A stretch of 64,000 bases of DNA from Escherichia coli (lineage in GTDB: Bacteria; Pseudomonadota; Gammaproteobacteria; Enterobacterales; Enterobacteriaceae): NCBI RefSeq assembly GCF_030013595.1, contig NZ_CP122768.1; one strand, written 5' to 3'. The notes beneath the pieces are model-generated. The model did no database searches. It saw only the letters and a program-made list of their open reading frames with translations, and was not told where the DNA came from. How positions within the stretch are numbered: position 1 is the first letter of the stretch; the number at the start of each line of letters is the position of its first letter. Shown here piece by piece: positions 1 through 64,000 of this stretch. Made by a program: the position numbers and the translations under genes.

Positions 1-2322
<2,322 letters not shown>

Positions 2323-2433
2323 TCCTCTCTTTATCTGCTATACCTGGTAGTGTCCTTTCCTCAAGGTTAATGATAAAAAATGTGGCACACAGGCGGTGCC
2401 TTTTATTTTTACTGAAGTTCACAGGAGGTTTAT

Positions 2434-3201
2434 GTGTTTAATTCTGACAACCTGAGACTCGACGGAAAATGTGCCATCATCACAGGTGCCGGTGCAGGTA
2501 TTGGTAAAGAAATTGCCATTACATTCGCGACAGCTGGCGCATCTGTGGTGGTCAGTGATATTAACGCCGACGCAGCTAACCATGTTGTAGATGAAATTCA
2601 ACAACTGGGTGGTCAGGCATTTGCCTGCCGTTGTGATATTGCTTCCGAACAGGAACTCTCTGCACTGGCAGACTTTGCCGTCAGTAAGCTGGGTAAAGTT
2701 GATATCCTGGTTAACAACGCCGGTGGCGGTGGTCCTAAACCGTTTGATATGCCAATGGCAGATTTTCGCCGTGCTTATGAACTGAATGTGTTTTCTTTTT
2801 TCCATCTGTCACAACTTGTTGCGCCAGAAATGGAAAAAAATGGCGGTGGCGTTATTCTGACCATCACTTCTATGGCGGCAGAAAATAAAAATATAAACAT
2901 GACTTCTTATGCATCATCTAAAGCTGCGGCCAGTCATCTGGTCAGAAATATGGCGTTTGACCTGGGTGAAAAAAATATTCGGGTGAATGGCATTGCGCCG
3001 GGGGCAATATTAACCGATGCCCTGAAATCCGTTATTACACCAGAAATTGAACAAAAAATGTTACAGCACACGCCGATCAGACGTCTGGGCCAACCGCAAG
3101 ATATTGCTAACGCGGCGCTGTTCCTTTGCTCGCCTGCAGCCAGCTGGGTAAGCGGACAAATTCTCACCGTCTCCGGTGGTGGGGTACAGGAGCTGAATTA
3201 A
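2434..3201 (+). CDS. hdhA: 7-alpha-hydroxysteroid dehydrogenase (SDR family)
   Basis: 255 aa, GTG start, TGAGAGIG Rossmann motif and YxxxK SDR signature; matches HdhA as I recall it. Confidence 0.9.
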   Translation: MFNSDNLRLDGKCAIITGAGAGIGKEIAITFATAGASVVVSDINADAANHVVDEIQQLGGQAFACRCDIASEQELSALADFAVSKLGKVDILVNNAGGGGPKPFDMPMADFRRAYELNVFSFFHLSQLVAPEMEKNGGGVILTITSMAAENKNINMTSYASSKAAASHLVRNMAFDLGEKNIRVNGIAPGAILTDALKSVITPEIEQKMLQHTPIRRLGQPQDIANAALFLCSPAASWVSGQILTVSGGGVQELN

Positions 3202-3429
3202 TACACTAACGAACCGGTAAACAGCCGTATGTGTTGTTTACCGGGATAGCGTGTGCAATTCATCAACGTCTCTGCGAAACAACTGGCAGCCAAATCACGG
3301 CTATTGGTTAACCAATTACTGGGTGAAAAGTATACGAATAGAGTGTGCCTTCGCACTATTCAACAGCAATGATAGGCGCTCACCTGACAACGCGGTAAAC
3401 TAGTTATTCACGCTAACTATAATGGTTTT

Positions 3430-4020
3430 ATGATGGATAACATGCAGACTGAAGCACAACCGACACGGACCCGGATCCTCAATGCTGCCAGAGAGATTTT
3501 TTCAGAAAATGGATTTCACAGTGCCTCGATGAAAGCCATCTGTAAATCTTGCGCCATTAGTCCCGGGACGCTCTATCACCATTTCATCTCCAAAGAAGCC
3601 CTGATTCAGGCGATTATCTTACAGGACCAGGAGAGGGCGCTGGCCCGTTTCCGGGAACCGATTGAAGGGATTCATTTCGTTGACTATATGGTCGAGTCTA
3701 TTGTCTCTCTCACCCATGAAGCCTTTGGACAACGGGCGCTGGTGGTCGAAATTATGGCGGAAGGGATGCGTAACCCACAGGTCGCCGCCATGCTTAAAAA
3801 TAAACATATGACGATCACGGAATTTGTTGCCCAGCGGATGCGTGATGCCCAGCAAAAAGGCGAGATAAGCCCAGACATCAACACGGCAATGACTTCACGT
3901 TTACTGCTGGATCTGACCTACGGTGTACTGGCCGATATCGAAGCGGAAGATCTGGCGCGTGAAGCGTCGTTTGCTCAGGGATTACGCGCGATGATTGGCG
4001 GTATCTTAACCGCATCCTGA
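3430..4020 (+). CDS. uidR: TetR-family repressor of the uid operon
   Basis: 196 aa TetR-type HTH protein immediately upstream of uidA. Confidence 0.9.
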   Translation: MMDNMQTEAQPTRTRILNAAREIFSENGFHSASMKAICKSCAISPGTLYHHFISKEALIQAIILQDQERALARFREPIEGIHFVDYMVESIVSLTHEAFGQRALVVEIMAEGMRNPQVAAMLKNKHMTITEFVAQRMRDAQQKGEISPDINTAMTSRLLLDLTYGVLADIEAEDLAREASFAQGLRAMIGGILTAS

Positions 4021-4359
4021 TCCTCTCTCTCTTTCCGCGGGCTGGTGACAACTGAGCCCGCGTTTCATATCGTAATTTCTCTGTGCAAAAATTATCCTCC
4101 CCGGGAGCGGAGAATTCCCCCCCAAATATTCACTGTAGTCATATGTCATGAGAGTTTATCGTTCCCAACACGCTCGAACGAGCGTTCGATTGCTTATTTT
4201 ATGGCTTATGTCAACGCTGTTTTAAAGATTAATGCGATCTATATCACGCTGTGGGTATTGCAGTTTTTGGTTTTTTGATCCCGGTGTCAGTTCTTTTTAT
4301 TTCCATTTCTCTTCCATGGGTTTCTCACAGATAACTGTGTGTAGCACAGAATTGGTTAA

Positions 4360-7592
<3,233 letters not shown>

Positions 7593-7630
7593 TATTCAAT
7601 AAAAATAATCAGAACATCAAAGGTGCAACT

Positions 7631-8896
7631 ATGAGAAAAATAGTGGCCATGGCCGTTATTTGCCTGACGGCTGCCTCTGGCCTTACCTCTGCTTACGCGG
7701 CGCAACTGGCTGACGATGAAGCGGGACTACGCATCAGACTGAAAAACGAATTGCGCAGGGCTGATAAGCCCAGTGCTGGCGCGGGAAGAGATATTTACGC
7801 ATGGGTACAGGGAGGATTGCTCGATTTCAATAGTGGTTATTATTCCAATATTATTGGCGTTGAAGGCGGAGCGTATTATGTTTATAAATTAGGTGCTCGT
7901 GCTGATATGAGTACCCGGTGGTATCTTGATGGTGATAAAAGTTTTGGCTTTGCCCTGGGGGCAGTAAAAATAAAACCCAGTGAAAATAGCCTGCTAAAAT
8001 TAGGTCGCTTCGGGACGGATTATAGTTATGGTAGCTTACCTTATCGTATTCCGTTAATGGCTGGCAGTTCGCAACGTACATTACCGACAGTTTCTGAAGG
8101 AGCATTAGGTTATTGGGCTTTAACGCCAAATATTGATCTGTGGGGAATGTGGCGTTCACGAGTATTTTTATGGACTGATTCAACAACCGGTATTCGTGAT
8201 GAAGGGGTGTATAACAGCCAGACGGGAAAATACGATAAACATCGCGCACGTTCTTTTTTAGCCGCCAGTTGGCATGATGATACCAGTCGCTATTCTCTGG
8301 GGGCATCGGTACAGAAAGATGTTTCCAATCAGATACAAAGTATTCTCGAGAAAAGCATACCGCTTGACCCGAATTATACGTTGAAAGGGGAGTTGCTCGG
8401 CTTTTACGCGCAACTTGAAGGTTTAAGTCGTAATACCAGCCAGCCCAATGAAACGGCGTTGGTTAGTGGACAATTGACCTGGAATGCGCCGTGGGGAAGC
8501 GTATTTGGCAGTGGTGGTTATTTGCGCCATGCAATGAATGGTGCCGTGGTGGATACCGACATTGGCTATCCCTTTTCATTAAGTCTTGATCGTAACCGTG
8601 AAGGAATGCAGTCCTGGCAATTGGGTGTCAACTATCGTTTAACCCCGCAATTTACGCTGACATTTGCACCGATTGTGACTCGCGGCTATGAATCCAGTAA
8701 ACGAGATGTGCGGATTGAAGGCGCGGGTATCTTAGGTGGTATGAACTATCGGGTCAGCGAAGGGCCGTTACAAGGGATGAATTTCTTTCTTGCTGCCGAT
8801 AAAGGGCGGGAAAAACGCGATGGCAGTGCGCTGGGCGATCGCCTGAATTACTGGGATGTGAAAATGAGTATTCAGTATGACTTTATGCTGAAGTAA
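7631..8896 (+). CDS. uidC: outer-membrane glucuronide porin
   Basis: 421 aa with signal peptide and C-terminal aromatic residue; third gene of uid operon. Confidence 0.85.
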   Translation: MRKIVAMAVICLTAASGLTSAYAAQLADDEAGLRIRLKNELRRADKPSAGAGRDIYAWVQGGLLDFNSGYYSNIIGVEGGAYYVYKLGARADMSTRWYLDGDKSFGFALGAVKIKPSENSLLKLGRFGTDYSYGSLPYRIPLMAGSSQRTLPTVSEGALGYWALTPNIDLWGMWRSRVFLWTDSTTGIRDEGVYNSQTGKYDKHRARSFLAASWHDDTSRYSLGASVQKDVSNQIQSILEKSIPLDPNYTLKGELLGFYAQLEGLSRNTSQPNETALVSGQLTWNAPWGSVFGSGGYLRHAMNGAVVDTDIGYPFSLSLDRNREGMQSWQLGVNYRLTPQFTLTFAPIVTRGYESSKRDVRIEGAGILGGMNYRVSEGPLQGMNFFLAADKGREKRDGSALGDRLNYWDVKMSIQYDFMLK

Positions 8897-8897
8897 G

Positions 8898-8932
8898 AAA
8901 AAAATGCCGGAGAGAAAAATCTCCGGCGTTTT
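8898..8932. terminator. bidirectional rho-independent terminator between uidC and ydgA
   Basis: GCCGGAGAGAAAAATCTCCGGC hairpin flanked by A-run upstream and T-run downstream. Confidence 0.5.
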
Positions 8933-8941
8933 GGCTGTGAA

Positions 8942-10450
8942 TTACTGCTGCGGAATAGCGGGTACAGCCGGAACGTTTAATGCCGGCATTGCAAACATCC
9001 CAACAAAATCTTCCAGTGGCATTTTCTGCCCGTTTAACGTGATCTGACCGTTAGCATATTGCAGGCTGGTGGTGATGGTATTGTCCTGCAAGGTGGTCAG
9101 GCGGAACATCTGCCCCATTGCTGACGCACCTTCAACTTGCTGTTTCGCCAGTTTTTTTGCTTGATCTTCCTGATAACCTTCCAGCTTCGCTACCTGAGTC
9201 ATAAACTCAGTTGCCATATCCACCGGAATGGTCAGTTTCGCATCCAGAGATTTAACCGAGCGGTCTACTTCCTGCGCCAGCGTTTGCGGCGCTTCTTTAC
9301 TCGTTGCCGGATCTTTCAGGAACAGCGACAGATTCAGCGCACTTTCACCCTGACTGTTTTTCCAGCTTAGCGGCGCGATAGTAATCACCGGATCGCCTTT
9401 CAACATCAGCGGCAGGGCGCTAAAGAAGGCTTCCGTCACTTTCTCCTGATAAAGTTCGGGATTGTTGGCAATTTCTGGCTGTGCCAGCAGCGCCTGAGTT
9501 TGCGCGTTATATTGCTGGCTAAACTGATGCCAGGCTTCACCATCAATCTGGCCGACTTTTAAAGTCAGCTTGCCGCTGCCCAGATCCTGATTCTGTACCT
9601 TCAGGCTGTTTAGCGAGTAATCCAGTTGGCTATTGATCGTTTTACCGTCATTGACCAGATCCGATTTACCGCTGATCTCCATGCCTTCCAGCAGTGCCAG
9701 TTCTTTGCCTTCCACTGAAATGGTCATTTTTTCCAGTGACAGTTTTTGGTTTCCTACGCGCTCACCAAAACTTGCCAGCGTGCTGGAACCGTCGGTTTTC
9801 AGATTATTAAAGGTCAACTGCACTTTCTGGTTGTATTCGTTAACTGCGTCTATCCGACCACTTTGCGCCTCCCCGGAAAGGGAGATAGCTTTGCCGTCTC
9901 TGTCCGCATTTAACTGGAACTCGCCGCCGCTAAAGGCGACTTTTTCATCCTTTTGCTCGTAATTCAGCGGCTTGAGCGAAATATCGGAACTGGAATCTCC
10001 GCTGTAACCAATGCGGGAGTTAATCTCAAAAGGCGTTTCACCTTTTGCCATATCAAACAGTGGCTTGCTAACTTCGTTATTAACCAGCGTGGTTTGAATT
10101 GATGCCATCGACGGGATCAGGTTCAGTTTTTTTAGCTGGGCAAGGGGGAAGGGACCATGATCAACCGATTCGTTGAAGATGACGCTCTGACCGCTTTTAA
10201 TCCACGGATTTTCTTTCCCGGCAATGGGTTTCACCAACAGTTGCAGCTGACTGCTGAATACGCCGCGATGATAGTTTTGATAACTCACTTCCAGGTTGGA
10301 TTCAGGAGCGGTCAGTTTGAGTTGCGCGTTCGCCTGCGCGACCATGTCTTCGAGATGGGTTTCAATCTTCTTGCCTGTATACCATGCGCCGCCTGTCCAG
10401 ACTACGCCTAGCGCAACAATGACGCCTACCGCTACCAGCGATTTATTCAT
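8942..10450 (-). CDS. ydgA: DUF945 family protein YdgA
   Basis: 502 aa ORF with N-terminal signal/anchor (MNKSLVAVGVIVALGVVWTGGAWYTGKK); K-12 synteny. Confidence 0.85.
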   Translation of the reverse strand: MNKSLVAVGVIVALGVVWTGGAWYTGKKIETHLEDMVAQANAQLKLTAPESNLEVSYQNYHRGVFSSQLQLLVKPIAGKENPWIKSGQSVIFNESVDHGPFPLAQLKKLNLIPSMASIQTTLVNNEVSKPLFDMAKGETPFEINSRIGYSGDSSSDISLKPLNYEQKDEKVAFSGGEFQLNADRDGKAISLSGEAQSGRIDAVNEYNQKVQLTFNNLKTDGSSTLASFGERVGNQKLSLEKMTISVEGKELALLEGMEISGKSDLVNDGKTINSQLDYSLNSLKVQNQDLGSGKLTLKVGQIDGEAWHQFSQQYNAQTQALLAQPEIANNPELYQEKVTEAFFSALPLMLKGDPVITIAPLSWKNSQGESALNLSLFLKDPATSKEAPQTLAQEVDRSVKSLDAKLTIPVDMATEFMTQVAKLEGYQEDQAKKLAKQQVEGASAMGQMFRLTTLQDNTITTSLQYANGQITLNGQKMPLEDFVGMFAMPALNVPAVPAIPQQ

Positions 10451-10550
10451 AATGATTATCCATAAAATGAAATCAGGCGGACTGGCCGCCTGAAGGTGTT
10501 ATAAGCCTTTAATAAGCTTAGCAAGAGATGTTAATTTTTTCAGTAAGCTC

Positions 10551-11726
10551 TTACAGCTTGTTGTAAACACGCGCTAAACGGCCGTGGCCTTTGACAGTCA
10601 CCGGTGATTCGTTGGCGGCAATAAACGCTGATTCACCCGGTTTAAGCTGTAACTGCTGAGAACCTTTACACAGCGTTGCATCGCCTTCGACGCAGAACAA
10701 AATGGCGGCACTCTGCTGGCTGATGGTGGTTTCTTTATCACTAAGGTCATGCAGCGAGAAGGCAAAATCATCAACAGGAATCGGGAAGTCCAGTTCTGCA
10801 CCTTGTTTCACCGGCTGGGTCAACAACTGGTTAGCCGGTTTGGCTTCGAACTTCACATTGGTAACCAGTTCCGGAATATCAATGTATTTAGGCGTCAGAC
10901 CCGCACGCAGCACGTTATCGGAGTTAGCCATCACTTCCAGCGCCACGCCTTGCAGGTAAGCGTGCGGTGTTTCAGCGAACAGGAACATCGCTTCGCCCGG
11001 GTTCAATTTCACCACATTCAGCAATAGCGGGGAGAACAGACCGCTGTCTTCCGGGTAAAATTCAGAAATTAAACGAATCGTTTGCCACGGTTCACCCTGC
11101 TGGCTGTCGAGCGCCGATTTTAAAATCGCCAGCGCGCGGGATTTTTCTTCCCCCTGCATATTCAGCAGGCTGGCGAACAGTTCGCTTAAACGTTCGGCAT
11201 CAGGCTGTTGTAAAAAGTGAGCAATCGCCGGATGTGCACCTGCGACTGGCTGGAGTAGGGAAACAATCTCGGAAAATTCACGAAACGCATTCATCGCAAG
11301 GAAAGGCGTCAGCGCAAAAACCAGCTCCGGCTTGTGGTTAGGATCTTTATAGTTACGCTCGGCGGCATCCATCGGAATACCTGCGGCATTTTCTTTGGCA
11401 AAACCGATTTCAGAATTGCGTTTGTTTGGATGAACCTGAATGGAGAGCGGCTGTGCTGCGCATAATACTTTGAACAGGAAAGGCAGTTCGCCAAAGCGTT
11501 TGGCAACGGCCTCTCCGAGCAGAGTCGATTTATCACTCTCAATCACATCACGCAGTGAAACGATATCTCCGGCGGCATTCTGCACTCGTGAACTGCTTTT
11601 TGGATGTGCGCCCATCCACAGCTCGGCCATCGGCTGGCTGGACGGATTTTCCATACCATAAAGTTCAGTCAACGCCGTTTTGCTGCCCCAGGCATAGTTT
11701 TGCACTGAGTTAATGAGTTTTTGCAT
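10551..11726 (-). CDS. manA: mannose-6-phosphate isomerase
   Basis: Internal start MQKLINSVQNYAWGSKTALTELYGMENPSSQPMAELWMGAHPKSS gives 391 aa ManA; the track ORF begins at an upstream in-frame ATG. Confidence 0.9.
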   Translation of the reverse strand: MQKLINSVQNYAWGSKTALTELYGMENPSSQPMAELWMGAHPKSSSRVQNAAGDIVSLRDVIESDKSTLLGEAVAKRFGELPFLFKVLCAAQPLSIQVHPNKRNSEIGFAKENAAGIPMDAAERNYKDPNHKPELVFALTPFLAMNAFREFSEIVSLLQPVAGAHPAIAHFLQQPDAERLSELFASLLNMQGEEKSRALAILKSALDSQQGEPWQTIRLISEFYPEDSGLFSPLLLNVVKLNPGEAMFLFAETPHAYLQGVALEVMANSDNVLRAGLTPKYIDIPELVTNVKFEAKPANQLLTQPVKQGAELDFPIPVDDFAFSLHDLSDKETTISQQSAAILFCVEGDATLCKGSQQLQLKPGESAFIAANESPVTVKGHGRLARVYNKL

Positions 11727-11924
11727 GATCAATCCCTGTTTTAATGTGGAAATTAATCCCGCTATTAAAGCAAGAATCCTACGGGAAGTAACCTGGAGCC
11801 GCAAAAAGTCGTACTAGTCTCAGTTTTTGTTAAAAAAGTGTGTAGGATATTGTTACTCGCTTTTAACAGGGCAACGGAACACCCGCCCAGAGCATAACCA
11901 AACCAGGCAGTAAGTGAGAGAACA

Positions 11925-13571
11925 ATGTCAAACAAACCCTTTCATTATCAGGCTCCTTTTCCACTCAAAAAAGATGATACTGAGTATTACCTGCTAACCA
12001 GCGAACACGTTAGCGTATCTGAATTTGAAGGGCAGGAGATTTTGAAAGTCGCACCCGAAGCGTTAACTTTGTTGGCGCGTCAGGCGTTTCATGATGCGTC
12101 ATTTATGCTGCGTCCGGCTCACCAACAACAGGTGGCCGACATTCTGCGTGACCCGGAAGCCAGCGAAAATGATAAATATGTGGCGCTGCAATTCCTGCGC
12201 AACTCCGACATCGCGGCGAAAGGCGTTCTGCCAACCTGTCAGGATACCGGCACCGCGATTATTGTTGGTAAAAAAGGGCAGCGTGTATGGACCGGTGGCG
12301 GTGATGAAGCGGCGCTGGCGCGCGGTGTCTATAACACTTATATCGAAGATAATCTGCGCTACTCGCAAAACGCGCCGCTGGATATGTATAAAGAGGTGAA
12401 TACCGGCACCAACTTGCCGGCGCAGATTGATCTTTATGCCGTTGATGGCGACGAGTACAAATTCCTCTGTATCGCCAAAGGTGGCGGTTCGGCAAACAAG
12501 ACGTATCTGTATCAGGAAACCAAAGCGTTACTGACGCCGGGAAAACTGAAAAATTACCTGGTTGAGAAAATGCGCACGCTGGGTACGGCAGCCTGTCCTC
12601 CCTATCATATTGCATTTGTGATTGGTGGAACTTCTGCGGAAACGAACCTTAAAACGGTGAAACTGGCTTCCGCTAAATACTATGATGAACTGCCAACGGA
12701 AGGGAATGAGCACGGTCAGGCGTTCCGCGATGTGGAACTGGAAAAAGAATTGCTGATCGAAGCGCAAAATCTTGGTCTGGGTGCGCAGTTTGGTGGTAAA
12801 TACTTCGCTCACGACATCCGCGTGATTCGCCTGCCACGTCACGGCGCATCCTGCCCAGTCGGAATGGGCGTCTCCTGTTCTGCTGACCGTAATATCAAAG
12901 CGAAGATCAACCGTCAGGGGATCTGGATCGAAAAACTGGAACATAATCCAGGCAAATATATCCCGGAAGAGCTGCGCAAAGCGGGAGAAGGCGAAGCGGT
13001 GCGCGTTGACCTTAACCGTCCGATGAAAGAGATCCTCGCACAGTTGTCGCAGTATCCCGTTTCTACACGCTTATCGCTGAATGGCACGATTATCGTTGGT
13101 CGTGATATTGCTCACGCCAAACTGAAAGAGCGGATGGATAACGGCGAAGGGCTGCCGCAGTATATTAAAGATCATCCGATTTACTACGCGGGTCCGGCCA
13201 AAACGCCGGAAGGTTATGCCTCCGGTTCTCTTGGCCCAACGACCGCCGGCCGGATGGATTCTTATGTCGATCAACTGCAAGCGCAGGGCGGAAGTATGAT
13301 CATGCTGGCGAAAGGCAACCGCAGCCAGCAGGTGACGGATGCCTGTAAAAAACACGGCGGCTTCTACCTTGGCAGTATCGGTGGTCCGGCCGCTGTATTG
13401 GCGCAGGGTAGTATTAAGAGCCTGGAATGTGTTGAATATCCGGAACTGGGAATGGAAGCCATCTGGAAAATTGAAGTGGAAGATTTCCCGGCGTTTATCC
13501 TTGTGGATGATAAAGGAAATGACTTCTTCCAGCAGATACAACTCACACAGTGCACCCGCTGTGTGAAATAA
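11925..13571 (+). CDS. fumA: class I (Fe-S) fumarate hydratase
   Basis: 548 aa, [43 protein letters not shown]-terminus. Confidence 0.95.
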
Positions 13572-13575
13572 ACAG

Positions 13576-13599
13576 AGCCGCCCTTCGGGGCGGTTTTTT
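13576..13599 (+). terminator. rho-independent terminator after fumA
   Basis: GCCGCCCTTCGGGGCGG hairpin followed by TTTTTTT. Confidence 0.6.
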
Positions 13600-13713
13600 T
13601 ACATGGCACGAAAGACCAAACATTTGTTATCAAATAGTAAATAATGAGTGAGCTAAAAGTTGCTTAACGAAAGCAAAACAGAAAGAAAAAATTAATCAGG
13701 TGAGGAGCATGCC

Positions 13714-16076
<2,363 letters not shown>

Positions 16077-16118
16077 TTATAGCACAGTGGTGGTGACTTG
16101 ACCACCGTGCGCGTAATG

Positions 16119-17420
16119 TCAAGCAGAGGTAAATTGCGGGATGTTATGCCATAACGGCCAACTAAACGAGAAGCGGGCACCACCCAGTTCGCTGGTGTCA
16201 CAATTAACCGTACCGCCCATTGCCAGTGCTATAGAGTGGACAATCGCCAACCCCAGCCCGCAGCCGCCGGTTGAGCGATCCCGGCTGGGATCGAGGCGAA
16301 CAAAAGGTTCAAAGATATGTTCGCGGTTTTCTGGGGCAATCCCTGGGCCATCATCCTCAACAATTAATGTCGCTCTATTCCCCGACAGTAGCAGGCTGGT
16401 TTCAACCGTTGAGTGACAGTAGCGCAGGGCGTTATTGAGCAAATTATCCAGCACGCGCTCCATTAAGCGCATATCCAACGCCGCATAATGGCCTTGCGCG
16501 AGCGTTTTAATCCGTACCGTTTTATCGGGCGTTACTGCCTGAATGTCTGCCAGATGCGTTGACAGCCACAACGGCAGGTCTGGTTCGCTAAGATGAAGCT
16601 CGTTTTGTGGGCGATCGAGTCGGGCATAAGTCAGCAGCTCTTCAATTAAAGCTTCAAGTTGACTGATATCGCGATTCAACGCCTGGGATTCGGCGGCGCT
16701 CAGGTTATCGCTCATCTCCAGTCGATAACGCAGGCGCACTAACGGTGTTCGCAGTTCATGAGCGATACCGTCAATAAGCTGTTTTTTGCTGGCAATCAAG
16801 GCGTTGATATTGTCCGCCATCTGGTTAAATGCGACGCCAAGTCGTTCAAAGCTCGAACCCTCATCAAAGTGGATACGCTCATTGAGATGCCCATCGCCAA
16901 ATCGTTGCGCCGCTGCTTCCAGTTTTAACATATCCTGCCAGTGCGGACGCATCCAGATAAACACCGGAAAGGCGAGGGAAATGGCAATAAAAGCGATCAG
17001 GGCGATATCCAGTAATCGCATCTGATGGAGGTAATAAAGATAAGGAACAGGACCAACTGCCAGCACGTAGTGGCTGCGCGGGATACGTTGCAAAAACGTG
17101 TACTGATCGTCCAGGGCGACAATTTCGCCGCCACGCAGCCGGTGCATGGAAATATCATCAAGATGATATTTACTCAGCGGCTCGACACGCAGATCGAAAG
17201 AGAGATTTAAATCCATCTCCTTCAGCGTCTTACCCCAATCGTGTGGGGGGATCTCACGCAATTCGCTGCGCATCAGATACAGCGAACTGTTCATCAAATC
17301 ATCCAGCGACTGTTTGCCCGCGCGTTCGGCGGTAAATTTGTACACCAGCCCAACCAGCAGAGACATCACAAGGAAGCAGACAAACAATAACAGGTAAAAC
17401 TGGATAAACAGTTTTTTCAT
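16119..17420 (-). CDS. rstB: sensor histidine kinase RstB
   Basis: 433 aa with two TM segments, HAMP, H-box (HELRTPL) and ATPase domain. Confidence 0.9.
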   Translation of the reverse strand: MKKLFIQFYLLLFVCFLVMSLLVGLVYKFTAERAGKQSLDDLMNSSLYLMRSELREIPPHDWGKTLKEMDLNLSFDLRVEPLSKYHLDDISMHRLRGGEIVALDDQYTFLQRIPRSHYVLAVGPVPYLYYLHQMRLLDIALIAFIAISLAFPVFIWMRPHWQDMLKLEAAAQRFGDGHLNERIHFDEGSSFERLGVAFNQMADNINALIASKKQLIDGIAHELRTPLVRLRYRLEMSDNLSAAESQALNRDISQLEALIEELLTYARLDRPQNELHLSEPDLPLWLSTHLADIQAVTPDKTVRIKTLAQGHYAALDMRLMERVLDNLLNNALRYCHSTVETSLLLSGNRATLIVEDDGPGIAPENREHIFEPFVRLDPSRDRSTGGCGLGLAIVHSIALAMGGTVNCDTSELGGARFSFSWPLWHNIPQFTSA

Positions 17421-17423
17421 CGC

Positions 17424-18143
17424 TTATTCCCATGCATGAGGCGCAAAAAGATAGCCTTTGTTACGCACAGTTTTAATGCGATAAGGTTCTGCGGCGTTAT
17501 CGAGCAGTTTTTTTCTTAACCGCGAAATAGCCACGTCCACGCTACGATCCAGTCCGTCATAACTGACGCCACGTAAATTTTTCAGCAATGCATCGCGGTC
17601 CATGATTTGCCCAGCATGGGTAGCTAATTCCCACAATAATTCGAAATCAGCTGTCGAGAGCGAGATTTCAGTGTTAGCCAGGGTGACTACGCGGTTGATA
17701 GGATCGATGGTCAACGTGCCGAAATGCAGGGCTTTGTAGGGAGTCAGAGACGTTTCCTGAAGACCTTTGCTCAGTGTGGCTTGCTCATTCTGACGCAAAT
17801 GCAAACGTAAACGCGCTAACAAAACAGCAGGGGGCGTCGTTTTGAGAATATAGTCGCAGGCTCCCATTTCCAGTGCCAGGATGTGGTTCATATCGCTATC
17901 GAGAGAGGTTAGAAGAACAATTGGTCCGGACCACTTTGCGCGTAAATCACGACAAATGGTCATGCCGTCCTTGCCTGGTAGCATGATGTCGAGTAACACC
18001 AAATCCGGATTTTCTCGCAGAATAGTTTCTTCGGCCTGGTCGCCGCGCGGCTCTACGGTAACCTGCATATCATGTTTTGCCAGGTACGCGGCAATCAGTG
18101 AACCGACTTCCGCATCATCTTCCACAAATACGATAGTGTTCAT
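17424..18143 (-). CDS. rstA: OmpR-family response regulator RstA
   Basis: Start at MNTIVFVEDDAEV; receiver domain plus winged-helix; track ORF begins 20 codons upstream. Confidence 0.85.
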   Translation of the reverse strand: MNTIVFVEDDAEVGSLIAAYLAKHDMQVTVEPRGDQAEETILRENPDLVLLDIMLPGKDGMTICRDLRAKWSGPIVLLTSLDSDMNHILALEMGACDYILKTTPPAVLLARLRLHLRQNEQATLSKGLQETSLTPYKALHFGTLTIDPINRVVTLANTEISLSTADFELLWELATHAGQIMDRDALLKNLRGVSYDGLDRSVDVAISRLRKKLLDNAAEPYRIKTVRNKGYLFAPHAWE

Positions 18144-18271
18144 AACATTCACGGTAGATATAAAAACGTCACAATACACCGCGCTGTTTTTACTTACTAT
18201 CAATCGTTTCTAAACAAGGTTTCATCAGGTATTCTACTGATGACTTGTTATGGAAGTGTTAAGGTAAAAAG

Positions 18272-18607
18272 ATGGGGCTGGTAATCAAAGCCGCGCTCGG
18301 TGCGCTGGTAGTGCTGTTGATTGGTGTTTTAGCAAAAACGAAAAATTATTATATCGCCGGGCTGATCCCACTTTTCCCGACCTTTGCGCTCATCGCGCAT
18401 TATATTGTTGCCAGCGAACGCGGCATTGAAGCCTTACGCGCAACCATCATTTTTAGCATGTGGTCGATTATTCCCTATTTTGTTTACCTGGCGTCGCTGT
18501 GGTATTTCACCGGAATGATGCGCTTGCCCGCCGCTTTTGTTGGTTCTGTTGCATGCTGGGGGATAAGCGCATGGGTGTTGATTATATGCTGGATTAAGCT
18601 GCATTAA
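18272..18607 (+). CDS. ydgC: GlpM-family inner membrane protein
   Basis: 111 aa, four hydrophobic segments; K-12 synteny. Confidence 0.8.
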   Translation: MGLVIKAALGALVVLLIGVLAKTKNYYIAGLIPLFPTFALIAHYIVASERGIEALRATIIFSMWSIIPYFVYLASLWYFTGMMRLPAAFVGSVACWGISAWVLIICWIKLH

Positions 18608-19326
18608 CGCAGATGACGACCGCCATCAAGAGGGAAACTGCGTCCGGTGACAAAGCAGCTGGTAAGTAAGTAATCGACCAGGTCGATCACTTCTTTCTCG
18701 CCAGGCGCGGTTTTCATCAGTGATTTATTCAGCGCCTGTTGTCGATATTCGGCATCATCATGTTCATTAAACAGGATCAGCGATGGCGCAATAGAATTCA
18801 CTTTCACTTCCGGTGCCAGCTTGCGGGCAAACGAGCGAGTCATATTATCCAGTGCCGCTTTGCTTGCAGCATAGGCAATATGTTTGTCGCTACCGCGCTC
18901 CACCACATAATCGGTAAAGTGAATGATATCGCTGGCGGCGTGTCCGTGCCCACGCAGTAATCTTTCCAGGGCATGGTTGAGTAGATATGGGGTATTAACG
19001 TGGATCTGCATCATGCAAGCCAGTATGTCGGTCAGTGGTGTACCTGGTTTTTCTGCCATCCACGCGCTGGCGTTATGCAAAATAGCACGCAGGCCATGGG
19101 TGCTTTTTAGTACTTCATCGGCAAACGCCATCACACCGTCGTTGGTCGAAAAATCAGCCTGAATACACTGCGCACCTGCGTTAATCAGTCCATCAATGGC
19201 TGGATAGTGCGTCCGATAGCTGATAATCACCGGTTGCTTTTGATTAATGAAATGCCATGCGAGGGCGAGGCCGATGCGACGACCTCCGCCAGTAATTAAT
19301 ATTGGCAAGGGCTGGGCTTTACCCAT
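18604..19326 (-). CDS. folM: dihydromonapterin reductase (SDR)
   Basis: Starts MGKAQPLPILITGGGRRIGLALAWHF; 240 aa SDR. Confidence 0.85.
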   Translation of the reverse strand: MGKAQPLPILITGGGRRIGLALAWHFINQKQPVIISYRTHYPAIDGLINAGAQCIQADFSTNDGVMAFADEVLKSTHGLRAILHNASAWMAEKPGTPLTDILACMMQIHVNTPYLLNHALERLLRGHGHAASDIIHFTDYVVERGSDKHIAYAASKAALDNMTRSFARKLAPEVKVNSIAPSLILFNEHDDAEYRQQALNKSLMKTAPGEKEVIDLVDYLLTSCFVTGRSFPLDGGRHLR

Positions 19327-19362
19327 CGTTATCTCCTTTGCTATCAAACGATGGGATGAACG

Positions 19363-20745
19363 TTATCCCACCAGCATCCAGGTCGCCGGAACTGAGGCAA
19401 TTAACAGCATGCCAATTAGCACCATTTCCTGACGGTTCAGTACGTTATCATGGGTATGCGTTTTACGCGCATACAGGAAAACCAGCAGCCCCGGCGCATA
19501 CAGAACAACGGATAACAGCAAGTGCATTGGACCAGAGGCGTACAATAACCATAAGCCATAAATGCAGGCACCGACACCTACCGCTTTATGCAGTGGACGG
19601 GTTGCGATTTTCAGCAAGAACGCGCCGACCAGGAAATAGGGCACCAGAATCATCTCTGAGGCGATGGTCAGCAACGTGTTGTAATCGGAACCGGTCAGCC
19701 AGATGAGTACCAGACAAATTTGCACGCAGATGTTGGTCAACCACAGTGAGGCGGATGGCGCAGCTTGTGCGTTCTGGCGCGCAAAAATGCGCGGGAATGC
19801 TTTATGAGTGGCAGCCAGGAACGGAACTTCTGCCGCCATGATGGTCCAGCTTAAGTACGCGCCGCAAACGGAAACGATCAAACCGGCAGCGATGATGATT
19901 TCGCCCCACGGTCCCATCATTTCCACCATCAGACCGGCCATTGACGGGTTACGAATTTCAGCCAGTTCAGGACGTGCCACCACGCCCAGCGAAAGCAGCG
20001 TTACCAGCAAGTAAACGCCCAGAGCGGAGAGAACCGCCAGCAGTGTCGCTTTGCCAACATCACGTTTATTACGCGCACGCGCAGAAACAACCACGGCACC
20101 TTCCACACCAATGAAAACCCACAGGGTGATCAGCATGGTGTTTTTCACCTGTTCCCAAACGGGTACGCCAAGTGCAAGTCCGGTGAAGTCGAGCTTGAAG
20201 GTATCCAGTTTGAACATCATCATCGCCAGCACAACAAACAGACCCAGCGGCAACAATTTTGCCAGTGTCGCCACCAGGTTAATGCTGGCAGCGGTTTGCA
20301 CTCCGCGCAGGATCAAAAAGTGAACAATCCACAATAAAGCCGATGCACCGAGGATCGATTGCCAGGTATTACCATCGCCAAACAGGCGCAATTCCGGCGT
20401 GTCCGTAAAAAAGCTTAACGCGGAAAAAACGATCACCAGATAGGAGGCGTTGGCGATGACTGCGCACAGCCAGTATCCCCATGCGGAACAAAAGCCGATT
20501 AGCTCGCCAAACCCTTCGCGGGCATAGGTAAAGATACCGCCGTCAAGTTCGGGACGAATGCGCGTGAGGATCAGCATGGCAAAGGCCAGCAATAAAATGC
20601 CAGCGCCAGTAATGCCCCAGCCGATGAGCAGTGCTGCCGGGCTGGCAACTGCCGCCATATTTTGCGGCAGACTGAAAACACCCGCGCCCAGCATTGAGCT
20701 TAATACCAGCGCGGTGAGTGCGCTCAGTCCCAGTTTCTTTTCCAT
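19363..20745 (-). CDS. ydgI: APC-family amino acid antiporter (arginine:ornithine-type)
   Basis: 460 aa, about 12 TM segments; K-12 synteny. Confidence 0.85.
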   Translation of the reverse strand: MEKKLGLSALTALVLSSMLGAGVFSLPQNMAAVASPAALLIGWGITGAGILLLAFAMLILTRIRPELDGGIFTYAREGFGELIGFCSAWGYWLCAVIANASYLVIVFSALSFFTDTPELRLFGDGNTWQSILGASALLWIVHFLILRGVQTAASINLVATLAKLLPLGLFVVLAMMMFKLDTFKLDFTGLALGVPVWEQVKNTMLITLWVFIGVEGAVVVSARARNKRDVGKATLLAVLSALGVYLLVTLLSLGVVARPELAEIRNPSMAGLMVEMMGPWGEIIIAAGLIVSVCGAYLSWTIMAAEVPFLAATHKAFPRIFARQNAQAAPSASLWLTNICVQICLVLIWLTGSDYNTLLTIASEMILVPYFLVGAFLLKIATRPLHKAVGVGACIYGLWLLYASGPMHLLLSVVLYAPGLLVFLYARKTHTHDNVLNRQEMVLIGMLLIASVPATWMLVG

Positions 20746-20930
20746 CGATATCCAGTGATTAAAACGTGATAAGAAGAATAAATATTAGGGCAAAACGCAT
20801 AAAAATGGAGTTTGCCACTGAAGCGCGGGATTTTACGAAGAGATGTGTCTGCATGCAATGGTCGCGGGGAAATTTGTGACTAAAAATGCGAAAGGCGGCA
20901 TCAAGCCGCCTTATAGGAGTAACTGAATAG

Positions 20931-21875
20931 TTATTTATACAGATCTGCGCTGACGGTCAGGTTATTACCACGTTCCTGCCACTGGCGGGTGATGTGGTAA
21001 TACTTAGCACCTTTCTTCGCGGCACGTTTCGCAACCTGATAGGAGACTTCGGTCATGTTGCCGTAGTTGCCAGAGAATTTGATGCTGTCGAACGGGACCA
21101 TCATCGCTGCGGTCGCTTTGTTCAGTTCTTCGACTTTAGTGCCATCCGGGAGCGTGACGGTGTAACGCCCGCCTTTTGATGACTGGGTTTCAAAGAAGCG
21201 ACCGACTTCAGAACTTGGTGATGCGGTAGTCGCAACACCCGGGATCTCAACTTTCTTCGCGGCTTCGCCACCGGCAGCCAGAGCTGCACGTCCTGCTTCG
21301 GAATCTGCCGGGATCACATCCGGGCTCTGGACGATACGTTTCTTAGCATCTTTTTTATAGATGAATGCAGTAATACGCTGGTTGCCGCCCTGGTTGGCAT
21401 CGATTTGACGAACAATGTAGAAAGAGTAGGCACCTTTCGCTTTTGCCGCTTTGGTGATGGCATCATTGACTTCTGGCTGGCTACGATAAAAGCCCTGGAC
21501 GGTGACCGTGTCAAACGGTTCAATCAGAACGGCCTGATCTTTCGGCAGTTCGACAACTCCGTTAATTACGCGATTACTTGTTTCTTCTGCTTTTTCAGCA
21601 TCGGCTTTATAGAGGTCAGCGACCACACGCCAGTTACCGCTGTTACCAAAATCAGAAGTGTCGACAACATAAAAAGAGGTGGCACCTTCTTTATCTGCGC
21701 GACGAGAAACGGCTTTCACCGCTTCGCCAATAGCATTAAAACGACCGGTAACCACTACACGGTCAAAAGGTTTAACCGCTGCCGCTTGCTCCGGTGTCAG
21801 TTCTGTTGCTGCGTTAACGGAGAATGCCGTAGCAGAAAGCAGTGCCGACGCCAGGAGGGTGTTCTTAAGCTTCAT
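20931..21875 (-). CDS. ydgH: DUF1471 periplasmic protein YdgH
   Basis: 314 aa with signal peptide and three internal repeats of a YdgH/BhsA-type domain. Confidence 0.85.
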   Translation of the reverse strand: MKLKNTLLASALLSATAFSVNAATELTPEQAAAVKPFDRVVVTGRFNAIGEAVKAVSRRADKEGATSFYVVDTSDFGNSGNWRVVADLYKADAEKAEETSNRVINGVVELPKDQAVLIEPFDTVTVQGFYRSQPEVNDAITKAAKAKGAYSFYIVRQIDANQGGNQRITAFIYKKDAKKRIVQSPDVIPADSEAGRAALAAGGEAAKKVEIPGVATTASPSSEVGRFFETQSSKGGRYTVTLPDGTKVEELNKATAAMMVPFDSIKFSGNYGNMTEVSYQVAKRAAKKGAKYYHITRQWQERGNNLTVSADLYK

Positions 21876-22335
21876 AAAAATAATCCTTCGCCTTGCGCAA
21901 ACCAGGTACTGGTATTGTTATTAACGAGAAACGTGGCTGATTATTGCATTTAAACGGTGTAACTGTCTGCGTCATTTTTCATATCACATTCCTTAAACCA
22001 ATTTTAATCCTGCTCAAATGACCGTCTATGCTTAAAAAACAGCCGTATCAGCATCAATACTACTGAAGCAACTGAATTGTATAAGTTAATTTAAGGTTAA
22101 GTAGTGATTCGTACTGGGGCGATGTCTCGTTTTACCTGACCGTCGAAGACAATTATCAGTCTTTATCCGGCGTTCTAAGGTGTTTATCCCACTATCACGG
22201 CTGAATCGTTAATATTTTGCGAGTTCACGCCGAAATACTGATTTTTGGCGCTAGATCACAGGCATAATTTTCAGTACGTTATAGGGCGTTTGTTACTAAT
22301 TTATTTTAACGGAGTAACATTTAGCTCGTACATGA

Positions 22336-23931
<1,596 letters not shown>

Positions 23932-23938
23932 GGGGTAA

Positions 23939-25330
<1,392 letters not shown>

Positions 25331-25334
25331 CCCT

Positions 25335-25368
25335 GACGGCCTCTGCGGAGGCCGTCACTCTTTATTGA
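25335..25368. terminator. hairpin terminator between convergent pntB and tqsA
   Basis: GACGGCCTCTGCGGAGGCCGTC stem-loop followed by T-rich tract. Confidence 0.45.
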
Positions 25369-26389
25369 GATCGCTTAACAGAACGGCGATGCTTTGACCT
25401 CCCGCTGTTTGTTCAAGCGCAATTTTGACAATAATTGTCAACGGCACGGAAAGCAGCATACCCACCGGTCCTAACAACCATCCCCAAAAAATCAACGACA
25501 AAAATACCACCAATGTGGAAAGCCCCAGCCCACGCCCCATGATGCGTGGCTCCAGAATATTGCCGAAGACCAGATTAATCAGCAGATATCCCGCCAGCAC
25601 CAGCAACGCTTCGTAGAAGCCATTAAACACCAGTACCTGAGCGATAGGGGGAATTGCCGCGAGAACTGAACCAATATTAGGGATGTAATTAAGCGCAAAG
25701 GCCAGCAATCCCCAGACAAAAGCGAAGCGAACATCGAGTGCGGCGAGCATCGCCCAGGCGACCAGGCCGGTGATGATGCTGATGGCTGTTTTCAGCACCA
25801 GATAATGAGACACACTGTCAATCGCACGCTGAATCGCCGCCATCCCTTCAACCGGACGCGCCATCATTTGCTGAAATTTTCCGGGCAATTGTGGCACTTC
25901 GAGCAGCATAAACAGCACCGTCAGCAGCAATAAAAAGATTGATGACATGGCATTAGATAACTGCGTCAATAAGTTGGTGAGCAACGTCATCGCCGCGTTC
26001 GGATCAATGTAATGCGCCAGTTGGTCAACTGAGACATCAATCCCTACGCGTTGCAACAACGGTTCAATCGCTTGCAGCGGCGTCATAATAGAGTTGCGAT
26101 ATTGCGGTAACGTCCGCGTCAACTCGTTGAGCGCGGAACCCAGATAAGCTAACAGCAACACCATCGCCATCACGATGATGGTCATCAAAATCGACACCGC
26201 CAGTACACGCGGCACTCGCCAGCGGACCATGTGTTGCACCAGCGGGTTAAGAATAACAGCAATAAATAATGCGAGAATAAACGGCACGATGATCTCGGCG
26301 GCAAAACGGATACCGCAGAGAATAATGACCAGCATTCCCAACATAATGACGATTTTTAGGCCATTGAGCGTGATGATCGGCTTTGCCAT
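25355..26389 (-). CDS. tqsA: AI-2 exporter, UPF0118/AI-2E family
   Basis: 344 aa polytopic membrane protein; K-12 synteny. Confidence 0.85.
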
Positions 26390-26800
26390 GCTTGTCCCCG
26401 TTTTTTCTTCCTTTGCTAATAATAATGTCTTTTTCGCTCCGTCATCATAACGAAAATCAAACCGCTCAGGTAAAGAAGTGAAAATATTTTGAGTTAATTC
26501 TTAAGCTATGATACAAATCAGGCGTGTTCAACTACCGAGGACAATTATCATCCGCGATGACGAGAAGCAACACTGCGGATAATTGTAATATTATGGACAA
26601 TTTGTTCAGGACGTTATTTTCTACATTTACCCATCTTCGTACCTCATCCACTATCTTGCTCGTAGGTGAGCAGCACTGGCGCAACGCGCTTTAGTCCTTT
26701 CTTCTGCTTAAGCTTACGCTATGCGCGGGGCTTGACCACTTTACTTTGGTTTCGCTGAATTAAGCGAAAATTAAAATAATTCTCTTGCAGGAGAAGGACA

Positions 26801-27166
26801 ATGTATATTTATTGGATTTTATTAGGTCTGGCTATTGCTACAGAAATTACCGGTACGCTGTCTATGAAATGGGCGAGCGTCAGTGAGGGAAATGGCGGCT
26901 TTATTTTAATGCTGGTGATGATTTCTCTGTCGTATATATTTCTCTCTTTCGCCGTTAAAAAGATCGCCTTAGGCGTGGCTTATGCGCTGTGGGAAGGTAT
27001 CGGTATTTTATTTATTACCTTGTTTAGTGTTTTGTTATTCGACGAAAGTTTATCGCTGATGAAAATTGCCGGGTTAACCACCCTGGTGGCCGGGATTGTA
27101 TTGATCAAATCAGGTACCCGTAAAGCGCGTAAACCTGAACTGGAGGTGAACCATGGCGCAGTTTGA
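26801..27166 (+). CDS. mdtJ: SMR-family spermidine exporter subunit MdtJ
   Basis: 121 aa, four TM helices; 14-nt overlap with mdtI. Confidence 0.85.
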
Positions 27167-27482
27167 ATGGGTTCACGCCGCCTGGCTGGCATTGGCAATC
27201 GTGCTGGAAATCGTTGCTAACGTTTTTTTGAAATTTTCTGACGGCTTTCGTCGCAAAATATTTGGCGTACTCTCTCTGGCGGCGGTGCTGGCTGCCTTTA
27301 GTGCGCTTTCTCAGGCCGTTAAAGGGATCGACTTGTCTGTCGCTTATGCATTGTGGGGCGGATTTGGTATTGCCGCCACGTTAGCCGCAGGTTGGATCTT
27401 GTTTGGCCAACGGTTAAATCGTAAAGGCTGGATTGGCCTGGTCTTACTGTTGGCTGGAATGATCATGGTGAAACTTGCCTGA
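27153..27482 (+). CDS. mdtI: SMR-family spermidine exporter subunit MdtI
   Basis: 109 aa, four TM helices. Confidence 0.85.
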
Positions 27483-27489
27483 TGAACAC

Positions 27490-27520
27490 GCTGCCCGCGC
27501 TGTCGGGCAGCGTTTGAACA
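27490..27520 (+). terminator. hairpin terminator after mdtI
   Basis: CGCTGCCCGCGCTGTCGGGCAGCG stem-loop followed by TTTGAACATTATTTTT. Confidence 0.4.
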
Positions 27521-28342
27521 TTATTTTTGCGACAGTTGATCCAGCCTGTCGCGAAAACCGGTAACAGAAATGGCCCGGTTATCGGCGCGCCAGCGATCTT
27601 TCGCGGCAGGAGCCGAACTTTGCACCCCAATTAATTGCCAGCCGTTATCGGTATGCAACATCAGAGGCGAACCGCTGTCACCTGGCAAGGTATCGCACTG
27701 ATGCGACATCACCGACGTTTGCGCCCAGCCAGTCACTTCACAGTTTTGATGACTGTACAACGTATCGAGATGATCTTCAGGGTATCCCGCCTGAGTCACT
27801 TTACGACCTGCTGCTTTTAATGCGGCGGTAAGCGCGGCTTTATCTCCCTCAAATAACGGCAACGGTGTAATGCCAGAAGGGGGATTACGTAGCACAATCA
27901 AACCGAAGTCCCACGGCGCAGCTGCGGGAGGAACAATCCAACCATCCCCATCTGCTTTTAACCGCTTTCCCAGTGTCGGGTCAACGCGGCCTTCTATGTC
28001 GTGGATCTCATAGAGCCAAAGACCTTTATTTGACACAAAACGCAGCGCCACCGCTTTATCGGCTTTACCCTTTGGCGGCGTCAATAAACAGTGTCCTGCC
28101 GTTAATGCCAGATTGGGTGCGATCAGCGTCGCCGTACATAAATTGCCGCTGGCCGTTTCCAGTTGGCCAACCGCATCCCACGGTGATTGGGTCGTGTCAT
28201 TCACTGGCACACGATCATCATGACCAAAAAACAGGGTGCTGACCTCATCGTTTGCCGATTTGGCAACGTCTGGTTTATCTGCAAACACAAAAGCAGACGT
28301 CAAACTAATTGCACCCAACACTACAGCAATGGTTGTACGCAT
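27521..28342 (-). CDS. ydgD: secreted trypsin-like serine peptidase (S1 family)
   Basis: 273 aa with signal peptide, TAGHC and GDSGSP catalytic motifs. Confidence 0.8.
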
Positions 28343-28441
28343 ATCACACTCTGGTGGGTAATTATGATTATTAAAAGCAAACCCTCATAAATACTATAGA
28401 CGGGACGGGATGAAAGTGGGAGTAAAATCAGATAACTACGA

Positions 28442-28525
28442 TCAGGAAAGATAAAAACGGGCGGCAATCAGTGCGCATAAAATAAGGATGATAAGAATGA
28501 ACTCAAAGCGATAACGGCCCACCAT
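28442..28525 (-). CDS. ydgU: small membrane protein YdgU (27 aa)
   Basis: Minus-strand ATG...TGA encoding MVGRYRFEFILIILILCALIAARFYLS; below the ORF-track length cutoff; K-12 position between asr and ydgD. Confidence 0.55.
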   Translation of the reverse strand: MVGRYRFEFILIILILCALIAARFYLS

Positions 28526-28617
28526 ACTACCCTCCGCTAAAGGCGGTGCTAAACGTTATCCGCTTAGCACCGTAATTTTCAGGCGCGAGGGGGCGCGCCA
28601 GCATTACTATTGATAAC

Positions 28618-28926
28618 TTACGCTGCGGGTTGTGCAGCAGGTTTTGCCGGTTGCTGATGGCTGTGTTTCTTGGCGTGTTTCTTCGCTGCCTGCGCTTTTT
28701 GTTCAGGAGCTTTCTGTTCAGCTTTGGCATTTTTATGATGCTTTTTAGCCGCCTGCGCTTTCTGGGCAGGTGCTGCTTTATGCTGTTTTTTATGATGTGT
28801 GGTTTTCGCAGGCGCTGCTTTGGTGGTCGTCGCAGTCGGAGCAGGTGTGGTCGCAGTCTCTGCAGCAAAGGCGGCAGAAGACAGACCCATAGCAGCGGCA
28901 ACAACCAGAGCTAATACTTTTTTCAT
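28618..28926 (-). CDS. asr: acid shock protein
   Basis: Start [21 protein letters not shown] then Lys/Ala/Gln/His-rich repeats; 102 aa. Confidence 0.85.
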
Positions 28927-29349
28927 TGTCATACCCTCAATTTGTTTTTTCATTTAACCCCACTGCGGGGCCGTTGAAATAACTATATCCCTGGGAATGG
29001 CAGACTTCCGTGAGTGGTTGGTTTCAGCGTGTAACGATATGTACAAACGCTGAATAAATTACAGCGTTGATAATAACGTATTGTGACTTAAGGGAAATTT
29101 AGCTACCAATAATAGTAGTCTTGATCGGGTTAACTATTTTACTACTTACAAAGCGGTAGAATAACTGCGCATCAGTAATAAATGACACACAGCAAAATGA
29201 ATCCGTTTATTTGGGTACTTATAATCCTGATGACACTAGATGCGCTGCGGGAATTGGCTGGCGCTTCGTCTATTTTAGGATGGCTATTAACGTTGGTTTG
29301 AGCAGGCAATAAGTCCGGATGGGTATTTACCGCAGTCCGGACTTATTTT

Positions 29350-30603
29350 TCAGGCGTGCAGACGACGATGCAAACGCGTCCCGACCAGCAGAGCAATGAC
29401 CAGCATCAGAGCAATAAATGCGCCGACGCCGTTCCAGCCATAGTTATGCCAGAAAACACCACCCAGCGTCCCGGCAATACTCGACCCCAGATAGTAACTG
29501 AACAGATACAGCGAGGAGGCCTGGCCTTTAGCGCGTTTTGCGCGGGGGCCGATCCAGCTGCTGGCTACTGAGTGGGCTGCGAAGAATCCGGCTGAGAAGA
29601 GTAACATTCCGGCAAAGATCAGCCACAGCGAGCTGAATAAGGTCATCAATAAACCAAACAGCATAACCCCCGTCGAAAACAACATCACCGGACCGCGCCC
29701 ATAGCGGGTGGTCATGGTTCCGGCTTTGGGTGAGCTCCATGTACCGGTCAAATAAGCCAGCGATAATAAGCCAACCACGGCCTGACTGACATGCCAGGGG
29801 GAGAGCATCAACCGATAGCCGATGTAATTAAACAGCGTGACGAACGACCCCATCAGCAAAAAGCCTTCTGCGAACAATAACGGTAATCCCCGGTCACGCC
29901 AGTGCAGACGAAAGTTGATAAATAACGTCTTTGGTCGCAGGGAAGTTGGGCGAAAATGGCGTGATTCCGGGAGGATTTTCCAGAACATCAACGCCGAGGC
30001 CAGCGCGAAACAACCGATTGCCGCCAGAGCAATTCGCCAGTTGAAAAAGTCCGTGAAGACACCACTAATTAAGCGTCCGCTCATGCCGCCAATTGAGTTG
30101 CCGCTGATATACAACCCCATCGAAAAGGCCACGAAACTGGGGTGGATTTCCTCGCTAAGATAAGTCATGCCAACAGCTGCTACGCCACTTAACGAAAGCC
30201 CAATCAAGGCGCGCATAATCAAAATGCCGTGCCAGCTGGTCATCATTGTCGAAAGTAACGTACAAATGGAGGCCAACAGTAGCGCCGTGACCATCACTGG
30301 TTTGCGACCAATGGCATCGGATAACGGGCCAGTAAACAGCAAACCGATAGCCAACATCGCCGTGGAAATGGACAGTGAAATACTACTGTTCGCGGGCGTT
30401 AAGCCAAACTCCTGCGAAAGCACCGGAAGGATAGGTTGCACACAATAGAGAAGTGCGAAGGTTGCCAGTCCGGCAGAGAACAGCGCCAGGGTGACGCGCA
30501 TAAATTGCGGCGTACCGCGTTTAATAAATTGATTTGGCTGAGAAATGCTTTGCTTATCAGTGTCGCTTGTCGGAGCGCCATCAACAGTTGTAGTACGGCT
30601 CAC
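29350..30603 (-). CDS. ynfM: MFS transporter YnfM
   Basis: 417 aa, 12 TM MFS topology. Confidence 0.85.
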   Translation of the reverse strand: MSRTTTVDGAPTSDTDKQSISQPNQFIKRGTPQFMRVTLALFSAGLATFALLYCVQPILPVLSQEFGLTPANSSISLSISTAMLAIGLLFTGPLSDAIGRKPVMVTALLLASICTLLSTMMTSWHGILIMRALIGLSLSGVAAVGMTYLSEEIHPSFVAFSMGLYISGNSIGGMSGRLISGVFTDFFNWRIALAAIGCFALASALMFWKILPESRHFRPTSLRPKTLFINFRLHWRDRGLPLLFAEGFLLMGSFVTLFNYIGYRLMLSPWHVSQAVVGLLSLAYLTGTWSSPKAGTMTTRYGRGPVMLFSTGVMLFGLLMTLFSSLWLIFAGMLLFSAGFFAAHSVASSWIGPRAKRAKGQASSLYLFSYYLGSSIAGTLGGVFWHNYGWNGVGAFIALMLVIALLVGTRLHRRLHA

Positions 30604-30709
30604 TTGAAATCCTTGCTAAATATGCCTGTGGATCAGGCTTATGAATAGATTAGGAAAATGGAATTGTTCTGTCTAATATATTAATAATCTCAAATAAGAT
30701 GTTTTAAAT

Positions 30710-31603
30710 ATGAATATTGAACTTCGTCATCTGCGTTACTATGTTGCTGTTGCAGAAGAGCTGCATTTCGGGCGCGCCGCTGCCCGCCTGAATATTTCGC
30801 AACCGCCGCTAAGTCAGCAGATTCAGGCACTGGAGCAACAAATCGGTGCCCGACTGCTGGCACGAACTAATCGCAGTGTATTGCTGACGGCAGCAGGAAA
30901 ACAGTTTCTTGCAGATAGTCGGCAAATCCTGTCTATGGTGGATGACGCTGCCGCTCGCGCTGAAAGACTGCATCAGGGTGAAGCGGGGGAGTTGCGCATT
31001 GGTTTTACTTCGTCCGCTCCTTTTATTCGGGCGGTGTCCGATACGTTATCGCTGTTTCGCCGTGATTATCCCGATGTCCATTTACAAACCCGCGAAATGA
31101 ACACCCGCGAGCAAATCGCTCCGCTCATTGAAGGAACGCTGGATATGGGATTGCTGCGTAACACAGCGTTACCGGAGACGCTTGAACACGCAGTCATCGT
31201 CCATGAACCGCTTATGGCGATGATCCCGCACGATCATCCCTTGGCAAATAACCCGAGTGTAACGCTGGCTGAACTGGCGAAAGAACCCTTTGTCTTTTTT
31301 GATCCGCACGTAGGGACAGGGCTGTATGACGATATTCTCGGGCTGATGCGACGTTACAATTTGACGCCCGTCATCACTCAGGAGGTGGGTGAGGCAATGA
31401 CCATCATCGGTCTGGTTTCCGCTGGTCTGGGTGTTTCAATTTTGCCTGCGTCATTTAAACGTGTTCAGCTCAACGAAATGCGCTGGGTGCCGATTGCTGA
31501 AGAGGATGCGGTTTCTGAAATGTGGTTGGTCTGGCCGAAACACCATGAACAAAGTCCGGCTGCGCGTAACTTTCGTATTCATCTGCTGAATGCTCTCAGG
31601 TGA
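30710..31603 (+). CDS. ynfL: LysR-family transcriptional regulator
   Basis: 297 aa; N-terminal HTH (LRYYVAVAEELHFGRAAARLNISQPPLSQQI); divergent from ynfM. Confidence 0.85.
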   Translation: MNIELRHLRYYVAVAEELHFGRAAARLNISQPPLSQQIQALEQQIGARLLARTNRSVLLTAAGKQFLADSRQILSMVDDAAARAERLHQGEAGELRIGFTSSAPFIRAVSDTLSLFRRDYPDVHLQTREMNTREQIAPLIEGTLDMGLLRNTALPETLEHAVIVHEPLMAMIPHDHPLANNPSVTLAELAKEPFVFFDPHVGTGLYDDILGLMRRYNLTPVITQEVGEAMTIIGLVSAGLGVSILPASFKRVQLNEMRWVPIAEEDAVSEMWLVWPKHHEQSPAARNFRIHLLNALR

Positions 31604-31737
31604 GGGAAATTTCAGCGAAAAAGCCCGAAAAATGTGCTGTTAATCACATGCCTAAGTAAAAATTTGACGACACGTATTGAAGTGCTTCACCATAGCCTAC
31701 AGATTATTTCGGAGCGCGAAAATATAGGGAGTATGCG

Positions 31738-32958
31738 GTGGTTGCTGAAAATCAGCCTGGGCACATTGATCAAATAAAGCAGACCAACGCGGGCGCGGTT
31801 TATCGCCTGATTGATCAGCTTGGTCCAGTCTCGCGTATCGATCTTTCCCGTCTGGCGCAGCTGGCTCCTGCCAGTATCACTAAAATTGTCCGTGAGATGC
31901 TCGAAGCACACCTGGTGCAAGAGCTGGAAATCAAAGAAGCGGGGAACCGTGGCCGTCCGGCAGTGGGGCTGGTGGTTGAAACTGAAGCCTGGCACTATCT
32001 TTCTCTGCGCATTAGTCGCGGGGAGATTTTCCTTGCTTTGCGCGATCTGAGCAGCAAACTGGTAGTGGAGGAGTTGCAGGAACTGGCGTTAAAAGATGAC
32101 TCGCCATTGCTGGATCGTATCATTTCCCATATCGATCAGTTTTTTATCCGCCACCAGAAAAAACTTGAGCGTCTGACTTCGATTGCCATTACCTTGCCGG
32201 GAATTATTGATACGGAAAATGGTATTGTACATCGCATGCCGTTCTACGAGGATGTAAAAGAGATGCCGCTCGGCGAGGCGCTGGAGCAGCATACCGGCGT
32301 ACCGGTTTATATTCAGCATGATATCAGCGCATGGACGATGGCAGAGGCCTTGTTTGGTGCCTCACGCGGGGCGCGCGATGTGATTCAGGTGGTTATCGAT
32401 CACAACGTGGGGGCGGGCGTCATTACCGATGGTCATCTGCTACACGCAGGCAGCAGTAGCCTCGTGGAAATAGGTCACACGCAGGTCGACCCGTATGGGA
32501 AACGCTGTTATTGCGGGAATCACGGCTGCCTCGAAACCATCGCCAGTGTGGACAGTATTCTTGAGCTGGCACAGCTGCGTCTCAATCAATCCATGAGCTC
32601 GATGTTACATGGACAGCCGTTAACCGTGGATTCATTGTGTCAGGCGGCATTGCGCGGCGATCTGCTGGCAAAAGACATCATTACCGGGGTGGGCGCGCAT
32701 GTCGGGCGCATTCTTGCCATCATGGTGAATTTATTTAACCCACAAAAAATACTGATTGGCTCACCGTTAAGTAAAGCGGCAGATATCCTCTTCCCGGTCA
32801 TCTCAGATAGCATCCGTCAGCAGGCCCTTCCTGCGTATAGTCAGCACATTAGCGTTGAGAGTACTCAGTTTTCTAACCAGGGCACGATGGCAGGCGCTGC
32901 GCTGGTAAAAGACGCGATGTATAACGGTTCTTTGTTGATTCGTCTGTTGCAGGGTTAA
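31738..32958 (+). CDS. mlc: ROK-family global repressor Mlc (DgsA)
   Basis: 406 aa, GTG start, MVAENQPGHIDQIKQTNAGAVYRLIDQLGPVSRIDLSRLAQLAPASITKIVREM. Confidence 0.9.
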   Translation: MVAENQPGHIDQIKQTNAGAVYRLIDQLGPVSRIDLSRLAQLAPASITKIVREMLEAHLVQELEIKEAGNRGRPAVGLVVETEAWHYLSLRISRGEIFLALRDLSSKLVVEELQELALKDDSPLLDRIISHIDQFFIRHQKKLERLTSIAITLPGIIDTENGIVHRMPFYEDVKEMPLGEALEQHTGVPVYIQHDISAWTMAEALFGASRGARDVIQVVIDHNVGAGVITDGHLLHAGSSSLVEIGHTQVDPYGKRCYCGNHGCLETIASVDSILELAQLRLNQSMSSMLHGQPLTVDSLCQAALRGDLLAKDIITGVGAHVGRILAIMVNLFNPQKILIGSPLSKAADILFPVISDSIRQQALPAYSQHISVESTQFSNQGTMAGAALVKDAMYNGSLLIRLLQG

Positions 32959-33082
32959 CATTTTTTAACTGTTCTACCAAAATTTGCGCTATCTCAATTT
33001 GGGCCAGGAAAGCATAACTTAGACTTTCAAGGTTAATTATTTTCCTGGTTTATATTTGTGAAGCATAACGGTGGAGTTAGTG

Positions 33083-33778
33083 ATGCTGAAGCGTTTCTTT
33101 ATTACCGGTACAGACACTTCTGTAGGGAAAACGGTGGTTTCCCGCGCATTGCTACAAGCGTTAGCCTCCCAGGGAAAAACGGTTGCGGGATATAAACCCG
33201 TAGCAAAGGGGAGCAAAGAGACACCCGAAGGGCTGCGTAATAAAGATGCCCTGGTGTTGCAGAGTGTTTCAACCATCGAACTGCCTTATGAAGCAGTTAA
33301 TCCTATCGCGTTAAGCGAAGAAGAAAGTAGCGTGGCGCACAGTTGCCCAATCAATTACACCCTCATTTCAAACGGCCTGGCAAACCTGACCGATAAAGTC
33401 GATCATGTCGTGGTAGAAGGGACTGGCGGCTGGCGCAGTCTGATGAATGATTTACGTCCGCTCTCTGAATGGGTGGTGCAGGAACAACTGCCGGTGTTGA
33501 TGGTTGTCGGTATTCAGGAAGGTTGCATTAATCATGCACTACTAACAGCTCAGGCGATTGCCAACGACGGGCTGCCGCTCATTGGCTGGGTGGCTAACCG
33601 AATCAATCCAGGACTTGCGCATTATGCGGAAATCATTGATGTGCTGGGTAAAAAACTTCCGGCACCGCTCATTGGTGAACTGCCTTATCTGCCGCGCGCC
33701 GAACAGCGTGAACTGGGGCAATACATCCGCCTAGCTATGCTGCGCAGTGTGCTGGCGGTAGATAGAGTCACGGTGTAA
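33083..33778 (+). CDS. ynfK: dethiobiotin synthetase paralogue (BioD2)
   Basis: Start [17 protein letters not shown] (P-loop); 231 aa; track ORF begins 4 codons upstream. Confidence 0.8.
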
Positions 33779-34987
33779 CGTCCGCGAAATTACCGACGCA
33801 ATTACGCAGGCAATCAATAAACCGGGGAGTAGCTGATACTCCCCGGTCATTTCACATATCATCAACGTCGACATAATCGGCGCGTGCGTGGTCGCCGCCA
33901 ACAGTGTCGCCATTCCGGTTAATCCGAGTAAAAGCGTAATTTCTTCGCCATCAGGGAACCATAATCCCAGGCTACGACCATACAACATGCCAATGGCAAG
34001 ACCGATAAATAGCGTCGGTGTAAAGACACCACCGGGCGCGCCAGAACCACTACTCGCCAGCACGGCAAACAGTTTACAGAGGAAGATCCCGGCAATGATC
34101 ATTAACAGTGGCGGAGCGGTTAAAAAGGATTGTACGGTGCTATAGCCGTTGCCCCACACTGCAGGTGTGAACAGGGAAAGCAGACCCACGATCAACCCGC
34201 CCAGTGCCAGTTGCCAGGGCGGCGCAAGCTTGAGACTTACAAATTCACGATGACAGGCGTTCATCAACGTTAACAACAGTGGTCCGCACAGACCTGCCAG
34301 CACACCTGTACTGATAATCAGCGCATAGTCACGAGCCTGAACCGTCACTGAGAGTTGTACACTGTAGAGTAACGCGTCGCTATGATTAATCAGATTGCTA
34401 ACCAGCAACGCCACGACGGCGGAAATAATCACCGGGCCGAGAGAGGCCAACATCATAGTGCCAAACAGCACTTCGGCTATAAATAAACTGCCAGCAAGCG
34501 GGGCGCGATAGGCCGCAGCCATTCCCGCCGCAGCTCCACAGGCGATCCATAATTTCCACTCCTGGCGTGGCGTAAAACGTTGGGCAAAACAGGAGGCGGC
34601 AAGGGCAGCTAAAAGAATCATCGCACCTTCGCGACCAATTGCACTGCCGCTGGTTACTACCAGCAGAGAGGCAAGGGATTTAACCAGGCTTGCTGCGTAA
34701 TCAAACTGCCCATCGGTTTGCAACGCTTCCATGTAATCGGTCGGCGCATGAGGGCGTTGCTGGGTAAATTTCTGCCAGCCCATCAGCAACAAACCCGCCG
34801 CCAGTCCGCCGAGCGCCGGAGTTAGCAGCCGTCGCCAGGGGGAAAGATTTGTCGCTGCATTGACCAGACTGCCCGAGTCATTATTGAGGAACAACCACTC
34901 CAGTAGCAGCATCGCATGACGAAACCCGGCAACGGCAAAGGCCGCAAGAATACCGACGACTGTTGCGATAAGCAGACGGCGGAACAT
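33731..34987 (-). CDS. clcB: voltage-gated ClC-type chloride channel
   Basis: Start [17 protein letters not shown]; 418 aa; GREG and GxFxP ClC motifs. Confidence 0.85.
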
Positions 34988-35180
34988 AGTGCGCAGATCC
35001 GGATAGATGTGTAGATGATGCATGAGCAGAAATGGGCAATGAAATACGGGCGACTATTTTGCGGCAAAAGAAGCCAGACGCAAAAGCAGTGCGTGCTTTA
35101 AGAGATAAAAAACGTGACACTGTAACCTATTATTGCCGAATTGCGCCTAATCGACACCATCCGGCAATATTACGGTGATC

Positions 35181-35795
35181 CTATCGAAAGAGTGGTTTAA
35201 CCGCGACAGGAATTAACAGTTGTGATTGCCATTGCGCCAGCGTTAAGCGAGCCAGTTCACCCAGTGCACGGTAGAAAGGGTGTTCTGCTTTTTCGATAAA
35301 AACGTCAAGAAAACGTGTTGACCACGGAAAAAGGTGCCATGCCAGCAATTCTTCGCATTCTGTCTGGCGACCATTCTCCGCCAACCACGCAGCCATCAAC
35401 AGCAGTGAACCAAAATGATCTTCCGGTTCGTTTTGCTTCATTTCAAACTGAATGCCTTTCTCGCGCATCCACTGACGAAGTGCCAATGTTGAATCGCCAA
35501 ACAGCACAGATTCGCGATCCAGCCAGACCGACCCCCACGGCGGTGATGGCAGAGCCCACGGACCGACAAACAAACGCTGCCAGGCCTGGGCGCGAGTCTC
35601 TTCACTCTGTGCCTGAAAAGCCGTCACCAGCGGCGCTAATGACGCTTCTGGTAGAGGCCACTGAGTTTCCCAGCCGTCACGGGTGAGTACCGCAACCAGA
35701 GGTGCGGCTTCCGCACTCTCTGGAGCGTAATAAAACAGCGCGCCCAACACGCGCGCCGCGACAGAAAAATTATCTTGCTGTGAAAAATGGGTCAT
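35181..35795 (-). CDS. dmsD: Tat proofreading chaperone DmsD
   Basis: Start MTHFSQQDNFSVAARVLGALFYY; 204 aa. Confidence 0.85.
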   Translation of the reverse strand: MTHFSQQDNFSVAARVLGALFYYAPESAEAAPLVAVLTRDGWETQWPLPEASLAPLVTAFQAQSEETRAQAWQRLFVGPWALPSPPWGSVWLDRESVLFGDSTLALRQWMREKGIQFEMKQNEPEDHFGSLLLMAAWLAENGRQTECEELLAWHLFPWSTRFLDVFIEKAEHPFYRALGELARLTLAQWQSQLLIPVAVKPLFR

Positions 35796-35837
35796 TCCTA
35801 ACATCCTGAAATGTGCGGGTTGCCCCGCACCAATTTG

Positions 35838-36692
35838 TTAACCTGCAATAGCCATTCCTACCGTCATGTGCAGGCCATAAAAGAGCACACGCCCGATCAT
35901 CTCACCGCCAAGTATGAGGATTAGCCCCAGAACAAGTCCGGCAACGTGAGGTTCACGGCGACGAATGAGCGGACAAAGCCAGCATCCTAGACCTGCGCAT
36001 AACAATACCACACGCCAGACCTGTAAGGAGGCGTAATCTGGTACCAGTGCGCTGGCTTGTTGTACGGATGAGTGAATAGACGCCAGAGACAAACCTTGCA
36101 GCACAATCACCCCGGCACAAGCGATCAGCGCCAGAACGCTAATGATGGCAAAGGGTGTGGTATTAAATGTAATGCGGGCTGCCCGCAGAATTGCGGCAGC
36201 AAGTATTGGACCGCTCAACAATACTGTCAGGAAGAAAGCCAGCGTAGTGTAACCGTTATGCCAGGTTGGCACTGTGTCGATTTGATACACGCAGGTCATC
36301 ATCCAGACGAAAATGACGCCGAGCGCCATGCTGACAAGTAACCAGAGTTTCCCCAACGCTTGCGGCATTTTACCGATGATCGCCACCAGCCACCATAATC
36401 CGCCAACGGCAAAAAATATGGAACCGGCAGCAATCTCGTTACTCAGACCAGAAGCTCCGATTCGATTCAGCGAGTTAAACGCTCGCAGTGGCGATCCCAG
36501 GTGCATGACAGAGGCAATAAACCCGATGCCCATCAACAGCCAGAGGAAAAACATGCCACGGACAATACGCTGACGGTCTGCGTCATTATTGGCGGCGAAC
36601 CAGCCAATTCCGCTAACAATCAGCGCGCCTACTACGCATTGACCCAATACGGTAAAGATAACCAGTGGCCATTCATGCCATCCATTTCCCAT
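35838..36692 (-). CDS. ynfH: DMSO/selenate reductase membrane anchor subunit (DmsC paralogue)
   Basis: Start MGNGWHEWPLVIFTVLGQ; 284 aa, 8 TM; track ORF extends 80 codons upstream into ynfG. Confidence 0.85.
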   Translation of the reverse strand: MGNGWHEWPLVIFTVLGQCVVGALIVSGIGWFAANNDADRQRIVRGMFFLWLLMGIGFIASVMHLGSPLRAFNSLNRIGASGLSNEIAAGSIFFAVGGLWWLVAIIGKMPQALGKLWLLVSMALGVIFVWMMTCVYQIDTVPTWHNGYTTLAFFLTVLLSGPILAAAILRAARITFNTTPFAIISVLALIACAGVIVLQGLSLASIHSSVQQASALVPDYASLQVWRVVLLCAGLGCWLCPLIRRREPHVAGLVLGLILILGGEMIGRVLFYGLHMTVGMAIAG

Positions 36693-36693
36693 T

Positions 36694-37290
36694 TTACACT
36701 TCCTCCGGATTAGCCAGATAACCAGTGGTATCGCCGGTCGGGCGGCTGTTGGCGTTAGGTTTGATAACGATATTGGGTTTTGTGAAATGCGCGCGCGGTA
36801 GTGGCGCGACGGCAGCCAGAGTGCCGTGCTTCTGGCGCAGCTCTTCAATTGGACCGAACTCAAGTGCACGCAGCGGGCAGGATTCGACACATATGGGTTG
36901 TTTCCCCTCGGCGACGCGCGAATAACAACCATCGCACTTCGTCATGTGTCCTTTTTCAGCATTGTACTGTGGCGCGCCGTACGGACAAGCCATGTGGCAG
37001 TAGCGGCAGCCGATACAAACATCTTCATCAACCACCACAAAGCCATCTTCACGCTTATGCATTGCGCCGCTGGGGCAGACTTTTGTACATGCGGGGTCAT
37101 CGCAATGGTTACAGGAGATGGAGAGATAATAAGCGAACACGTTCTGGTGCCAGACGCCGCCAGCATATTCATAAATACGGCGGAAACTGACTTCCGGGCC
37201 AAGATCTTTAAAATCTTTGCACGCCAGTTCGCAGGTTTTACAGCCAGTACAGCGGCTGGAATCGATAAAAAATCCATATTGTGTGGTCAT
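36694..37290 (-). CDS. ynfG: 4Fe-4S ferredoxin-type electron transfer subunit (DmsB paralogue)
   Basis: Four Cys clusters (CTGCKTCELAC, CNHCDDPAC, CIGCRYCHMAC, CDGC...C). Confidence 0.9.
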   Translation of the reverse strand: MTTQYGFFIDSSRCTGCKTCELACKDFKDLGPEVSFRRIYEYAGGVWHQNVFAYYLSISCNHCDDPACTKVCPSGAMHKREDGFVVVDEDVCIGCRYCHMACPYGAPQYNAEKGHMTKCDGCYSRVAEGKQPICVESCPLRALEFGPIEELRQKHGTLAAVAPLPRAHFTKPNIVIKPNANSRPTGDTTGYLANPEEV

Positions 37291-37300
37291 GGGCTACTCC

Positions 37301-39727
37301 TTAAACCTTTTCGATCTGGACAAGATTGCTGTGCGACGGGTTTCCCTTTGCCAGCGGTGAAGGGCGGTGAGAGGTCAGAATATTGATACTGCCGCCGTGA
37401 TCGACCCGGTCACCAAACATATCCGCTTTAAGCCACGCACCTTGCCCGATGGCGGTAACGCCAGGCAGAATACGCGGAGTCACTTTTGCGGCAATCAGCA
37501 TTTCTCCATTATTGTTAAATACCCGCACGGTATCGCCATGACGGATACCGCGTGCCTGAGCATCAATAGGGTTGATCCACACCTCTTGTGGGCAGGCCTG
37601 CTGTAACACATCAATATTGCCGTAGCTGGAGTGGGTACGCGCTTTGTAGTGGAAGCCCGTTAACTGCAGTGGATAGGTTTTCCGCAGGGGATCGTCCCAG
37701 CCATCAAAACCTGGGGTATACGCAGGAAGGGGATGAATAATTTCATCTTTTTTCAATTCCCAGGTATCCGCAATCGTCGCCAGTCGTTCAGAATAAATTT
37801 CGATTTTCCCCGAAGGTGTTTTCAACGGGTTTGCCTGTGGATCTTCACGGAATGCGCGGAAAGCGACGTAGTGTTCTTCCGGGCATTTTTTCTTAAAGAT
37901 CCCGGTCGTTTTCATCTCCTCGTAGTCGGGCATCTCAGGGTTACGTTCCTTCGTTTTCGCATGGAGATATTTGATCCATTCATGCTGACTGCGACCTTCA
38001 GTAAAGGTTTGATAAACGTCTGGTCCTAAGCGTTTGGCAACTTCACTCAGCATCCAGTAGATGGGTTTGCGTTCAAATTTTGCTGAGGTTGCGGGTTGGG
38101 CGAGGATCACATAGCCCATATTCCCGGCAGATTCGTGAGAGATAAGGTCTTCTTGCTCTGTTGGCATCAGGTCGGGCAACAGGATATCGCAATACTTAGC
38201 CGAGGCAGTCATGAAGTGGTCAATGCCAACAATCATCTCGCACTTGCTGTCATCCTGAAGCACCTCATGGGTGTGATTGATGTCGCCATGTTGATTGATC
38301 AATGTGTTACTGGCGTAGCACCATAAAAACTTGATGGGGACATCCAGTTTTTCTTTTCCACGAACACCATCACGGGTCGCGGTCATTTCCGTACCGTGGT
38401 CGATGGCATCTGTCCATGTAAAGACGGAAATCTGCGTTTTAACAGGATTCTCAAGCATCGGGAACCATTCTACCCCCAGATCCCAGCTACCTTCGCGTAC
38501 ACCTGAGTTGCCGCCGTTTATGCCGACGTTACCGGTGAGAACGGAAAGCATGGCAATAGCGCGGGACGTTTGTTCGCCGTTGGAGTGTCGTTGTGGCCCC
38601 CAACCCTGACAAATATAAGCAGGTTTTGCTGAACCGATCTCTCGTGCCAACTGGATAATTTTTTCTGCCGGGATGCTGGTGATTTTTGCTGCCCATTCCG
38701 GCGTTTTAGCTATGCCGTCAGGCCCTTCGCCCAGAATATAGGCTTTATAATGCGCGTTACGTGGTGCGTTGGCGGGCAGCGTTTTTTCATCGTAACCAAC
38801 ACAATATTTGTCGAGAAATGGCTGATCGACCATGTTTTCAGTAATCAGTACCCAGGCAATCGCACAGGCCAGTGCGCCATCGGTGCCTGGGCGAATTGGC
38901 AGCCATTCATCTTCACGCCCGGCAGCAGTGTCGTTATAACGTGGATCGATGACGATCATGCGTGCGTTTGAACGTTCTCGGGCTTGCTCGACGTAGTAAG
39001 TGACACCACCGCCGCTCATCCGGGTTTCTGCCGGGTTATTTCCGAACATAACGACCAGTTTCGTATTGGCTATATCATCCGGGCTGTTGCCATCATTGGC
39101 ACCGAACATATAACTCATTGCGGCACTGATTTGAGCGGTACTGTAGCTGCCATAGCGACTGAGAAAACCACCGCAAGAGTTCATCAGACGGTACGGGACG
39201 TTCGAGTTGGTGATGTTTCCGCCATCTACGCCTGTTCCGTACAGGACATGTACAGCCTCATTGCCGTAATCTTTAAGGATCCGCCGAAGATTATCACTGA
39301 TGGTATCCAGGGCTTCATCCCAACTTATCCGTTCAAATTTACCTTCACCGCGCTTGCCGACGCGCTTCATGGGATATTTCAACCTGTCAGGATGATTCAT
39401 CCGTCGGCGGATAGAGCGCCCGCGTAAACATGCCCGAACCTGATGATTACCGTAGACGTCGTCACCTGTCGTATCAGACTCCACCCAGTACACGGTGTCA
39501 TCTTTCACATGCAAACGTAACAGACAGCGGCTCCCGCAGTTAACGGTGCAGGAACTCCAGACCGCTTTCTCTTCTACCGGTGTCTCTGCCGCTCGGACCA
39601 TTTGGGAAAATGGCAGAGTGAAAGCACTGCTTGCCAGCGCAAGACTGCCAAGTGCGGAGGTTTTCATCAGACTTCTACGGCTGATTTCAGCCTTCATGAG
39701 CGCCTCTGTGGTATGGATTTTCATCAT
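37301..39727 (-). CDS. ynfF: molybdopterin oxidoreductase catalytic subunit (DmsA paralogue), Tat-exported
   Basis: 808 aa, twin-arginine signal (SRRSLMK), Cys motif CTVNCGSRC. Confidence 0.9.
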   Translation of the reverse strand: MMKIHTTEALMKAEISRRSLMKTSALGSLALASSAFTLPFSQMVRAAETPVEEKAVWSSCTVNCGSRCLLRLHVKDDTVYWVESDTTGDDVYGNHQVRACLRGRSIRRRMNHPDRLKYPMKRVGKRGEGKFERISWDEALDTISDNLRRILKDYGNEAVHVLYGTGVDGGNITNSNVPYRLMNSCGGFLSRYGSYSTAQISAAMSYMFGANDGNSPDDIANTKLVVMFGNNPAETRMSGGGVTYYVEQARERSNARMIVIDPRYNDTAAGREDEWLPIRPGTDGALACAIAWVLITENMVDQPFLDKYCVGYDEKTLPANAPRNAHYKAYILGEGPDGIAKTPEWAAKITSIPAEKIIQLAREIGSAKPAYICQGWGPQRHSNGEQTSRAIAMLSVLTGNVGINGGNSGVREGSWDLGVEWFPMLENPVKTQISVFTWTDAIDHGTEMTATRDGVRGKEKLDVPIKFLWCYASNTLINQHGDINHTHEVLQDDSKCEMIVGIDHFMTASAKYCDILLPDLMPTEQEDLISHESAGNMGYVILAQPATSAKFERKPIYWMLSEVAKRLGPDVYQTFTEGRSQHEWIKYLHAKTKERNPEMPDYEEMKTTGIFKKKCPEEHYVAFRAFREDPQANPLKTPSGKIEIYSERLATIADTWELKKDEIIHPLPAYTPGFDGWDDPLRKTYPLQLTGFHYKARTHSSYGNIDVLQQACPQEVWINPIDAQARGIRHGDTVRVFNNNGEMLIAAKVTPRILPGVTAIGQGAWLKADMFGDRVDHGGSINILTSHRPSPLAKGNPSHSNLVQIEKV

Positions 39728-39784
39728 TACTCACTTATTGCTTTTCAAACAAAATGTCATGCCAGAATTTATGGTTGTAGTGGG

Positions 39785-40811
39785 TTATATTTTTTCGATC
39801 TCGACCAGATTAGTGTGCTGCGGGTTTCCCTTCGCCAGTGGTGAAGGGCGCAGAGTGGTTAGCGTATTCACACAGCCGCCATGGTCGATTTTATCGCCAG
39901 ACATATTGGCCTCGTGCCAGGCTCCCTGGCCCATAGCGCTAACCCCAGGGAGAATGCGTGGTGTTACTTTGGCTGGTAGCCGAACTTCGCCACGATGGTT
40001 AAACACCCGCACCATATCGCCGTTGGCAATCCCACGTTTCTGTGCATCTATAGGGTTGATCCACACCTCCTGACGGCAGGCTTCCTTCAGGACATCAATA
40101 TTGCCGTAGGTCGAGTGGGTACGGGATTTGTAATGGAAACCAAACAGTTGCAGTGGGAAGGTTCTACGTTCAGGGGAGTCCCAGCCTTCAAAGGTTGAGG
40201 CATAAACTGGCAGTGGGCTTATCACTTCATCTTTTTCCAGTTCCCAGGTACGGGCAATTTCCGCCAGCTTGCTGGAATAAATTTCAATCTTACCGGAAGG
40301 CGTTTTAAGTGGATTTGCCTCGGGGTCGTCACGAAATGCTTTGTAGGCGACAAAATGACCATTGGGATCTTTACGCTTATAGATACCCATTTTTTTCAGT
40401 TCGTCGTAAGACGGTAACGCCGGATCTTTGGCAAGCATTTTGGCGTACAGATGTTGTAACCATTGTTCCTGCGTGCGACCTTCTGTGAACTTTTGATAGA
40501 CGTCAGGTCCAAGACGTTTCGCGACTTCACTCAGGATCCAGTAAATCGGTTTGCGTTCGAATTTTTCGCTGGTGACTGGCTGAAGGAAAATGAGATATCC
40601 CATGTTACCTGCGTAGTCGTTAGGAATAATATCTTCCTGCTCAACGGTCATCAGGTCTGGCAGCAGAATGTCGGCATATTTTGCCGATGAGGTCATAAAG
40701 TTTTCGATGACCACAATCATTTCGCATTTCGATTCGTCCTGCAGAATTTCATGCGTTTTGTTGATGTCAGAATGCTGATTAACCAGGGTATTTCCCGCGT
40801 AGTTCCAGATG
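39785..40811 (-). pseudogene. ynfE: ynfE 3' fragment (codons from about IWNYAGNTL to the C-terminus), separated from its 5' part by a 9.4-kb insertion
   Basis: Translation aligns residue-by-residue with the C-terminal half of YnfF; homology begins exactly at the 11-bp repeat 40801-40811; the track ORF 39785..40951 is a chimera with insert-derived N-terminus. Confidence 0.85.
40801..40811 (+). repeat. left copy of 11-bp direct repeat AGTTCCAGATG (att core or target-site duplication)
   Basis: Identical 11-mer at 50242-50252; joining the flanks restores the in-frame ynfE sequence ...VPIKFIWNYAGNTL... Confidence 0.8.
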
Positions 40812-40876
40812 GACTCCACTGTCAGACGGATGGACGGACTTGAAGTAGTTGACTCAACGCTACTTAAGGTCCTGAT

Positions 40877-42485
40877 ATGACTGACATTAACTATGATAAT
40901 ACTGTATATCCATCCAGCTCTTTCTCTGGGTCTCCCTATCTGTATGGGCAAGTCTACACCTCAAGTCCTGACACAAGGCTGACACAAATCAATCTACTCA
41001 GCGTAGCTAAGCCTCAGTTAGTCCGTAGAGCCAATGGTCGATATACTATCCGCTTCAGACTCAAGGGACAGACCACACCGTTTCTTTCAGTATCGACCCG
41101 AAGCACAGACAGGAGAGTAGCCACAATGCGTCAGAGAGAGCTTGCAGCCACAGCTAAGGCCTTCATGTTGGATAGGCCTGAAGTCTCACTACAGGAGCTT
41201 ACAGAGCATCTCCGGTCTATGGCTGAGCAGTTCCTGACAGACGCTAGTGACGATTACTGGAATGGACTTGAGGTCGCTACTTTGGTGGACGAGAAGTCCA
41301 ACCTGAAGGAGCTAGCCGCTACGCAAGCCTTGAGTCTGGACCAGCAGAAGGGCATAAGGTTAGCGCTTGAAGTCCTGACCGCAGCACAGCAGAGGGTAGA
41401 TACTGGTGATACGTCCAGTCTAATCAAGCTGATTGGTGGTGGCGTAAGCCAGCTTACTGATGGAGATGACAATAACCTTACTAATAACTCAACTATATGC
41501 GACTCTACGTTGATTCTGAGGAACGAGCAGGGGGTCAGCCCGCAAGTATTCACGAGAGAGCGCCAACCATCTGTAGTTTTTTCAAGCCTAGTGTCCTCAC
41601 TGCTGGCTGAGAAGGTCCAGACCCTGAAGTCCTCCAGCTACAAGGACCTGTCGTCCTCACTGAATACCGTCTCTCGGTTTCTGCCTGAAGATATGGACCT
41701 GATGTCCCGCTCTGAGTGGCTGGCAGTGAGGGACGCTATGCTGGCTGCTGAGGTGAGACCATCGACAATCAACAAGCTGCTGACCAAAGCGAAGATGTGT
41801 CTCGATTATGGCCTGATGAATGGGCAACTTGAGGGCCGCAACCCTATTGAACGGATGAAGCTGACCAAGGATACCGACTCCAAGCGCAGAGCGTTCACAG
41901 ACGAGGAGCTGGAGAGACTTCTGGTCCGTGTTGAGGCTGAGTATCAGTTCACACGACACACGGCTCACACGACCTCTGAGGCCCGTAGATGGGCGTCTCT
42001 GGTGTCTGTGGTCACTGGCGCGAGGTCTGCTGAGGTCTGCCACCTGACTAAACGTGACGTTGTAACCTTGGACAATGGACTGGTCTGTATCGACATCAAT
42101 GAAGATGGGGACGGGAAGTCTGTGAAGAACAAACATTCAGTCCGACTTGTGCCGTTAACCGATGGGGCCTGTGGTTTCAGCCTGAAGTCCTTCCTCAAAT
42201 GGGTAGACACTCAGCCTGCTGATGGTCCCCTCTTTGGTATGACTCCGAGTGCCTACTCTAGTTGGTTTAACTCTAGGGTCCTGACTGAGGCCCTAGGAGA
42301 CGCTGAGAACGTTTCTCCACAGTCTGAGACATTGGCTGGCGACCCGAATGAAAGAGCGTGGAGTCAATCTGGTGGACGCTCAAGGCATCTTAGGTCACAG
42401 CAGTCAGTCCATTACGTATGACCTGTACGGGAAAGGACACGCTGTTGGTAGGCTGGCTGAGGTGCTGAAGACAGCTTTACTTTAA
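40877..42485 (+). pseudogene. tyrosine recombinase/integrase with apparent 1-nt frameshift upstream of box II
   Basis: ORF 40877-42421 contains box I (VVTGARSAEVCHLTKRDV) but ends out of frame; the HSLRHWLATRM...LGHSSQSITYDLYGKGH catalytic His-Arg-His-Tyr region is in another frame (42297-42485). True start is probably downstream of 40877, since arm-type repeats lie at 40968-40987. Confidence 0.6.
40968..40987 (+). repeat. two 11-bp-spaced direct repeats CTGACACAA (putative integrase arm-type sites, left arm)
   Basis: CTGACACAAGG and CTGACACAAAT in tandem; same motif recurs three times at the right end. Confidence 0.5.
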
Positions 42486-42562
42486 GTAGGAAGACCCAAG
42501 GTGGAGACCATATACGGCTTGATGGTTGAGACCTTGGGTCACTGAAGTCTGACTGAAGTTAG

Positions 42563-42603
42563 GGAGGGTGATAATAATCATAATCCCTCCTGACTATAGG
42601 CCC
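42563..42603 (+). promoter_or_regulatory. hairpin (GGAGGG-16 nt-CCCTCC) followed by T7-class promoter-like motif CTGACTATAGGCCC
   Basis: Direct reading of sequence; TATAGG core shared with motifs at 42801-43474. Confidence 0.35.
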
Positions 42604-42644
42604 ACTGGTTCGCCTTCGGCTGTCCGACTCTAAGTCTGTCTGTG

Positions 42645-42776
42645 GTCTTATTTAAACTGGTTCCCTAACTCAGGTCCTCCAACTTGGTGTCTTATTTAAA
42701 CTGGTTCCCTAACTCAGGTCCTCCAACTTGGTGTCTTATTTAAACTGGTTCCCTAACTCAGGCCCCTCCAAATTTC
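42645..42776 (+). repeat. three tandem copies of a 44-bp repeat (GTCTTATTTAAACTGGTTCCCTAACTCAGGTCCTCCAACTTGGT)
   Basis: Units start at 42645, 42689 and 42733; first two identical, third diverges in its last 14 nt. Confidence 0.85.
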
Positions 42777-42800
42777 GTTGTCTGTCAGCGACTTAAATAT

Positions 42801-42855
42801 CCCCTCACCTTAGAAGAGTTTAGGGTTCAGACCCTTAACTATCACCTTAGGAGAG
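42801..42855 (+). promoter_or_regulatory. pair of single-subunit phage RNAP promoter-like motifs (CCCCTCACCTTAGAAGAG and AACTATCACCTTAGGAGAG)
   Basis: Resemble SP6/T3-class promoters (…CACTATAGAAGAG / …CCCTCACTAAAGGGAGA); located just upstream of the 166-aa ORF. Confidence 0.35.
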
Positions 42856-42901
42856 ACGGGCCGTCCTCCACCCAATCAAAACCTTAAGAGGAGGACCATA
42901 C

Positions 42902-43402
42902 ATGGCTATTAAAATTCAGTGCTACACCGAGTCCGACAATGCGGCTTTCTTCGGTGACGATTCCGACCTCCAGCACCAGCTACCAGCACCGACATATGAC
43001 GAACCTAAGGCCCGCACAGGTAAGCCTCCTGTGGTCATCGACAACCGGGCTGTCCGTGCGTGGCTGATTGAGACTGGGTGTCTCTCCTATACGCAGCTTG
43101 TTGAGGCGTACCCGTGGGCTGACGATGTGTTCACAGGACTCTCACGGGCTACCAGTGGCGCTGTCGGTGCTGGACTCCCGGTATCTAAGGCGTACCTGTT
43201 CTCTGCCTTATATGGCACCAACGACATCTTCTCCCGTAACACAGCCAAATCCTACGCTGACATCACTGGGCGTTCACCGTCTCCTCGCTACCTGCGCCAC
43301 GTCAATAGCGTGCTTCAGGCTACGGCTGTGAATCTGGCTAAGGTTCTGAAGGACCGAGGGGATTTCACATGGTGGGATTACAACGATCAGTGCCTGTCCT
43401 GA
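42902..43402 (+). CDS. hypothetical protein (166 aa)
   Basis: ORF with GAGGAGG Shine-Dalgarno 8 nt upstream; no recognisable motifs. Confidence 0.55.
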   Translation: MAIKIQCYTESDNAAFFGDDSDLQHQLPAPTYDEPKARTGKPPVVIDNRAVRAWLIETGCLSYTQLVEAYPWADDVFTGLSRATSGAVGAGLPVSKAYLFSALYGTNDIFSRNTAKSYADITGRSPSPRYLRHVNSVLQATAVNLAKVLKDRGDFTWWDYNDQCLS

Positions 43403-43426
43403 GAGCCGCGCCAGCTCTGGGCTGGA

Positions 43427-43474
43427 ATACCCCCTCACTATAGGGACACCCCCTAAACTATCACTATAGGGGGG
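43427..43474 (+). promoter_or_regulatory. pair of T3/T7-class promoter-like motifs (CCCCCTCACTATAGGGACA and AACTATCACTATAGGGGGGA)
   Basis: First motif matches the T3 promoter core CCCTCACTAAAGGGA at 14 of 15 positions and the T7 core TCACTATAGGGA exactly; no RNAP gene in the element. Confidence 0.45.
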
Positions 43475-43620
43475 ACCAACCTTGCCTCTGCTTCTGATGC
43501 GTCAGAACACGCGAGGTCCTCCCGACATTAAGTATTCTCCTAAGTAATCAAGGCCCGTGACCGCCTCTGACAGACCTCCTGTATCGACCTCCAGCTCGTT
43601 AGCGTTCTTTAGTCGTCTCG

Positions 43621-43628
43621 GTTAGTAG
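43621..43628 (+). repeat. 8-bp target-site duplication GTTAGTAG (left) of IS66-family copy 1
   Basis: Identical octamer at 46329-46336 immediately outside the IS ends. Confidence 0.8.
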
Positions 43629-43712
43629 GTAACCGGCTCATTTAAACCGTCTGGTCTGTTTCCTCCGGCTCTACAAAAATAATGTCCATCATTTTTTAAT
43701 GGACACTATCGT

Positions 43713-44360
43713 ATGAAACACCGGACCTGGATCACTGAAGCTTTACGTCTTCACTTTGAAGAACATTTACCCCGGGTTGTGGCCGGGCGTCGCCTGGGTG
43801 TACCAAAATCAACAGTTTGTAGTATGTTCGTGCGCTTTCGGAGAGCTGGCCTTTCGTGGCCTTTGCCCGCAGGCATGTCGGAGCAGGAACTTGATGCCTG
43901 CCTTTACGGACAATTTTCCACGGTACCAGTCGTACGTCCTGAAAGCACCGTTATATCCGAAGCCCCCGTGGTAAAAAAACGTCCCCGGCGGCCCAACTTC
44001 CCTTATGAGTTTAAAATCGCCTTAGTGGAGCAGTCACTGCAGCCCGGAGCCTGTGTGGCGCAGATCGCCCGGGAAAACGGAATCAACGATAACCTGCTCT
44101 TCAACTGGCGCCATCAATACCGGAAAGGTGGCCTGCTGCCTTCCGGAAAAAATATGCCGGCACTGCTTCCCGTGACGTTAACGCCGGAGCCGGATAATAA
44201 AATCCCGGCCCCCGCACAGGAACCAGAGCAGATAAATACACCGTCCGACAGTCTGTGTTGTGAGCTGGTTCTGCCGGCCGGAACTCTCAGGCTTAAAGGT
44301 AAACTGACGCCGGCGTTATTACAGACACTTATCCGCGAAATAAAAGGGAGCAGCCACTGA
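43713..44360 (+). CDS. IS66-family accessory protein (orf1, HTH)
   Basis: 215 aa first ORF of the IS. Confidence 0.8.
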   Translation: MKHRTWITEALRLHFEEHLPRVVAGRRLGVPKSTVCSMFVRFRRAGLSWPLPAGMSEQELDACLYGQFSTVPVVRPESTVISEAPVVKKRPRRPNFPYEFKIALVEQSLQPGACVAQIARENGINDNLLFNWRHQYRKGGLLPSGKNMPALLPVTLTPEPDNKIPAPAQEPEQINTPSDSLCCELVLPAGTLRLKGKLTPALLQTLIREIKGSSH

Positions 44361-44707
44361 TGATATCTCTCCCTGCAGGTTCGCGTATCTGGCTGGTTGC
44401 AGGTATCACCGATATGCGAAATGGCTTTAACGGCCTGGCATCAAAAGTTCAGAACGTCCTGAAGGATGACCCGTTCTCCGGACACCTGTTCATCTTCCGC
44501 GGACGCCGGGGTGACCAGATAAAAGTGTTGTGGGCTGACAGTGACGGACTGTGCCTCTTCACCAAACGCCTGGAGCGGGGCCGCTTCGTCTGGCCAGTCA
44601 CCCGTGACGGCAAGGTGCACCTTACTCCGGCTCAGTTATCCATGCTTCTTGAAGGTATCAACTGGAAGCACCCGAAACGAACGGAACGCGCTGGAATCCG
44701 CATATAA
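44360..44707 (+). CDS. IS66-family Orf2 (TnpB-like)
   Basis: 115 aa MISLPAGSRIWLVAGITDMRNGFNGLA..., typical IS66 orf2; start overlaps orf1 stop. Confidence 0.85.
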   Translation: MISLPAGSRIWLVAGITDMRNGFNGLASKVQNVLKDDPFSGHLFIFRGRRGDQIKVLWADSDGLCLFTKRLERGRFVWPVTRDGKVHLTPAQLSMLLEGINWKHPKRTERAGIRI

Positions 44708-44726
44708 CCCGTTGTAAAGTGAGGAT

Positions 44727-46298
44727 ATGGACACCTCACTTGCTCATGAGAACGCCCGCCTGCGGGCACTGTTGCAGACGCAACAGGACACCATCCGCCA
44801 GATGGCTGAATACAACCGCCTGCTCTCACAGCGGGTGGCGGCTTATGCTTCCGAAATCAACCGGCTGAAGGCGCTGGTTGCGAAACTGCAACGTATGCAG
44901 TTCGGTAAAAGCTCAGAAAAACTTCGTGCAAAAACCGAACGGCAGATACAGGAAGCACAGGAGCGAATCAGCGCACTTCAGGAAGAAATGGCGGAAACGC
45001 TGGGTGAGCAATATGACCCGGTACTGCCATCCGCCCTGCGCCAGTCTTCAGCCCGTAAACCGTTACCGGCCTCACTTCCCCGTGAAACCCGGGTTATCCG
45101 GCCGGAAGAGGAATGCTGTCCTGCCTGTGGTGGTGAACTCAGTTCTCTGGGATGTGATGTGTCAGAGCAACTGGAGCTTATCAGCAGCGCCTTTAAGGTT
45201 ATCGAAACACAACGTCCGAAACAGGCCTGTTGCCGGTGCGACCATATCGTACAGGCACCAGTACCTTCAAAACCCATTGCACGCAGTTATGCCGGAGCGG
45301 GGCTTCTGGCCCATGTTGTCACCGGGAAATATGCAGACCATCTGCCGTTATACCGCCAGTCAGAAATATACCGTCGTCAGGGAGTGGAGCTGAGCCGTGC
45401 CACACTGGGGCGCTGGACAGGTGCTGTTGCTGAACTGCTGGAGCCGCTGTATGACGTCCTGCGCCAGTATGTGCTGATGCCCGGTAAAGTCCATGCTGAT
45501 GATATCCCCGTCCCGGTCCAGGAGCCGGGCAGCGGTAAAACCCGGACAGCCCGGCTGTGGGTCTACGTCCGTGATGACCGTAACGCCGGTTCACAGATGC
45601 CCCCGGCGGTCTGGTTCGCGTACAGTCCGGACCGGAAAGGTATCCATCCACAAAATCACCTGGCCGGTTACAGCGGTGTGCTTCAGGCCGATGCTTACGG
45701 TGGTTACCGGGCGTTATACGAATCCGGCAGAATAACGGAAGCCGCGTGTATGGCTCATGCCCGGAGAAAAATCCACGATGTGCATGCAAGAGCGCCCACC
45801 TACATCACCACGGAAGCCCTGCAGCGTATCGGTGAACTGTATGCCATCGAGGCAGAGGTCCGGGGCTGTTCAGCAGAACAGCGTCTGGCGGCAAGAAAAG
45901 CCAGAGCCGCGCCACTGATGCAGTCACTGTATGACTGGATACAGCAACAGATGAAAACACTGTCGCGTCACTCAGATACGGCAAAAGCGTTCGCATACCT
46001 GCTGAAACAGTGGGATGCACTGAACGTGTACTGCAGTAATGGCTGGGTGGAAATCGACAACAACATCGCAGAGAACGCCTTACGGGGAGTGGCCGTAGGC
46101 CGGAAAAACTGGATGTTCGCGGGTTCCGACAGCGGTGGTGAACATGCGGCGGTGTTGTACTCGCTGATCGGCACATGCCGTCTGAACAATGTGGAGCCAG
46201 AAAAGTGGCTGCGTTACGTCATTGAACATATCCAGGACTGGCCGGCAAACCGGGTACGCGATCTGTTGCCCTGGAAAGTTGATCTGAGCTCTCAGTAA
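44727..46298 (+). CDS. IS66-family transposase (orf3)
   Basis: 523 aa with N-terminal leucine-zipper-like region, CxxC...CxxC zinc finger and DDE region. Confidence 0.85.
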
Positions 46299-46328
46299 AT
46301 ATCAATACGGTTCTGACGAGTCGCTTAC

Positions 46329-46336
46329 GTTAGTAG
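46329..46336 (+). repeat. 8-bp target-site duplication GTTAGTAG (right) of IS66-family copy 1
   Basis: Matches 43621-43628. Confidence 0.8.
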
Positions 46337-46582
46337 CTCGTCTACTCACTACATTGGCTTAAGTCTATCACCGCTCACCATCTGGAGTCCTTACAGCTCG
46401 TCCTGACATGCGGTCTCACCTTATATGCACATGGAGAACATGGCCACTCCAGACCAACACTAATCAACATTAACCCTATTCACTTTCGTTAAGCATTTTT
46501 TGGTGGGTCCGTTTGGATGCATTGAATAGGTGCGGACTCCACGTGGAGACAGAAAGTGCTTTACTAAAGGAGCATCCTTTAT

Positions 46583-46972
46583 ATGACTATTAAATCCATC
46601 GTTATCAACGGTAAGACCATCCTGTCTACACCTAACGCCATCAATGAGGGTGTCTGGTTCGACATGCTTGAGGTCCATCAAGCTGCTGGCTTGCCTGCTA
46701 ACAAGACGTTCTCACAGTGGCGCAGCCGACAGTCTCGTGCATTAGAAGAGGCTGGAGAGGTGTCGTTTGACAGTGTACAGAAGACCCTGTGTGGCAGCTT
46801 TGTGGCAGTGCTGGCCTACCTTATGTGGGCGGACCTTACTCTCTGGCTGGCGGTGGTTCGTTACGTTGCGTCTGAGACTATCGGCGTCCTGCCTGACCGC
46901 TTCAAGTCTATCGACGGTGATAACCCCGAGTTAGAAATGTCAGAGGATAACAGCGAGTGGGAGGACTTCTAA
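46583..46972 (+). CDS. KilA-N domain protein (129 aa)
   Basis: N-terminal pattern (INGKTI...NEGVWFDMLEV...GLPANKTFSQW) and hydrophobic WxxxLxxxL segment typical of KilA-N/APSES DNA-binding domains. Confidence 0.5.
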   Translation: MTIKSIVINGKTILSTPNAINEGVWFDMLEVHQAAGLPANKTFSQWRSRQSRALEEAGEVSFDSVQKTLCGSFVAVLAYLMWADLTLWLAVVRYVASETIGVLPDRFKSIDGDNPELEMSEDNSEWEDF

Positions 46973-46973
46973 G

Positions 46974-47714
46974 ATGACCATGAGCCAGCTTGAAGCATTA
47001 CCTATCGTCATCGAGGGTCATTCATTCATCTGCAACGACCAGCGCATGTGGAACCTGAACGAGATTCACCGAGTGTTAGGTCTTCCAGCAAGCAAGATGC
47101 CGTCTGAGTGGAATAACAAGATTCGCACACAACTTGACCGCTCCGGAAATTTCCGGACCGTGAATGGTGACGGCGGTGGTACATGGGCGACCGAGGCTGG
47201 GACCGTGGCTTATGCTATGTGGGTCTCTACAGATTTCTACCTGATGGTCATCAATGCTTTCATCTTTATGCGTAACGACGCAATCGTCCGAGAGCGTGTA
47301 GCGGTCAAACAGGCTGACGAGGCTAACGCTAACCTCTCCATCGCAGCACCTAAGGCAGACATCTTTGACGGTCGTCTGACCAATGGTGGCTCTGTTCCGT
47401 GGAACTGGGCGTGTAAATCTTTGGGTCTTGCCCCGATGAAACTGAAAGAGGGCTTGAAGCGCTCCGGTAAGTTCGTCCAGAAGTGGAACCCTGACAGTTA
47501 CGCCGACGAGCTTCGACCTCAGGAGAAGGCGTTCAGTATTGGACTATTCGTCACTAAGTCAGTCATGGGTAAAGACACATGGCAGGTGACAGCTAAAGGC
47601 TACGCATGGATGCAGGGGAACGCCCAGAAGTGGAGAGAGCTAATAGCTGATGGTGACCGCTTAAAGGCTGCTGAGCGTCGAGCACAGAAGCGTCTTAACC
47701 GTGGAGGTAAGTAG
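46974..47714 (+). CDS. KilA-N domain protein with C-terminal extension (246 aa)
   Basis: Paralogous to upstream ORF (IEGHSFICNDQRMWNLNEIHRVLGLPASKMPSEW... GTWATEAGTVAYAMWVSTDFYLMV). Confidence 0.5.
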   Translation: MTMSQLEALPIVIEGHSFICNDQRMWNLNEIHRVLGLPASKMPSEWNNKIRTQLDRSGNFRTVNGDGGGTWATEAGTVAYAMWVSTDFYLMVINAFIFMRNDAIVRERVAVKQADEANANLSIAAPKADIFDGRLTNGGSVPWNWACKSLGLAPMKLKEGLKRSGKFVQKWNPDSYADELRPQEKAFSIGLFVTKSVMGKDTWQVTAKGYAWMQGNAQKWRELIADGDRLKAAERRAQKRLNRGGK

Positions 47715-47716
47715 TC

Positions 47717-47941
47717 ATGGCTATGATTGACCCTCGTACACCTATCGGCAAAGCGACCCTTCGTTACCGTGGTCTGCCTACACGTCATCTGCTGTCCCTG
47801 CTGAGACTTGGAGTCGAAGACCCCGAACGCCCGTACTACAGTCGAGACGAGCTAATAGCTATGTTGGTGGACCGTGATTTAGACAATCAGTTACGCCGAG
47901 CCTTTGCGAAGTCTAGCGCAGCTAGGGAACTGGAGTCCTGA
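47717..47941 (+). CDS. hypothetical protein (74 aa)
   Basis: ORF tightly coupled to upstream gene (3-nt gap). Confidence 0.4.
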   Translation: MAMIDPRTPIGKATLRYRGLPTRHLLSLLRLGVEDPERPYYSRDELIAMLVDRDLDNQLRRAFAKSSAARELES

Positions 47942-48146
47942 ACCTTATGGGGCAGAAAAACCGCCGCATAAACCTATCGTCTGCTGACCGAAGTTTCGAC
48001 GCATTGAGCCAGACGGAAAAGTTTTCCTGCTGGTAAACCACCTTAATTTAAACACCTTTTGAGAATGACCGATGCGGGGAGACCCGTAGGCATAACTGTG
48101 TCTGCGATACCGATAGTTCTCACCTTCTCAATAGGAGTACTACCTT

Positions 48147-48638
48147 ATGTTATTCAACAACAACGACTGGAAACTATCAGTCACCGACATCAATCCCTAT
48201 GAAAATACTGTGAGTCTGGACGGTCAGTCCTATCCGCTGTCTCTGGCGATTAAGACCCTGATTCCGGGCTACCTGTCAGGCTTACCGTCCACCAGCCGCG
48301 AGGCGATGGAGTTACTGGAAGCTCTGGCTGAAGCTGGCGTGTCCATTGGCAACTTCTTCAGTAATGACCTGATGACCGCCTATGGTCGCCGCCAGCAGAA
48401 CAAGCGAGCCGAAGCTGAGCGTATTGCTAAAGAGCAGCGCATTCAGGCTGAGCGTATGCGTGAAGAGAACATGACTGATGCAGAGTGGCAGAAAGAGCTA
48501 CAGCGCCGTGAACAGGTCAAAGCTGAACGCCGGACCTATGGTGAGCACCTCCGCAGTGCTACCCATTCCGCTGGGCGCTCCCGTGCTTCTATGGTCGCTG
48601 ACATTGAGTCCACGGACAACTGGATGGACAGCCTCTAA
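48147..48638 (+). CDS. hypothetical coiled-coil protein (163 aa)
   Basis: C-terminal half highly charged and heptad-like (RRQQNKRAEAERIAKEQRIQAERMREENMTDAEWQKELQRREQVKAERR). Confidence 0.5.
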   Translation: MLFNNNDWKLSVTDINPYENTVSLDGQSYPLSLAIKTLIPGYLSGLPSTSREAMELLEALAEAGVSIGNFFSNDLMTAYGRRQQNKRAEAERIAKEQRIQAERMREENMTDAEWQKELQRREQVKAERRTYGEHLRSATHSAGRSRASMVADIESTDNWMDSL

Positions 48639-48704
48639 GACACAGACACACAAGTGGTCCTGACCTGATGTCGGGACCCACAGTATCCAAACTAATTTAG
48701 GAGA

Positions 48705-49700
48705 TTGATTATTATGACGATTAAAGACGCTTTCCAGTTCGGCATTGAGCCAGTACGTATCAGCGACACCGACAACATTCAGATTAACGAAGGTTTGCCA
48801 ACTAACGCAGACCCGCAGGTCTATGCCCTCCAGTTAGCTAAGACGGTTAAGGCTATGCTGAACGGTGTACTTAAAGACGCTCAAGAGAACATCCCGTTCC
48901 CTGTAGAAGTCCTGCCGACCCGCAATAGCCTGCCTACTCCAATCATTGCTCACACTCTGGCTGATCGCTCTGTGGTCGTTCCTGTCCGTGGTGGTAAGCG
49001 ACCTGAAGTCGTGACCGTTCCGTCTGGACAAGAAATCGTGGTCGAACCAATCGAGCAGGCTATTCTCATCTCTGAGCAGACCAAGCTCTGGGACGCCAAG
49101 TCATCCACCGGATTCACTCAGGGCACACTTCAGCAGGACGCTATGAACATCTGTGAGAATGTGGTCCGTACCATCAACGCTCGCATGGTCGACGTTCTGG
49201 AGTCCTCCAAACTGTTGAAGACCGTAGAGCTGCCAGTCCTGACTGGAAGCCTGACCACTAAGGCAGACGCTATCATGGACGCTCTGTTTGAGAACACCGA
49301 GTCCTCTTTCGGCTCTGAAGTGTCTGATTACGGCATCATCGCCCATGAGTCCCAACTGAAAGCGCTGTCCCGTCTGGCAGCTAAACAGGGCTTCTCTGGT
49401 GGAGACGCTATCGTGGATATGCTGGGTACCGACATCGCCTATTACAACGGTGAAGACAAGGGTGTATTCATGCTGGCTAAACGCTTCACGGCCCTGAGCT
49501 TCGGCTGCTTCCGTCACGACGGTGAGAATATTACGGTCGTCCTTTCACGTGATGGCGACTCTCAGTCCCACGACTTGGAAATCCTCGGTAAAGTGTTCGT
49601 TGTCGCTGAAGCTGCTACGACCATCAAGATGGGCACTGGCTCAGCTACTGCCGTCCTGCCTGTAGTCAAACGCCTGAAGTTCACCAAGACCGAAGCGTAA
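48705..49700 (+). CDS. hypothetical protein (331 aa), possible structural/morphogenetic protein
   Basis: Largest non-integrase ORF of the element; follows the coiled-coil ORF; AGGAG Shine-Dalgarno upstream; no motif I can assign. Confidence 0.5.
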   Translation: MIIMTIKDAFQFGIEPVRISDTDNIQINEGLPTNADPQVYALQLAKTVKAMLNGVLKDAQENIPFPVEVLPTRNSLPTPIIAHTLADRSVVVPVRGGKRPEVVTVPSGQEIVVEPIEQAILISEQTKLWDAKSSTGFTQGTLQQDAMNICENVVRTINARMVDVLESSKLLKTVELPVLTGSLTTKADAIMDALFENTESSFGSEVSDYGIIAHESQLKALSRLAAKQGFSGGDAIVDMLGTDIAYYNGEDKGVFMLAKRFTALSFGCFRHDGENITVVLSRDGDSQSHDLEILGKVFVVAEAATTIKMGTGSATAVLPVVKRLKFTKTEA

Positions 49701-49844
49701 GACCAATGGGTAAGAGGTAAGTCTGGACTGAATATCAGCAGGACTTCAGGTGGTGGCCTGTCACTGTGATTAACTAACTACGGTCTGGACCAATGGTCTG
49801 GGCCTTATTACTGGTATGGTAGTATACAGGCGAAGGAGGACCCA

Positions 49845-50000
49845 ATGTCTATGACTTCCGCAGACCTAAGGTCCCTCCTGACTCTGGTCTATAAACTCGT
49901 GTTCCTCTCTGTGGGTCTCTACATGGTTCTCTCTGGTCGACTCGGTGTGGATGTGTTCGACACTCTGTCTAAGGCTGTGGGTGGACTTCTAGGTCCTTAG
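49845..50000 (+). CDS. small single-pass membrane protein (51 aa)
   Basis: ATG with AGGAGGA Shine-Dalgarno; MSMTSADLRSLLTLVYKLVFLSVGLYMVLSGRLGVDVFDTLSKAVGGLLGP; below ORF-track cutoff. Confidence 0.4.
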   Translation: MSMTSADLRSLLTLVYKLVFLSVGLYMVLSGRLGVDVFDTLSKAVGGLLGP

Positions 50001-50153
50001 GTTTGGACTCACAGTGGGACCGATGATTTCTGACAGAAAAATGTGAATGACCATCTAATACATTAAGCCAGCAGACTTCCCCCCATAGTCCCGCCTCAAG
50101 TCCAGACCGAGGCCACCGGGGGTCCTGACCAGCCGTCTAGACATCCCGTCTAA

Positions 50154-50186
50154 TGACACAAGTCTGGCACAAAGCCTGACACAAAG
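50154..50186 (+). repeat. three 11-bp-spaced direct repeats TGACACAAG / TGGCACAAAG / TGACACAAAG (putative arm-type sites, right arm)
   Basis: Same motif and orientation as 40968-40987 at the opposite end of the element. Confidence 0.5.
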
Positions 50187-50241
50187 TCCTTGACTCAATG
50201 CAGGACCTCAGGCCTACTAAGGGTCCGCTTCAAGTCCTTGA

Positions 50242-50252
50242 AGTTCCAGATG
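50242..50252 (+). repeat. right copy of 11-bp direct repeat AGTTCCAGATG
   Basis: Identical to 40801-40811. Confidence 0.8.
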
Positions 50253-51652
50253 AACTTAATGGGCACATCCAGTTTATCTTTGCCGCGGACGCCGTCGCGG
50301 ATTGCCGTCATTTGCGGGCCATGATCGATAGCATCCGTCCAGCTGAAGCAGGAGATTGACGTTTTGACCGGATTATCCAGCACCGGTAGGCGTTCTATGG
50401 TAATGGTATAGGTCGATTCACGCGCGCCACTATTCCCGCCGCTGATGCCGACATTGCCCGTCAAAATAGGCAACATAGCAATAGCGCGTGCGGTCAGCTC
50501 ACCGTTTGCCTGGCGTTGCGGCCCCCAGCCCTGGCAGATATAAGCGGGTTTTGCTGTGCCAATTTCACGCGCCAGTTTGATGATACGGTCCACCGGGATA
50601 CCGGTAATTTGCGAAGCCCACTGCGGCGTTTTCGCTGTTTTATCGTCACCTTCACCAAGAATATAGGCTTTATAGTGACCATTTTTTGGTGCATCTGCGG
50701 GTAAGGTTTTTTCGTCATAGCCGACGCAGTATTTATCAAGAAAAGGTTGATCAACGAGATTTTCGTTAATCAATACCCAGGCAATACCCGCAACCAGCGC
50801 GGCATCGGTGCCCGGGCGAATAGGAAGCCATTCGTCTTCACGACCGGCAGCCGTATCGGTATATCGCGGATCGATAACAATCATTTTTGCGTTCGATTTC
50901 TCGCGCGCTTTTTCAAGAAGATAAGTGATGCCACCACCGCTCATGCGGGTTTCTGCCGGGTTGTTACCAAACATCACGACCAGCTTGCTGTTTTCAATAT
51001 CCGTGGTGCTGTTGCCATCATTACTGCCGTAGGTGTAGGGCATGGCACAGGAAATTTGCGCGGTGCTGTAGGAGCCATACTGGTTGAGTGAGCCGCCGTA
51101 GCAGTTCATCAGGCGTTTGACCGCCGAGGCGGATGGCGAAGAGCGGGTCATATTGCCGCCAACAATCCCCGAAGAGTACTGAATATATACAGCCTCATTG
51201 TCATATTGTTCGACGGTTTTTTTCAGGCTACTGGCGATAGTATCCAGGGCTTCATCCCAGCTAATCCGTTCGAATTTGCCTTCGCCGCGTTTGCCCACGC
51301 GTTTCATTGGGTAATTCAAGCGGTCGGGATGATTAATACGCCGACGGATGGAGCGACCGCGCAAACAGGCGCGTACTTGATGATTGCCATACTCATCGCT
51401 GCCGGTGTTGTCAGTTTCCACCCAGGTCACTTCATTATCTTTAACATGCAGACGAAGTGCACAGCGGCTACCACAGTTGACGGAACAGGCACCCCAGACC
51501 ACTTTCTCGCTGGCCTGTTGTACTGCTGCCGCTGCACTGCGCAGGGTGAACGGTAAAGAAAAACCGCCTGCAGCCAGCGCCAGAGAACCTATCGCGGTAG
51601 ATTTAACGAGTGTTCTGCGGCTGATGCCCACCATTTGTTCATTTTTGGACAT
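50242..51652 (-). pseudogene. ynfE: ynfE 5' fragment (Tat signal and N-terminal about 465 codons)
   Basis: MSKNEQMVGISRRTLVKSTAIGSLALAAGG twin-arginine leader; homology to YnfF ends at ...LDVPIKFIWN where the insert begins. Confidence 0.85.
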
Positions 51653-51751
51653 AACTCACTCCCTGTTCTTTATCGTTATATAAAAGTTTATATATTGAAT
51701 ATTTAGCGCGCTAACAATAGAGGGAGTCTACCTATTTTGGGTTAAGAATTA

Positions 51752-51765
51752 TTAATCCATATCAA
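51752..51765. promoter_or_regulatory. FNR-like site TTAAT-CCAT-ATCAA upstream of ynfE
   Basis: 9 of 10 match to TTGAT-N4-ATCAA, about 107 bp upstream of the ynfE ATG; the ynfEFGH-dmsD operon is known to be anaerobically induced. Confidence 0.35.
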
Positions 51766-51850
51766 TAGAAGGGTATGAGTAATAAAGTGGGATTATGTTG
51801 TATGTTCAAATCGCCGGATGTGTCGTATCCGGCGTGCTGTCGATAATGTG

Positions 51851-52156
51851 TTACTGCGGTTCGGCAGGCGCGCCATCCTGGGTAGACTGCGCGGGAGCAG
51901 AGACGTTACCGCTGGTGGTGCGGGTGTAGAGAATTTTATGCGTATCATTAGCGCAATGCCCGACGACCTGGGAATCAGGCTGATCAACCTGGTCATTGGG
52001 TACAATACTTAACGTGAAGCTGCTTTCGGGAACGCCATTATTGATAATGCGCTGTGATATATCGCTCTGTATGCGCTCACAGGATCCCGGCGCGGCGAGT
52101 ACCGCGGGTGAGGCGAGGGCGAGCAGAAGCGCGGCACAGCAGGTTGAGAGTTTCAT
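51851..52156 (-). CDS. ynfD: DUF1161 periplasmic protein YnfD
   Basis: Start MKLSTCCAALLLALASPAVLA (signal peptide), 101 aa. Confidence 0.8.
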   Translation of the reverse strand: MKLSTCCAALLLALASPAVLAAPGSCERIQSDISQRIINNGVPESSFTLSIVPNDQVDQPDSQVVGHCANDTHKILYTRTTSGNVSAPAQSTQDGAPAEPQ

Positions 52157-52263
52157 CATAAGCTCCTTACGCGAAGATAACTTCTTTAAGCATAGCATTT
52201 AACGTGTAAAGTACTGTATTTGCTACTATGATTGAGAATCATCTCTACTCTCTGGTGACTGTT

Positions 52264-52974
52264 GTGAAATACAAATTACTGCCATGCTTACTCGCGATAT
52301 TCCTCACAGGATGTGACCGCACAGAGGTAACACTTTCATTTACCCCTGAGATGGCCAGTTTCTCTAATGAATTCGATTTTGATCCGCTGCGTGGTCCGGT
52401 AAAAGATTTCACTCAGACATTAATGGATGAGCAAGGTGAAGTGACGAAACGTGTTTCTGGGACTTTGTCGGAAGAAGGCTGTTTTGATTCACTCGAATTA
52501 CTGGATCTGGAAAATAATACCGTGGTCGCTCTGGTACTGGACGCCAATTATTACCGTGATGCCGAGACGCTGGAGAAGAGAGTACGTTTACAGGGAAAAT
52601 GCCAGCTAGCAGAATTACCTTCTGCCGGGGTGAGTTGGGAAACCGATGATAATGGCTTCGTGATTAAAGCCAGCAGCAAACAGATGCAGATGGAATATCG
52701 CTATGATGATCAGGGGTATCCGCTGGGTAAAACCACGAAAAGTAACGACAAAACATTATCTGTCAGCGCCACGCCATCAACGGATCCGATCAAAAAATTA
52801 GATTACACAGCGGTTACTTTACTGAATAATCAACGGGTTGGTAATGTAAAACAGAGCTGTGAATATGACAGTCACGCCAATCCGGTGGACTGTCAGCTAA
52901 TCATTGTTGATGAAGGAGTAAAACCCGCCGTCGAACGGATTTACACCATCAAAAATACTATCGATTATTATTAA
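52264..52974 (+). CDS. ynfC: UPF0257 lipoprotein YnfC
   Basis: GTG start giving MKYKLLPCLLAIFLTGC lipobox; 236 aa. Confidence 0.75.
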   Translation: MKYKLLPCLLAIFLTGCDRTEVTLSFTPEMASFSNEFDFDPLRGPVKDFTQTLMDEQGEVTKRVSGTLSEEGCFDSLELLDLENNTVVALVLDANYYRDAETLEKRVRLQGKCQLAELPSAGVSWETDDNGFVIKASSKQMQMEYRYDDQGYPLGKTTKSNDKTLSVSATPSTDPIKKLDYTAVTLLNNQRVGNVKQSCEYDSHANPVDCQLIIVDEGVKPAVERIYTIKNTIDYY

Positions 52975-52976
52975 TG

Positions 52977-53537
52977 CTATTGTGCGGTCGGCTTCAGGAG
53001 AGTCTGACCCGGTGTTTTGTGCTCTGCCAGATACTGATGCTGGAATATACACATGCGAATAGCATTACGATATTGACCATTAATAAAAAACTCATGCATC
53101 AATTCACCTTCAACCGTAAAGCCAAGCTTGCGGTAAATGTGAATCGCTTTTTCATTCTCTTTATCAACGATCAGATACAGCTTATAGAGATTGAGAACGG
53201 TGAAGCCATAGTCCATTGCTAATTTGGCGGCACGGGTTGCCAGACCTTTCCCTTGATACTCCGGGGAGATAATTATCTGAAATTCTGCGCGGCGATGAAC
53301 ATGGTTAATTTCCACCAGCTCCACCAGACCGGCTTTTTCGCCGTCACATTCCACCACAAAGCGCCGTTCGCTCTGATCGTGAATATGCTTATCGTACAGA
53401 TCAGAGAGTTCAACAAAGGCTTCGTAGGGTTCCTCAAACCAGTAACGCATCACACTGGCGTTATTGTCGAGTTGATGTACATAGCGTAAATCTTCACGCT
53501 CCAGCGGGCGTAGCTTAACACTGTGGGCGCTTGGCAT
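52977..53537 (-). CDS. speG: spermidine N1-acetyltransferase
   Basis: 186 aa GNAT protein, [39 protein letters not shown]. Confidence 0.9.
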
Positions 53538-53571
53538 AACGTGTCCTTACATTCCTTAAATCAATAACAGG

Positions 53572-53913
53572 TTAGGGGGTAATAACGCGGCCAGTTCGAC
53601 GGTCCAGGCAGCGCAAAGTATTTGGCTCCCAGTAGGCATTGATGTTGGCGCTTTGCTCACATTTATCGCGGTTATCAAAAGCGGCGTCGGCTTTATCCCA
53701 CTCTTTTTCAGTGCGTTTATTCACTTTCTGGCGCAGATTGCGCGTGTCATTCCATTGCTCTTTTTCCATAGCGGCGTGCTGGCGGCTTTGTGCACTGTCG
53801 CCAGACTCAATCACCAGTTTGTTAGTTTCGGCATGAACAGTTGTGCTCAATGCCAGTGCGCAAGGCAGCAGAAAAGCGAGCAGGCCAATTCGTTTGCTGA
53901 GAGTAATTTTCAT
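53572..53913 (-). CDS. ynfB: UPF0482 secreted protein YnfB
   Basis: 113 aa with signal peptide; K-12 synteny. Confidence 0.8.
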
Positions 53914-54047
53914 AATTCATTCCCTGTATGAATGATTAAAGGTGATTCTACACCATCCACTGCGAACGCAAAACGTACCAGGAGGATGTTTATATTGATG
54001 ATATTATGTCGTCCTATAACTATACATGATGTCAATAAGTGACAAAG

Positions 54048-54374
54048 ATGATTAAAACAACGTTACTATTTTTTGCTACTGCGCTGTGTGAAATTATTGG
54101 ATGCTTTCTGCCCTGGTTGTGGTTAAAACGAAACGCCAGTATCTGGCTGTTACTTCCGACGGGGATTTCTCTGGCACTGTTTGTCTGGTTGTTAACGTTG
54201 CATCCTGCGGCGAGTGGGCGTGTTTACGCGGCTTATGGTGGCGTTTATGTCTGCACGGCGTTGATGTGGCTGCGCGTTGTGGATGGCGTGAAACTGAGTC
54301 TTTATGACTGGACGGGGGCATTGATTGCGCTTTGCGGCATGTTGATCATTGTTGCGGGCTGGGGGCGCGCGTAA
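54048..54374 (+). CDS. ynfA: UPF0060 membrane protein YnfA
   Basis: Start [26 protein letters not shown]; 108 aa, four TM. Confidence 0.8.
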
Positions 54375-54579
54375 GGACATAAATCCATTTTATCAATAAG
54401 ATACAAGGAAGTGTCAGCTGACAAAAGGTATTCTATTTCATCTTTTGTCAACCATTCACGGCGCAAATATACGCCTTTTTTTGTGATCACTCCGGCTTTT
54501 TTCGATCTTCATACTTGTATGGTAGTAGCTCAGTTGCGTAGATTTCATGCATCACGACAAGCGATGCAAGGAATCGAAC

Positions 54580-55794
54580 ATGAAGATCGTAAAGGCTGAA
54601 GTTTTTGTTACCTGTCCGGGGCGTAATTTCGTCACATTAAAAATCACCACTGAGGACGGTATTACGGGCCTTGGGGATGCCACCCTCAATGGACGTGAGC
54701 TTTCCGTGGCCTCTTATTTGCAGGATCACCTTTGTCCGCAGCTTATTGGTCGCGATGCGCACCGTATCGAAGATATCTGGCAGTTTTTCTATAAAGGTGC
54801 TTACTGGCGTCGCGGCCCGGTGACGATGTCGGCCATTTCAGCGGTTGATATGGCGCTGTGGGATATTAAAGCCAAAGCTGCCAACATGCCGCTTTACCAG
54901 TTACTAGGCGGCGCGTCTCGTGAAGGGGTGATGGTTTATTGCCATACCACCGGTCACAGTATTGATGAAGCTCTGGATGATTATGCTCGTCATCAGGAGC
55001 TGGGATTCAAAGCCATCCGCGTGCAGTGCGGAATCCCTGGTATGAAAACCACCTACGGCATGTCGAAAGGTAAAGGTCTGGCTTATGAACCCGCAACTAA
55101 AGGACAGTGGCCGGAAGAGCAGCTGTGGTCGACGGAGAAATACCTCGATTTCATGCCGAAATTGTTTGACGCGGTACGTAACAAGTTTGGTTTTAATGAA
55201 CATTTGCTGCATGACATGCACCATCGCTTAACGCCTATTGAAGCGGCGCGCTTTGGTAAAAGCATTGAAGATTATCGCATGTTCTGGATGGAAGACCCGA
55301 CGCCTGCGGAAAACCAGGAATGCTTCCGTCTCATTCGCCAACATACCGTCACACCCATCGCGGTGGGTGAAGTCTTCAACAGCATCTGGGACTGCAAGCA
55401 ACTGATTGAAGAGCAACTTATCGATTATATCCGCACTACGCTGACCCACGCGGGTGGTATTACCGGTATGCGCCGGATTGCCGATTTTGCTTCGCTGTAT
55501 CAGGTACGTACTGGCTCACACGGTCCTTCCGATTTGTCACCAGTCTGCATGGCTGCGGCGCTGCACTTTGATCTGTGGGTCCCCAATTTCGGTGTCCAGG
55601 AATACATGGGTTATTCCGAACAAATGCTCGAAGTCTTCCCGCACAACTGGACTTTCGATAACGGCTATATGCATCCGGGAGACAAACCGGGTCTTGGCAT
55701 CGAATTCGATGAAAAGCTGGCGGCGAAATATCCCTATGAACCTGCTTATCTGCCAGTCGCACGTCTGGAAGATGGCACGCTGTGGAACTGGTAA
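54580..55794 (+). CDS. rspA: starvation-sensing protein RspA (enolase-superfamily dehydratase)
   Basis: Start [40 protein letters not shown]; 404 aa. Confidence 0.9.
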
Positions 55795-55805
55795 GGAGTA
55801 AGATA

Positions 55806-56825
55806 ATGAAAAGCATTTTAATTGAAAAACCGAATCAACTGGCAATTATCGAACGCGAAATACCCATCCCGTCAGCGGGTGAAGTACGAGTAAAAGTGAA
55901 ACTTGCCGGAATTTGTGGTTCAGATAGCCATATTTATCGTGGGCATAATCCTTTTGCGAAATATCCGCGCGTCATTGGTCATGAATTCTTTGGCGTCATT
56001 GATGCAGTGGGTGAAGGCGTGGAAAGCGCCAGAGTCGGTGAACGCGTTGCTGTCGATCCGGTGGTCAGCTGTGGGCATTGCTATCCGTGCTCTATAGGTA
56101 AGCCGAACGTTTGTACGACACTGGCTGTATTAGGTGTGCACGCTGACGGTGGTTTCAGTGAATATGCCGTGGTGCCGGCAAAAAATGCGTGGAAAATTCC
56201 TGAAGCAGTGGCCGATCAATATGCGGTGATGATCGAACCTTTTACCATTGCGGCTAACGTTTCCGGTCATGGTCAACCGACTGAAAATGATACCGTTCTG
56301 GTTTACGGTGCCGGTCCAATCGGCCTGACGATCGTTCAGGTATTAAAAGGCGTCTATAACGTTAAAAATGTGATTGTTGCCGATCGCATTGATGAACGAC
56401 TGGAAAAAGCGAAAGAGAGCGGGGCAGACTGGGCGATTAATAACAGCCAGACACCGCTTGGCGAGATTTTCGCTGAAAAAGGCATAAAGCCGACATTAAT
56501 TATCGATGCGGCTTGTCATCCTTCTATCCTGAAAGAGGCTGTAACGCTGGCTTCTCCGGCGGCACGTATTGTATTGATGGGGTTCTCCAGTGAACCGTCT
56601 GAAGTGATTCAGCAAGGAATTACCGGAAAAGAACTCTCTATTTTTTCTTCACGCTTAAATGCAAATAAATTCCCGGTCGTTATCGACTGGTTAAGTAAAG
56701 GGTTAATTAAACCAGAAAAATTAATTACCCATATGTTTGATTTCCAGCATGTTGCTGATGCCATTAGTTTATTTGAACAGGATCAAAAACATTGCTGCAA
56801 AGTCTTACTCACTTTTTCTGAATAA
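55806..56825 (+). CDS. rspB: starvation-sensing protein RspB (Zn-dependent alcohol dehydrogenase family)
   Basis: Start MKSILIEKPNQLAIIEREIPIPSAGEVRVKV; GHEFFG and Cys-rich zinc motifs; 339 aa. Confidence 0.9.
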   Translation: MKSILIEKPNQLAIIEREIPIPSAGEVRVKVKLAGICGSDSHIYRGHNPFAKYPRVIGHEFFGVIDAVGEGVESARVGERVAVDPVVSCGHCYPCSIGKPNVCTTLAVLGVHADGGFSEYAVVPAKNAWKIPEAVADQYAVMIEPFTIAANVSGHGQPTENDTVLVYGAGPIGLTIVQVLKGVYNVKNVIVADRIDERLEKAKESGADWAINNSQTPLGEIFAEKGIKPTLIIDAACHPSILKEAVTLASPAARIVLMGFSSEPSEVIQQGITGKELSIFSSRLNANKFPVVIDWLSKGLIKPEKLITHMFDFQHVADAISLFEQDQKHCCKVLLTFSE

Positions 56826-56882
56826 TACCAATAACGGCGAGTAAGTAGTACGCATCTTACCTCTTTTTTAGAGATAACCATT

Positions 56883-56975
56883 ATGACAATAGAAAAACAC
56901 GAAAGAAGCACTAAGGATTTGGTGAAAGCAGCAGTATCGGGATGGCTGGGCACAGCGCTTGAATTTATGGATTTC
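56883..56975 (+). pseudogene. ydfJ: 5' remnant of an MHS-family transporter gene (ydfJ-like) truncated by prophage insertion
   Basis: ATG at 56883 encodes MTIEKHERSTKDLVKAAVSGWLGTALEFMDF (MHS-family G-x-A-L-E-F-x-D-F N-terminal motif), then reads KSHTCQLFDKY-stop. Confidence 0.55.
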
Positions 56976-57012
56976 AAGAGTCATACGTGTCAACTATTTG
57001 ATAAATATTAAA

Positions 57013-57801
57013 TTAATTTTTCATTGCTTCGTTATGGGGCATGGTTGGGGCAAACTCGCTTAACTGTGTATTTAACAAAGCTACCTGTGCATTATTGTTT
57101 TCAGACATCCATTTTCCGTATACCTGAAATACCATTTGCGCATCTGCATGGCCCATCTGGTTTGCTATAAATGCCGGGTTAGCACCAGCTGTCAGCGACC
57201 AGCAGGCATAAGTATGTCTCGACTGATATGATTTTCGATGGCGGAGTCCGGCACGTTTTATCGCTGCGTCCCACATCTGCCTTATTGAGTCAACGGTAAA
57301 ATGGTCACCATAATTTTTTACTCTCGCTGACACTTCAGGTTGAAAAACAAAGGTGCATTTATGTTTTTCTGTTCTGCCATACTCTCTGAGGTGAACATCA
57401 ATGATATGCTCTTTGCTCAGTCTCGTTAATGTCATCTGACTCCGGAGAGCGTCGATTGCTGGCTTAATAAGATGAATGACCCGATTGGTTCCCGCCTGTG
57501 TTTTTGGTACCGTGAAACGGTCTTTTGCTAAATTTCTCCTGATCATCATTGTTCCATTTTTCAGATCTATGTCCTCCCATCCAAGTGCACACAGCTCACC
57601 AGGGCGAACGCCAGTATAAACAGAAACACACCATAAATTTTTGGCTTGCTGATTTCTGCACGCATCGATAAGACGGATGAATTCCTCCCGCGAAAGAGGA
57701 TCCGGAATGGTTCTTGATTCCTTTAATGGCGAGATCCCCTTAAACGGGTTATCTGCCAGGTAACCGTTATCAACACCAAACTGGAACACGGCGTTAAGAT
57801 T
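57013..57801 (-). pseudogene. lambdoid prophage tyrosine integrase, 3' (catalytic) fragment, separated from 5' part by IS66 copy 2
   Basis: Contains integrase motifs (RPGELCALGWEDID, HIIDVHLREYGRTEK, SRHTYACWSLTAG, HADAQMVFQVYGKW); reading continues in frame from 60502-61016 across the 8-bp TSD. Confidence 0.8.
57794..57801 (+). repeat. 8-bp target-site duplication TTAAGATT of IS66-family copy 2
   Basis: Identical octamer at 60502-60509 outside the other IS end. Confidence 0.8.
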
Positions 57802-57831
57802 GTAAGCGACTCGTCAGAACCGTATTGATAT

Positions 57832-59403
57832 TTACTGAGAGCTCAGATCAACTTTCCAGGGCAACAGATCGCGTACCCGGTTTGCCGGCCAGTCCTGGAT
57901 ATGTTCAATGACGTAACGCAGCCACTTTTCTGGCTCCACATTGTTCAGACGGCATGTGCCGATCAGCGAGTACAACACCGCCGCATGTTCACCACCGCTG
58001 TCGGAACCCGCGAACATCCAGTTTTTCCGGCCTACGGCCACTCCCCGTAAGGCGTTCTCTGCGATGTTGTTGTCGATTTCCACCCAGCCATTACTGCAGT
58101 ACACGTTCAGTGCATCCCACTGTTTCAGCAGGTATGCGAACGCTTTTGCCGTATCTGAGTGACGCGACAGTGTTTTCATCTGTTGCTGTATCCAGTCATA
58201 CAGTGACTGCATCAGTGGCGCGGCTCTGGCTTTTCTTGCCGCCAGACGCTGTTCTGCTGAACAGCCCCGGACCTCTGCCTCGATGGCATACAGTTCACCG
58301 ATACGCTGCAGGGCTTCCGTGGTGATGTAGGTGGGCGCTCTTGCATGCACATCGTGGATTTTTCTCCGGGCATGAGCCATACACGCGGCTTCCGTTATTC
58401 TGCCGGATTCGTATAACGCCCGGTAACCACCGTAAGCATCGGCCTGAAGCACACCGCTGTAACCGGCCAGGTGATTTTGTGGATGGATACCTTTCCGGTC
58501 CGGACTGTACGCGAACCAGACCGCCGGGGGCATCTGTGAACCGGCGTTACGGTCATCACGGACGTAGACCCACAGCCGGGCTGTCCGGGTTTTACCGCTG
58601 CCCGGCTCCTGGACCGGGACGGGGATATCATCAGCATGGACTTTACCGGGCATCAGCACATACTGGCGCAGGACGTCATACAGCGGCTCCAGCAGTTCAG
58701 CAACAGCACCTGTCCAGCGCCCCAGTGTGGCACGGCTCAGCTCCACTCCCTGACGACGGTATATTTCTGACTGGCGGTATAACGGCAGATGGTCTGCATA
58801 TTTCCCGGTGACAACATGGGCCAGAAGCCCCGCTCCGGCATAACTGCGTGCAATGGGTTTTGAAGGTACTGGTGCCTGTACGATATGGTCGCACCGGCAA
58901 CAGGCCTGTTTCGGACGTTGTGTTTCGATAACCTTAAAGGCGCTGCTGATAAGCTCCAGTTGCTCTGACACATCACATCCCAGAGAACTGAGTTCACCAC
59001 CACAGGCAGGACAGCATTCCTCTTCCGGCCGGATAACCCGGGTTTCACGGGGAAGTGAGGCCGGTAACGGTTTACGGGCTGAAGACTGGCGCAGGGCGGA
59101 TGGCAGTACCGGGTCATATTGCTCACCCAGCGTTTCCGCCATTTCTTCCTGAAGTGCGCTGATTCGCTCCTGTGCTTCCTGTATCTGCCGTTCGGTTTTT
59201 GCACGAAGTTTTTCTGAGCTTTTACCGAACTGCATACGTTGCAGTTTCGCAACCAGCGCCTTCAGCCGGTTGATTTCGGAAGCATAAGCCGCCACCCGCT
59301 GTGAGAGCAGGCGGTTGTATTCAGCCATCTGGCGGATGGTGTCCTGTTGCGTCTGCAACAGTGCCCGCAGGCGGGCGTTCTCATGAGCAAGTGAGGTGTC
59401 CAT
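57832..59403 (-). CDS. IS66-family transposase (orf3)
   Basis: 523 aa product identical to 44727-46298. Confidence 0.85.
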
Positions 59404-59422
59404 ATCCTCACTTTACAACGGG

Positions 59423-59770
59423 TTATATGCGGATTCCAGCGCGTTCCGTTCGTTTCGGGTGCTTCCAGTTGATACCTTCAAGAAGCATGGATAACTGAGC
59501 CGGAGTAAGGTGCACCTTGCCGTCACGGGTGACTGGCCAGACGAAGCGGCCCCGCTCCAGGCGTTTGGTGAAGAGGCACAGTCCGTCACTGTCAGCCCAC
59601 AACACTTTTATCTGGTCACCCCGGCGTCCGCGGAAGATGAACAGGTGTCCGGAGAACGGGTCATCCTTCAGGACGTTCTGAACTTTTGATGCCAGGCCGT
59701 TAAAGCCATTTCGCATATCGGTGATACCTGCAACCAGCCAGATACGCGAACCTGCAGGGAGAGATATCAT
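59423..59770 (-). CDS. IS66-family Orf2 (TnpB-like)
   Basis: 115 aa identical to copy 1. Confidence 0.85.
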   Translation of the reverse strand: MISLPAGSRIWLVAGITDMRNGFNGLASKVQNVLKDDPFSGHLFIFRGRRGDQIKVLWADSDGLCLFTKRLERGRFVWPVTRDGKVHLTPAQLSMLLEGINWKHPKRTERAGIRI

Positions 59771-60417
59771 CAGTGGCTGCTCCCTTTTATTTCGCGGATA
59801 AGTGTCTGTAATAACGCCGGCGTCAGTTTACCTTTAAGCCTGAGAGTTCCGGCCGGCAGAACCAGCTCACAACACAGACTGTCGGACGGTGTATTTATCT
59901 GCTCTGGTTCCTGTGCGGGGGCCGGGATTTTATTATCCGGCTCCGGCGTTAACGTCACGGGAAGCAGTGCCGGCATATTTTTTCCGGAAGGCAGCAGGCC
60001 ACCTTTCCGGTATTGATGGCGCCAGTTGAAGAGCAGGTTATCGTTGATTCCGTTTTCCCGGGCGATCTGCGCCACACAGGCTCCGGGCTGCAGTGACTGC
60101 TCCACTAAGGCGATTTTAAACTCATAAGGGAAGTTGGGCCGCCGGGGACGTTTTTTTACCACGGGGGCTTCGGATATAACGGTGCTTTCAGGACGTACGA
60201 CTGGTACCGTGGAAAATTGTCCGTAAAGGCAGGCATCAAGTTCCTGCTCCGACATGCCTGCGGGCAAAGGCCACGAAAGGCCAGCTCTCCGAAAGCGCAC
60301 GAACATACTACAAACTGTTGATTTTGGTACACCCAGGCGACGCCCGGCCACAACCCGGGGTAAATGTTCTTCAAAGTGAAGACGTAAAGCTTCAGTGATC
60401 CAGGTCCGGTGTTTCAT
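59770..60417 (-). CDS. IS66-family accessory protein (orf1)
   Basis: 215 aa identical to copy 1. Confidence 0.8.
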   Translation of the reverse strand: MKHRTWITEALRLHFEEHLPRVVAGRRLGVPKSTVCSMFVRFRRAGLSWPLPAGMSEQELDACLYGQFSTVPVVRPESTVISEAPVVKKRPRRPNFPYEFKIALVEQSLQPGACVAQIARENGINDNLLFNWRHQYRKGGLLPSGKNMPALLPVTLTPEPDNKIPAPAQEPEQINTPSDSLCCELVLPAGTLRLKGKLTPALLQTLIREIKGSSH

Positions 60418-60501
60418 ACGATAGTGTCCATTAAAAAATGATGGACATTATTTTTGTAGAGCCGGAGGAAACAGACCAGACGGTTTAAATGAGCCGGTTA
60501 C

Positions 60502-61016
60502 TTAAGATTTGTCATGTAATTATTTACAGTTACAGCCGATCTACCTGGTTGTGTAACAATATAGTTACTTTTGGGGCTCTGGTATCCAGTCAGTAGCTCT
60601 TTACGAACCTCCAGTAATTTTTCTTTATTAATCGATGAGGCAAGATTTTTTTCACCGATTATGCTCAGGATATTTTTGATGACGGCACGGTATGTGTTGA
60701 GTGATGTTTTTGCGACTTCAGTTTCTTTCAGTGCCAGAAATTTTTCAGCCAGTTCTTTTATGGTTAAATCTTGTCGGGTCTCACCAAATTTTTCCAGATT
60801 GCGTGAGGAGGGAAACTGTTTTGCATAGTCGAAAACACCAGTTTTTATTGCGTAACAAACAGAGGCGCGTAGCTCACCTGCAACGCGCCTGTTTTTTGCT
60901 GTGTCAGGAACCCCCAGGTTTTCCCTGACTCTTACGCCTTTATAAACAAACCAGATACGTAATTTCCCTCCATGGTTTTCCACGCCTGTCGGATATTTCA
61001 TTTCAACTTCTCTCAT
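60502..61016 (-). pseudogene. lambdoid prophage integrase, 5' fragment (N-terminal arm-binding domain)
   Basis: MKYPTGVENHGGKLRIWFVYKGVRVRENLGVPDTAKNRRVAGELRASV, typical phage integrase N-terminus; ORF terminates at a stop supplied by the IS end. Confidence 0.8.
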
Positions 61017-61035
61017 TAGTTAGTGTGGCTTTTAG

Positions 61036-61287
61036 TCAAGTAAGATGACGTCTTGGTCTTGCTGATGCCTGGCGCTCAATCCAGCGATCAATTTCTTCCA
61101 GGTTGTAAAAGCATGGACTGTTATCCCATGGCATACCGTCATGAGCGACATGCTTATATTCCCTTCCTTCCATAAACGATTTTTCCCGGGCCTTTTTTAA
61201 CGTACCTTTTTTTATTCCTTTCAGCGCAATTAACTGCTCTTCGGATACCCATTTGCCGGGAGAGACAATCATGATTACTTCGCTCAT
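61036..61287 (-). CDS. putative excisionase-like protein
   Basis: 83 aa basic ORF immediately upstream of int in the standard lambdoid int-xis arrangement; assignment by position and size, no motif identified. Confidence 0.45.
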   Translation of the reverse strand: MSEVIMIVSPGKWVSEEQLIALKGIKKGTLKKAREKSFMEGREYKHVAHDGMPWDNSPCFYNLEEIDRWIERQASARPRRHLT

Positions 61288-61359
61288 CGATTTCTTTATC
61301 TCTTACATCAGACGAGCGCCGGTTGCAGAATACCAGTCACAACCGGCGACAGTTGAACA

Positions 61360-63831
61360 TTAAGAATCAGCCTGACTCGGGATCAGTTTTTGCCAGATAA
61401 CTGAAACGTATTTTGCTTGGTAACGGGCGTCATCAAGTGCATTATGGCGCTCACCTTCGAATGGAATAGCCGTTCTGGCATCGAAATCTATGGCTTTCCC
61501 CAGCTCAACGATTGTGCGTACATCGCGATCGTTGTAGTAACGCCACGGGCAGGGGATCCCCTGCCGTTCGTATGAACGGCGCAAAATCGTGTTGTCGAAG
61601 TTGGCTCCATTTCCCCAAACCTGAACAAAAAATTCACCGGAGTTTTCGTCGATAAATTCCCGCAATTGTAACAGTGCATCATCTAACGGGATTTCATCGG
61701 TCATAATGGCAGATTGTGCTTCGCGTGATTGCTTAAGCCACCATTTAATGGTGTCCCGATCAATGACTCCGCCAGCAGTTTCCAGATCGATAGTCTTACT
61801 AAATTCCGGTCCTATATCTCCGGTTTGCGGATCGAAAAATATTGCACCTATTGAGATGATCGGTGCATCAGGATTTTTTCCCATGGTTTCAAGGTCGATC
61901 ATTAGATGGTCACACGTCCTGCTGGTGGATGTGATTTTGTGATGACCGTTCACCTTAATTGAGTGATCTGCCGTCTCGCCAGTTTCATTATCGCTATTGT
62001 GATGCTGATTGCCGCCAGTGTTCTCCTTGTGTGGATGTTCAGCGCCTTCCATTTCCTCCGGATCATCTTCCTGAACTTCAACCTGATACTCTTCATCGAA
62101 TGTTTCTTGGTATGTTGCGTCGCCCATCACCGCGCCACAATCAGGGCAGTTGCCGCCGCCGGTCTGACCGCAGGCGGTGCAGACTTTTTCCACTTCCTGT
62201 TGCGCCACTGGTTCAGGCTGTTTCGTTTCTGGCTCGTTTTGTAACGCATTTGGGCTGTTTTGTTCCGCTTTTTGGTAGTTCCGTTCCGATTCATGCTGGT
62301 TCTGGTTCACAGAATCGCGGGTCTGGATCCCCTTAACCCATTTCGGATCATTCGGGTCACTAATCCCTTCAACAAATTCACCATGTGATGCAGCAAGCAA
62401 CTTATCGGCGTCAGGCTGGCTGATATTGGCTGCCTGCATAATTTTGTTTACTTCGTCAGCGGTAACTTTTATCGGCTCTGGTTGTTCTGAATCTTCAGCG
62501 GTATCTACATTTTGCGGTAAGCCCGTGTATGTGCCATTTTTTCGGGCAAAATATTCTTCTTTTGTGATTTCAGTGGCGCCAGCAGCCAGTGCCTTATCTA
62601 GACCAGAAAGTTTGTTTGCGCGACCGTATTTTTCTCCGTCCTTATCTGCGAAGAGGAAATAGAACGGCCCCTCACGCTCTACAGATGGTTCAGCTTCCGG
62701 CGCGGTTTCATTTTTTGGGATATCAGATACCTCAGTTTCCACTGCATCAGTTTGTGTTTCTGATGACTGGAGAACATCAACAGTGCCCAGGTCTGTTTCT
62801 TCATTCTCAAACACGCCCTTTGTCGTCAGGTATTCGCAGATATATTTGTTCAGTGCTACGGGATCTTTGTGAATGTCGATCGGACGCTCACGGACAAGGC
62901 CAAAAATAGTTTGGCGGTCGTAGCGAAGGGCATCAGGCTGTTTGCGCATTGATGCCGAGATACGCTTCCAGTCTTCGCGGTCGTTGTCGATAACTTCTTT
63001 TTTTGCCCAGCGATGGATGCTGCCGTCAATGTTTCCGGCATCCACATCACCAGGCCAGAGAGCGTAGGCCAGTTCGTCATCCAGTGTTTTCCATGTCTGC
63101 TTGTATTCGCGATGAATGGCAGCAATGACCGGGCTGATTTTTCCTGTTGAATTTTCAGTGTACTGTTGATTGGCTCTGGCGCGGGCGAGATCAACAACAG
63201 ACGTGTATTTTCCGGTTTCCTTGCGTTCACCTTCGCGACGTTTTTTCCAGATGCGCATCTCTGCCTGAATTTCGGGCCATTTAGCACCAGGAATACATTT
63301 ATGCTTAACCCACCCAATGGCGTGCAACTTAAGCTCCGGATACATGGCGTTAACTTCTGGCATTTTCATCAACGCTTCAACGATATGTCCGTCGAATGTT
63401 GCCATGTCTTCCTGCAACAATTCCTGTGCGCTAATAACCATATCAACGGTGATGTTTTCACATGTGTCGAACTTAACCATGACAGCGTTCTGTACTTCAG
63501 GGGCCAGCTTGTCAAAAGTGACGTTCATCGGATCGGATTCAGTCTCAACCGGGACAAAAGAAGCAGACTCCTCATCCCAGCGGTTTTCCTGCATATATTC
63601 AGCATCCCATGAATCGAGGGCAGGGCGGGGTATGCCAGGTTTATCCTCGCAGACAATAAATTTATAAGCGCAGTCCTGAGCAGCCGGATAATGTTCCAGG
63701 AACTGCCAGTGAAATTTTGCTCGAGCACGGCGTTCGTCGCCAGCTTCAATGGCTGTGGCTACAGCCACAGCGCCTTCTTCCCTTGTTGCCAGTTCGTCAG
63801 GAATAGCGGCGCAAATAAAGACTTTACTCAT
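61360..63831 (-). CDS. prophage exonuclease-like protein (823 aa) with C-terminal DnaQ/DEDD-type 3'-5' exonuclease domain
   Basis: C-terminal DLET...NGANFDNTIL...HNALDDARY pattern resembles DEDDh exonuclease motifs; acidic central region with a Cys cluster (CTACGQTGGGNCPDCG). Confidence 0.55.
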   Translation of the reverse strand: MSKVFICAAIPDELATREEGAVAVATAIEAGDERRARAKFHWQFLEHYPAAQDCAYKFIVCEDKPGIPRPALDSWDAEYMQENRWDEESASFVPVETESDPMNVTFDKLAPEVQNAVMVKFDTCENITVDMVISAQELLQEDMATFDGHIVEALMKMPEVNAMYPELKLHAIGWVKHKCIPGAKWPEIQAEMRIWKKRREGERKETGKYTSVVDLARARANQQYTENSTGKISPVIAAIHREYKQTWKTLDDELAYALWPGDVDAGNIDGSIHRWAKKEVIDNDREDWKRISASMRKQPDALRYDRQTIFGLVRERPIDIHKDPVALNKYICEYLTTKGVFENEETDLGTVDVLQSSETQTDAVETEVSDIPKNETAPEAEPSVEREGPFYFLFADKDGEKYGRANKLSGLDKALAAGATEITKEEYFARKNGTYTGLPQNVDTAEDSEQPEPIKVTADEVNKIMQAANISQPDADKLLAASHGEFVEGISDPNDPKWVKGIQTRDSVNQNQHESERNYQKAEQNSPNALQNEPETKQPEPVAQQEVEKVCTACGQTGGGNCPDCGAVMGDATYQETFDEEYQVEVQEDDPEEMEGAEHPHKENTGGNQHHNSDNETGETADHSIKVNGHHKITSTSRTCDHLMIDLETMGKNPDAPIISIGAIFFDPQTGDIGPEFSKTIDLETAGGVIDRDTIKWWLKQSREAQSAIMTDEIPLDDALLQLREFIDENSGEFFVQVWGNGANFDNTILRRSYERQGIPCPWRYYNDRDVRTIVELGKAIDFDARTAIPFEGERHNALDDARYQAKYVSVIWQKLIPSQADS

Positions 63832-64000
63832 TTTGTTTTAACCTCATGACAGATTTAAGGATGAACAAATCCCTGCCATTGCTGGCATATAAGAATGAAA
63901 CCGGATATTTATTACGGAACTGTTTTAAAGACCTGCCGGGATTTCGATATTATCCTGGTGAATAACTTTATCGACCGGGTAACAGTTACCGGGAATTTTC

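Follow-up and report, generated by a model that had tools for sequence, protein, structure and literature searches.

A chromosomal island of Escherichia coli with paired T7-group promoters, a candidate satellite of Kayfunavirus phages

The locus

The window analysed here is a stretch of 64,000 nucleotides of Escherichia coli DNA (NCBI RefSeq assembly GCF_030013595.1, contig NZ_CP122768.1). It contains an island, from 40801 to 50252, that is bounded by two copies of an 11-bp direct repeat, AGTTCCAGATG, to which no strand is assigned. The left copy, the attL core at 40801..40811, lies in ynfE. The right copy, the attR core, is at 50242..50252, and fragments of ynfE are annotated on both sides of the island. 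A related island, L001, has the same repeat pair at 9002 and 15619. Intact copies measure 6,617 bp, and E. coli 2017-02-1CC (NZ_AP027759) is one strain with an intact island; the island is about 9.4 kb long here because of an IS insertion. All features below are on the + strand unless stated otherwise.

Near the left boundary lies a gene for a tyrosine integrase (40877..42485; phrog_1 integrase, E 6e-41), which is frameshifted in this copy. The 514-aa integrase ORF ends at 42421, short of the catalytic-Tyr motif, and the C-terminus is found in another frame, at 42315-42482. The integrase of L001 is intact and has 534 aa.

This gene is followed by a hairpin copied from K1F-like phages (42557..42595), of which 28-32 nt are 100% identical to the Kayfunavirus hairpin. 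The fold has an energy of -16.2 kcal/mol and a z of -2.6. In Kayfunavirus genomes the counterpart is a single copy near the right end, and 238 phage records have matches to it. In EcoDS1 it is located between phiOR and gene 19.5, and T7 also has a hairpin at the same place. Further on is a tandem repeat of 2.9 copies of 44 bp (42645..42771, no strand assigned; TRF score 238, 97% matches), which is present in L001 too. This repeat was considered as a family-wide origin or pac site and rejected, as it is absent from the relatives L007, L032 and L016.

Two pairs of promoter motifs, P1 and P2, lie on either side of a 166-aa ORF (42902..43402), which is the first gene 3' of P1. The ORF has no match in Pfam, PHROG, NCBIfam or PADLOC, nor by tblastn in phages, and its family is confined to Enterobacteriaceae. 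An AF2 model of the protein, made from a 12-sequence alignment, reached a pLDDT of 37.8 and was unusable.

Beyond P2 the island is interrupted by an IS66-family (ISCro1-like) element at 43629..46328, with an 8-bp target duplication, GTTAGTAG, at 43621-43628 and 46329-46336. Its tnpA, tnpB and transposase genes are annotated in identical copies of the element. The insertion, which L001 does not have, cuts P2 off from the late genes in this window.

Past the insertion is a 129-aa ORF that is particular to this variant (46583..46972, from the ORF list; no match in PHROG or PADLOC). Next is a KilA-N or anti-repressor-like regulator of 246 aa (46974..47714), which matches phrog_129 transcriptional regulator at E 2e-11 and phrog_63 Ant at E 9e-11, and shares 42% identity with its KilA-N counterpart in L001. 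A small conserved core protein of 74 aa follows (47717..47941; 57 aa in L001). It has no family match, and a homologue is found in nearly all related islands that cover the region, including the distant L016-L019.

A charged, helical protein of 163 aa is encoded at 48147..48638, directly 5' of the capsid gene, and is found next to that gene at all loci. Its relatives have a faint match to DUF6971, with no significant match in Pfam. From its position and composition it is a putative scaffold.

The capsid gene itself (48714..49700) encodes a protein of 328 aa that is predicted to be a major capsid protein with the HK97 fold. The AF2 model has a pLDDT of 82.5 and a pTM of 0.78. A Foldseek search with this model returned 194 PDB and 194 BFVD matches at E<=1e-3, and among the matches listed all are HK97-type capsid proteins, capsid-derived cages or encapsulins. 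The top BFVD match is the minor capsid protein of Pseudomonas phage phiIBB-PF7A. There is no match at sequence level in Pfam, PHROG or the phage collection, which includes T7-like phages. Together with the adjacent scaffold-like gene, the capsid gene is found at 45-95% identity over at least 9 genera, along with integrase and att sites.

The capsid gene is followed by an internally deleted remnant of a T7 gp7.3 homologue (49708..49769; ATGGGTAAGAGGTAA in the window). The intact gene of L001 encodes 75 aa and matches phrog_1320 at E 4e-9, EcoDS1 gp7.3 at E 2e-5 and Ro103C3lw gp7.3 at E 1e-6. A terminator-like hairpin at 49782..49804 closes the operon; its L001 equivalent is GGTCTGGACAAATGGTCTGGACC plus TTTGTTTTGT from the terminator scan, and the T run in the window is weaker than in L001. 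Between this and the right boundary is a hydrophobic 51-aa ORF (49845..50000) that has no family match and is kept in ynfE-type islands, with tblastn identities of 94-96% in L007, L009 and L014.

With its integrase frameshift, IS66 insertion and gp7.3 deletion, the copy in this window has decayed and is probably inactive.

No RNA polymerase, replication protein, primase, portal, terminase, tail or excisionase was recognised in the island by PHROG, NCBIfam or phage comparison. For the polymerase this agrees with the first-pass annotation of this DNA, since 40801-50252 holds no polymerase-sized or polymerase-like ORF. No terminal repeat or pac site was recognised in the island either, and a comparison at word size 7 found nothing similar to the terminal repeats of EcoDS1 or Ro103C3lw; from this part of the helper genomes the island shares only the hairpin 3' of phiOR. 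A search of Rfam gave no credible match.

Promoter motifs

The first-pass annotation had listed five T3/T7-class promoter-like motifs, at 42591, 42801, 42836, 43427 and 43454. All five strings are indeed present on the + strand at these positions. Promoters of the T7 group span 23 bp, from -17 to +6, with a CACTATA core from -7 to -1 and a start at G. Four of the motifs have this architecture and form two pairs, 42796/42833 and 43426/43452. As had been described, the two pairs are built alike and bracket the 166-aa ORF. The fifth motif, at 42591 (CTGACTATAGGCCC), does not have the architecture. It scores 7.5 bits, is the 3' flank of the hairpin described above, and was rejected as a promoter.

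Scores are from two 23-nt position weight matrices (PWMs), class A built from 11 EcoDS1 promoters and class B from 12 Ro103C3lw promoters. The scores were compared with 50 shuffles. The native promoters range from 29.4 to 35.7 bits in EcoDS1 and from 28.1 to 35.6 bits in Ro103C3lw.

The best motif is P2-A, a K1F/EcoDS1-class late-type promoter (CCTAAACTATCACTATAGGGGGG, 43452..43474), which at 29.7 bits lies within the native range. Its L001 allele is identical, at 26 of 26 positions, to the promoter annotated in EcoDS1 ahead of the capsid gene, 10A. Used as a query, these 26 nt are found, over at least 80% of their length, in 188 phage records, mostly Kayfunavirus, with 7-11 sites per genome.

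P2-B (AATACCCCCTCACTATAGGGACA, 43426..43448) is a T3-like, or class B-like, promoter. It scores 25.7 bits with the class B PWM, where the shuffle maximum is 21.7, and equals the T3 consensus at 18 of 23 positions. It was correctly noted before that this motif, counted from 43427, matches the T3 core at 14 of 15 positions and holds TCACTATAGGGA exactly. In relatives the canonical form TTATACCCTCACTATAGGGA is found at the position of P2-B.

Upstream of the 166-aa ORF is P1-A, a K1F/EcoDS1-class promoter (CCTTAACTATCACCTTAGGAGAG, 42833..42855) that scores 24.8 bits with the class A PWM, where no shuffle exceeds 21. The variant CACCTTAGG is native to EcoDS1, where it is the promoter before gene 4, at 11107. 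Its partner P1-B is a weak T3-like (class B-like) motif (AATATCCCCTCACCTTAGAAGAG, 42796..42818) with 10.5 bits by the class B PWM. P1-B lies 37 nt 5' of P1-A and is also found in L001, with one change, and in L002. It is kept as a candidate for its paired position and its presence in these sister copies, and not for its score.

P1-A and P2-B thus score under the native ranges and over every shuffle, P2-A is in range, and P1-B is neither. The best score elsewhere in the window is 13 bits and the best in the 50 shuffles is 21-22, so three motifs, at 24.8-29.7 bits, beat all shuffles by 3-8 bits. This also answers a check proposed earlier, which was to look for equally good matches across the window: with the EcoDS1 and Ro103C3lw matrices there are none. 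A search with a degenerate core places all four paired motifs within 680 bp, and finds one other site in 128 kb (both strands counted). The chance that the motifs are an accidental resemblance in an AT/GC-neutral intergenic region is negligible: 42591 and arguably 42796 do score no better than chance by PWM, but for the other three this is refuted by the margin over the shuffles, by the exact 26-nt identity with a phage and by the arrays in 21 islands described below.

Within the pairs, P2-A and P2-B carry CACTATAGGG, and P1-A and P1-B carry CACCTTAG(G/A), the variant that EcoDS1 uses before gene 4. Judged by sequence, the AACTATCAC-type motif is an exact Kayfunavirus promoter, the CCCCTCAC-type motif resembles the second, T3-like specificity class of other Kayfunavirus phages, and the two members of each pair are of different specificity classes. 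The class B-like motifs of the window have a C at -12/-13, where known phages have an A. In IMG/VR, no phage was found with ACCCCCTCACTATAGGG, and the exact promoter forms CCCCCTCAC or CCCTCACCTTAG gave only unrelated chance matches (L020-L029).

The polymerases of EcoDS1 and Ro103C3lw are 88% identical. At the positions in the specificity loop that align with N748 and R756 of T7 they have N/N and D/R respectively, where the D is presumably the T3 state. Their promoters differ at -10 and -9 (CTAT against CCCT, then a common CAC core). The cognate polymerases of the island would be encoded by Kayfunavirus phages of the K1F/EcoDS1 type and of the T3-like Ro103C3lw type. T7 itself would not be cognate, because its RNAP needs G/A/C at -11/-10/-9 of the promoter.

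A few other signals were looked for in the region. A scan for sigma-70 promoters found sites no more numerous than in shuffles, and reading the sequence by eye revealed no obvious AT-rich tract 3' of the tandem promoters. An ATCTGTT class II pause signal in L001 was dropped: the window does not preserve it, and such a match would be expected by chance.

Related islands

Relatives of the island are present in 309 of 5426 complete E. coli genomes (about 6%), always on the chromosome, and also in at least 8 other genera. Across 21 related islands, the coding strand from int to the capsid gene has 60 occurrences of the core motif, or 0.72/kb. The opposite strand has 12, and elsewhere the density is 0.055/kb. 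The promoters always point the same way as the operon that they precede, and both this operon and its structured leader are conserved.

Relatives often combine two or three specificity classes in adjacent promoters. In Leclercia and Citrobacter islands the pairs consist of a canonical class B and a class A promoter, spaced 26-27 nt. EHEC-type islands have a pair of class C (ICP3-like) plus class A, and Kluyvera has triplets of three classes. The distant member L037 has three pairs from two other classes.

Some sister islands carry PD-T7-4/RAZR next to int, in L003 with a protein match at E 1e-97 and in L030-L033 as annotated. In the published descriptions PD-T7-4/RAZR is an abortive-infection gene that defends against T7 and T3 (passages of PMC13017515 and PMC9519451). 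The island in the window is without RAZR, which is a ZFD + DUF4145 (HEPN) protein overlapping the integrase gene.

No virome or circular form of the island was found in IMG/VR or Logan. The relatives in IMG/VR are taken to be prophage-style calls because their contig ids are in the style of isolate genomes. Island-length Logan contigs (L003, L044) were considered as an episomal or packaged form, and turned out to be integrated copies with chromosomal flanks and no terminal overlap.

Interpretation

Satellites are expected to have a recombinase with att repeats, and a set of virion and replication genes so incomplete that they depend on a helper. The island family has the tyrosine integrase and the 11-bp repeats in ynfE, with a second family site at tRNA-Gly, and only capsid, scaffold-like and gp7.3-like genes are recognised. 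We think it probable, at odds of roughly two in three, that the island is a satellite of T7-like, virulent Kayfunavirus phages and that the polymerase of the helper induces it.

Without infection the late genes would be silent, because only a phage single-subunit RNAP would read these promoters. On infection, a cognate phage RNAP would fire P1, and with it the 166-aa gene, and P2, which in an intact copy would lead into the regulator, the scaffold-like protein, the capsid protein and gp7.3. One promoter per specificity class would allow a response to helpers with differing polymerases. The island would then be excised by Int, and the helper replisome would copy it, perhaps with priming at these promoters, as happens at T7 origins. 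Packaging could use capsids of the island's own protein, mounted on a helper portal and tail, or full-size heads filled with a roughly 6-mer.

The first-pass annotation had argued that an element with phage RNAP promoters and no RNAP of its own must have its expression triggered by a T3/T7-like helper. All comparisons made favour the general idea: the identity with Kayfunavirus promoters, the arrays in the 21 islands and cargo with a link to T7 (the HK97 capsid protein, the gp7.3 homologue, the Kayfunavirus right-end hairpin and, in sister islands, the anti-T7/T3 gene PD-T7-4/RAZR). The helpers would be Kayfunavirus phages and not T7 itself.

The rival that survives best, though still unlikely, is a non-transducing defence island, whose promoters would be an infection sensor. 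Its products (the capsid-like and scaffold-like proteins, a gp7.3 mimic and the 166-aa protein) would poison helper assembly or kill the cell, and it would spread by other means only. Sister islands do carry the abortive-infection gene PD-T7-4/RAZR by int, and no packaging or replication genes are recognised. Known satellites such as PLE and P4 also interfere with their helpers, and the capsid-like protein could serve interference instead of transfer. Interference and transfer are however compatible with each other. A capsid and scaffold-like gene kept over at least 9 genera, with integrase and att sites, is what would be expected of a mobile element that forms particles, and the hairpin from the helper's right end suggests mimicry in cis.

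Far less probable is that the island is what remains of a temperate T7-like prophage after loss of the RNAP and most genes. Integrase-bearing Autographiviridae do exist, as in LUZ100 and the P. putida prophage, and the combination of integrase, T7-type promoters, capsid gene and gp7.3, in a copy that is visibly decaying, is reminiscent of these. Yet the same gene set of about 6.5 kb recurs in the same order in many genera, at different att sites (ynfE, tRNA-Gly), which is not what random decay would yield. Furthermore, single islands have two or three RNAP specificities where a phage needs one, and by sequence the capsid protein resembles no phage of the collection, T7-like ones included.

It is very improbable that the promoters are decoys, which would titrate phage RNAP or force wasteful or toxic transcription of the chromosome, with the downstream genes incidental. 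The promoters are of the strong late type and in tandem, and P2 is kept here even though it now reads into an IS element. Two to six sites are nevertheless too few to titrate an enzyme that is made in thousands of copies during T7 infection, and the promoters always lie ahead of, and in line with, a conserved operon and leader.

The wider claim that would follow from a satellite is evenly balanced. It is that these islands are the first recognised satellite family of Autographiviridae, with a previously undescribed form of induction, in which promoter arrays have one promoter per class of helper polymerase and serve several helper lineages. They would put their own HK97 capsid on a helper portal and tail, be present in about 6% of complete E. 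coli and in many Enterobacterales, and be the unrecognised vehicle of RAZR/PD-T7-4. The open-access literature searched gave no description of a satellite of T7-like or other Autographiviridae phages, and one may exist elsewhere. The relevant passages of PMC9519451 and PMC13017515 describe the defence gene; in them the promoters and capsid gene of the island go unmentioned, and it is not called a satellite. The word 'satellite' is absent from the main text of PMC13017515, and in the passages of PMC9519451 it means P4 satellites only.

T7-like phages are the textbook example of strictly lytic phages and are widely used in phage therapy and biotechnology. If the satellite reading is true, a mobile element would be sensing infection in a new way, via the transcription machinery of the invader, and the multi-specificity arrays would be explained as hedging across helpers with diverged polymerases. 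The islands would be a natural counterpart of engineered T7 phagemids, and it would be known which genomic element carries the RAZR anti-T7 defence. Kayfunavirus lysates, therapeutic or laboratory, may then contain transducing particles if they were grown on carrier strains, which make up roughly 6% of E. coli. The promoter arrays could also be a natural catalogue of orthogonal RNAP/promoter pairs.

Comparison with known systems

The island's promoters have the 23-bp architecture, the CACTATAGG(G/A) core and the class-specific bases from -12 to -8 of the class II/III promoters of Kayfunavirus (K1F, EcoDS1 and CR44b; the T3-like Ro103C3lw and GW1). Unlike these, they are chromosomal, in an element without RNAP. 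They also come in two-class tandems, of which none were seen in the two phage genomes examined (EcoDS1 and Ro103C3lw).

Like the island, cf-PICIs are chromosomal, have an integrase and their own HK97 capsid protein, and leave the remaining parts of the particle to a helper. They are larger and also have genes for portal, protease, head-tail connectors and terminase; they use the tails of temperate helpers and are induced by helper proteins that counter a repressor. The mark of a cf-PICI is its own capsid plus a packaging module. The island has the major capsid protein and, in PHROG and NCBIfam, no match for portal, protease or terminase, in 6.6 kb. Going by the descriptions of cf-PICIs, the island differs in having only capsid and scaffold-like genes, and it appears to be aimed at virulent T7-like podophages and induced via the helper RNAP.

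PLE of Vibrio cholerae and P4 of E. coli are satellites too: they detect infection by a helper and alter how capsids assemble, and the helper of PLE is also virulent. Both have replication functions of their own and act on the capsid protein of the helper through external scaffolds (TcaP, Sid). Neither has a sequence relation to the island, and neither is known to have phage-RNAP promoters.

A precedent for T7 is engineered. Plasmids with a T7 origin, pac and terminal repeat are replicated, packaged and transduced by T7 while encoding no phage proteins, according to Chung & Hinkle 1990 as cited in passages of PMC13236587 and PMC9860248. The island has phage promoters too, plus a hairpin from the region 3' of phiOR. 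It differs from T7 phagemids in that no terminal repeat or defined pacB/pacC was found in it, and in being natural and integrative, with a capsid gene of its own.

The PICMIs of Vibrionaceae are about 6 kb long, have an integrase and a virulent helper, and fill a helper-size head with a concatemer, 8 x 6.1 kb (PMC10803314). They are located next to fis and encode Int, AlpA and a replication protein, with no capsid gene (PMC10803314). The island is at ynfE or tRNA-Gly, has a capsid gene, and gives no match for a replication protein. PMC10803314 makes no mention of Autographiviridae or T7-like phages, and no description of phage-RNAP promoters was found in it. The island resembles PICMIs in its size of about 6 kb, its integrase and its presumed dependence on a virulent helper. 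Six copies of the intact island (6 x 6,617 bp) come to 39,702 bp, which is close to the length of the K1F genome.

Promoter motifs

The promoter-like motifs at 42583-43474 lie in an island that appears to work like a phage satellite, and of which the window holds a decayed copy. The first-pass annotation had listed five T3/T7-class strings here, and all five are present on the + strand where it placed them. Four form two pairs within 680 bp, at 42796 and 42833 and at 43426 and 43452; a degenerate T7-group core has one further match in 128 kb (both strands).

The entire window was scored with 23-nt position weight matrices, made from the 11 promoters annotated in the record of EcoDS1 (class A) and from 12 promoters of Ro103C3lw (class B). 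In class A, where native promoters range from 29.4 to 35.7 bits, the motif at 43452 scores 29.7 bits and that at 42833 scores 24.8. In class B, with a native range of 28.1-35.6 bits, the motif at 43426 scores 25.7 and that at 42796 scores 10.5. The maximum over 50 shuffles is 21-22 bits. Equally good matches elsewhere in the window, which would have counted against the promoter claim, were not found: no other site exceeds 13 bits. Because their scores exceed both the shuffle maximum and the rest of the window, the motifs at 43452, 42833 and 43426 are significant. What speaks for the motif at 42796 is only its paired position and its presence in sister copies, not its score. The first string, CTGACTATAGGCCC at 42591 (matrix start 42582), scores 7.5 bits in class B and is rejected as a promoter.

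Probable cognate phages and polymerases

The AACTATCAC motif, searched with its surroundings as a 31-nt query, has matches in 808 phage records, and 26 nt are 100% identical in K1F, EcoDS1, CR44b, PE3-1 and numerous further genomes of Kayfunavirus. Such genomes have 7-11 sites of this type each, annotated as promoters in some records, and the top site is the promoter immediately 5' of capsid gene 10A. The variant in the upstream pair, CACCTTAGG, is also native, since EcoDS1 has it before gene 4. The CCCCTCAC type resembles a second promoter class, with consensus TTAAACCCTCACTATAGG, from the other Kayfunavirus phages Ro103C3lw, GW1 and SFP21B. This class is identical to T3 at -11 to -8. By sequence, the island motifs appear to be members of the Kayfunavirus/T3 promoter families.

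The EcoDS1 and Ro103C3lw polymerases share 88% identity. They differ at the specificity-loop positions aligned with T7 N748 and R756, with N and N in EcoDS1 and D and R in Ro103C3lw; in the T3/T7 literature, this D is the T3 state. There are two polymerase classes with distinct promoters, and each island pair would therefore be one promoter per polymerase class. T7 RNAP requires G, A and C at -11, -10 and -9; T7 RNAP itself should not use either island promoter class.

Island anatomy and proteins

The window is E. coli chromosome in the order mlc-bioD-clcB-dmsD-ynfHGF, with ynfE split. The island sits between the two ynfE halves, with one copy of the 11-bp direct repeat AGTTCCAGATG at each boundary (40801 and 50242). 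An IS-free sister copy, L001 from strain 2017-02-1CC (9002-15629), measures 6,617 bp. All of its genes are on one coding strand: a tyrosine integrase, a 166-aa ORF, a KilA-N regulator, a charged helical protein of 163 aa, three other proteins of 57, 328 and 75 aa, and two additional small ORFs. It had been noted that the element encodes no RNA polymerase, and indeed none is among the island genes, nor was a replication protein, portal or terminase recognised there.

A search for sequence-level annotation of the 328-aa protein found none. Its predicted structure has the HK97 capsid fold (pLDDT 82.5, pTM 0.78) and, at E<=1e-3, matches 194 entries in PDB and 194 in BFVD. All the matches listed are capsid proteins, capsid-derived cages or encapsulins, and the top viral one is the minor capsid protein of Pseudomonas phage phiIBB-PF7A (BFVD). 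The 75-aa protein matches phrog_1320 (E 4e-9) and, in tblastn, gene 7.3 of EcoDS1 (E 2e-5) and Ro103C3lw (E 1e-6); on these matches it is a homologue of T7 gp7.3.

In the window copy the integrase is frameshifted ahead of its catalytic tyrosine, the gp7.3 gene has an internal deletion, and the late genes are cut off from the second promoter pair by an IS66-family element (43629-46328) flanked by an 8-bp target duplication. A second copy of this ISCro1-like element lies at 57832-60417 on the - strand, inverted relative to the island's; if the copies recombine, the ~11 kb between them could be inverted. A 12-bp sequence, TTGACTCAATGC, occurs ~45 bp inside each island end in L001 and in the window at 50187-50198 and near 40849, the left-end copy of the window having one mismatch. 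These are possible arm-type binding sites of the integrase.

Other cis elements

Just 5' of the first string is a hairpin (42557-42595) that shares 28-32 nt, at 100% identity, with a single-copy element near the Kayfunavirus right end. The EcoDS1 copy of this element is between phiOR and gene 19.5, and T7 has a hairpin at the equivalent place. Chung & Hinkle and Fujisawa reportedly located T7 packaging signals in the right-end/concatemer-junction region, and PMC9860248 places them there too. Because of these signals, the island hairpin is a candidate mimic of a packaging or replication signal.

Thirteen islands, distant ones included, have a ~100-nt structured leader immediately 5' of the first late gene, for which 34 pairs are predicted and compensatory changes are seen in 8. 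It is at 12024-12125 in L001, and also in the related loci L003, L007-L009, L011, L012, L016-L019, L030, L032, L035 and L037. In the predicted fold it partly occludes the stretch ahead of the ribosome-binding site. It has no match in Rfam, and is absent from the window's variant. Found only in that variant is a 44-bp tandem repeat of 2.9 copies (42645-42771), between integrase and first promoter pair.

Family distribution and promoter arrays

Of 5426 complete E. coli genomes, 309 carry the scaffold-like-plus-capsid module, in every case on the chromosome and either at ynfE or beside tRNA-Gly/ETT2. It also occurs in Leclercia, Citrobacter, Enterobacter, Buttiauxella, Kluyvera, Proteus, Shimwellia and further Enterobacterales. 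Two short-read Logan contigs consist of approximately the island alone, L044 (SRR29836470, 6661 bp) and L003 (ERR10768130, 6794 bp). Both break just beyond the att repeats, as could arise if the island were polymorphic for presence and absence or had excised in the culture that was sequenced; they show no terminal overlap.

Across 21 islands, the 10-nt core AC[TC][ATG]TAG[GA][GA] has 60 coding-strand sites from int to the capsid gene (0.72/kb), against 12 on the opposite strand and 0.055/kb elsewhere. The combination of classes differs between islands. In Leclercia and Citrobacter, canonical class B and class A promoters are paired at 26-27 nt, EHEC-type islands pair an ICP3-like class C with class A, and Kluyvera has two triplets of three classes. 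Islands L044, L035 and L037 use other classes, L037 having three pairs of two classes. The arrays may be read as functional sensors for several helpers; the strongest argument for such a reading is that differing specificities recur side by side. Further classes in distant members include AATGAAACCCACACTATAGG, AATTAACCACACTATAGAG, GGAAGGTACACTATAGGGAGAG, AACACCCACTAATGGGAGACAC and ATTAAATTATCACTATAGGGAAC, in pairs or triplets (L016 5520-5690 and 6250-6395; L037 4486-4570, 5165-5285 and 6315-6380; L044 2044 and 2483). In effect, the distant members catalogue naturally occurring RNAP specificities.

Known systems and other explanations

Sister islands at tRNA-Gly by ETT2 carry a DUF4145 gene overlapping the integrase stop (L003 1765-2418; L030/L031 1645-2304; L032 4346-4999). 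It matches PADLOC PD-T7-4, which is RAZR, at E 1e-97. RAZR is described in PMC13017515 as an anti-T7/T3 abortive-infection RNase triggered by T7 and T3 portals. In the passages on PD-T7-4 by Vassallo et al., the only remark on context is that it 'often overlaps an integrase gene' (PMC9519451). The relevant passages of neither paper call the surrounding island a satellite. That these are purely defence islands is plausible in part given this gene, but it leaves the conserved complete capsid gene, the int/att system and the mimicry of helper cis elements unexplained.

A decayed temperate T7-like prophage is contradicted by the 6-7-kb architecture, constant over genera and att sites, and by the multiple specificities within single islands, where a relic of one phage would carry one. 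Chance resemblance is excluded for three of the motifs.

Among known satellites, cf-PICIs are defined by a portal and terminase, both of which the island lacks. PICMI has another att site and other core genes, and differs from the island, which has a capsid gene (PMC10803314). P4- or PLE-type genes are absent. Searches of an open-access library found no description of a satellite of T7-like/Autographiviridae phages. We rate the islands as a candidate new satellite family with a candidate new induction logic.

Proposed mechanism

The late operon would be silent until a helper polymerase arrives. The island would then excise, be copied by the helper replisome and be packaged. T7 origins are themselves RNAP promoters. 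As a precedent, plasmids with a T7 origin, pac site and terminal repeat are replicated, packaged and transduced by T7 (PMC13236587). Particles could be small heads built of island capsid protein, or heads of full size with about six island copies. Six times 6,617 is 39,702 bp, and the K1F record has 39,704 bp, an agreement that may be coincidence. A parallel is PICMI, whose 8-mers are packaged and fill a head of helper size.

Follow-up and report, generated by a model that had tools for sequence, protein, structure and literature searches.

The window, the 64-kb stretch of Escherichia coli DNA that was analysed, contains two inverted sister copies of the insertion sequence ISCro1 (IS66 family), which very probably (about 0.9) entered two adjacent integrated mobile elements by separate transpositions and, in their inverted arrangement, would be able to flip the intervening 11,473 bp. 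The demonstrated basis of this reading includes: (i) the identity of the copies, their target duplications and their family membership, (ii) the empty sites of a relative (strain OkiPb01717) and the un-inverted state of the window, and (iii) an inversion of like kind in that relative.

The pair forms the sole large inverted repeat detected by a repeat search of the whole 64-kb window, with arms at 43626-46328 and 57802-60504 and a spacing of 11473 nt; the 3 bases by which the arms run past the IS ends into the flanks match by chance. Copy 1 (43629-46328, + strand) is 2700 bp in length, with GTAACCGGCTCATTTAAACCG as IRL and the complement of GTAAGCGACTCGTCAGAACCG as IRR, and copy 2 (57802-60501, - strand) is its exact reverse complement. 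An earlier note on this DNA had described two identical inverted IS copies and asked for a comparison of nucleotides; the comparison finds 2700/2700 nt identical, and the coordinates given in that note are all exact. A perfect repeat of 2.7 kb is impossible by chance. Each copy is bordered by a perfect 8-bp target duplication of its own, with GTTAGTAG at 43621-43628 and 46329-46336 for copy 1 and TTAAGATT at 57794-57801 and 60502-60509 for copy 2.

The genes of the element are arranged in the layout of the IS66 family, with tnpA, tnpB and tnpC in succession, every ORF uninterrupted and all three above the NCBIfam equivalog cut-offs for the IS66 TnpA, TnpB and transposase. In copy 1, these are tnpA (43713-44360, + strand, 215 aa; NF038385, 296 bits versus a cut-off of 150), tnpB (44360-44707, + strand, 115 aa; NF033819, 128.9 bits versus 50) and the IS66-family transposase gene tnpC (44727-46298, + strand, 523 aa; NF033517, 477.9 bits versus 180), while tnpC (57832-59403), tnpB (59423-59770) and tnpA (59770-60417) of copy 2 are all on the - strand. 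The end of tnpA and the start of tnpB meet at 44360 in the motif TGATG, a 1-nt overlap that would allow translational coupling. The IS ends (GTAACCGGCTCATTTAAACCG and GTAAGCGACTCGTCAGAACCG) start with GTAA and match at 16/22 of their first positions as imperfect terminal repeats; imperfect terminal inverted repeats beginning with 5'-GTAA are a trait of the IS66 family (ISfinder; Han et al. 2001). An 8-bp duplication is found for both window copies and for 9 further ISCro1 copies in relatives. The element is 99.8-99.9% identical over its full length to 11 RefSeq copies annotated as ISCro1, a name that rests on labelling by NCBI's pipeline. The RefSeq label of the full-length matches (rounding to 100.0%) is 'IS66-like element ISCro1 family transposase', with tnpA and tnpB, and these matches are 2699 bp versus the 2700-bp query, which corresponds to one gap. 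The three equivalog matches, the GTAA ends, the 8-bp duplication and the RefSeq ISCro1 label together bear out the IS66-family assignment made in the earlier note. ISCro1 is present at full length in 1492/5426 complete E. coli genomes; it was first named in Citrobacter rodentium ICC168, a genome with 24 copies (PMC3072379).

Both target sites are empty in OkiPb01717, where GTTAGTAG (L002 6554-6561) and TTAAGATT (L002 24691-24698) are each present as a single 8-mer and the flanks match base for base; the spacer that harbors copy 1 is likewise uninterrupted in other genomes, and strains such as CD45 and PSJ-12 have the ynfE element in an IS-free form. Thus, the two insertions were independent, in agreement with the earlier proposal of two transpositions, each with its own matched duplication. 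The companion claim, that the arrangement is not a product of recombination, also holds, as the blocks of the region are collinear with GPEC1258 and OkiPb01717 and both ynfE fragments are on the - strand. In this reading, each transposition used TnpC with the accessory proteins TnpA and TnpB and created its own 8-bp duplication. Junction queries of 5426 complete E. coli genomes reveal none that shares the copy 1 site and none with the exact copy 2 site (the nearest insertion is 8 bp away), and a scan that took one representative genome from each species provides 0 matches to the exact junctions. No obvious target motif is apparent among the 13 duplications collected. The sequence ACTGGAA was considered as a target motif and is near two hot spots, but its offsets differ and its occurrence is judged a coincidence.

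The window copies have two private variants in common that are missing from 11 ISCro1 copies in 9 other strains, which argues that the window copies are sisters. The first is one additional T in a homopolymer (T5/T6, 43687-43692), and the second is a G>A change at 45251 in tnpC, which is synonymous. The profile match of tnpA begins at residue 3, and the extra T upstream leaves the conserved protein untruncated. Instead of one window copy giving rise to the other, both could have descended from a third that lies outside the window. The intact ORFs and ends, the identical, fresh-looking copies and the unique sites suggest recent transposition activity, and the copies may still be active.

The perfect identity, or one of the copies, would be an artefact of assembly if a repeat had been collapsed or duplicated or if consensus polishing had made the copies uniform. 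The 100% identity is in keeping with such an origin, as is the common homopolymer T, which is found in none of the other copies examined and is typical of a long-read indel error spread by polishing. By contrast, each copy has precise ends and its own perfect 8-bp duplication, and the flanks rejoin into sequence that is uninterrupted in other genomes, features that an assembler would not create. An artefact is, thus, very unlikely, and any real differences that were erased would be few. Consensus polishing can contribute in part to the perfect identity of repeat copies in an assembly, and both the identity of the window copies and their common T could be partly due to polishing across the repeats.

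Copy 1 is inside the ynfE-borne element, as the earlier note had placed it, and lies between two putative att cores (repeat D14): AGTTCCAGATGGACT at 40801-40815, which forms the left end of the element and is where the ynfE C-terminal fragment ends, and AGTTCCAGATGAACT at 50242-50256, which forms the right end and is within the potentially invertible segment. The element is ~6.7 kb in size, bears an integrase and itself splits ynfE. Its cargo ORFs have no significant PADLOC or NCBIfam matches, and the PHROGs matches are limited to the integrase and a KilA-N/Ant-like regulator. The view that each copy hits a mobile-element gene stands for copy 2, which is in an integrase gene, but not for copy 1, which is intergenic. 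The latter is positioned 226 bp after the stop of one ORF (42902-43402) and 246 bp before the next (46583-46972), and no ORF of at least 80 aa spans the restored junction. Across strains, ISCro1 is noted at five or more sites of the ynfE element, two of them 1 bp apart. A separate observation is that twin look-alikes of T7-type phage promoters (43424-43476, + strand) are located ~160-190 bp upstream of the copy 1 insertion point, with TCACTATAGGG cores at 43435 and 43461 and G runs after TCACTATA at 43443 and 43469. One of the twin cores matches the annotated phi10 promoter of the K1F-like phage EcoDS1. The literature searched includes no direct precedent for satellites or islands with T7-type promoters, which is not proof of novelty.

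Copy 2 is in the tyrosine integrase gene of a prophage at the Qin site, beside rspB. Excising the IS together with one duplication in silico restores a full-length integrase frame, consistent with the earlier placement of this copy inside the prophage integrase. The restored frame joins a C-terminal fragment (57013-57801, - strand), also recognized from the annotation of relatives, to an N-terminal arm-binding fragment of ~169 codons (60502-61016, - strand). The intact integrase gene of strain IrN is 1281 bp; in the annotation of relatives, the corresponding gene is labelled a tyrosine integrase and adjoins an excisionase, and the equivalent N-terminal fragments of GPEC1258 and RS571 are annotated as 'Arm DNA-binding domain-containing protein'. 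Copy 2 accounts for the integrase being a pseudogene and separates the arm-binding from the catalytic portion of the enzyme. Since the integrase is split, autonomous excision should be lost, and the prophage should not excise on its own. In many other strains, this int/xis module harbors ISCro1, ISEc8 or an IS3-family element. Within this 1.6-kb module, ISCro1 alone is noted at at least 12 distinct sites across strains, with three independent events within 16 bp.

The segment between the copies (46329-57801, 11,473 bp) is potentially invertible, as judged from the repeat search, and is in its ancestral orientation, as judged from collinearity. On the ynfE side, it includes the attR-bearing right half of the ynfE element and the ynfE N-terminal fragment; this is followed by ynfD, ynfC, speG, ynfB, ynfA, rspA and rspB, and then, on the prophage side, by a short remnant, ydfJ', the attL region of the prophage and the C-terminal part of the integrase (gene names are from the RefSeq annotation of collinear relatives). 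The inverted repeats needed for inversion are present, 2700 nt in length, 100% identical and 11,473 nt apart. RecA-type homologous recombination between the identical copies could flip the 11,473 bp, and such a flip would leave two att sites, attR from the ynfE element and attL from the prophage, in reversed orientation relative to their partners. The potential for inversion raised in the earlier note is backed by a precedent in the same element family, and the window segment may invert likewise in this strain. In OkiPb01717, the ISCro1 pair of the ynfE element is flanked as GAACATGG-IS-GCTTCCAG and CCATGTTC-IS-CTGGAAGC, which are reciprocally swapped duplications, and the segment inside the inverted pair aligns to the window in reverse. 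Thus, a real ISCro1-ISCro1 inversion has occurred in that relative.

The OkiPb01717 precedent also lends some weight to a reading in which an earlier recombination or inversion event involving the copies produced the window arrangement. An odd number of flips, however, would leave swapped duplications and would move the stretch that runs from the N-terminal part of ynfE to rspB onto the other strand, whereas the window duplications are matched and the stretch is collinear. A net inversion is, thus, ruled out by the matched duplications and the native synteny. An even number of flips would leave no trace; in the single assembly, the segment is un-inverted, and a flip would be either absent or one of an even number. 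As an account of the arrangement, earlier recombination is highly improbable. Scarcely credible is an origin as a composite transposon, in which the IS pair and the intervening DNA (ynfD-rspB) arrived as one 16.9-kb unit: the identical inverted copies do bracket the segment with their IRL ends outward, but the outer 8-mers differ (GTTAGTAG and TTAAGATT) and every IS is bordered by a matched pair of its own, ynfD through rspB are in the native order and neighbourhood seen in strains without these IS copies, and both single-IS empty sites exist in OkiPb01717, such that, with no common outer duplication and a cargo that is native chromosome in place, this origin is refuted.

Separate insertion of two sister copies, thus, remains the preferred reading. 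The IS pair is real, correctly read and already known in kind, and is an example of ordinary bacterial genome wear. Current understanding is unchanged, as IS-mediated inversions and IS elements in prophage integrases are textbook knowledge. In practical terms, the 17-kb region is difficult to assemble and able to exist as two inversion isomers, an inversion that would immobilise both of the neighbouring elements. The comparative yield is a documented ISCro1-ISCro1 inversion in the ynfE element family, evidence for recurrent ISCro1 targeting of the prophage int/xis module and a lead that the ynfE element bears authentic-looking promoters of K1F-like phages, which would open to direct test whether phage polymerase drives the expression or replication of a chromosomal island.

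A more ambitious reading, considered unlikely, is that ISCro1 prefers the integration/regulatory modules of integrated elements, that copy 1 parts K1F/T7-type promoters from the cargo of a satellite or defence island, and that the pair represents the silencing of both elements together with an att-scrambling switch. If true, the ynfE element would be an undescribed satellite or defence island whose transcription or replication is driven by the RNA polymerase that a T7-like phage supplies on infection, and copy 1, ~160 bp downstream of the twin promoters, would separate these promoters from the cargo. The IS pair would then be the mark of two silenced mobile elements and a recombination switch that scrambles their att sites.

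Among known systems, Tn5 and Tn10 have the same geometry of inverted IS arms, and the window resembles these composite transposons in the placement of identical, inverted IS copies around a segment; by contrast, the window is without a common outer duplication, and nothing in it points to movement as a unit. Inactivation of prophage integrases by IS elements (locking or domestication) is described for IS-rich E. coli lineages and is similar to the splitting of the Qin-site integrase by copy 2; apart from the site TTAAGATT, which no genome of the searched collection shares, this case has nothing distinctive. In IS-mediated chromosomal inversions, identical inverted IS copies likewise serve as substrates of homologous recombination, as exemplified by the ISCro4-mediated 0.59-Mb inversion in C. 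rodentium (PMC3072379). The window differs from the ISCro4 type in that the inversion is a potential only, the segment is 11.5 kb and the end points are in mobile elements that are already disrupted. Compared to ISCro1 as described, the window copies share the tnpA-tnpB-tnpC layout, the imperfect terminal repeats that start with GTAA and the 8-bp duplications, and they fit a tendency of the element to reside in other mobile elements, as reported for the IS elements of C. rodentium (PMC3072379). The window version is distinguished by a length of 2700 versus 2699 bp, the extra T falling within the loop of a small hairpin that precedes tnpA, and by one synonymous change in tnpC.

The two ISCro1 copies of the window are exact reverse complements: 43629-46328 (copy 1, plus strand) matches 57802-60501 (copy 2, minus strand) at 2700 of 2700 nt by direct comparison. 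Direct comparison also finds each copy bounded by its own target duplication, GTTAGTAG at 43621-43628 and 46329-46336 for copy 1 and TTAAGATT at 57794-57801 and 60502-60509 for copy 2; thus, the earlier note, which had read two identical inverted copies with separate duplications, was right to the base. A repeat finder returns the copies as the single inverted pair of 40000-64000 and the sole large inverted repeat of the whole window, and no further full or partial ISCro1 copy was found within the 64-kb window. Three uninterrupted ORFs (215, 115 and 523 aa) lie on one strand of the element and match the NCBIfam equivalog models of IS66 TnpA (296 bits; cut-off 150), IS66 TnpB (128.9 bits; cut-off 50) and IS66-family transposase (477.9 bits; cut-off 180), respectively. 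With these three matches, imperfect inverted repeats that begin GTAA and a target duplication of 8 bp, the family assignment of the earlier note is borne out, and the pair belongs to ISCro1 and the IS66 family by every feature tested.

The copies are the product of two separate insertions. In strain OkiPb01717, both target sites are empty: one GTTAGTAG and one TTAAGATT are present, and every flanking base agrees with the window. The copy 1 spacer has matches in 130 genomes, in several of which the alignment is continuous across the insertion point. GPEC1258 and OkiPb01717 align collinearly with the window throughout the region, and both fragments of ynfE are on the minus strand; thus, there is no net inversion in the window. 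The empty sites, matched duplications and collinearity uphold the earlier proposal of two independent transpositions rather than a recombination product. None of the 5426 complete E. coli genomes has ISCro1 inserted at either site of the pair, and scanning species-representative genomes for the window IS junctions gave no match.

Compared with 11 ISCro1 copies of nine other strains, the window element has two private differences, each present in both copies: an extra T in the T-run at 43687-43692 and a synonymous G>A at 45251 in tnpC. These shared variants argue for copies 1 and 2 being sister copies. A small hairpin (TGTCCAT ... ATGGACA; 43683-43713 in copy 1, 60417-60447 in copy 2) just upstream of the tnpA ATG has the T-run in its loop, with T6 in the window copies versus T5 in the other 11. 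In the T5 copies the RefSeq tnpA start is 30 nt further upstream (678 bp versus 648 bp in the window), an ATG that the extra T places out of frame in the window copies. The TnpA profile match starts at residue 3 of the 215-aa ORF and, thus, the extra T removes no conserved protein. The extra T could be a real change or a homopolymer sequencing error or polishing artefact.

Inverted repeats are substrates of homologous recombination, which is the basis of the inversion potential of the pair. The copies bound a potentially invertible 11.5-kb segment, seen in one orientation in a single assembly; a flip would be expected to misorient the attR of the ynfE element and the attL of the prophage relative to their partner sites. 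In the ynfE element of OkiPb01717 there are two inverted ISCro1 copies (6670-9368 and 12175-14873 of L002, the equivalent locus), one flanked by GAACATGG and GCTTCCAG and the other by CCATGTTC and CTGGAAGC, with the two duplications reciprocally swapped. The DNA between these copies aligns reversed to the window (46436-46589 to L002 12174-12029; 48044-48172 to L002 9494-9371), while the outer flanks align forward. The swapped duplications and reversed inner segment form the signature of an IS-IS inversion; judged from its sequence, the OkiPb01717 pair (L002 6670-14873) is a completed ISCro1-ISCro1 inversion and a direct precedent.

Copy 2 splits the tyrosine integrase gene of a prophage that the annotation of relatives places at the Qin site beside rspB. 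Deletion of copy 2 and one duplication restores a single long minus-strand frame, annotated in relatives as a tyrosine integrase beside excisionase, exonuclease, ydfD and dicB; strains IrN and 7/2 carry the gene intact, at 1281 bp. The N-terminal fragment (60502-61016, ~169 codons) is annotated as an arm DNA-binding domain in relatives, and copy 2 cuts the remainder (57013-57801) off from the N-terminal codons. Self-excision of the prophage is presumably lost through copy 2. Between rspB and the integrase stop, a short ORF start (MTIEKHERSTKDLVKAAVSGWLGTALEFMDF, 56883-56975) resembles the N-terminal end of K-12 ydfJ and may be a remnant left when the prophage integrated, in line with the ydfJ' of the earlier note.

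Copy 1 resides in a small element whose integration has split ynfE, with the C-terminal fragment of the gene ending near 40815, the N-terminal fragment beginning near 50242, and a 15-bp direct repeat, AGTTCCAGATGRACT, at both element ends (putative att cores, 40801-40815 and 50242-50256). Among the ORFs of the element, one encodes a 514-aa tyrosine integrase and another a KilA-N/Ant-like protein; no family matches were found for the rest. Copy 1 is intergenic, 226 bp past ORF 42902-43402 and 246 bp ahead of ORF 46583-46972, and no ORF of at least 80 aa crosses its restored junction. Thus, the earlier view that each copy hits a mobile-element gene stands for copy 2 and fails for copy 1. Just after the element's integrase gene are three tandem 44-bp repeats (42645-42776; two identical, one 80%) that appear iteron-like. 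Just within each element end is a cluster of short GACACAA-type repeats (40959-40988 and 50094-50185), which could be arm-type integrase binding sites. The paralogous ynfF (37301-39727) and ynfE fragments (39785-40951 and 50195-51652) form direct repeats of 71-77% identity, a divergence that makes recombination between them unlikely.

Both neighborhoods are recurrent ISCro1 targets. In the int/xis module of the Qin-site prophage (57013-61016), compared with equivalent loci of relatives (L001, L004-L009 and L012-L014), ISCro1 occupies at least 12 distinct sites across E. coli strains. The duplications include ACACGGCG in RS571 and CTCTGAGG, GGTTGAAA, TTATTAAT, GGATATTT and TTTCAGCC in other strains; further sites are in the xis-int interval (strain 7/2 and many others), in xis itself (IrN and others) and close to the integrase 3' end (E110019). 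In one search, 67 genomes had an ISCro1 end in range of the 3' part of the integrase. ACACGGCG is used twice, in opposite orientations (RS571 versus GPEC1258), and directly abuts the window's TTAAGATT; thus, three independent events fall within 16 bp. Of the distinct sites counted for orientation, the window's own included, nine are oriented as copy 2 and two are opposite. ISEc8 and IS3-family elements are also noted in the Qin-site integrase of GPEC1258 and OkiPb01717. The ynfE element family has ISCro1 at five or more sites. Among these, the insertions of GPEC1258 (ACTGGAAA, L001 10698) and OkiPb01717 (CTGGAAGC, L002 14874) are 1 bp apart, independent and in opposite orientations, where the counterpart of window ORF 48147-48638 begins (equivalent to ~48165-48172), and ES5 has another within its counterpart of ORF 42902-43402; at all of these sites the window is without ISCro1. 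Behind this recurrence may be weak counter-selection of insertions into prophage DNA, a target preference for the region, or both.

The copy 1 spacer includes two exact TCACTATAGGG cores on the plus strand, 26 bp apart (43435-43445 and 43461-43471), where chance predicts 0.48 cores with up to one mismatch in the whole window. The second core, in the context CTAAACTATCACTATAGGGGGGACCAA, is near-identical to the phi10 promoter annotated in Kayfunavirus EcoDS1, a K1F-like phage (ACTAAACTATCACTATAGGGAGACCAAG / ACTAAACTATCACTATAGGGAGA), and similar sequences occur at 1024 places in 218 phage records, most of them ~40-kb K1F-like phages (mostly Kayfunavirus) with four to six sites each; the first core is T3-like in look. 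The twin motif (43424-43476) is kept in the elements of OkiPb01717 (L002 6354-6408) and ES5 (L003 6197-6250). The primary origin of T7 also uses twin phage promoters. As a lead, these motifs suggest that the RNA polymerase of a T7-like phage, on infection, reads and perhaps replicates the ynfE element, possibly a satellite or defence island under that polymerase's control; a literature search for satellites or islands with T7-type promoters found no precedent. Copy 1 is ~160 bp downstream of the twin motifs, ahead of the cargo ORFs, which suggests that the downstream genes are now cut off by it from the putative phage promoters.

Arrival as a composite transposon is ruled out for the window pair: the outer flanks carry different 8-mers, and the enclosed genes are in their native context, so a defining feature of such transposons is absent. 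The element itself matches 2911 of 5426 complete E. coli genomes by megablast, at up to 34 places per genome for any match, and is full-length in 1492, on chromosomes and plasmids; the annotation of the full-length matches reads 'IS66-like element ISCro1 family transposase'. The name ISCro1 comes from Citrobacter rodentium; at 24 copies it is the IS that has expanded most in that genome, where other mobile elements house more than half of all IS elements and IS-mediated inversions are shown experimentally (PMC3072379). Thus, by its full-length distribution, annotation and naming, the element is a known and common IS, and everything about the inverted pair is already known in kind.

Follow-up and report, generated by a model that had tools for sequence, protein, structure and literature searches.

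Organization of the locus

The window analysed here, a stretch of 64,000 nucleotides from an Escherichia coli genome (contig NZ_CP122768.1), contains an integrative element that splits ynfE and displays the same 11-bp core, AGTTCCAGATG, at both ends (attL at 40801–40811 and attR at 50242–50252, each inside ynfE); all other features described below are on the + strand. Two adjacent open reading frames, g1 (46583–46972, 129 aa) and g2 (46974–47714, 246 aa), are found where the initial annotation had placed them. Both frames are intact and translationally coupled, the ATG of g2 being located 1 nt past the stop codon of g1, and a Shine–Dalgarno sequence (AAAGGAG) lies 8 nt 5′ of g1. The pair is followed by g3 (47717–47941), encoding a 74-aa protein conserved after g2, by g4 (48147–48638), encoding a protein of the DUF6971 family (163 aa) whose coiled-coil region is basic and whose C-terminal end contains Trp, and for which we infer a scaffold-like role, and by g5 (48705–49700), encoding a 331-aa HK97-fold capsid/encapsulin-like protein.

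Upstream of the pair, the gene of a tyrosine integrase (40877–42421) carries a frameshift near position 42312, the catalytic C-terminus being out of frame, and an IS66-family insertion with three ORFs and an 8-bp target duplication, GTTAGTAG, separates the putative promoters described below from g1. The claim that the pair lies directly downstream of the promoter region must accordingly be amended, since this 2.7-kb insertion (43629–46328) and ~410 nt of leader intervene; because of the insertion and of the frameshifted integrase, the copy of the element present in the window is probably crippled. The untranslated leader that immediately precedes g1 (46329–46582) is conserved, with 71–99% identity across elements that carry different genes in the position of g1 (hereafter the swap slot), and yielded neither a significant RNA fold nor a match in Rfam; a comparison of the leader and of the right end of the element with phage genomes returned nothing of note.

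The IS-free relatives of the element measure ~6.6–6.7 kb; in E. coli the elements number 314, and intact ones are carried, for example, by the strains PM4-5 (CP096834, L001) and EC100. The operon g2-g3-g4-g5, with g2 as its first gene, occurs in integrative elements of ~6.7 kb of Enterobacterales, E. coli among them, and of Pseudomonas, and a long non-coding region precedes g2 across the family. Genes for AlpA/Xis, a primase, replication or a terminase small subunit did not turn up in the element. Many stand-alone contigs of ~6–7 kb carry relatives of the element, an indirect hint at most that it may be mobilised in particles of the helper; a circular terminal overlap was found neither in L002 nor in the other loci scanned, with the exception of 13 nt in L011.

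The N-terminal domain common to g1 and g2

The premise that the two proteins have a KilA-N-like N-terminal domain in common is borne out by three concordant comparisons. The N-domains of g1 and g2 are 28% identical over 90 aa (BLASTP, E=5e-9), an HMM of the N-domains of g2 orthologues, built without the window copy of g2, matches g1 with 32.8 bits (E=1.4e-11) and the alignment of the g1 family with the g2 family by hhalign has a probability of 98.6% (E=9e-16). In g2 the Pfam KilA-N family (PF04383) is recognized at residues 22–98 with 25.1 bits, above the gathering score of 23.8, and 27 of 34 g2 orthologues match it as well. The Pfam check thus upheld the assignment for g2 and failed for g1, which is linked to the family by profile comparison only: g1 gave no Pfam family at E<=1, no PHROG and nothing in NCBIfam, PADLOC or PDB sequence searches, so that the profile link to g2 and a structural model carry its assignment; in the model the domain is confident, the pLDDT falling below 50 at residues 111–129. 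A remote relative (P0174) reaches 22.7 bits on KilA-N. Three apparently remote matches from the homologue searches for g1 (P0002, P0012 and P0013) proved to be g1/g2 chimeras and for this reason were not counted as independent evidence.

On these grounds a KilA-N domain is present in both proteins, spanning residues ~1–100 of g1, where it is diverged, and ~10–110 of g2; the domain may have the alpha/beta fold of the DNA-binding domains of fungal APSES/Mbp1 and of Bqt4, which belong to the KilA-N superfamily and to which it was matched, and DNA binding is predicted. The stretch GTWATE, invariant in the g2 family, reads LCGSF in g1, and with the loss of these residues g1 may no longer bind DNA. 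A recent tandem duplication was discarded as the origin of the pair, g1 being no nearer in sequence to the adjacent g2 than to far-off g2 orthologues (~19–28% identity) and missing from all related elements outside E. coli and Citrobacter. To speak of a duplicated pair is therefore an overstatement; g1 is an addition limited to its lineage and strongly diverged, placed in a slot that otherwise holds unrelated proteins.

The g2 protein as a relative of P1 KilA

The ~120 additional C-terminal residues attributed to g2 are probably a second domain, KilAC/ANT (residues ~116–242), but the difference between the two proteins is not one-sided, as g1 too has its own tail of 35 aa that is absent from g2. 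The C-domain of g2 scores 22.0 bits on Pfam ANT/KilAC (PF03374), under the gathering score of 25.3; 13 of the 34 orthologues match ANT at E<=0.01, the best at 1e-7, and the PHROG matches of g2 are 129 and 63, the latter being annotated “anti-repressor Ant”. An HMM of the C-domains of the g2 orthologues gives no match in g1. Homologues of g2 number 232, and residues 9–213, i.e., 83% of the protein, align with KilA of phage P1 with 27.5% identity (tblastn, E 3e-7), an alignment that takes in the region of the C-domain. By its sequence g2 is a full-length, two-domain protein co-linear with P1 KilA, in which KilA-N likewise precedes KilAC.

The resemblance extends to the genetic context, each gene being placed at the start of an operon under a tightly controlled promoter. 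In P1 this is a lytic-phase operon, the promoter is repressed by C1 and kilA precedes repL and oriL, whereas g2 is placed under putative phage-RNAP promoters and precedes the 74-aa gene, the DUF6971 gene and the HK97-fold gene; no Rep family was matched among the genes downstream of g2 that would point to a repL-type replication gene, and g1 has no counterpart in P1. Since g2 is missing from the variant with an “AP2” slot protein and from the variants with only a Rha-like one, it is not indispensable for the operon. A role as excision factor is unlikely, g2 being retained in an element (L002) that uses a serine recombinase.

Helper signals of the element

Two putative promoters of the T7-group phage RNAP type are arranged in tandem at 43423–43476 (P_a, AATACCCCCTCACTATAGGGACA; P_b, CCTAAACTATCACTATAGGGGGGAC), and P_b has 19 nt (CTAAACTATCACTATAGGG) in common with phi10 and phi6.5 of the Kayfunavirus EcoDS1. 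The promoter sequence matches 217 records of T7-like phages at 1023 places. Promoters of the same type occupy the equivalent position in six further loci (L001, L020, L022, L023, L026 and L027), and in distant elements (L002–L004) CATGCGACTCACTAAAGGGAGA is found 5′ of g2. A second putative pair (AAATATCCCCTCACCTTAGAAGAG and CCTTAACTATCACCTTAGGAGAG, 42793–42857) precedes a variable gene, and CCTTAACTATCACCTTAGGAGAG resembles phi4 of EcoDS1. All these promoters were identified by sequence and are defined in the Enterobacterales members of the family; a further candidate, ACTCACTACA at 46344, was rejected, being within chance expectation and not conserved in L020.

A hairpin, GGGAGGGTGATAATAATCATAATCCCTCC, at 42562–42590 is a copy of a site present once, ~450–500 bp from the right end of Kayfunavirus genomes. 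The match with phage phiYIO1-1 extends over 32/32 nt (E 2e-7), and 239 phage records contain the hairpin, nearly all of them once (241 places). Of two other T7-group signals, the class II pause signal ATCTGTT of T7 occurs in the element only inside the IS66 insertion and the sole match to the concatemer-junction octamer of EcoDS1 lies inside the integrase gene. Apart from the promoters and the hairpin, no candidate operator common to helper and element emerged. Repeats of 44 nt were considered as binding sites for g1 and g2 and dismissed, since their copy number follows the variable-gene region and not the slot variant.

The view of a helper-dependent element tied to T7-like phages is upheld by the Kayfunavirus-type promoters, the right-end hairpin and the HK97-fold gene. 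Several features of the element fit a satellite: it is small, it is bounded by an integrase (frameshifted in this copy) and att sites, and its cis signals, the Kayfunavirus promoters and the right-end hairpin, match a specific helper. On the other hand, the suggestion that the pair is a helper-sensing module loses ground, because exact helper-RNAP promoters precede the operon and no sigma-70-like promoter for it was found on the + strand. Promoter specificity would thus explain sensing without a protein sensor and, judging from these sequences, the promoters appear to account for helper sensing better than the KilA-N pair does.

The swap slot and the acidic tail of g1

So far g1 is known only from E. 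coli and Citrobacter, none having been found in related elements outside these; a search of 1.8 billion representative proteins gave 14 matches, mostly fragments, and deep searches for homologues returned almost only near-identical fragments. In one locus (L027) an unrelated gene replaces g1 ahead of an identical g2. The N-terminal regions of the slot proteins are KilA-N, weakly Rha-like (below the Pfam threshold) or annotated “AP2” (without a Pfam match).

The tail of g1 (residues 111–129, ...EMSEDNSEWEDF) is predicted to be disordered, is acidic and Trp-containing and terminates in ...SEDNSEWEDF, the C-terminal end of g2 being basic (...KRLNRGGK). An allele of g1 whose tail is 10 residues shorter retains WEDF. 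Among the alleles, 9 synonymous and 8 non-synonymous codon differences are counted and the replacements within the tail are conservative and acidic, which argues for constraint. The C-terminal tails of the helicase-primase gp4 and the SSB gp2.5 in phages of the T7 group are likewise acidic and Asp-Phe-terminated, namely ...SSSWEDPDPDF and ...GGDYDF in EcoDS1 and ...STDWSNDTDF and ...EADEDGDF in T7, a likeness with g1 that is compositional, of the short-linear-motif kind and without a rigorous E-value, and that does not amount to homology; the body of g1 is KilA-N, as opposed to the helicase of gp4 and the OB fold of gp2.5. Among the 41 proteins of EcoDS1 only gp2.5 and gp4 have such endings.

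Two slot proteins of sister elements, unrelated to g1, terminate in a similar way, in ...GWMENDF (363 aa, annotated “AP2”) and in ...GGASYDF (171 aa). An ending in [DE]F is found in 16 of 3020 ORFs, and 6 of the 16 are slot proteins. Half of the slot variants (V2, V3 and V6) are devoid of an acidic-DF tail, so that the function of the tail would be accessory.

Possible function of the pair

If the pair is not what senses the helper, what could be its function? The reading to which we give the greatest weight, with a probability of about 40%, is that the pair consists of DNA-binding effectors, induced by infection, of a satellite-like element of T7-like (Kayfunavirus-type) phages, and is not a sensor, g1 serving to tether or to decoy the replisome. 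Upon infection the helper RNA polymerase would transcribe g1 and g2, the transcripts starting at the G of ...CACTATAGGG; g2 would bind DNA as the core organiser of the element, in replication, packaging or takeover, and the KilA-N domain of g1 would sit on DNA or pair with g2. The tail of g1 would mimic the C-tails by which helper gp4 and gp2.5 attach to the phage DNA polymerase, and would either bring the replisome of the helper to the element or divert it from the helper as a decoy.

In T7 the tails of gp4 and gp2.5 dock on the gp5 DNA polymerase, and that of gp2.5, acidic and Phe-terminated, binds both gp5 and the helicase (PMC4124056, PMC12339929). The resemblance of the g1 tail to these tails makes the helper replisome a plausible target, and the helper interference suggested in the initial annotation is in this sense plausible. 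Two considerations temper this proposal. T7-type origins need nothing beyond a phage promoter, so that a replisome recruiter may be unnecessary, and the SSB of E. coli also has an acidic tail ending in Phe, so that the target of g1 could be a host protein.

As judged from the role proposed for g1 and g2, the closest functional analogue is RepA of the Vibrio cholerae satellite PLE, a DNA-binding protein that is induced by infection with the lytic helper and gives the satellite access to the helper replication machinery (PMC7145576). The fold of PLE RepA is RepA_N, unlike KilA-N, and the element yielded no iterons to which g1 or g2 would bind.

It is possible, though unlikely, that g2, with or without g1, is a toxin which, being transcribed by the phage polymerase only, kills the infected cell early and thereby shields the rest of the population, the element being mainly a defence island that acts by abortive infection. 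The co-linearity of g2 with P1 KilA, which is annotated “putative host killing protein”, an expression apparently gated by helper-RNAP promoters and a weak PADLOC match to PDC-S22 (18.5 bits) would be consistent with this. However, the PDC-S22 match spans just 42 residues and an identity of 27% to P1 KilA does not transfer a phenotype, nor do we know of a mechanism by which P1 KilA kills; furthermore, a hairpin from the helper packaging region, an HK97-fold gene and a scaffold-like gene would make no sense in a pure suicide module.

A similarly low likelihood is assigned to the idea that the two proteins are transcription factors reprogramming the helper, with KilA-N binding to helper promoters or genes, such as the capsid or replication operons, and g1 modulating g2 via the common domain. 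Regulators of viruses bind DNA through KilA-N, the possible fold match to Mbp1 and Bqt4 mentioned above points the same way, and CapR of PLE, which represses the capsid genes of ICP1, shows that a DNA-binding protein of a satellite can act on genes of its helper (PMC8096241). The swapping of slot proteins is also what would be expected if they determined specificity in an arms race. Nevertheless, promoters and hairpin apart, element and helper offer no candidate operator in common, the acidic-DF tails would be left unexplained and transcription of the T7 type is carried out by a single-subunit polymerase, for which we know of no classical activators.

Antirepressors induce several known satellites, as in the biology of SaPI and PICI, and the KilAC/ANT domain could in principle inactivate a repressor or detect a helper protein and thereby induce the element. 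This we regard as improbable. The sub-threshold Pfam match and the name of PHROG 63 speak for it, but there is no repressor-like domain among the ORFs of the element (Pfam, PHROG, NCBIfam, PADLOC), the operon has helper-RNAP promoters in place of a sigma-70-like promoter to be derepressed, and g1 and g2 are located downstream and not upstream of the switch. Nor is a repressor annotated in the helper-type genome of EcoDS1; the T7-like genus of the matching helpers is lytic and, to our knowledge, T7-like phages as a rule encode no repressor. With a repressor found neither in the element nor in the EcoDS1 genome, the “antirepressor” of the initial annotation is poorly supported.

Finally, that g1 is a decaying, functionless KilA-N remnant and g2 alone matters, as its very narrow distribution without a Pfam match, its loss of the g2-invariant motifs and its substitution in L027 could suggest, is very improbable in the face of an ORF intact in all alleles seen, with a strong Shine–Dalgarno sequence and translational coupling, of a confident domain model, of the 9:8 codon differences with conservative acidic changes and of a terminal WEDF that is kept despite shrinkage of the linker and recurs in similar form on unrelated slot proteins.

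Implications for satellite biology

In the literature searched, neither T7-type RNAP promoters nor a Kayfunavirus helper are described for P4-like elements, PICI, cf-PICI, PLE or PICMI, most of which are larger than the ~6.7-kb element, and neither a satellite of T7-like phages nor a paper on this element family was found. A wider reading, put forward tentatively, is that the elements constitute a family of very small satellites, so far undescribed, that depend on virulent T7-like phages and are induced via the helper RNAP, and in which g1 and the unrelated “AP2” and 171-aa slot proteins would combine a swappable DNA-binding body with a gp4/gp2.5 tail mimic, and would either link the DNA of the element to the helper polymerase or block that polymerase. 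If true, satellites would here be seen for the first time to mimic the tails of replisome proteins.

Proteins of the KilA-N/KilAC type are among the commonest and least understood “regulators” of phages, even P1 KilA being without a known mechanism. Here such a protein is the product of the conserved gene that opens the operon of a very small element tied by cis signals to defined helpers, the K1F and EcoDS1-type T7-like coliphages, which are easy to work with experimentally, and the tail of g1 suggests the helper DNA polymerase as a definite candidate partner. Mimicry of the tails, if true, would amount to a novel route by which satellites draw on the helper replisome or poison it, and would explain the presence of the same ending on unrelated slot proteins; with this element, the phages known to have satellites would come to include the classic, strictly lytic T7 group.

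Site and organization of the element

The window is E. coli chromosome in which ynfE, a gene known to be targeted by integrative elements (PMC7192596), is split by a 9.4-kb insertion carrying the neighbouring ORFs g1 and g2; an 11-bp core, AGTTCCAGATG, is found at 40801 and 50242, on the flanks of the insertion. The gene order is integrase, variable gene, IS66, g1, g2, g3 (74 aa), g4 (163 aa, DUF6971 family), the capsid-like g5 (331 aa) and a hydrophobic ORF of 51 aa (49845–50000, + strand) having a strong ribosome-binding site, GAAGGAGG, and preceded by a terminator-like hairpin (49782–49804). The IS66-family insertion (43629–46328; three ORFs; 8-bp target duplication GTTAGTAG) lies in the leader, in the same orientation as the phage-type promoters that it separates from g1. 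Copies of the element free of IS measure ~6.6–6.7 kb (L001), and other island copies carry IS3, IS21 or IS66 insertions at different points (L022, L026, L031–L033). The integrase (40877–42486) is frameshifted near 42312, so that the catalytic C-terminal segment LHSLRHW...HSSQSITYDLY is in another frame; the window copy is probably unable to excise by itself.

The block g2-g3-g4-g5 recurs behind an integrase in Pectobacterium, Pantoea, Serratia and Pseudomonas (a serine recombinase in one case) and on many stand-alone contigs of ~6–7 kb. Stand-alone relatives from metagenomes and isolate assemblies (L002, L003, L004, L011, L014 and others) are 5.9–7.8 kb long, approximately the whole element, and a check for terminal overlap in such contigs found none apart from 13 nt in L011. 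At 42645–42771 a 44-nt unit occurs 2.9 times in tandem with 97% identity; sister elements have 1–3 copies, the number following the variable-gene region and not the KilA-N slot. Three copies of GGTCCTGAC (42277, 48656 and 50121, all on the + strand) lie within the element, 0.28 being expected in the whole window, and the non-coding parts of the element often contain GGWCC-rich strings.

Helper-type promoters and hairpin

Tandem phage-RNA-polymerase-type promoters, AATACCCCCTCACTATAGGGACA and CCTAAACTATCACTATAGGGGGGAC (43423–43476, + strand), lie between the variable gene and IS66, while a second pair, including a phi4-like variant, is located upstream of the variable gene (42793–42857, + strand). 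CCTAAACTATCACTATAGGGGGGAC has 19 consecutive bases in common with phi10 and phi6.5, two annotated promoters of Kayfunavirus EcoDS1, and matches 1023 places in 217 T7-like phage genomes. By sequence the promoters of the two pairs are of two classes, CCCCTCAC... and AACTATCAC.... All E. coli relatives examined have the same promoter type in an equivalent position, and the distant elements L002–L004 have CATGCGACTCACTAAAGGGAGA instead, upstream of g2. A search of the + strand between 46250 and 50250 yielded no sigma-70-like promoter. Tandem units of ~75 nt, each with TTGACA, in two or three copies upstream of a 122-aa variable gene (L001 13130–13400; L020 6640–6900; L023 5250–5420), recall the early host promoters arrayed in tandem at the left end of T7-like genomes.

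A 29-nt hairpin, GGGAGGGTGATAATAATCATAATCCCTCC (42562–42590, + strand), is 96–100% identical to a single site of Kayfunavirus genomes (239 phage records match), located ~450–500 bp from their right end and, in EcoDS1, between phiOR and gene 19.5. The stem differs from that of EcoDS1 by a compensatory change, T-A to G-C, and the hairpin was found in all 7 E. coli elements checked; possibly it imitates a signal for packaging or concatemer processing. With these promoters and the hairpin, the element resembles a satellite of T7-like phages or, at the least, an island responsive to such helpers. The initial annotation had placed the pair directly downstream of the promoter region and suggested that it could serve helper sensing or helper interference; in the window, IS66 intervenes, and the promoters, which match the helper polymerase, are likelier to be the sensor than the KilA-N proteins.

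The g1/g2 pair

g1 (46583–46972, + strand, 129 aa) has the Shine–Dalgarno AAAGGAG 8 nt 5′ of its start and is separated by a single base after its stop from the ATG of g2 (46974–47714, + strand, 246 aa), so that the two are probably translationally coupled. The proposed KilA-N-like N-domain common to both ORFs is borne out, as are their coordinates: g2 exceeds the Pfam KilA-N cut-off (25.1 bits vs 23.8), and g1, without match in Pfam, PHROGs, NCBIfam, PADLOC or PDB sequences, is recovered by comparison with g2 only (BLASTP: 90 aa aligned, 28% identity, E 5e-9; hhalign: 98.6% probability; 32.8 bits against an HMM made solely from g2 orthologues of other organisms). In spite of the missing database matches, the sequences thus clearly indicate homology of g1 to the g2 N-domain. 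Conservation in the g2 family is strong and includes an invariant core, AYAMWVS...F; PHROGs place g2 in “transcriptional regulator” and “anti-repressor Ant” families. The additional C-terminal part ascribed to g2 exists, but its KilAC identity (Pfam ANT/KilAC, residues 120–214, sub-threshold at 22.0 bits vs 25.3) had been missed, like the tail that g1 itself possesses. Nor is the pair a recent duplication, since g1 is no more similar to the adjoining g2 than to distant g2 orthologues. Three database proteins (P0002, P0012, P0013) are in-frame g1/g2 chimeras with junctions at 2–3-residue microhomologies; these may be either genuine recombinants formed by template switching or artefacts of assembly.

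A swap site and convergent C-termini

In sister elements in ynfE the conserved 250-nt leader (46329–46582) is followed by differing genes, the g1/g2 position being a swap site for six or more gene combinations: g1 with g2 (window, L001, L026); a weakly Rha-like 165-aa protein with an identical g2 (L027 3734–4231); the Rha-like protein alone (L031 3697–4194; L033); a 363-aa “AP2” protein ending ...GWMENDF, without g2 (L023 6234–7325; L029); a 171-aa protein ending ...GGASYDF with a 166-aa KilA-N-only protein (L028 4748–5753; L032); and a g2 variant with a different C-domain (L020 7983–8741; L019). A basic ending, KRLxRxGG(K/L), recurs in g2, the Rha-like 165-aa protein and the L020 g2 variant.

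The g1 tail, ...GDNPELEMSEDNSEWEDF, terminates in ...EMSEDNSEWEDF and by sequence resembles the C-termini of the helper-group replication proteins gp4 (...SSSWEDPDPDF in EcoDS1, ...STDWSNDTDF in T7) and gp2.5 (...GGDYDF and ...EADEDGDF, respectively), the only two of 41 EcoDS1 proteins with such an ending. The gp2.5 tail of T7, acidic and ending in Phe, makes contact with DNA polymerase and helicase (PMC4124056, PMC12339929). Among the slot variants, three unrelated first-position proteins thus converge on an aromatic-acidic-DF end; [DE]F terminates 16 of 3020 ORFs (at least 40 aa, all sequences of the analysis), six of these 16 being slot proteins and two gp4 and gp2.5.

Possible functions

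We propose the following scheme, with a probability of about 0.4 overall and with all functions deduced from sequence. Upon infection the operon would be transcribed by the helper RNA polymerase, as promoter identity suggests; g2, a putative DNA-binding protein akin to P1 KilA, would be the core early effector and g1 an accessory adaptor, whose KilA-N domain would bind DNA or pair with g2 and whose tail, mimicking those of gp4 and gp2.5, would either recruit helper DNA polymerase to the element or compete for this enzyme. In function the closest analogue is PLE RepA, a DNA-binding satellite protein dependent on the helper replisome (PMC7145576). Against these effector and adaptor roles, the acidic ending is missing from half of the slot variants and g2 from some, and motifs invariant in g2 are lost from g1; furthermore, a recruiter may be dispensable at T7-type origins.

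Host killing or abortive infection of the kind suggested by P1 KilA, to which g2 is 27.5% identical across 83% of the g2 length, is unlikely, and equally so is a CapR-like transcription factor directed at the helper (PMC8096241). The PHROG assignment “anti-repressor Ant” would suit an antirepressor or sensor, an improbable role given the helper-type promoters. Least probable is that g1 is dead: it appears to be under constraint, as judged from two alleles differing by 9 synonymous and 8 non-synonymous codons with the tail staying acidic through its replacements, and an allele with a linker 10 residues shorter retains the terminal WEDF.

KilA-N/KilAC proteins are common, and g2 is already a “KilA-N domain-containing protein” in the PGAP annotation; no description of the element family was found in the literature searched. 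g1 is known only from E. coli and Citrobacter: when 1.8 billion representative proteins were searched exhaustively, 14 matched, most being pieces of g1 itself and two being short KilA-N relatives (32–34% identity). New are the assignment of g1 to the KilA-N proteins, the likeness of its tail to those of replisome proteins, the convergence of endings within one slot and the position of the pair downstream of helper-polymerase promoters; that a satellite should mimic the tails of a T7-type replisome is a more tentative, rather doubtful, proposition.

Follow-up and report, generated by a model that had tools for sequence, protein, structure and literature searches.

The interval from 48147 to 50000 of the window, a 64,000-nucleotide stretch of Escherichia coli contig NZ_CP122768.1, probably forms the head-building end of a minimal integrative satellite that depends on T7-family helper phages of the Kayfunavirus (K1F/CR44b) type. 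Without its IS insertion, this element measures ∼6.7 kb; it is integrated in ynfE and carries at its right end the three genes under study, encoding a putative scaffold (ORF163), a predicted HK97-fold coat protein, and a small membrane protein (ORF51). The presence of these three ORFs on the + strand, as listed in the initial annotation, was confirmed, and their homologues and conservation show that they are not chance ORFs. Coordinates below refer to the window, and features lie on the + strand unless given otherwise.

The element is bordered by the direct repeats AGTTCCAGATGGACT (attL core, 40801..40815, inside ynfE) and AGTTCCAGATGAACT (attR core, 50242..50256), neither of which has an assigned strand. 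ynfE is interrupted, with its C-terminal piece left of the element and its N-terminal piece right, and comparable repeats border homologous elements on contigs L015 and L016. The leftmost gene encodes a tyrosine integrase (40877..42482; phrog_1 integrase, E = 6e-24) that is frameshifted near 42315 in the present copy, such that residues 473–528, including HSLRH...YDLYG, fall in a different frame when an intact 528-aa relative is used as the tblastn query. It is followed by three tandem 44-nt repeats of family D1 (42645..42776, no strand; 100%, 100%, and 80% identity), conjectured to be origin or regulator sites, and by ORF166 (42902..43402), which was taken from the ORF list and found no match in family searches. 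An IS66-family insertion (43629..46328; tnpA/tnpB/tnpC) is secondary to the element and missing from relative L001; a second, identical copy lies inverted at 57802–60501. Next come ORF129 (46583..46972), annotated as hypothetical but KilA-N-like by eye; a 246-aa KilA-N/P1 KilA-like protein (46974..47714; phrog_129 and phrog_63, ∼1e-11), which shares 27.5% identity with phage P1 KilA across 83% of its length and is replaced by a Rha-family regulator in a tRNA-Gly variant of the element; and ORF74 (47717..47941), which has no family match and no RefSeq annotation, ORF129 and ORF74 likewise deriving from the ORF list.

An integrase and att repeats of its own, combined with the absence of genes for autonomous virion production, are what defines a satellite: no portal, terminase, tail, or replication genes were found among the element's ORFs by the ORF list and family searches, and neither a replication function nor an excisionase was recognized in the element. 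P2/P4-type late promoter sites (TGT-N12-ACA) in the element were chance matches alone, inside int and the IS, and an Rfam scan gave no relevant match. With a frameshifted integrase and with IS66 between the promoters and the operon, the present copy is probably immobile; the IS insertions seen in many copies and the broken integrase here would also fit domestication or decay.

The coat gene (48714..49700) encodes a protein of 328 aa, or 331 aa if begun at TTG 48705. The longer frame, originally singled out as the element's largest unknown ORF, does exist, but a start at ATG 48714 is more likely given the AGGAG at 48699–48703 and the N-termini of homologues (MTTIKDAF...), and the gene is the element's largest only after that of the integrase. 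AF2 with 11 close homologues reached a pLDDT of 38, and a confident model was obtained after a profile search added distant relatives. This model has an N-arm, a long E-loop hairpin, a spine helix, a P-domain sheet, and an A-domain, as is characteristic of the HK97 fold, and a fold search with it returned the HK97 fold, with encapsulins as the closest shell fold and no enzyme fold. Structure prediction thus shows the large ORF to be a putative HK97-fold coat protein and bears out the earlier description of it as capsid-like. The predicted protein has no delta domain, and distant homologues bear Big_2 Ig domains at the C-terminus, as exposed virion proteins typically do. No match was found in Pfam, PHROGs, NCBIfam, PADLOC, or PDB sequence searches or by tblastn against 50,697 phage records, sequence similarity to the helper coat protein gp10 (gp10A) was not detected, and RefSeq labels both this gene and ORF163 ‘hypothetical’; judged by its model, the coat protein is a new sequence family of the HK97 fold.

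The same shell fold could in principle belong to an encapsulin-like nanocompartment, a sealed intracellular HK97 shell into which ORF163 would be loaded via its C-terminal tail, in the manner of encapsulin cargo, and which would be unrelated to DNA packaging. Such a compartment is very unlikely here: neither Pfam nor NCBIfam gave a Linocin_M18/encapsulin match for the coat protein, the adjoining ORF163 is neither an enzyme nor a ferritin-type cargo nor any other recognized cargo type, and the phage promoters, terminal-repeat mimic, and Ig-domain homologues point to a virion context.

ORF163 (48147..48638), with GGAG 9 nt 5′ of its ATG, consists of an N-terminal globular part and a charged helical tail. 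The strongly charged C-terminal half that had been noted earlier was found again, with 47% charged residues between positions 81 and 140 (16 K/R, 12 D/E) vs 15% between 1 and 80. A homologue lies immediately 5′ of the coat gene in all relatives examined, from Escherichia to Aeromonas (e.g., L003, L004, L005, L007, and L008), which shows ORF163 to be the universally conserved upstream partner of the coat protein. The ORF163 family profile matched PDB 5eur_A with E = 5.5e-16 (single sequence, E = 0.059), and PF22318 (DUF6971) is precomputed on several close homologues, placing the protein in the DUF6971/5eur family; 5eur is a solved, uncharacterized structure whose entry has three chains, and a literature search on SF216/5EUR and DUF6971 found nothing usable. 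Family-library and Pfam scans with ORF163 gave noise alone and no scaffold family match, similarity to T7-type gp9 was not detected, and tblastn found nothing among the 50,697 phage records. Some homologues are called ‘peptidase M16 family protein’ in RefSeq, a label that found no support and is taken as a mis-annotation. A scaffold role for ORF163 is plausible from its position directly upstream of the coat gene, its charged helical tail, and the lack of a delta domain in the coat protein; with neither that domain in the coat protein nor a protease in the element, a scaffold of some kind is needed, for which ORF163 is the sole conserved candidate. A decoration or other role would also suit the protein, in that three chains in 5eur would be in keeping with a trimeric decoration protein.

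Downstream of the coat gene lies a hairpin terminator (49782..49804), an analogue of T7 Tphi with a 10-bp stem followed by a T-rich tail (−15.1 kcal/mol, z = −3.0), which is retained in L005 with compensatory changes (read by eye). ORF51 (49845..50000), a conserved ORF that is unannotated in RefSeq, has a strong SD, GAAGGAGG, ending 5 nt 5′ of its ATG and a single segment of moderate hydrophobicity (Kyte-Doolittle maximum of 1.89 over 17 aa), consistent with its initial description as a single-pass membrane protein with a strong ribosome-binding site. Its reading frame is kept at 85% nucleotide identity in an element whose coat protein is just 41% identical, and dN/dS values of 0.11–0.36 indicate purifying selection. 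Against the 50,697 phage records, tblastn with ORF51 gave two chance-level matches alone (E = 2). At the same position other lineages have a 26–29-aa hydrophobic peptide or a gp19.5 homologue, and a 53-aa ORF there in L016 matches phrog_2193, the gp19.5 family (E = 2e-6). ORF51 itself has no match to T7 gp19.5 or phrog_2193, the likeness being positional and architectural alone; by position, T7 gene 19.5 would be the better analogy for ORF51 than the holin or lysis protein first proposed, a role that was not upheld, as no holin family matched and no endolysin or other lysis partner was found among the element's ORFs.

It is quite unlikely that the satellite is the same but its small proteins have other roles, ORF163 being a trimeric decoration/cement protein or portal adaptor and ORF51 a lysis or host-killing peptide. 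Besides the three chains of 5eur, such roles would be compatible with the frequent adjacency of decoration and coat genes, and the hydrophobic peptides that substitute for ORF51 elsewhere have strong SDs and recall small membrane toxins; against them stand the need for a scaffold, for which only ORF163 is a conserved candidate, and the lack of an endolysin or spanin to partner a holin.

The first signals that tie the element to a specific helper are its promoters. A PWM was trained on 11 annotated CR44b promoters, and CR44b's own promoters score 29.6–35.4 bits on it. Two Kayfunavirus-type RNAP promoters were recovered in the element, one 5′ of ORF166 (42833..42855, CCTTAACTATCACCTTAGGAGAG, 24.2 bits) and one at the head of the rightward operon (43452..43474, CCTAAACTATCACTATAGGGGGG, 29.2 bits), both on the coding strand in intergenic DNA. 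By chance, no more than 2e-4 sites of 29.2 bits and 7e-3 sites of 24.2 bits would be expected per 128 kb, and within the 64-kb window no site outside the element attains 12 bits. Transcription is predicted to start at the first G of the GG that follows ...CACTATAG, at 42850 and 43469. A T3-like RNAP promoter-like site, AATACCCCCTCACTATAGGGACA (43426..43448), agrees with the T3 consensus at 18/23 positions, including CCC at −11 to −9. In the IS-free relative L001, the equivalent operon promoter reaches 33.9 bits and is the same as phi10 across 24 nt. The exact promoter 17-mer was found mainly in viral contigs of 39–40.5 kb, two per contig, and the one such contig examined is a Kayfunavirus relative. 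In other satellite lineages, different T7-group promoter variants are present, all of them on the + strand; the results of a second scan for promoter variants (TAAACCCYGACTATAG) were mixed. Motif matching thus shows the operon to lie downstream of candidate promoters that fit the helper RNA polymerase consensus.

The second such signal is a mimic of the helper's concatemer junction. At 40919..40946, a counterpart of the right edge of the helper terminal repeat (TR) with a class II RNAP pause motif (TCTTTCTCTGGGTCTCCCTATCTGTAT) aligned to CR44b 166–191 with 25/27 identities and to the T7 TR end with 17/21, and the SRL-like block AAGTCTACACCTCAAGTCC 3′ of this site matches T7 at 16/19 positions. 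A 24-mer at 42567..42590 is common to the element and the helper right end, agreeing at 23/24 positions with CR44b 38563–38586, the region between phiOR and gene 19.5 (blastn-short E = 1e-4). The left boundary of the helper TR is mimicked at 50003..50114, with a predicted cut-site region, CATCTAATAC, at 50052, then CCCCCCATAG...AGTCCAGACC. The local alignment of this block to CR44b 38977–39087 scored 36, compared with 19.7–20.2 (sd 2.0–2.4) for shuffles and 18.6 ± 2.0 (maximum 27) for 300 random genomic segments; it also matches the T7 sequence abutting the TR at 19/23 positions and is conserved in L005 and L011. The core motif CTATCTGTA is conserved across the other family loci examined, weakly in L016. 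As a candidate sigma-70 promoter or IHF site, TGACAGAAAAATGTGAATGACCATCTAATAC was rejected, the consensus scan being silent, and it aligns to the helper TR boundary instead.

Three blocks are colinear with the CR44b and T7 junction, including the CTATCTGTAT pause motif, and the T7 concatemer junction is known to hold class II pause signals (bioRxiv 10.1101/2021.01.11.426313). Alignment shows that the element ends, if joined across attP, would reproduce the order of the helper concatemer junction; because the pseudo terminal repeat (∼330 bp) is split by attP, the mimic is complete in a circular or concatemeric form alone. Both the promoters and the junction mimic lie outside the interval considered in the initial annotation, and they lend support to its suggestion of a satellite of T7-family phages.

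Of 5426 complete E. coli genomes, 311 (∼6%) contain both ORF163 and the coat gene, 297 of these with at least 80% coverage, and homologues of both were found in other genera down to ∼20–30% identity. The element occupies two att sites (ynfE and tRNA-Gly) and is present in several genera at 85–93% protein identity; genera other than Escherichia that carry it include Citrobacter, Enterobacter, Salmonella, Serratia, and Aeromonas. An IS-free copy with an intact int is found in E. coli MB20 (NZ_CP073976, at about 2230.3–2236.9 kb). Relatives have in common the layout int ... regulator (KilA-N, Rha, or Bro-N) ... ORF163 homologue ... coat gene, which was seen in E. coli, in an Aeromonas-type locus, and on the isolate and metagenome contigs L004, L007, and L016. 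They span about 5.5–7 kb, and portal, terminase, tail, and replication genes are absent from every related element examined. One variant encodes a homologue of gp7.3 (39% identity to CR44b gp7.3, E = 6e-13), another a gp19.5 homologue 3′ of its coat gene, and one a DUF4145 cargo gene. IMG/VR matches to the alignment of close homologues were provirus calls from isolate genomes and nothing else, and DNA from the right half of the element matched phages at the IS end alone. Element-sized Logan contigs were non-circular, lacked terminal overlap, and ended ∼20–30 nt beyond the att repeats; these ends fit site heterogeneity or repeats among the paralogues ynfE, ynfF, and dmsA, and are not proof of excision.

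This distribution also bears on whether the element could be the decayed remnant of an integrated T7-like phage, its promoters, ends, and capsid genes being functionless leftovers. The ends, the promoters, the gp9-gp10-Tphi-like order, and the gp19.5 and gp7.3 homologues do recall a T7-type genome, and the present copy is damaged. However, a compact layout of 4–6 genes with intact ORFs recurs across genera at 20–40% protein identity, the att boundaries are precise, ORF51 appears to be under purifying selection, and the promoters follow different helper specificities by lineage; as random decay would not keep layout, boundaries, selection, and promoter tracking, this origin is extremely unlikely.

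As a satellite, the element would depend on its helper at each step. During helper infection, the single-subunit RNA polymerase would transcribe ORF129, the KilA-N gene, ORF74, ORF163, and the coat gene from the phage-type promoters, so that expression would come on with the helper alone. The element would excise, and its circular or concatemeric form would then carry the full junction mimic. With RNA polymerase paused at CTATCTGTAT, the helper terminase would cut there and package unit-length DNA of ∼7 kb, with predicted ends near 50052 (CATCTAATAC...) and 40938 (...TCCCTA). By textbook rules, T7-type packaging is site-to-site and not headful, such that a small shell would be required for a 7-kb unit. 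This shell would be formed by the element's own coat protein, with ORF163 as internal scaffold, around the portal, core, and tail of the helper, and it would simultaneously shut out the 39-kb helper genome. Tandem promoters of differing specificity in some elements are proposed to widen the helper range.

The same components might instead make the element primarily a defense island that acts as an anti-phage decoy, in which the coat-like protein and ORF163, produced from helper promoters, would act against T7-type head assembly by poisoning or sequestration, with the junction mimic titrating terminase and no transduction of the element itself. Expression wired to the polymerase of an invading phage would suit this function, as would a coat protein unrelated in sequence to that of the helper, the many IS-disrupted or int-defective copies that retain an intact capsid module, and the one variant with a DUF4145 cargo gene. 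Still, what stays constant in this int-bearing mobile element, which occurs at two different att sites and in several genera, is the coat gene with its partner, the junction mimic is complete across attP alone, and the Ig-domain versions of the coat protein and the homologue of the virion protein gp7.3 make most sense in an extracellular particle. On balance a decoy is unlikely, and in known satellites interference and transfer can coexist.

The satellite reading in its full form stands at roughly even odds of being correct: the elements would be the first recognized satellite family of T7-family (Autographiviridae) phages, ∼6–7 kb long, sensing the helper solely via RNAP promoters, with a packaging junction rebuilt after excision, a heterologous small HK97 capsid with a DUF6971-type scaffold, and a borrowed portal, terminase, and tail, present in ∼6% of complete E. 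coli genomes and in other genera. No published description of a satellite exploiting T7-like phages was found in the literature searched. T7-like phages are the textbook example of the fast, self-sufficient virulent phage and are widely used in therapy and biotechnology. If the reading holds, about 6% of complete E. coli genomes harbor an element that stays silent until a T7-type RNA polymerase arrives and then diverts the helper's packaging machinery into heads with a foreign coat; for therapy with K1F-like phages, the element would matter as a natural factor in resistance and transduction. It would also be the smallest known capsid-encoding satellite and a natural test of how far HK97 coats can be exchanged while portal and terminase stay fixed. 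The solved orphan structure 5eur (DUF6971) would gain a function, and T7-type pac recognition a testable model, since just the needed parts of the junction would have been retained in the satellite.

Among known satellites, the Staphylococcus pathogenicity island SaPIbov5 encodes Ccm (cos capsid morphogenesis protein), a recognizable homologue of the helper coat protein that co-assembles with it. The helper of SaPIbov5 is a temperate siphovirus, whereas a virulent T7-type podovirus is proposed here; unlike Ccm, the present coat protein does not resemble helper gp10 in sequence, and a SaPI is more than twice as large as the element. The capsid-forming PICIs (cf-PICIs, e.g., EcCI2) are described as encoding all capsid-making and DNA-packaging genes and as borrowing tails alone, whereas the present element has a coat gene and one partner gene only, such that portal, terminase, and tail must be borrowed; the set expected of a cf-PICI (portal, protease or scaffold, coat, head-tail connectors, and TerS) is not present. 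The outcome proposed here, small satellite-fitting heads that exclude the helper genome, is the same as that described for P4 Sid, SaPI CpmA/B, and PLE TcaP, but these proteins are scaffolds that reshape the helper coat protein, and none provides a coat protein of its own. The expectation of a capsid-remodelling module is amended by this comparison, since no remodelling factor like Sid, CpmB, or TcaP is present and the element encodes its own coat protein instead; taken as a whole, the initial proposal is partly supported.

Two further groups resemble the element in economy. The PICMIs, satellites of virulent vibriophages, share a very small gene content and virulent helpers with the present element but have no capsid-remodelling genes and are packaged as concatemers into helper-sized heads (PMC10803314). 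The ‘Mini’ temperate tailless HK97 entities have ∼9-kb genomes with integrase, coat, and scaffold genes and, as here, no portal, terminase, or tail, but they come from human-gut metagenomes, have encapsulin-Pfam coat proteins, replication genes, and sigma factors, and were reported with no link to a helper, promoter, or packaging site (Aguilar et al., bioRxiv 10.1101/2025.06.18.659913).

Compared with T7 itself, the proteins are not detectably homologous, save gp19.5 and gp7.3 in other family members, and the pseudo-TR of ∼330 bp is split by attP. In organization, however, the order of scaffold-like gene, coat gene, and terminator mirrors genes 9 and 10 and Tphi, a small one-TM gene lies just 5′ of the terminal repeat as does T7 gene 19.5, and the likeness extends to the promoters, the TR edges, the ATCTGT pause signal, and the SRL-like repeats.

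The three genes form the right end of an integrative element inserted in ynfE of an E. coli chromosome; this gene is among the listed targets with integrity controlled by integrative elements (PMC7192596). The element is bordered by the repeat AGTTCCAGATG[G/A]ACT at 40801 and 50242, and measures ~6.7 kb without its IS. Its left part comprises the integrase gene, three 44-nt tandem repeats, ORF166, and an IS66-family insertion (43629-46328; relatives lack this IS), followed by ORF129, the gene for a P1-KilA-like protein, ORF74, ORF163, a 328-aa gene, and ORF51. All three right-end ORFs exist on the + strand where the initial annotation had placed them, specifically ORF163 at 48147-48638, where a GGAG precedes the ATG by 9 nt, the large ("331-aa") ORF, and ORF51 at 49845-50000, with GAAGGAGG just upstream and a single hydrophobic segment in its product. 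The large ORF could begin at TTG 48705 or, as a 328-aa gene, at ATG 48714; the latter is preferred in view of how homologs begin and of an AGGAG at 48699-48703. A chance origin was dismissed for all three ORFs; of 5426 complete E. coli genomes, 311 carry both ORF163 and the large gene, the products of which have relatives down to 20-30% identity, and ORF51 has a dN/dS of 0.11-0.36 and is kept even where the large protein of the element is only 41% identical.

Sequence-library searches with the large protein, including phage records, returned no match, and a profile search covering 1.8 billion representatives recovered 66 relatives, including full-length proteins of 310-530 aa. An AlphaFold2 model based on a 45-sequence alignment reached pLDDT 83 and pTM 0.77 (pLDDT 38 on close homologs only), and Foldseek returned 208 PDB matches (E<1e-3), of which each of the 50 listed is a phage capsid protein, an encapsulin, or an engineered cage derived from an encapsulin; a fold search of BFVD also led to capsid proteins. 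The large ORF is thus predicted to encode an HK97-fold coat protein, in agreement with the capsid-like role first assigned to it, and no enzyme fold was matched by the model in PDB or BFVD, so the kind of fold named initially as evidence against that role was not encountered. Some distant homologs carry a Big_2 Ig domain at the C-terminus; domains of this type are found as decorations on exposed virion proteins, and so favor an extracellular particle over an intracellular compartment. The modeled coat protein has a short N-arm (residues 1-28 disordered, helix 34-59) and no delta domain, implying a separate scaffold. A 314-aa protein from a Logan contig (P0023) starts with a KilA-N-like segment joined to the coat protein's C-terminal 84%, and is presumably from a deletion derivative of an element.

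Directly upstream of the coat gene, all relatives examined encode a 127-165-aa protein, with 19-29% identity to ORF163. These proteins and ORF163 have in common an N-terminal IN..N.V...GQ motif, an AG motif, and a charged helix that ends in LRAA...S.G. The family, some members of which contain DUF6971, occurs in Escherichia, Shigella, Citrobacter, Enterobacter, Salmonella, Serratia, Yersinia, Photorhabdus, Kluyvera, and Aeromonas; in ORF163 itself, the second half is highly charged (K/R/D/E = 47% in residues 81-140). Gene order, this composition, and the need for such a protein make the originally suggested scaffold role plausible; ORF163 had no match to scaffold families and no similarity to T7-type gp9. 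The main alternative is a trimeric decoration protein, and the family profile matched PDB 5eur_A ("Uncharacterized protein", 136 aa, three chains) at E=5.5e-16. The label "peptidase M16 family protein" on some RefSeq homologs (e.g., WP_000898379.1) was unsupported by searches.

The slot after the coat gene is always filled by a short gene preceded by a strong SD, and the identity of this gene varies by lineage. The ORF51 type (50-51 aa) is present in the window and in the related loci L001, L005, L009, L010, and L015, a hydrophobic 26-29-aa peptide (MDLHKVYLVVFLLKL...) fills the slot in L011, L012, and L013, and L016 has a 53-aa protein matching phrog_2193 (E=2e-6), the family of gene 19.5 of T7 and of Citrobacter phage CR44b. 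Gene 19.5 encodes a ~50-aa protein just before the right terminal repeat (TR), with one TM helix annotated in CR44b; similarity between ORF51 and the gene 19.5 protein was undetectable. No endolysin or spanin is present in the element, leaving the holin function proposed for ORF51 possible but unsupported. In L015, an 80-aa gp7.3 homolog (5844-6086; 39% identical to CR44b gp7.3, E=6e-13) is encoded directly after the coat gene; adsorption and tail assembly depend on gp7.3, a virion protein. L012 and L013, both from E. coli, represent a sister lineage with a different att site, at tRNA-Gly next to the ETT2 island, in which the KilA-N genes give way to a Rha-family regulator and a DUF4145 protein, and ORF51 to a hydrophobic peptide of 26 aa.

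A consensus scan identified T7-group promoter-like 23-mers in all family loci scanned except the 2.6-kb contig L008, and the strong ones were intergenic and on the gene strand. On a PWM built from 11 annotated promoters of CR44b (Kayfunavirus), where genuine CR44b promoters score 29.6-35.4 bits, the main Kayfunavirus-type promoter at 43452 scored 29.2 bits and another at 42833 scored 24.2 bits; every site in the 64-kb window outside the element was <12 bits. In the IS-free L001, the site equivalent to the main promoter agrees with phi10 without a mismatch over 24 nt. The exact 17-mer AAAYTATCACTATAGGG was found in IMG/VR mostly on 39-40.5-kb contigs, twice per contig, and the one such contig examined was a K1F/CR44b/ST31-type phage, in which the sites precede structural genes. 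Other variants include ATTAAACCCTGACTATAGGGAGA in an Aeromonas-type locus and a K11-like site in L005. A T3-like site (43426) precedes the main promoter by 26 nt, and L012 has tandem sites of different type at 4301-4354 (CCCACACTATAGG and a K1F-like site); such tandem promoter-like sites of different class may let one satellite answer more than one helper genus.

When the attR side is joined to the attL side, as on excision, the sequence is colinear with the helper concatemer junction. Positions 50003-50114 align to CR44b 38977-39087, a segment across the left TR edge, with a score of 36 (shuffles, ~20+-2; 300 random genomic segments, 18.6+-2.0, maximum 27), and 40919-40946 aligns to the right TR edge plus CTATCTGTAT (25/27), followed by an SRL-like block (16/19 to T7); the same three junction blocks are present in T7 with a weaker match. 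The remaining family loci examined also have TCTCCCTATCTGTA or a close variant, the match in L016 being weak; in L005 and L007 it is located ahead of the integrase start. Across 40877-41000, the first ~60-80 annotated integrase codons overlap the TR-edge mimic and SRL-like block, and the E. coli integrase start may be mis-called, since L005 and L007 have the same motif upstream of a shorter integrase. T7 packaging requires RNA polymerase pausing at an ATCTGTT signal. ATCTGTT is a class II pause/termination signal of T7 RNA polymerase, with a natural copy at the T7 concatemer junction (bioRxiv 10.1101/2021.01.11.426313). Additionally, a 24-mer downstream of the integrase gene agrees at 23/24 positions with the CR44b sequence immediately preceding gene 19.5, and the coat gene is followed by a hairpin (10-bp stem, T-rich tail, -15.1 kcal/mol, z=-3.0), as Tphi follows gene 10 in T7; by eye, this hairpin is retained in L005 with compensatory changes. 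On this cis-evidence, namely the helper-type promoters and the concatemer-junction mimic, the element appears to be a satellite of a T7-family phage, which supports the satellite reading of the initial annotation. The loop region of the hairpin (49782-49804), TGGACCAATGGTC, is also a 13-mer inside the helper TR (CR44b 86-98 and 39110-39122), a match that alone is not significant (E about 2).

The copy in the window carries an integrase frameshift near 42315 (42300-42482) that puts the catalytic C-terminus out of frame, residues 473-528 of an intact relative, including HSLRH...YDLYG, being found in another frame; it is therefore probably unable to excise and, given the IS insertion and broken integrase, probably a fossil. 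Other strains carry intact copies. The IS stands between the phage-type promoters and the satellite operon, and a second, identical 2700-bp copy lies in inverted orientation ~7.5 kb outside the element (57802-60501); because the two flank the capsid module, recombination between them would invert it. Independent insertions occur in the window and in other copies (IS100 in L002, IS66-family in L005 and L012, ISEc12 in L013), recurrently in the same part of the element, between the left-hand genes and the ORF163/coat pair or within the regulator gene, which could reflect a target hotspot or selection for silencing of the operon. The 44-nt repeats (42645-42776; GTCTTATTTAAACTGGTTCCCTAACTCAGGTCCTCCAACTTGGT) are perfect or near-perfect and are situated after the integrase and ahead of the first phage-type promoter, and the related CTTAATTTAAAC is at 48036, upstream of ORF163.

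We propose that helper RNA polymerase would turn the operon on, so that the coat gene and its partner would be expressed in infected cells only. No replication gene was recognized in the element; T7-type promoters can act as origins for the T7 replisome. Excision would complete a pseudo TR estimated at ~330 bp (50052-50256 plus 40816-40938). T7-type packaging proceeds from junction to junction, and helper terminase would cut the pseudo-TR edges and package a ~7-kb unit. DNA of this length would leave a T=7 head far from full; the satellite coat protein, which has no similarity to helper gp10, would instead form a smaller shell, T=3 or 4 as a rough estimate from capsid volumes, that fits this unit and excludes the 39-kb helper genome.

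The element is best placed among the phage satellites, with several unprecedented features. Satellites of T7-like phages were not found in the full-text literature searched, coverage of which is incomplete, and prior description elsewhere is possible. A 2025 preprint describes ~9-kb mini-genomes with an integrase, coat protein, and scaffold and without a portal, in which the coat proteins are encapsulin-like and no helper or packaging link is given (bioRxiv 10.1101/2025.06.18.659913). Sid, CpmB, and TcaP reshape the helper's own coat protein, and PICMIs reportedly lack capsid remodeling altogether. The closest enterobacterial analog is the cf-PICI family, which, unlike the element, reportedly encodes every protein needed to form the capsid and package DNA. 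The closest functional analog is Ccm of SaPIbov5, a satellite-borne coat homolog that serves cos-packaged DNA.

Follow-up and report, generated by a model that had tools for sequence, protein, structure and literature searches.

The ynfE locus

We analysed a stretch of 64,000 nucleotides from Escherichia coli (contig NZ_CP122768.1 of RefSeq assembly GCF_030013595.1), referred to below as the window, with particular attention to the 198-bp spacer between ynfD and ynfE. Both of these genes are read from the minus strand, the A of the ynfE start codon lying at 51652, and ynfC is found beyond ynfD on the plus strand from 52228 onwards; the neighbouring genes were named by their identity of more than 99% to annotated E. 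coli chromosomes. The product of the ynfEFGH-dmsD operon is a selenate/tellurate reductase, a paralogue of DMSO reductase. Positions of the features discussed here are collected in Table 1, together with the grounds on which each was placed.

In this genome the ynfE gene is in two pieces. Homology to intact ynfE runs over 50242-51799 and is then found again at 39658-40815, so that the gene is split after codon ~470. Between the two halves lies an island of 9426 bp (40816-50241), each junction being marked by a copy of a 15-bp direct repeat (AGTTCCAGATGGACT at 40801-40815 and AGTTCCAGATGAACT at 50242-50256). The island carries a tyrosine-type integrase, for which the match is to a PHROG family and for which no Pfam match was obtained, an IS66-family element, a KilA-N/Ant-like gene and three ORFs without a family match. 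A second IS66-family copy, oriented opposite to that of the island, occurs beyond rspB at 57832-60417. Downstream of the split gene, ynfF, ynfG, ynfH and dmsD are intact.

On the other side of the promoter region, 3' of the ynfD stop codon, the sequence can form a hairpin (GCCGGAU-N7-AUCCGGC) with a computed RNA folding energy of -14 kcal/mol and a z-score of -4.4. This hairpin probably ends the ynfD transcript and thereby bounds the ynfE promoter region upstream. A simple terminator scan of 51500-52300 called no terminator, the hairpin having been missed because of its weak T-run. A search of 51400-52300 against Rfam found no RNA family, and hence no known riboswitch in the ynfE leader.

Table 1. 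Features of the ynfD-ynfE region and of the island within ynfE, with the basis for each assignment. Promoter positions are relative to the inferred transcription start.
Feature	Position	Strand	Remarks and basis
ynfD (DUF1161)	51851..52156	-	gene upstream of the ynfE promoter, same strand; RefSeq annotation of near-identical genomes
Hairpin, probable ynfD terminator	51812..51834	-	3' of the ynfD stop; RNA fold
FNR-binding site	51752..51765	-	TTGATatggATTAA in ynfE orientation; sequence, K-12 identity, weight matrix, conservation
Candidate NarL/NarP 7-2-7 element	51729..51744	-	TAACCCAaaATAGGTA; centre -18.5, overlaps the -10; cross-genus conservation
Candidate -10 hexamer	51725..51730	-	TAGACT, at -12..-7; 4/6 to TATAAT; position derived from the published -40.5
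Inferred transcription start	51718	-	A; 66-nt leader; from -40.5 in Table 1 of Myers et al. and the K-12 spacing
ModE-like operator	51672..51699	-	TTCAATATATAaactttTATATAACGAT; ynfE leader, +20..+47; consensus match, cross-genus conservation
ynfE, 5' part	50195..51652	-	ORF running into the island
KilA-N/Ant-like gene	46974-47714	opposite to ynfE	in the island
IS66-family element	43713-46298	opposite to ynfE	in the island; ORFs of 215 aa and 523 aa
Tyrosine-type integrase	40877-42421	opposite to ynfE	514 aa; PHROG 1, E = 6e-24
Three ORFs without family match	42902-43402, 48147-48638, 48705-49700	opposite to ynfE	in the island

The FNR site of the ynfE promoter

Read directly from the plus strand, 51752-51765 is TTAATCCATATCAA, that is TTAAT-N4-ATCAA, letter for letter as given by an initial annotation of the window, made from the sequence alone, which had proposed a pair of FNR-like half-sites here. 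The reverse complement is TTGATATGGATTAA, or in the orientation of ynfE the dyad TTGATatggATTAA, a 14-bp element with a 4-bp spacer that agrees with the FNR consensus TTGAT-N4-ATCAA at 9 of 10 positions; the exception is the promoter-proximal half-site, which is ATTAA rather than ATCAA (T for C). Its centre at 51758.5 is 106.5 nt 5' of the ynfE ATG, against "about -107" in the annotation. We scored the window with an FNR weight matrix trained on 62 other ChIP-bound sites (Myers et al. 2013, Table S6), the ynfE site itself having been omitted from the training set. The element scored 13.5 bits, which ranks second in the 64 kb and corresponds to the 19th percentile of the 62 ChIP-bound sites (range 11.8-21.2). 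The loose pattern TTRAT-N4-ATYAA gave two matches in the window, against 0.33 expected.

The same 14-mer has already been described in K-12. TTGATATGGATTAA is listed as the FNR site for ynfE at position 1655980, with a PatSer score of 13.01 (Myers et al. 2013, PMC3688515, Table S6), and is flagged there as lying under an FNR ChIP-seq peak (Tables S5 and S6). In Table 1 of that study ynfEFGH-dmsD has a single FNR site, centred at -40.5 from a known start, is placed in the category 'directly activated by FNR', and shows increases in both sigma-70 occupancy and expression in the absence of oxygen. The sigma-70 ChIP signal at ynfE was 709 anaerobically and 27 aerobically (Table S2), the aerobic/anaerobic expression ratio was 0.027 (Table S12), and in the comparison of wild type with fnr, ynfE was classed as FNR-activated (Table S8). 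The start sites behind Table 1 were taken from EcoCyc and Kim et al. (2012); the ynfE start was not found in those supplements of Kim et al. that we searched, so the start position used here rests on Table 1 of Myers et al.

Aligned with K-12 MG1655 from the FNR site to the ynfE ATG, the window has no indel and a single differing base, at 51733 (-15). With its spacing unchanged from K-12, the window shares the published -40.5 geometry. The two promoters thus share the 14-mer, its distance to the ATG, the -10 region and the leader; what sets the present genome apart from K-12 is the change from G to A at 51733 and the splitting of ynfE by the island. The G is also present in six other E. coli strains, while Escherichia sp. 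MOD1-EC7003 has A at the equivalent position.

The distance to the transcription start had been named beforehand in the initial annotation as the point on which its reading could fail, and at -40.5 it falls inside the class II range of -41.5 +/- 4. Its appeal to anaerobic induction of the operon likewise accords with the K-12 data, the window having the same 14-mer as the ChIP-bound site at an FNR-activated operon. By its sequence, then, 51752-51765 is the already documented FNR site of the ynfE promoter, an ordinary and known element, and the reading from sequence alone had placed it correctly, re-identifying a regulatory site of a well-studied operon. For this particular strain, occupancy by FNR, the position of the start and dependence on FNR are carried over from K-12, and we would expect them to hold here on the strength of the near-identical promoter sequence. 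Some novelty is to be found only in side observations, namely the 7-2-7 element, the island in ynfE and the ModE-like operator, which are taken up below.

Predicted class II architecture

With the start placed in this way, the hexamer TAGACT lies at the class II distance from the FNR site, and there is no usable -35 element. A TAnnnT/C hexamer is found at the matching offset in orthologous ynfE promoters. A simple two-hexamer sigma-70 promoter scan of 51500-52300 called no promoter, which is expected where a promoter depends on an activator and so gives no added support. We put the probability that the motif is the FNR operator of a class II, FNR-dependent sigma-70 promoter of ynfEFGH-dmsD at about 93%. 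In such a promoter, dimeric [4Fe-4S]-FNR would bind TTGATatggATTAA in the absence of oxygen, centred 40.5 bp upstream of the start and thus overlapping the -35 position, and would recruit RNA polymerase to the weak -10 hexamer, presumably through the usual class II contacts.

This arrangement resembles that of the class II promoters of dmsA and narG, in which a single FNR dyad ~41 bp upstream (sites at -41.5) likewise replaces the -35 element. As in operons of the dmsA/narG type, of which dmsABC is the paralogous operon, ynfE pairs an anaerobic molybdoenzyme with nitrate repression through NarL. The ynfE promoter differs from those of dmsA and narG in the position of the centre (-40.5, not -41.5) and in the proximal half-site (ATTAA, not ATCAA).

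Just 3' of the inferred start, at ~51700-51714, there is a short conserved block, TTAGCGCGCTAA in E. coli, which in Enterobacter, Leclercia, Kosakonia and Silvania takes the form ATTAGC-N5-7-CTAAT, an inverted repeat of variable spacing.

Output of the promoter in a genome with a split ynfE

Another way to view the promoter in this genome is as an intact relic, in which FNR binds and fires the promoter as in K-12 but the product is a transcript for truncated YnfE followed by the antisense of the island, so that no working ynfEFGH-dmsD operon is controlled. We judge this to be somewhat better than an even bet. The ORF that begins at the ynfE start codon has 485 codons against 808 in the intact gene, the homology breaks off at 50242 and resumes only at 40815, with the 15-bp direct repeats at the two ends, and the large ORFs of the island are all on the opposite strand. 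Nor is the junction peculiar to this strain: it is common to 150 complete E. coli genomes, and both halves of ynfE are annotated as pseudogenes in RefSeq. However, the genes ynfF, ynfG, ynfH and dmsD remain whole, and read-through or a different promoter may still allow their expression; the ynfE promoter itself, one base off K-12, shows no decay. Moreover, the interruption qualifies the output only, and leaves the identification of the site uncontradicted. With ynfE broken by the island, the normal output of the promoter is probably lost or reduced, and we consider that the FNR site is probably still active here but feeding a truncated gene. In some 150 sequenced E. coli genomes, then, the ynfE promoter would drive a broken gene.

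Conservation of the FNR site

An alternative to the FNR operator is that AT-rich intergenic DNA has produced the motif by chance and that it has no function. One half-site is non-consensus, and 64 kb of first-order random sequence would be expected to hold about one site scoring at least as high; indeed, matches of similar score occur at 46668-46681 (TTGAGGTCCATCAA, in the island 5' of the KilA-N gene), at 56998-57011 (TTGATAAATATTAA, just beyond the end of the ORF at 57013-57789) and at 15864-15877, the first two probably by chance and the third probably without meaning. By itself, therefore, the motif is unremarkable, and it is the location before ynfE that is improbable: within the 198-bp spacer only 0.003 such sites are expected. 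Against chance also stands the K-12 evidence, the same sequence being covered there by an FNR ChIP-seq peak, before an operon that FNR activates, and so does the retention of the half-sites over ~30 genera, among the matches listed, while the surrounding DNA diverges. We therefore regard a chance match as very improbable.

Lower still is the probability that CRP, which belongs to the same protein family, binds the motif in place of FNR: the two proteins recognise related dyads and share some of their sites, but TTGAT/TTAAT half-sites with a 4-bp spacer are of the FNR type and the K-12 site is occupied by FNR in ChIP-seq. Binding by CRP was rejected, the best match to the CRP consensus in the ynfD-ynfE spacer having 4 of 10 positions mismatched and being located elsewhere.

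Retention of the FNR operator can be followed at two levels, within E. coli and across genera. A 40-mer with the site at its centre is present exactly in 3738 complete E. coli genomes and with one mismatch in 1555. Where the fetched E. coli strains differ, they do so in the N4 spacer (ATGG or GTGG) or in the flank (TTCTT or TTATT), the half-sites always being unchanged. One strain presents a different case: in E. coli CREC_5 (NZ_CM129825.1, 3846217-3846500) an IS2 element has entered the ynfE promoter within the distal half-site of the FNR operator, and as it replaces TTGAT and everything upstream, FNR activation there should be abolished.

To compare genera we scanned a collection of species-representative genomes with a degenerate YnfE motif, WGACSVNCGSRCA, a selection independent of the FNR site. 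This gave at least 120 loci; those listed exclude E. coli proper, S. enterica subsp. enterica and Shigella, and 87 of them are directly preceded, on the same strand, by a YnfD homologue. With the window counted, the matches listed comprise 88 syntenic ynfD-ynfE loci, from ~30 enterobacterial genera; TTGAY-N4-RWTAA is found in 85 or more of these. The best weight-matrix match in the 260 bp 5' of the start codon is mostly 100-110 nt from the ATG among these matches, and when they are aligned on the FNR site, no columns of the region are better conserved than those of TTGA and TAA. TTGATATGGATTAA itself recurs in Escherichia, Intestinirhabdus and C. amalonaticus; other versions of the site are TTGACATGGATTAA in Salmonella, TTGATATGCATTAA in Citrobacter, TTGATGAGGATTAA in Enterobacter and Lelliottia, and TTGATATAAATTAA in Silvania.

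The departure from consensus in the proximal half-site is conserved too. This half-site is ATTAA, GTTAA, GATAA or AATAA, so that T stands for the consensus C in 85 or more of the 88 orthologous promoters among those listed; Klebsiella, Raoultella and Pluralibacter have a degenerate half-site (GATAA) and low matrix scores. The kept T suggests that a deliberately weak FNR site, of sub-maximal affinity, has been selected for. Taken across genera, the footprint is that of a promoter layout, comprising an FNR dyad in which one half-site is imperfect, together with a NarL-type 7-2-7 element that covers the -10, which would be ancient in the Enterobacteriaceae.

One other intergenic region of the window contains an FNR-like site: in the mlc-ynfK spacer, TTGCGCTATCTCAA at 32984-32997 scores 9.9 bits and lies ~80 nt 5' of the start of ynfK, a bioD paralogue. 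An FNR ChIP peak and FNR activation are recorded for ynfK by Myers et al. (2013; PMC3688515).

A candidate NarL/NarP element over the -10 hexamer

Three later papers that cite Xu, Busby and Browning (2009, J Bacteriol 191:3172) describe the ynfE promoter as FNR-activated and repressed by phospho-NarL. One of the three reproduces this behaviour for the ynfE promoter of E. coli Nissle, which responds only anaerobically, and then only without nitrate. Nitrate, acting via NarL, would thus counteract the activation of the ynfE promoter by FNR, and the candidate 7-2-7 element TAACCCAaaATAGGTA is placed where such an effect could be exerted, overlapping the -10 hexamer. Compared with TACYYMT-NN-AKRRGTA, TAACCCAaaATAGGTA has two mismatches, a match that by itself is no better than chance in the 64-kb window. 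However, among the 86 orthologous promoters listed, a 7-2-7 element with at most two mismatches is found 8-9 nt 3' of the FNR site in 67, compared with 1 of 1720 shuffles, and in 14 of the 86 the element is perfect. We accept the element only on account of this conservation across genera at a fixed offset, the single match being at chance level. It is likely the target of the published repression by nitrate and NarL, which would then operate by occlusion of the -10. The base at 51733, in which this genome differs from K-12, falls within the element.

NarL-like heptamers are also present 5' of the FNR site, TACTCAT at 51775-51781 and TACCCTT at 51769-51775. These are not conserved across genera, and we did not count them.

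A ModE-like operator in the ynfE leader

Within the ynfE leader we noticed a further element, TTCAATATATAaactttTATATAACGAT, that resembles the operators of ModE. The E. coli ModE consensus is ATCGNTATATA-N6-TATATANCGAT (PMC545781), and TTCAATATATAaactttTATATAACGAT agrees with it at 18 of 20 positions and has the 6-bp spacer that the consensus calls for; none of 100 shuffles reached three or fewer mismatches. Among the matches listed, an element with at most five mismatches that starts 46-47 nt 5' of the ATG occurs at 17 loci, belonging to Escherichia, Salmonella, Citrobacter and Intestinirhabdus, and an equivalent element occurs in 0 of 550 shuffled controls. The orthologous elements are often nearer to the palindromic consensus than that of E. 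coli, for example TTCGCTATAGAgattaaTATATAGCGAT. Among the same listed matches, the element is absent from the ynfE loci of Enterobacter, Klebsiella and Kosakonia.

The ynfE element precedes a molybdoenzyme operon, as has been reported for dmsA, and dmsABC, the paralogous operon, has been reported to be controlled by ModE. The ynfE element differs from E. coli ModE operators in lying within the transcribed leader, which is unusual for an activating site. A link between ModE and ynfE was not found in the literature searched, and curated databases may already list one. It is only tentatively, and with the odds on balance against it, that we put forward a control region with three inputs, in which FNR at -40.5 and NarL/NarP at -18.5 would be joined by a ModE operator at +20..+47 coupling ynfE to molybdate. 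The ModE-like leader operator does, however, make a testable hypothesis, namely that this selenate/tellurate reductase is under molybdate control.

Elements of the same kind were also seen outside the syntenic loci: at four loci in Rahnella spp., non-syntenic operons resembling dmsA/ynfE have a ModE-like operator (for example CCCGTTATATAtgcagtAATATAGCGAA) ~200 nt 5' of the start codon.

Follow-up and report, generated by a model that had tools for sequence, protein, structure and literature searches.

ISCro1 splits the integrase gene of a Qin-type prophage at ydfJ in Escherichia coli

Introduction

Inactivation of the integrase gene of a Qin-like prophage by an insertion sequence (IS) is ordinary, textbook prophage decay. 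The closest described system is Qin of Escherichia coli K-12 with its ydfJ'/ynfP - intQ - ydfE end, where a remnant of IS2 (IS2E) took out the 5' end of int, xis and the 3' part of ydfE. Related integrases with the three-domain architecture of lambda Int are encoded by uninterrupted genes in isolated phages, namely mEp460_ev081 and its relatives HannyBb, PhiR42_1 and Tritos. Prophages with an inactivated integration/excision module were described as "grounded" (domesticated) (review PMC6379469). The element ISCro1 was originally reported from Citrobacter rodentium ICC168, in which no other IS has expanded as much (PMC3072379).

Here, we analyzed a stretch of 64,000 nucleotides of E. coli DNA, called the window throughout, which carries the integrase end of a prophage at ydfJ. 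This prophage shares with K-12 Qin the chromosomal site, the core sequence, the orientation beside rspB, an int gene with 98.9% DNA identity to intQ, the gene exo corresponding to ydfE, and an int apparently inactivated by an IS in both cases. In contrast to K-12 Qin, no deletion was found in the window, a complete ISCro1 lies in codon 172 of int, and neither xis nor exo is damaged. The integrase restored in silico showed 99.3% protein identity to Int of mEp460_ev081 and 98.8% to those of its relatives over the full 431 amino acids, and it has the same three-domain architecture, whereas the gene in the window is split and presumably dead. Comparing the locus with grounded prophages, no difference in kind was observed: a lesion in int would immobilize the prophage, and the neighboring genes are intact. 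Unusual is only how often the same IS strikes the same module across strains.

Results and Discussion

First, the bacterial side of the junction was compared with uninterrupted ydfJ homologues, which are annotated as "MHS family MFS transporter YdfJ". The ATG of ydfJ was found at position 56883 on the plus strand, and the match to the homologues stops at 56975-56978, after codon 31. Based on the end of this similarity, the K-12-like junction and the list of open reading frames (ORFs), a 5' remnant of 31 codons was placed at 56883-56975. Its K-12 counterpart is ynfP. The ORF of the remnant extends across the junction into the phage sequence, ends with a stop at 57011 and encodes 42 amino acids in total. 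The 11-bp att core TTATGGATTTC, common to both ends of K-12 Qin, is located at 56965-56975 and marks the bacterial/prophage junction at the rspB-proximal end. The stop codon of the integrase gene lies 38 bp from the core, at 57013. Comparing the junction and the adjoining integrase with the rspB-side end of K-12 Qin, an identity of 98.9% was observed. The site belongs to the Qin type by its location at this core within the 5' part of ydfJ and by the position of int beside the rspB-side junction. The initial annotation of this DNA had proposed a ydfJ gene truncated after about 31 codons and a lambdoid integrase directly beside it, as at the K-12 Qin site; the end of the ydfJ similarity and the junction position and core common to K-12 bear out both proposals. 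The prophage was followed from the ydfJ junction through int, xis and exo up to position 64000, with its other end and the remainder beyond the window, where a Qin-type prophage would have a second att site with the 3' part of ydfJ and genes such as dicB, relBE and the csp genes. Related strains are a poor proxy for that part, as content and rearrangements vary by strain.

Within the integrase gene, an element of 2,700 bp was found at 57802-60501 on the minus strand, defined by its inverted repeats, its Pfam families and 99.9% identity to RefSeq-annotated ISCro1. It possesses the three genes of the IS66 family, all on the minus strand and co-directional with int, xis and exo: tnpA (59770-60417; HTH_Tnp_1), tnpB (59423-59770; TnpB_IS66, E=4.7e-40) and tnpC (57832-59403; DDE_Tnp_IS66, E=2.5e-103). 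TnpC additionally contains zf-IS66, LZ_Tnp_IS66 and the IS66 C-terminal element. The ends are likewise those of an IS66 element. The terminal inverted repeats of 22 nt (57802-57823 and 60480-60501) are imperfect with 73% complementarity, and the element is flanked on both sides by a perfect 8-bp target-site duplication TTAAGATT (57794-57801 and 60502-60509). The name ISCro1 rests on the RefSeq annotation, in which copies with 99.9% identity are termed "IS66-like element ISCro1 family" by NCBI. The order tnpA-tnpB-tnpC, the DDE_Tnp_IS66 transposase, the 8-bp duplication and imperfect inverted repeats starting with GTAAGCG/GTAACCG are all likenesses to ISCro1. An IS66 element with an 8-bp duplication had been suspected to split the integrase, in agreement with the three protein families and the repeats found.

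The insertion point lies within codon 172 of the minus-strand int gene. The 5' fragment (60502-61016, minus strand) encodes residues 1-171, to which the IS end adds a Lys and a stop codon (60498-60500), and would yield a truncated product of 172 amino acids. The 3' fragment (57013-57801, minus strand) extends from codon 170 to residue 431 and the stop codon, with codons 170-171 and part of codon 172 doubled by the duplication. It comprises the last part of the core-binding domain and the entire catalytic domain, as delimited by Pfam Phage_integrase and an alignment to the Tn1549 Int (PDB 6EMY), and it is devoid of a start codon, a promoter and an arm-binding domain. An earlier division into a 5' arm-binding and a 3' catalytic part held for the location of these two domains (Pfam Arm-DNA-bind_2 in the 5' fragment). 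However, the break is found inside the core-binding domain (residues 85-196) and not between domains, so that the 5' fragment keeps, besides the arm-binding domain (residues 9-72), the larger part of the core-binding domain.

When the IS and one of the repeats were removed in silico, a single integrase ORF of 431 amino acids was restored, as had been expected of a reading frame restorable across the duplication. The restored gene aligned unbroken over 1,296 nt with 99.9% identity to intact E. coli integrase genes. The two fragments are collinear once the IS is removed, and no lesion other than the IS was found. The restored protein showed the three domains of a lambda-type tyrosine integrase, with Arm-DNA-bind_2 at residues 9-72 (E=5.7e-24), Phage_integrase at 206-397 (E=3.8e-18) and a SAM-like core-binding domain at 85-196, for which the matches lie slightly under the curated cut-offs. 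Alignment to the Tn1549 Int gave R235, K269, R364, H387 and Y397 as predicted catalytic residues, all of them in the 3' fragment. In the HxxR box, the first His is replaced by Tyr361.

For the origin of this arrangement, we propose that Int-mediated recombination at the core TTATGGATTTC placed a lambdoid mEp460/Qin-type prophage in the 5' part of ydfJ. Later, ISCro1, with its DDE transposase TnpC making 8-bp staggered cuts, would have inserted into codon 172 of int, co-directional with the gene. The insertion would disconnect the catalytic domain from the arm-binding part and the bulk of the core-binding part and strand it with neither start codon nor promoter. In the absence of Int, Xis cannot direct recombination of attL x attR, and the prophage would thus be fixed ("grounded") unless a compatible Int is provided in trans. 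The anatomy of the locus, including fragment collinearity, identity of the IS and the assignment of domains and residues, was observed directly; loss of Int activity, and hence of self-excision, is what we infer as the best reading of it. The prophage is likely excision-deficient.

An almost identical Int encoded by a different prophage could work in trans. Continued excision of the prophage, either by an Int of the same specificity in trans or by rare precise loss of the IS restoring int, appears improbable to us. The duplication allows exact restoration of the frame, and this type of Int is present in active phages and very common in E. coli: the gene was found in 3,050 of 5,426 complete genomes, 2,709 of which carry an unbroken stretch of at least 80% of its length, and some genomes contain up to 3 int-matching places. 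However, most of these genomes are single-copy (median 1 place per genome), and no second copy of this int was found within the 64-kb window. Furthermore, precise excision of DDE-type ISs is rare, which counts against a restored int.

The neighboring genes had been regarded as intact, and this assessment stands. The excisionase gene xis (61036-61287, minus strand) is uninterrupted and encodes 83 amino acids, which match positions 1-69 of the 70 positions of the Pfam profile DUF1233 "putative excisionase" (E=1.6e-31). Its homologues are annotated as excisionase family protein. The early-left prophage gene exo (61360-63831, minus strand) is also uninterrupted. With 823 amino acids it has the length of annotated "exonuclease" genes, and a C-terminal 3'-5' exonuclease domain was found at residues 642-813 (Pfam Rv2179c-like, E=2.5e-67). 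It represents the intact form of the K-12 pseudogene ydfE.

The state of these genes bears on a competing explanation, in which the IS arrived late, as a neutral insertion in an already cryptic prophage, and is not the cause of the excision deficiency. We consider this a serious possibility with somewhat less than even odds. Versions of the prophage in KY1497 and other strains carry multiple lesions, with an IS1 in the antiterminator gene and an ISNCY remnant, and the far end of the KY1497 prophage abuts sitABCD/uspF/ompN. In HCP5S3_I2, an IS3 element at the start of exo and an ISCro1 in an S49 protease gene were found, though int is intact. K-12 Qin is a 20-kb remnant, and the int-xis region accumulates many different ISs. 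In light of the other lesions in related strains, the IS in the window is perhaps neither the only nor the first cause of immobility. On the other hand, the part of the prophage within the window showed no sign of earlier decay: xis and exo are intact, and the restored int is free of lesions, and its protein shares 99.3% identity with Int of a live phage. For the explanation we prefer, a prophage of the mEp460/Qin type at ydfJ that was grounded when a recent ISCro1 insertion split its int, we estimate a probability of roughly 0.85.

A further ISCro1 was found at 43629-46328 on the plus strand. This copy 1 is inverted relative to the copy in int, 100% identical to it and flanked by its own duplication GTTAGTAG, so the label "copy 2", given from the outset to the element in int, is correct. 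Copy 1 is probably the sibling or the source of copy 2. Recombination of copy 1 with copy 2, by which the intervening 11 kb would be inverted, was ruled out, since each copy has its own matching duplication. Compared to the copy in KY1497, both window copies carry an identical set of changes, two substitutions and an extra A. With the latter, at 60433 in copy 2, both are 2,700 bp long versus 2,699 bp for the ISCro1 copies in RefSeq. As a consequence of the extra A, the upstream ATG used by RefSeq for TnpA is out of frame; the TnpA ORF of 215 amino acids starting with MKHRTW is not affected. The extra A is part of an A-run in both copies, where a systematic sequencing error instead of a lineage marker is possible in principle. 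In all 18 of 18 other genomes compared, the copies are 2,699 bp long or represent an internally deleted form, and the variants common to both window copies are absent. The identity of the two window copies and the three variants unseen in the other copies examined point to a recent insertion which arose in this genome lineage. For this strain, it means that the prophage at ydfJ probably no longer leaves the chromosome, and that ISCro1 was recently active in the lineage.

Two identical IS copies are a setting prone to misjoins, and the exact insertion of the window, searched as a one-piece match to the copy 2 junctions, was found in 0 of 5,426 complete E. coli genomes. The copy 1 junction also gave no one-piece match among these genomes. 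Nevertheless, an assembly artefact with an ISCro1 repeat misplaced into int is very improbable. Each copy carries its own perfect 8-bp duplication of the local target, which a misjoin would not create, and independent complete assemblies show true ISCro1 insertions with 8-bp duplications at 16 further positions of the region. Matches with 100% coverage were considered as clonal relatives and ruled out as such, for they are non-collinear with the IS at other positions. The set of complete genomes was therefore taken to contain neither the source genome nor a clonal relative.

In the 5,426 genomes, int, xis and the 3' end of exo were found to carry a total of 18 further ISCro1 insertions, at 16 positions that all differ from the one in the window. 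All 19 of 19 mapped ISCro1 insertions have perfect 8-bp duplications. One position was used three times, and two positions are only 1 bp apart. Comparing the 1.1 kb of int-xis with the adjacent 2 kb of exo, 16 versus 2 events were counted (P≈4e-6), corresponding to an about 14-fold higher density in int-xis, and both exo events lie at most 500 bp from xis. A single ancestral insertion that "moved" was ruled out by the individual 8-bp duplications and the absence of a footprint at the other sites; the different lineages, the different int alleles (93-99.9% identity) and the distinct IS variant of the window also speak against it.

This clustering points to a regional insertion hot spot. Whether ISCro1 has a strong regional target preference for the module of int, xis and the 3' end of exo, and repeatedly and independently grounds a very common E. 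coli prophage, is in our judgment evenly balanced. The hot spot could arise from a high AT content or bending of the DNA, or from a nucleoprotein structure (binding of H-NS, IHF, Int or Xis); alternatively, selection for loss of int/xis expression, not targeting, could produce it. Searching the literature for ISCro1 or IS66 elements targeting integrases, or for a target preference of the IS66 family, no report was found. The only reported ISCro1 "hot spot", the afa regulatory region of ST131, is unrelated (PMC8764528). The repeated independent insertions of ISCro1 into the int-xis module of about 1.5 kb in unrelated E. coli lineages are of more interest than the single split in the window. They suggest that one IS can serve as a systematic route to prophage domestication, and a natural hot spot with about 17 mapped sites would offer a concrete substrate for testing the target choice of IS66 elements.

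Looking at the individual events, 13 of the 18 database insertions have the orientation seen in the window and 5 the opposite one, which does not support a strict orientation bias (two-sided P=0.10). No obvious target consensus was found among the duplications, which are mildly AT-rich with 66% versus 57% for the region.

The prophage in ydfJ and its split integrase

The window is E. coli chromosome with the gene order ynfA - rspA - rspB - ydfJ' - int - xis - exo, and a lambdoid prophage of the mEp460/Qin type sits in ydfJ. Around the integrase gene int, this order corresponds to the rspB-side end of Qin, the cryptic K-12 prophage at ydfJ, read in reverse orientation. The 5' end of ydfJ forms an ORF starting at 56883, and in comparison with genomes lacking a prophage here, its match to 'MHS family MFS transporter YdfJ' stops at 56975-56978, the end of codon 31. 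Junction comparison located the core TTATGGATTTC, common to both K-12 Qin ends, at 56965-56975. The initial annotation had described a ydfJ-like gene cut after about 31 codons and directly followed by a lambdoid integrase as at K-12 Qin, and both points were confirmed. Past the core, the ORF continues for 11 codons of phage origin and stops at 57011; the K-12 counterpart of this remnant is annotated as ynfP.

The integrase gene was found as two minus-strand ORFs (57013-57789 and 60498-61016) on either side of a 2,700-bp element at 57802-60501, which is bordered on each side by the 8-bp duplication TTAAGATT. In silico removal of the element and one repeat yielded a single int ORF of 431 aa, with Pfam matches to Arm-DNA-bind_2 (residues 9-72), SAM-like core-binding families (85-196) and Phage_integrase (206-397). 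The restored gene is collinear with intact integrase genes in one alignment over 1,296 nt, with up to 99.9% identity. The break lies at codon 172 within the core-binding domain, and the product of the 5' fragment consists of residues 1-171 followed by Lys and a stop from the IS end. Alignment to the Tn1549 Int (6EMY) placed R235, K269, Y361-x-x-R364, H387 and the nucleophile Y397 all in the 3' fragment. The proposed division by the second IS66 copy into a 5' arm-binding and a 3' catalytic part, a frame restorable across the duplication and collinear fragments were thus all observed.

At the protein level, the restored integrase shares 99.3% identity with that of the isolated lambdoid phage mEp460_ev081, 98.8% with its HannyBb, PhiR42_1 and Tritos counterparts, and 62% with those of VT1-Sakai and Stx phages. 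Of the 5,426 complete E. coli genomes searched, 3,050 carry the int gene, and 2,709 have 80% or more of it as a single contiguous stretch.

The inserted element

Copy 2, the element in int, is 99.9% identical to elements named 'IS66-like element ISCro1 family' in RefSeq. It is bounded by imperfect 22-nt terminal inverted repeats, GTAAGCGACTCGTCAGAACCGT and GTAACCGGCTCATTTAAACCGT, and its ORFs match HTH_Tnp_1 (TnpA), TnpB_IS66 and DDE_Tnp_IS66 in Pfam, the last ORF also carrying the IS66 zinc-finger, leucine-zipper and C-terminal modules. ISCro1 transposed into int and generated the 8-bp duplication. Recombination between the two ISCro1 copies of the window was ruled out, since copy 1 (43629-46328; inverted relative to copy 2, 100% identical) has its own duplication, GTTAGTAG.

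Both window copies differ from the copy in strain KY1497 at two substituted bases and by one additional A in the A-run at 60433, which copy 1 carries at the equivalent base (IS position 2632). ISCro1 measures 2,699 bp or is an internally deleted form in all 18 other genomes compared, versus 2,700 bp in the window. These shared variants argue that one window copy probably arose recently from the other within this genome. With the extra A, the upstream ATG used by RefSeq for TnpA is out of frame and meets a stop after 5 codons, whereas the 215-aa ORF that starts at the following ATG (MKHRTW...) is unaffected. Provided the variant is real, it evidently did not prevent transposition, suggesting that the shorter TnpA is the functional form.

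Predicted loss of excision and state of the prophage

Int is most likely non-functional. The arm- and core-binding fragment lacks the catalytic domain, and the catalytic fragment lacks a start codon, promoter and N-terminal domains. Recombination between attL and attR should then be beyond the reach of Xis alone, which would leave the prophage fixed in place. This view, which leans on established knowledge of lambda-type integrases, is open to trans-complementation or prior defects elsewhere in the prophage, and the second att site lies outside the window. Both the observation and the interpretation of the initial annotation stand, including the intactness of the neighbouring genes: xis (61036-61287, 83 aa) is uninterrupted and covers the full DUF1233 profile, and exo (61360-63831), encoding 823 aa with a C-terminal 3'-5' exonuclease domain, is uninterrupted and as long as its annotated homologues. 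K-12 carries another lesion here: the 5' end of int, xis and the 3' portion of ydfE, the exonuclease gene, have given way to an IS2 remnant.

Elsewhere, the prophage varies among related strains. In KY1497 it has the full structural genes, yet an IS1 in the antiterminator gene; its structural-gene end adjoins sitABCD-uspF-ompN rather than ydfJ, implying a probable rearrangement with another prophage region. In HCP5S3_I2 the prophage extends past the 50 kb fetched, with int intact, an IS3 element at the start of exo and ISCro1 in the head-protease gene.

Recurrent ISCro1 insertion in the int-xis region

The ISCro1/int junctions of the window occurred in none of the 5,426 complete E. coli genomes; the split int adds a new allele to a very familiar class of lesion. 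The 79 genomes seemingly carrying the whole region lack collinearity with the window. ISCro1 lies between xis and an intact int in KY1497 and in most of about 60 genomes listed. The KY1497 element (21720-24418 of locus L001) sits in the 19-bp xis-int spacer with the duplication GTTAGTGT, and about 50 similar genomes were listed. This large group consists of clinical isolates, several named '405'; both genes are intact, and the element cuts int off from upstream transcription.

Insertions were mapped in representatives fetched from the comparison genomes (L001-L020) and with chimeric int+IS probes in both orientations, and are given in window-equivalent coordinates (region 57300-61900). Besides that of the window (57801), 18 further independent insertions at 16 positions were found in int, xis and the exo 3' end; all 19 show perfect 8-bp duplications, at 17 positions in total. 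The others are at 57345, 57391, 57793 (RS571; its duplication abuts that of the window), 60632, 60675, 60750, 60923, 60924, 60944, 61003, 61026, 61036, 61058 and 61067, and in exo at 61650 and 61842. Three of the events share position 60923; they include both orientations and int alleles that are just 94% identical. A corresponding scan of exo in either orientation (61600-63600) yielded only 61650 and 61842, both less than 500 bp from xis. Without counting the insertion of the window itself, int-xis has 16 events in 1.1 kb and exo 2 in 2 kb, about 14 times the density of the adjacent exo gene (P≈4e-6; P≈3e-5 by distinct positions only), which points to a regional hot spot for ISCro1 insertion.

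The 13:5 orientation bias of the 18 events toward that of the window was not significant, and the duplications showed no target consensus beyond mild AT-richness (66% vs 57%). Within the region, AT content peaks in the 5' half of int (39-40% GC vs 45-52% in exo). Other elements gather in or near this region as well: the IS2 remnant in K-12 intQ (L004 22844-23549), an IS1 in int of YSP8-1, and ISEc8, likewise of the IS66 family and in opposite orientation, in rspB of ML775 (L007 727-3039) and between rspB and int of 06_3044 (L014 1210-3522). The region may therefore be a general IS sink, and the cluster may have arisen from a target that is generally permissive, AT-rich and possibly bound by protein, from a preference of ISCro1, or from selection for silencing int/xis. 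A literature search found no report of such an ISCro1 target preference; the recurrent targeting is a modestly interesting by-product of the analysis.

Further observations

The molybdopterin oxidoreductase gene ynfE is also split, with about 9.2 kb of foreign DNA (~40952-50194) between its C-terminal (39785-40951) and N-terminal (50195-51652) ORFs. The insert holds a 514-aa ORF (40877-42421) whose sole match is phrog_1, a PHROG integrase family, with none in Pfam; it also holds a KilA-N/ANT antirepressor-like ORF (46974-47714), several ORFs without family match and ISCro1 copy 1. For the 150 bp to the left of copy 1, megablast gave no match among the top matches listed from the 5,426 complete genomes. 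The insert resembles an integrative element in ynfE that is both small and rare. ISCro1 adjoins a 'phage tail fiber C-terminal domain-containing protein' gene in many Shiga-toxin-type strains (O103, O26, others); the site may be another recurrent prophage target, or a single insertion may have spread by descent or duplication.
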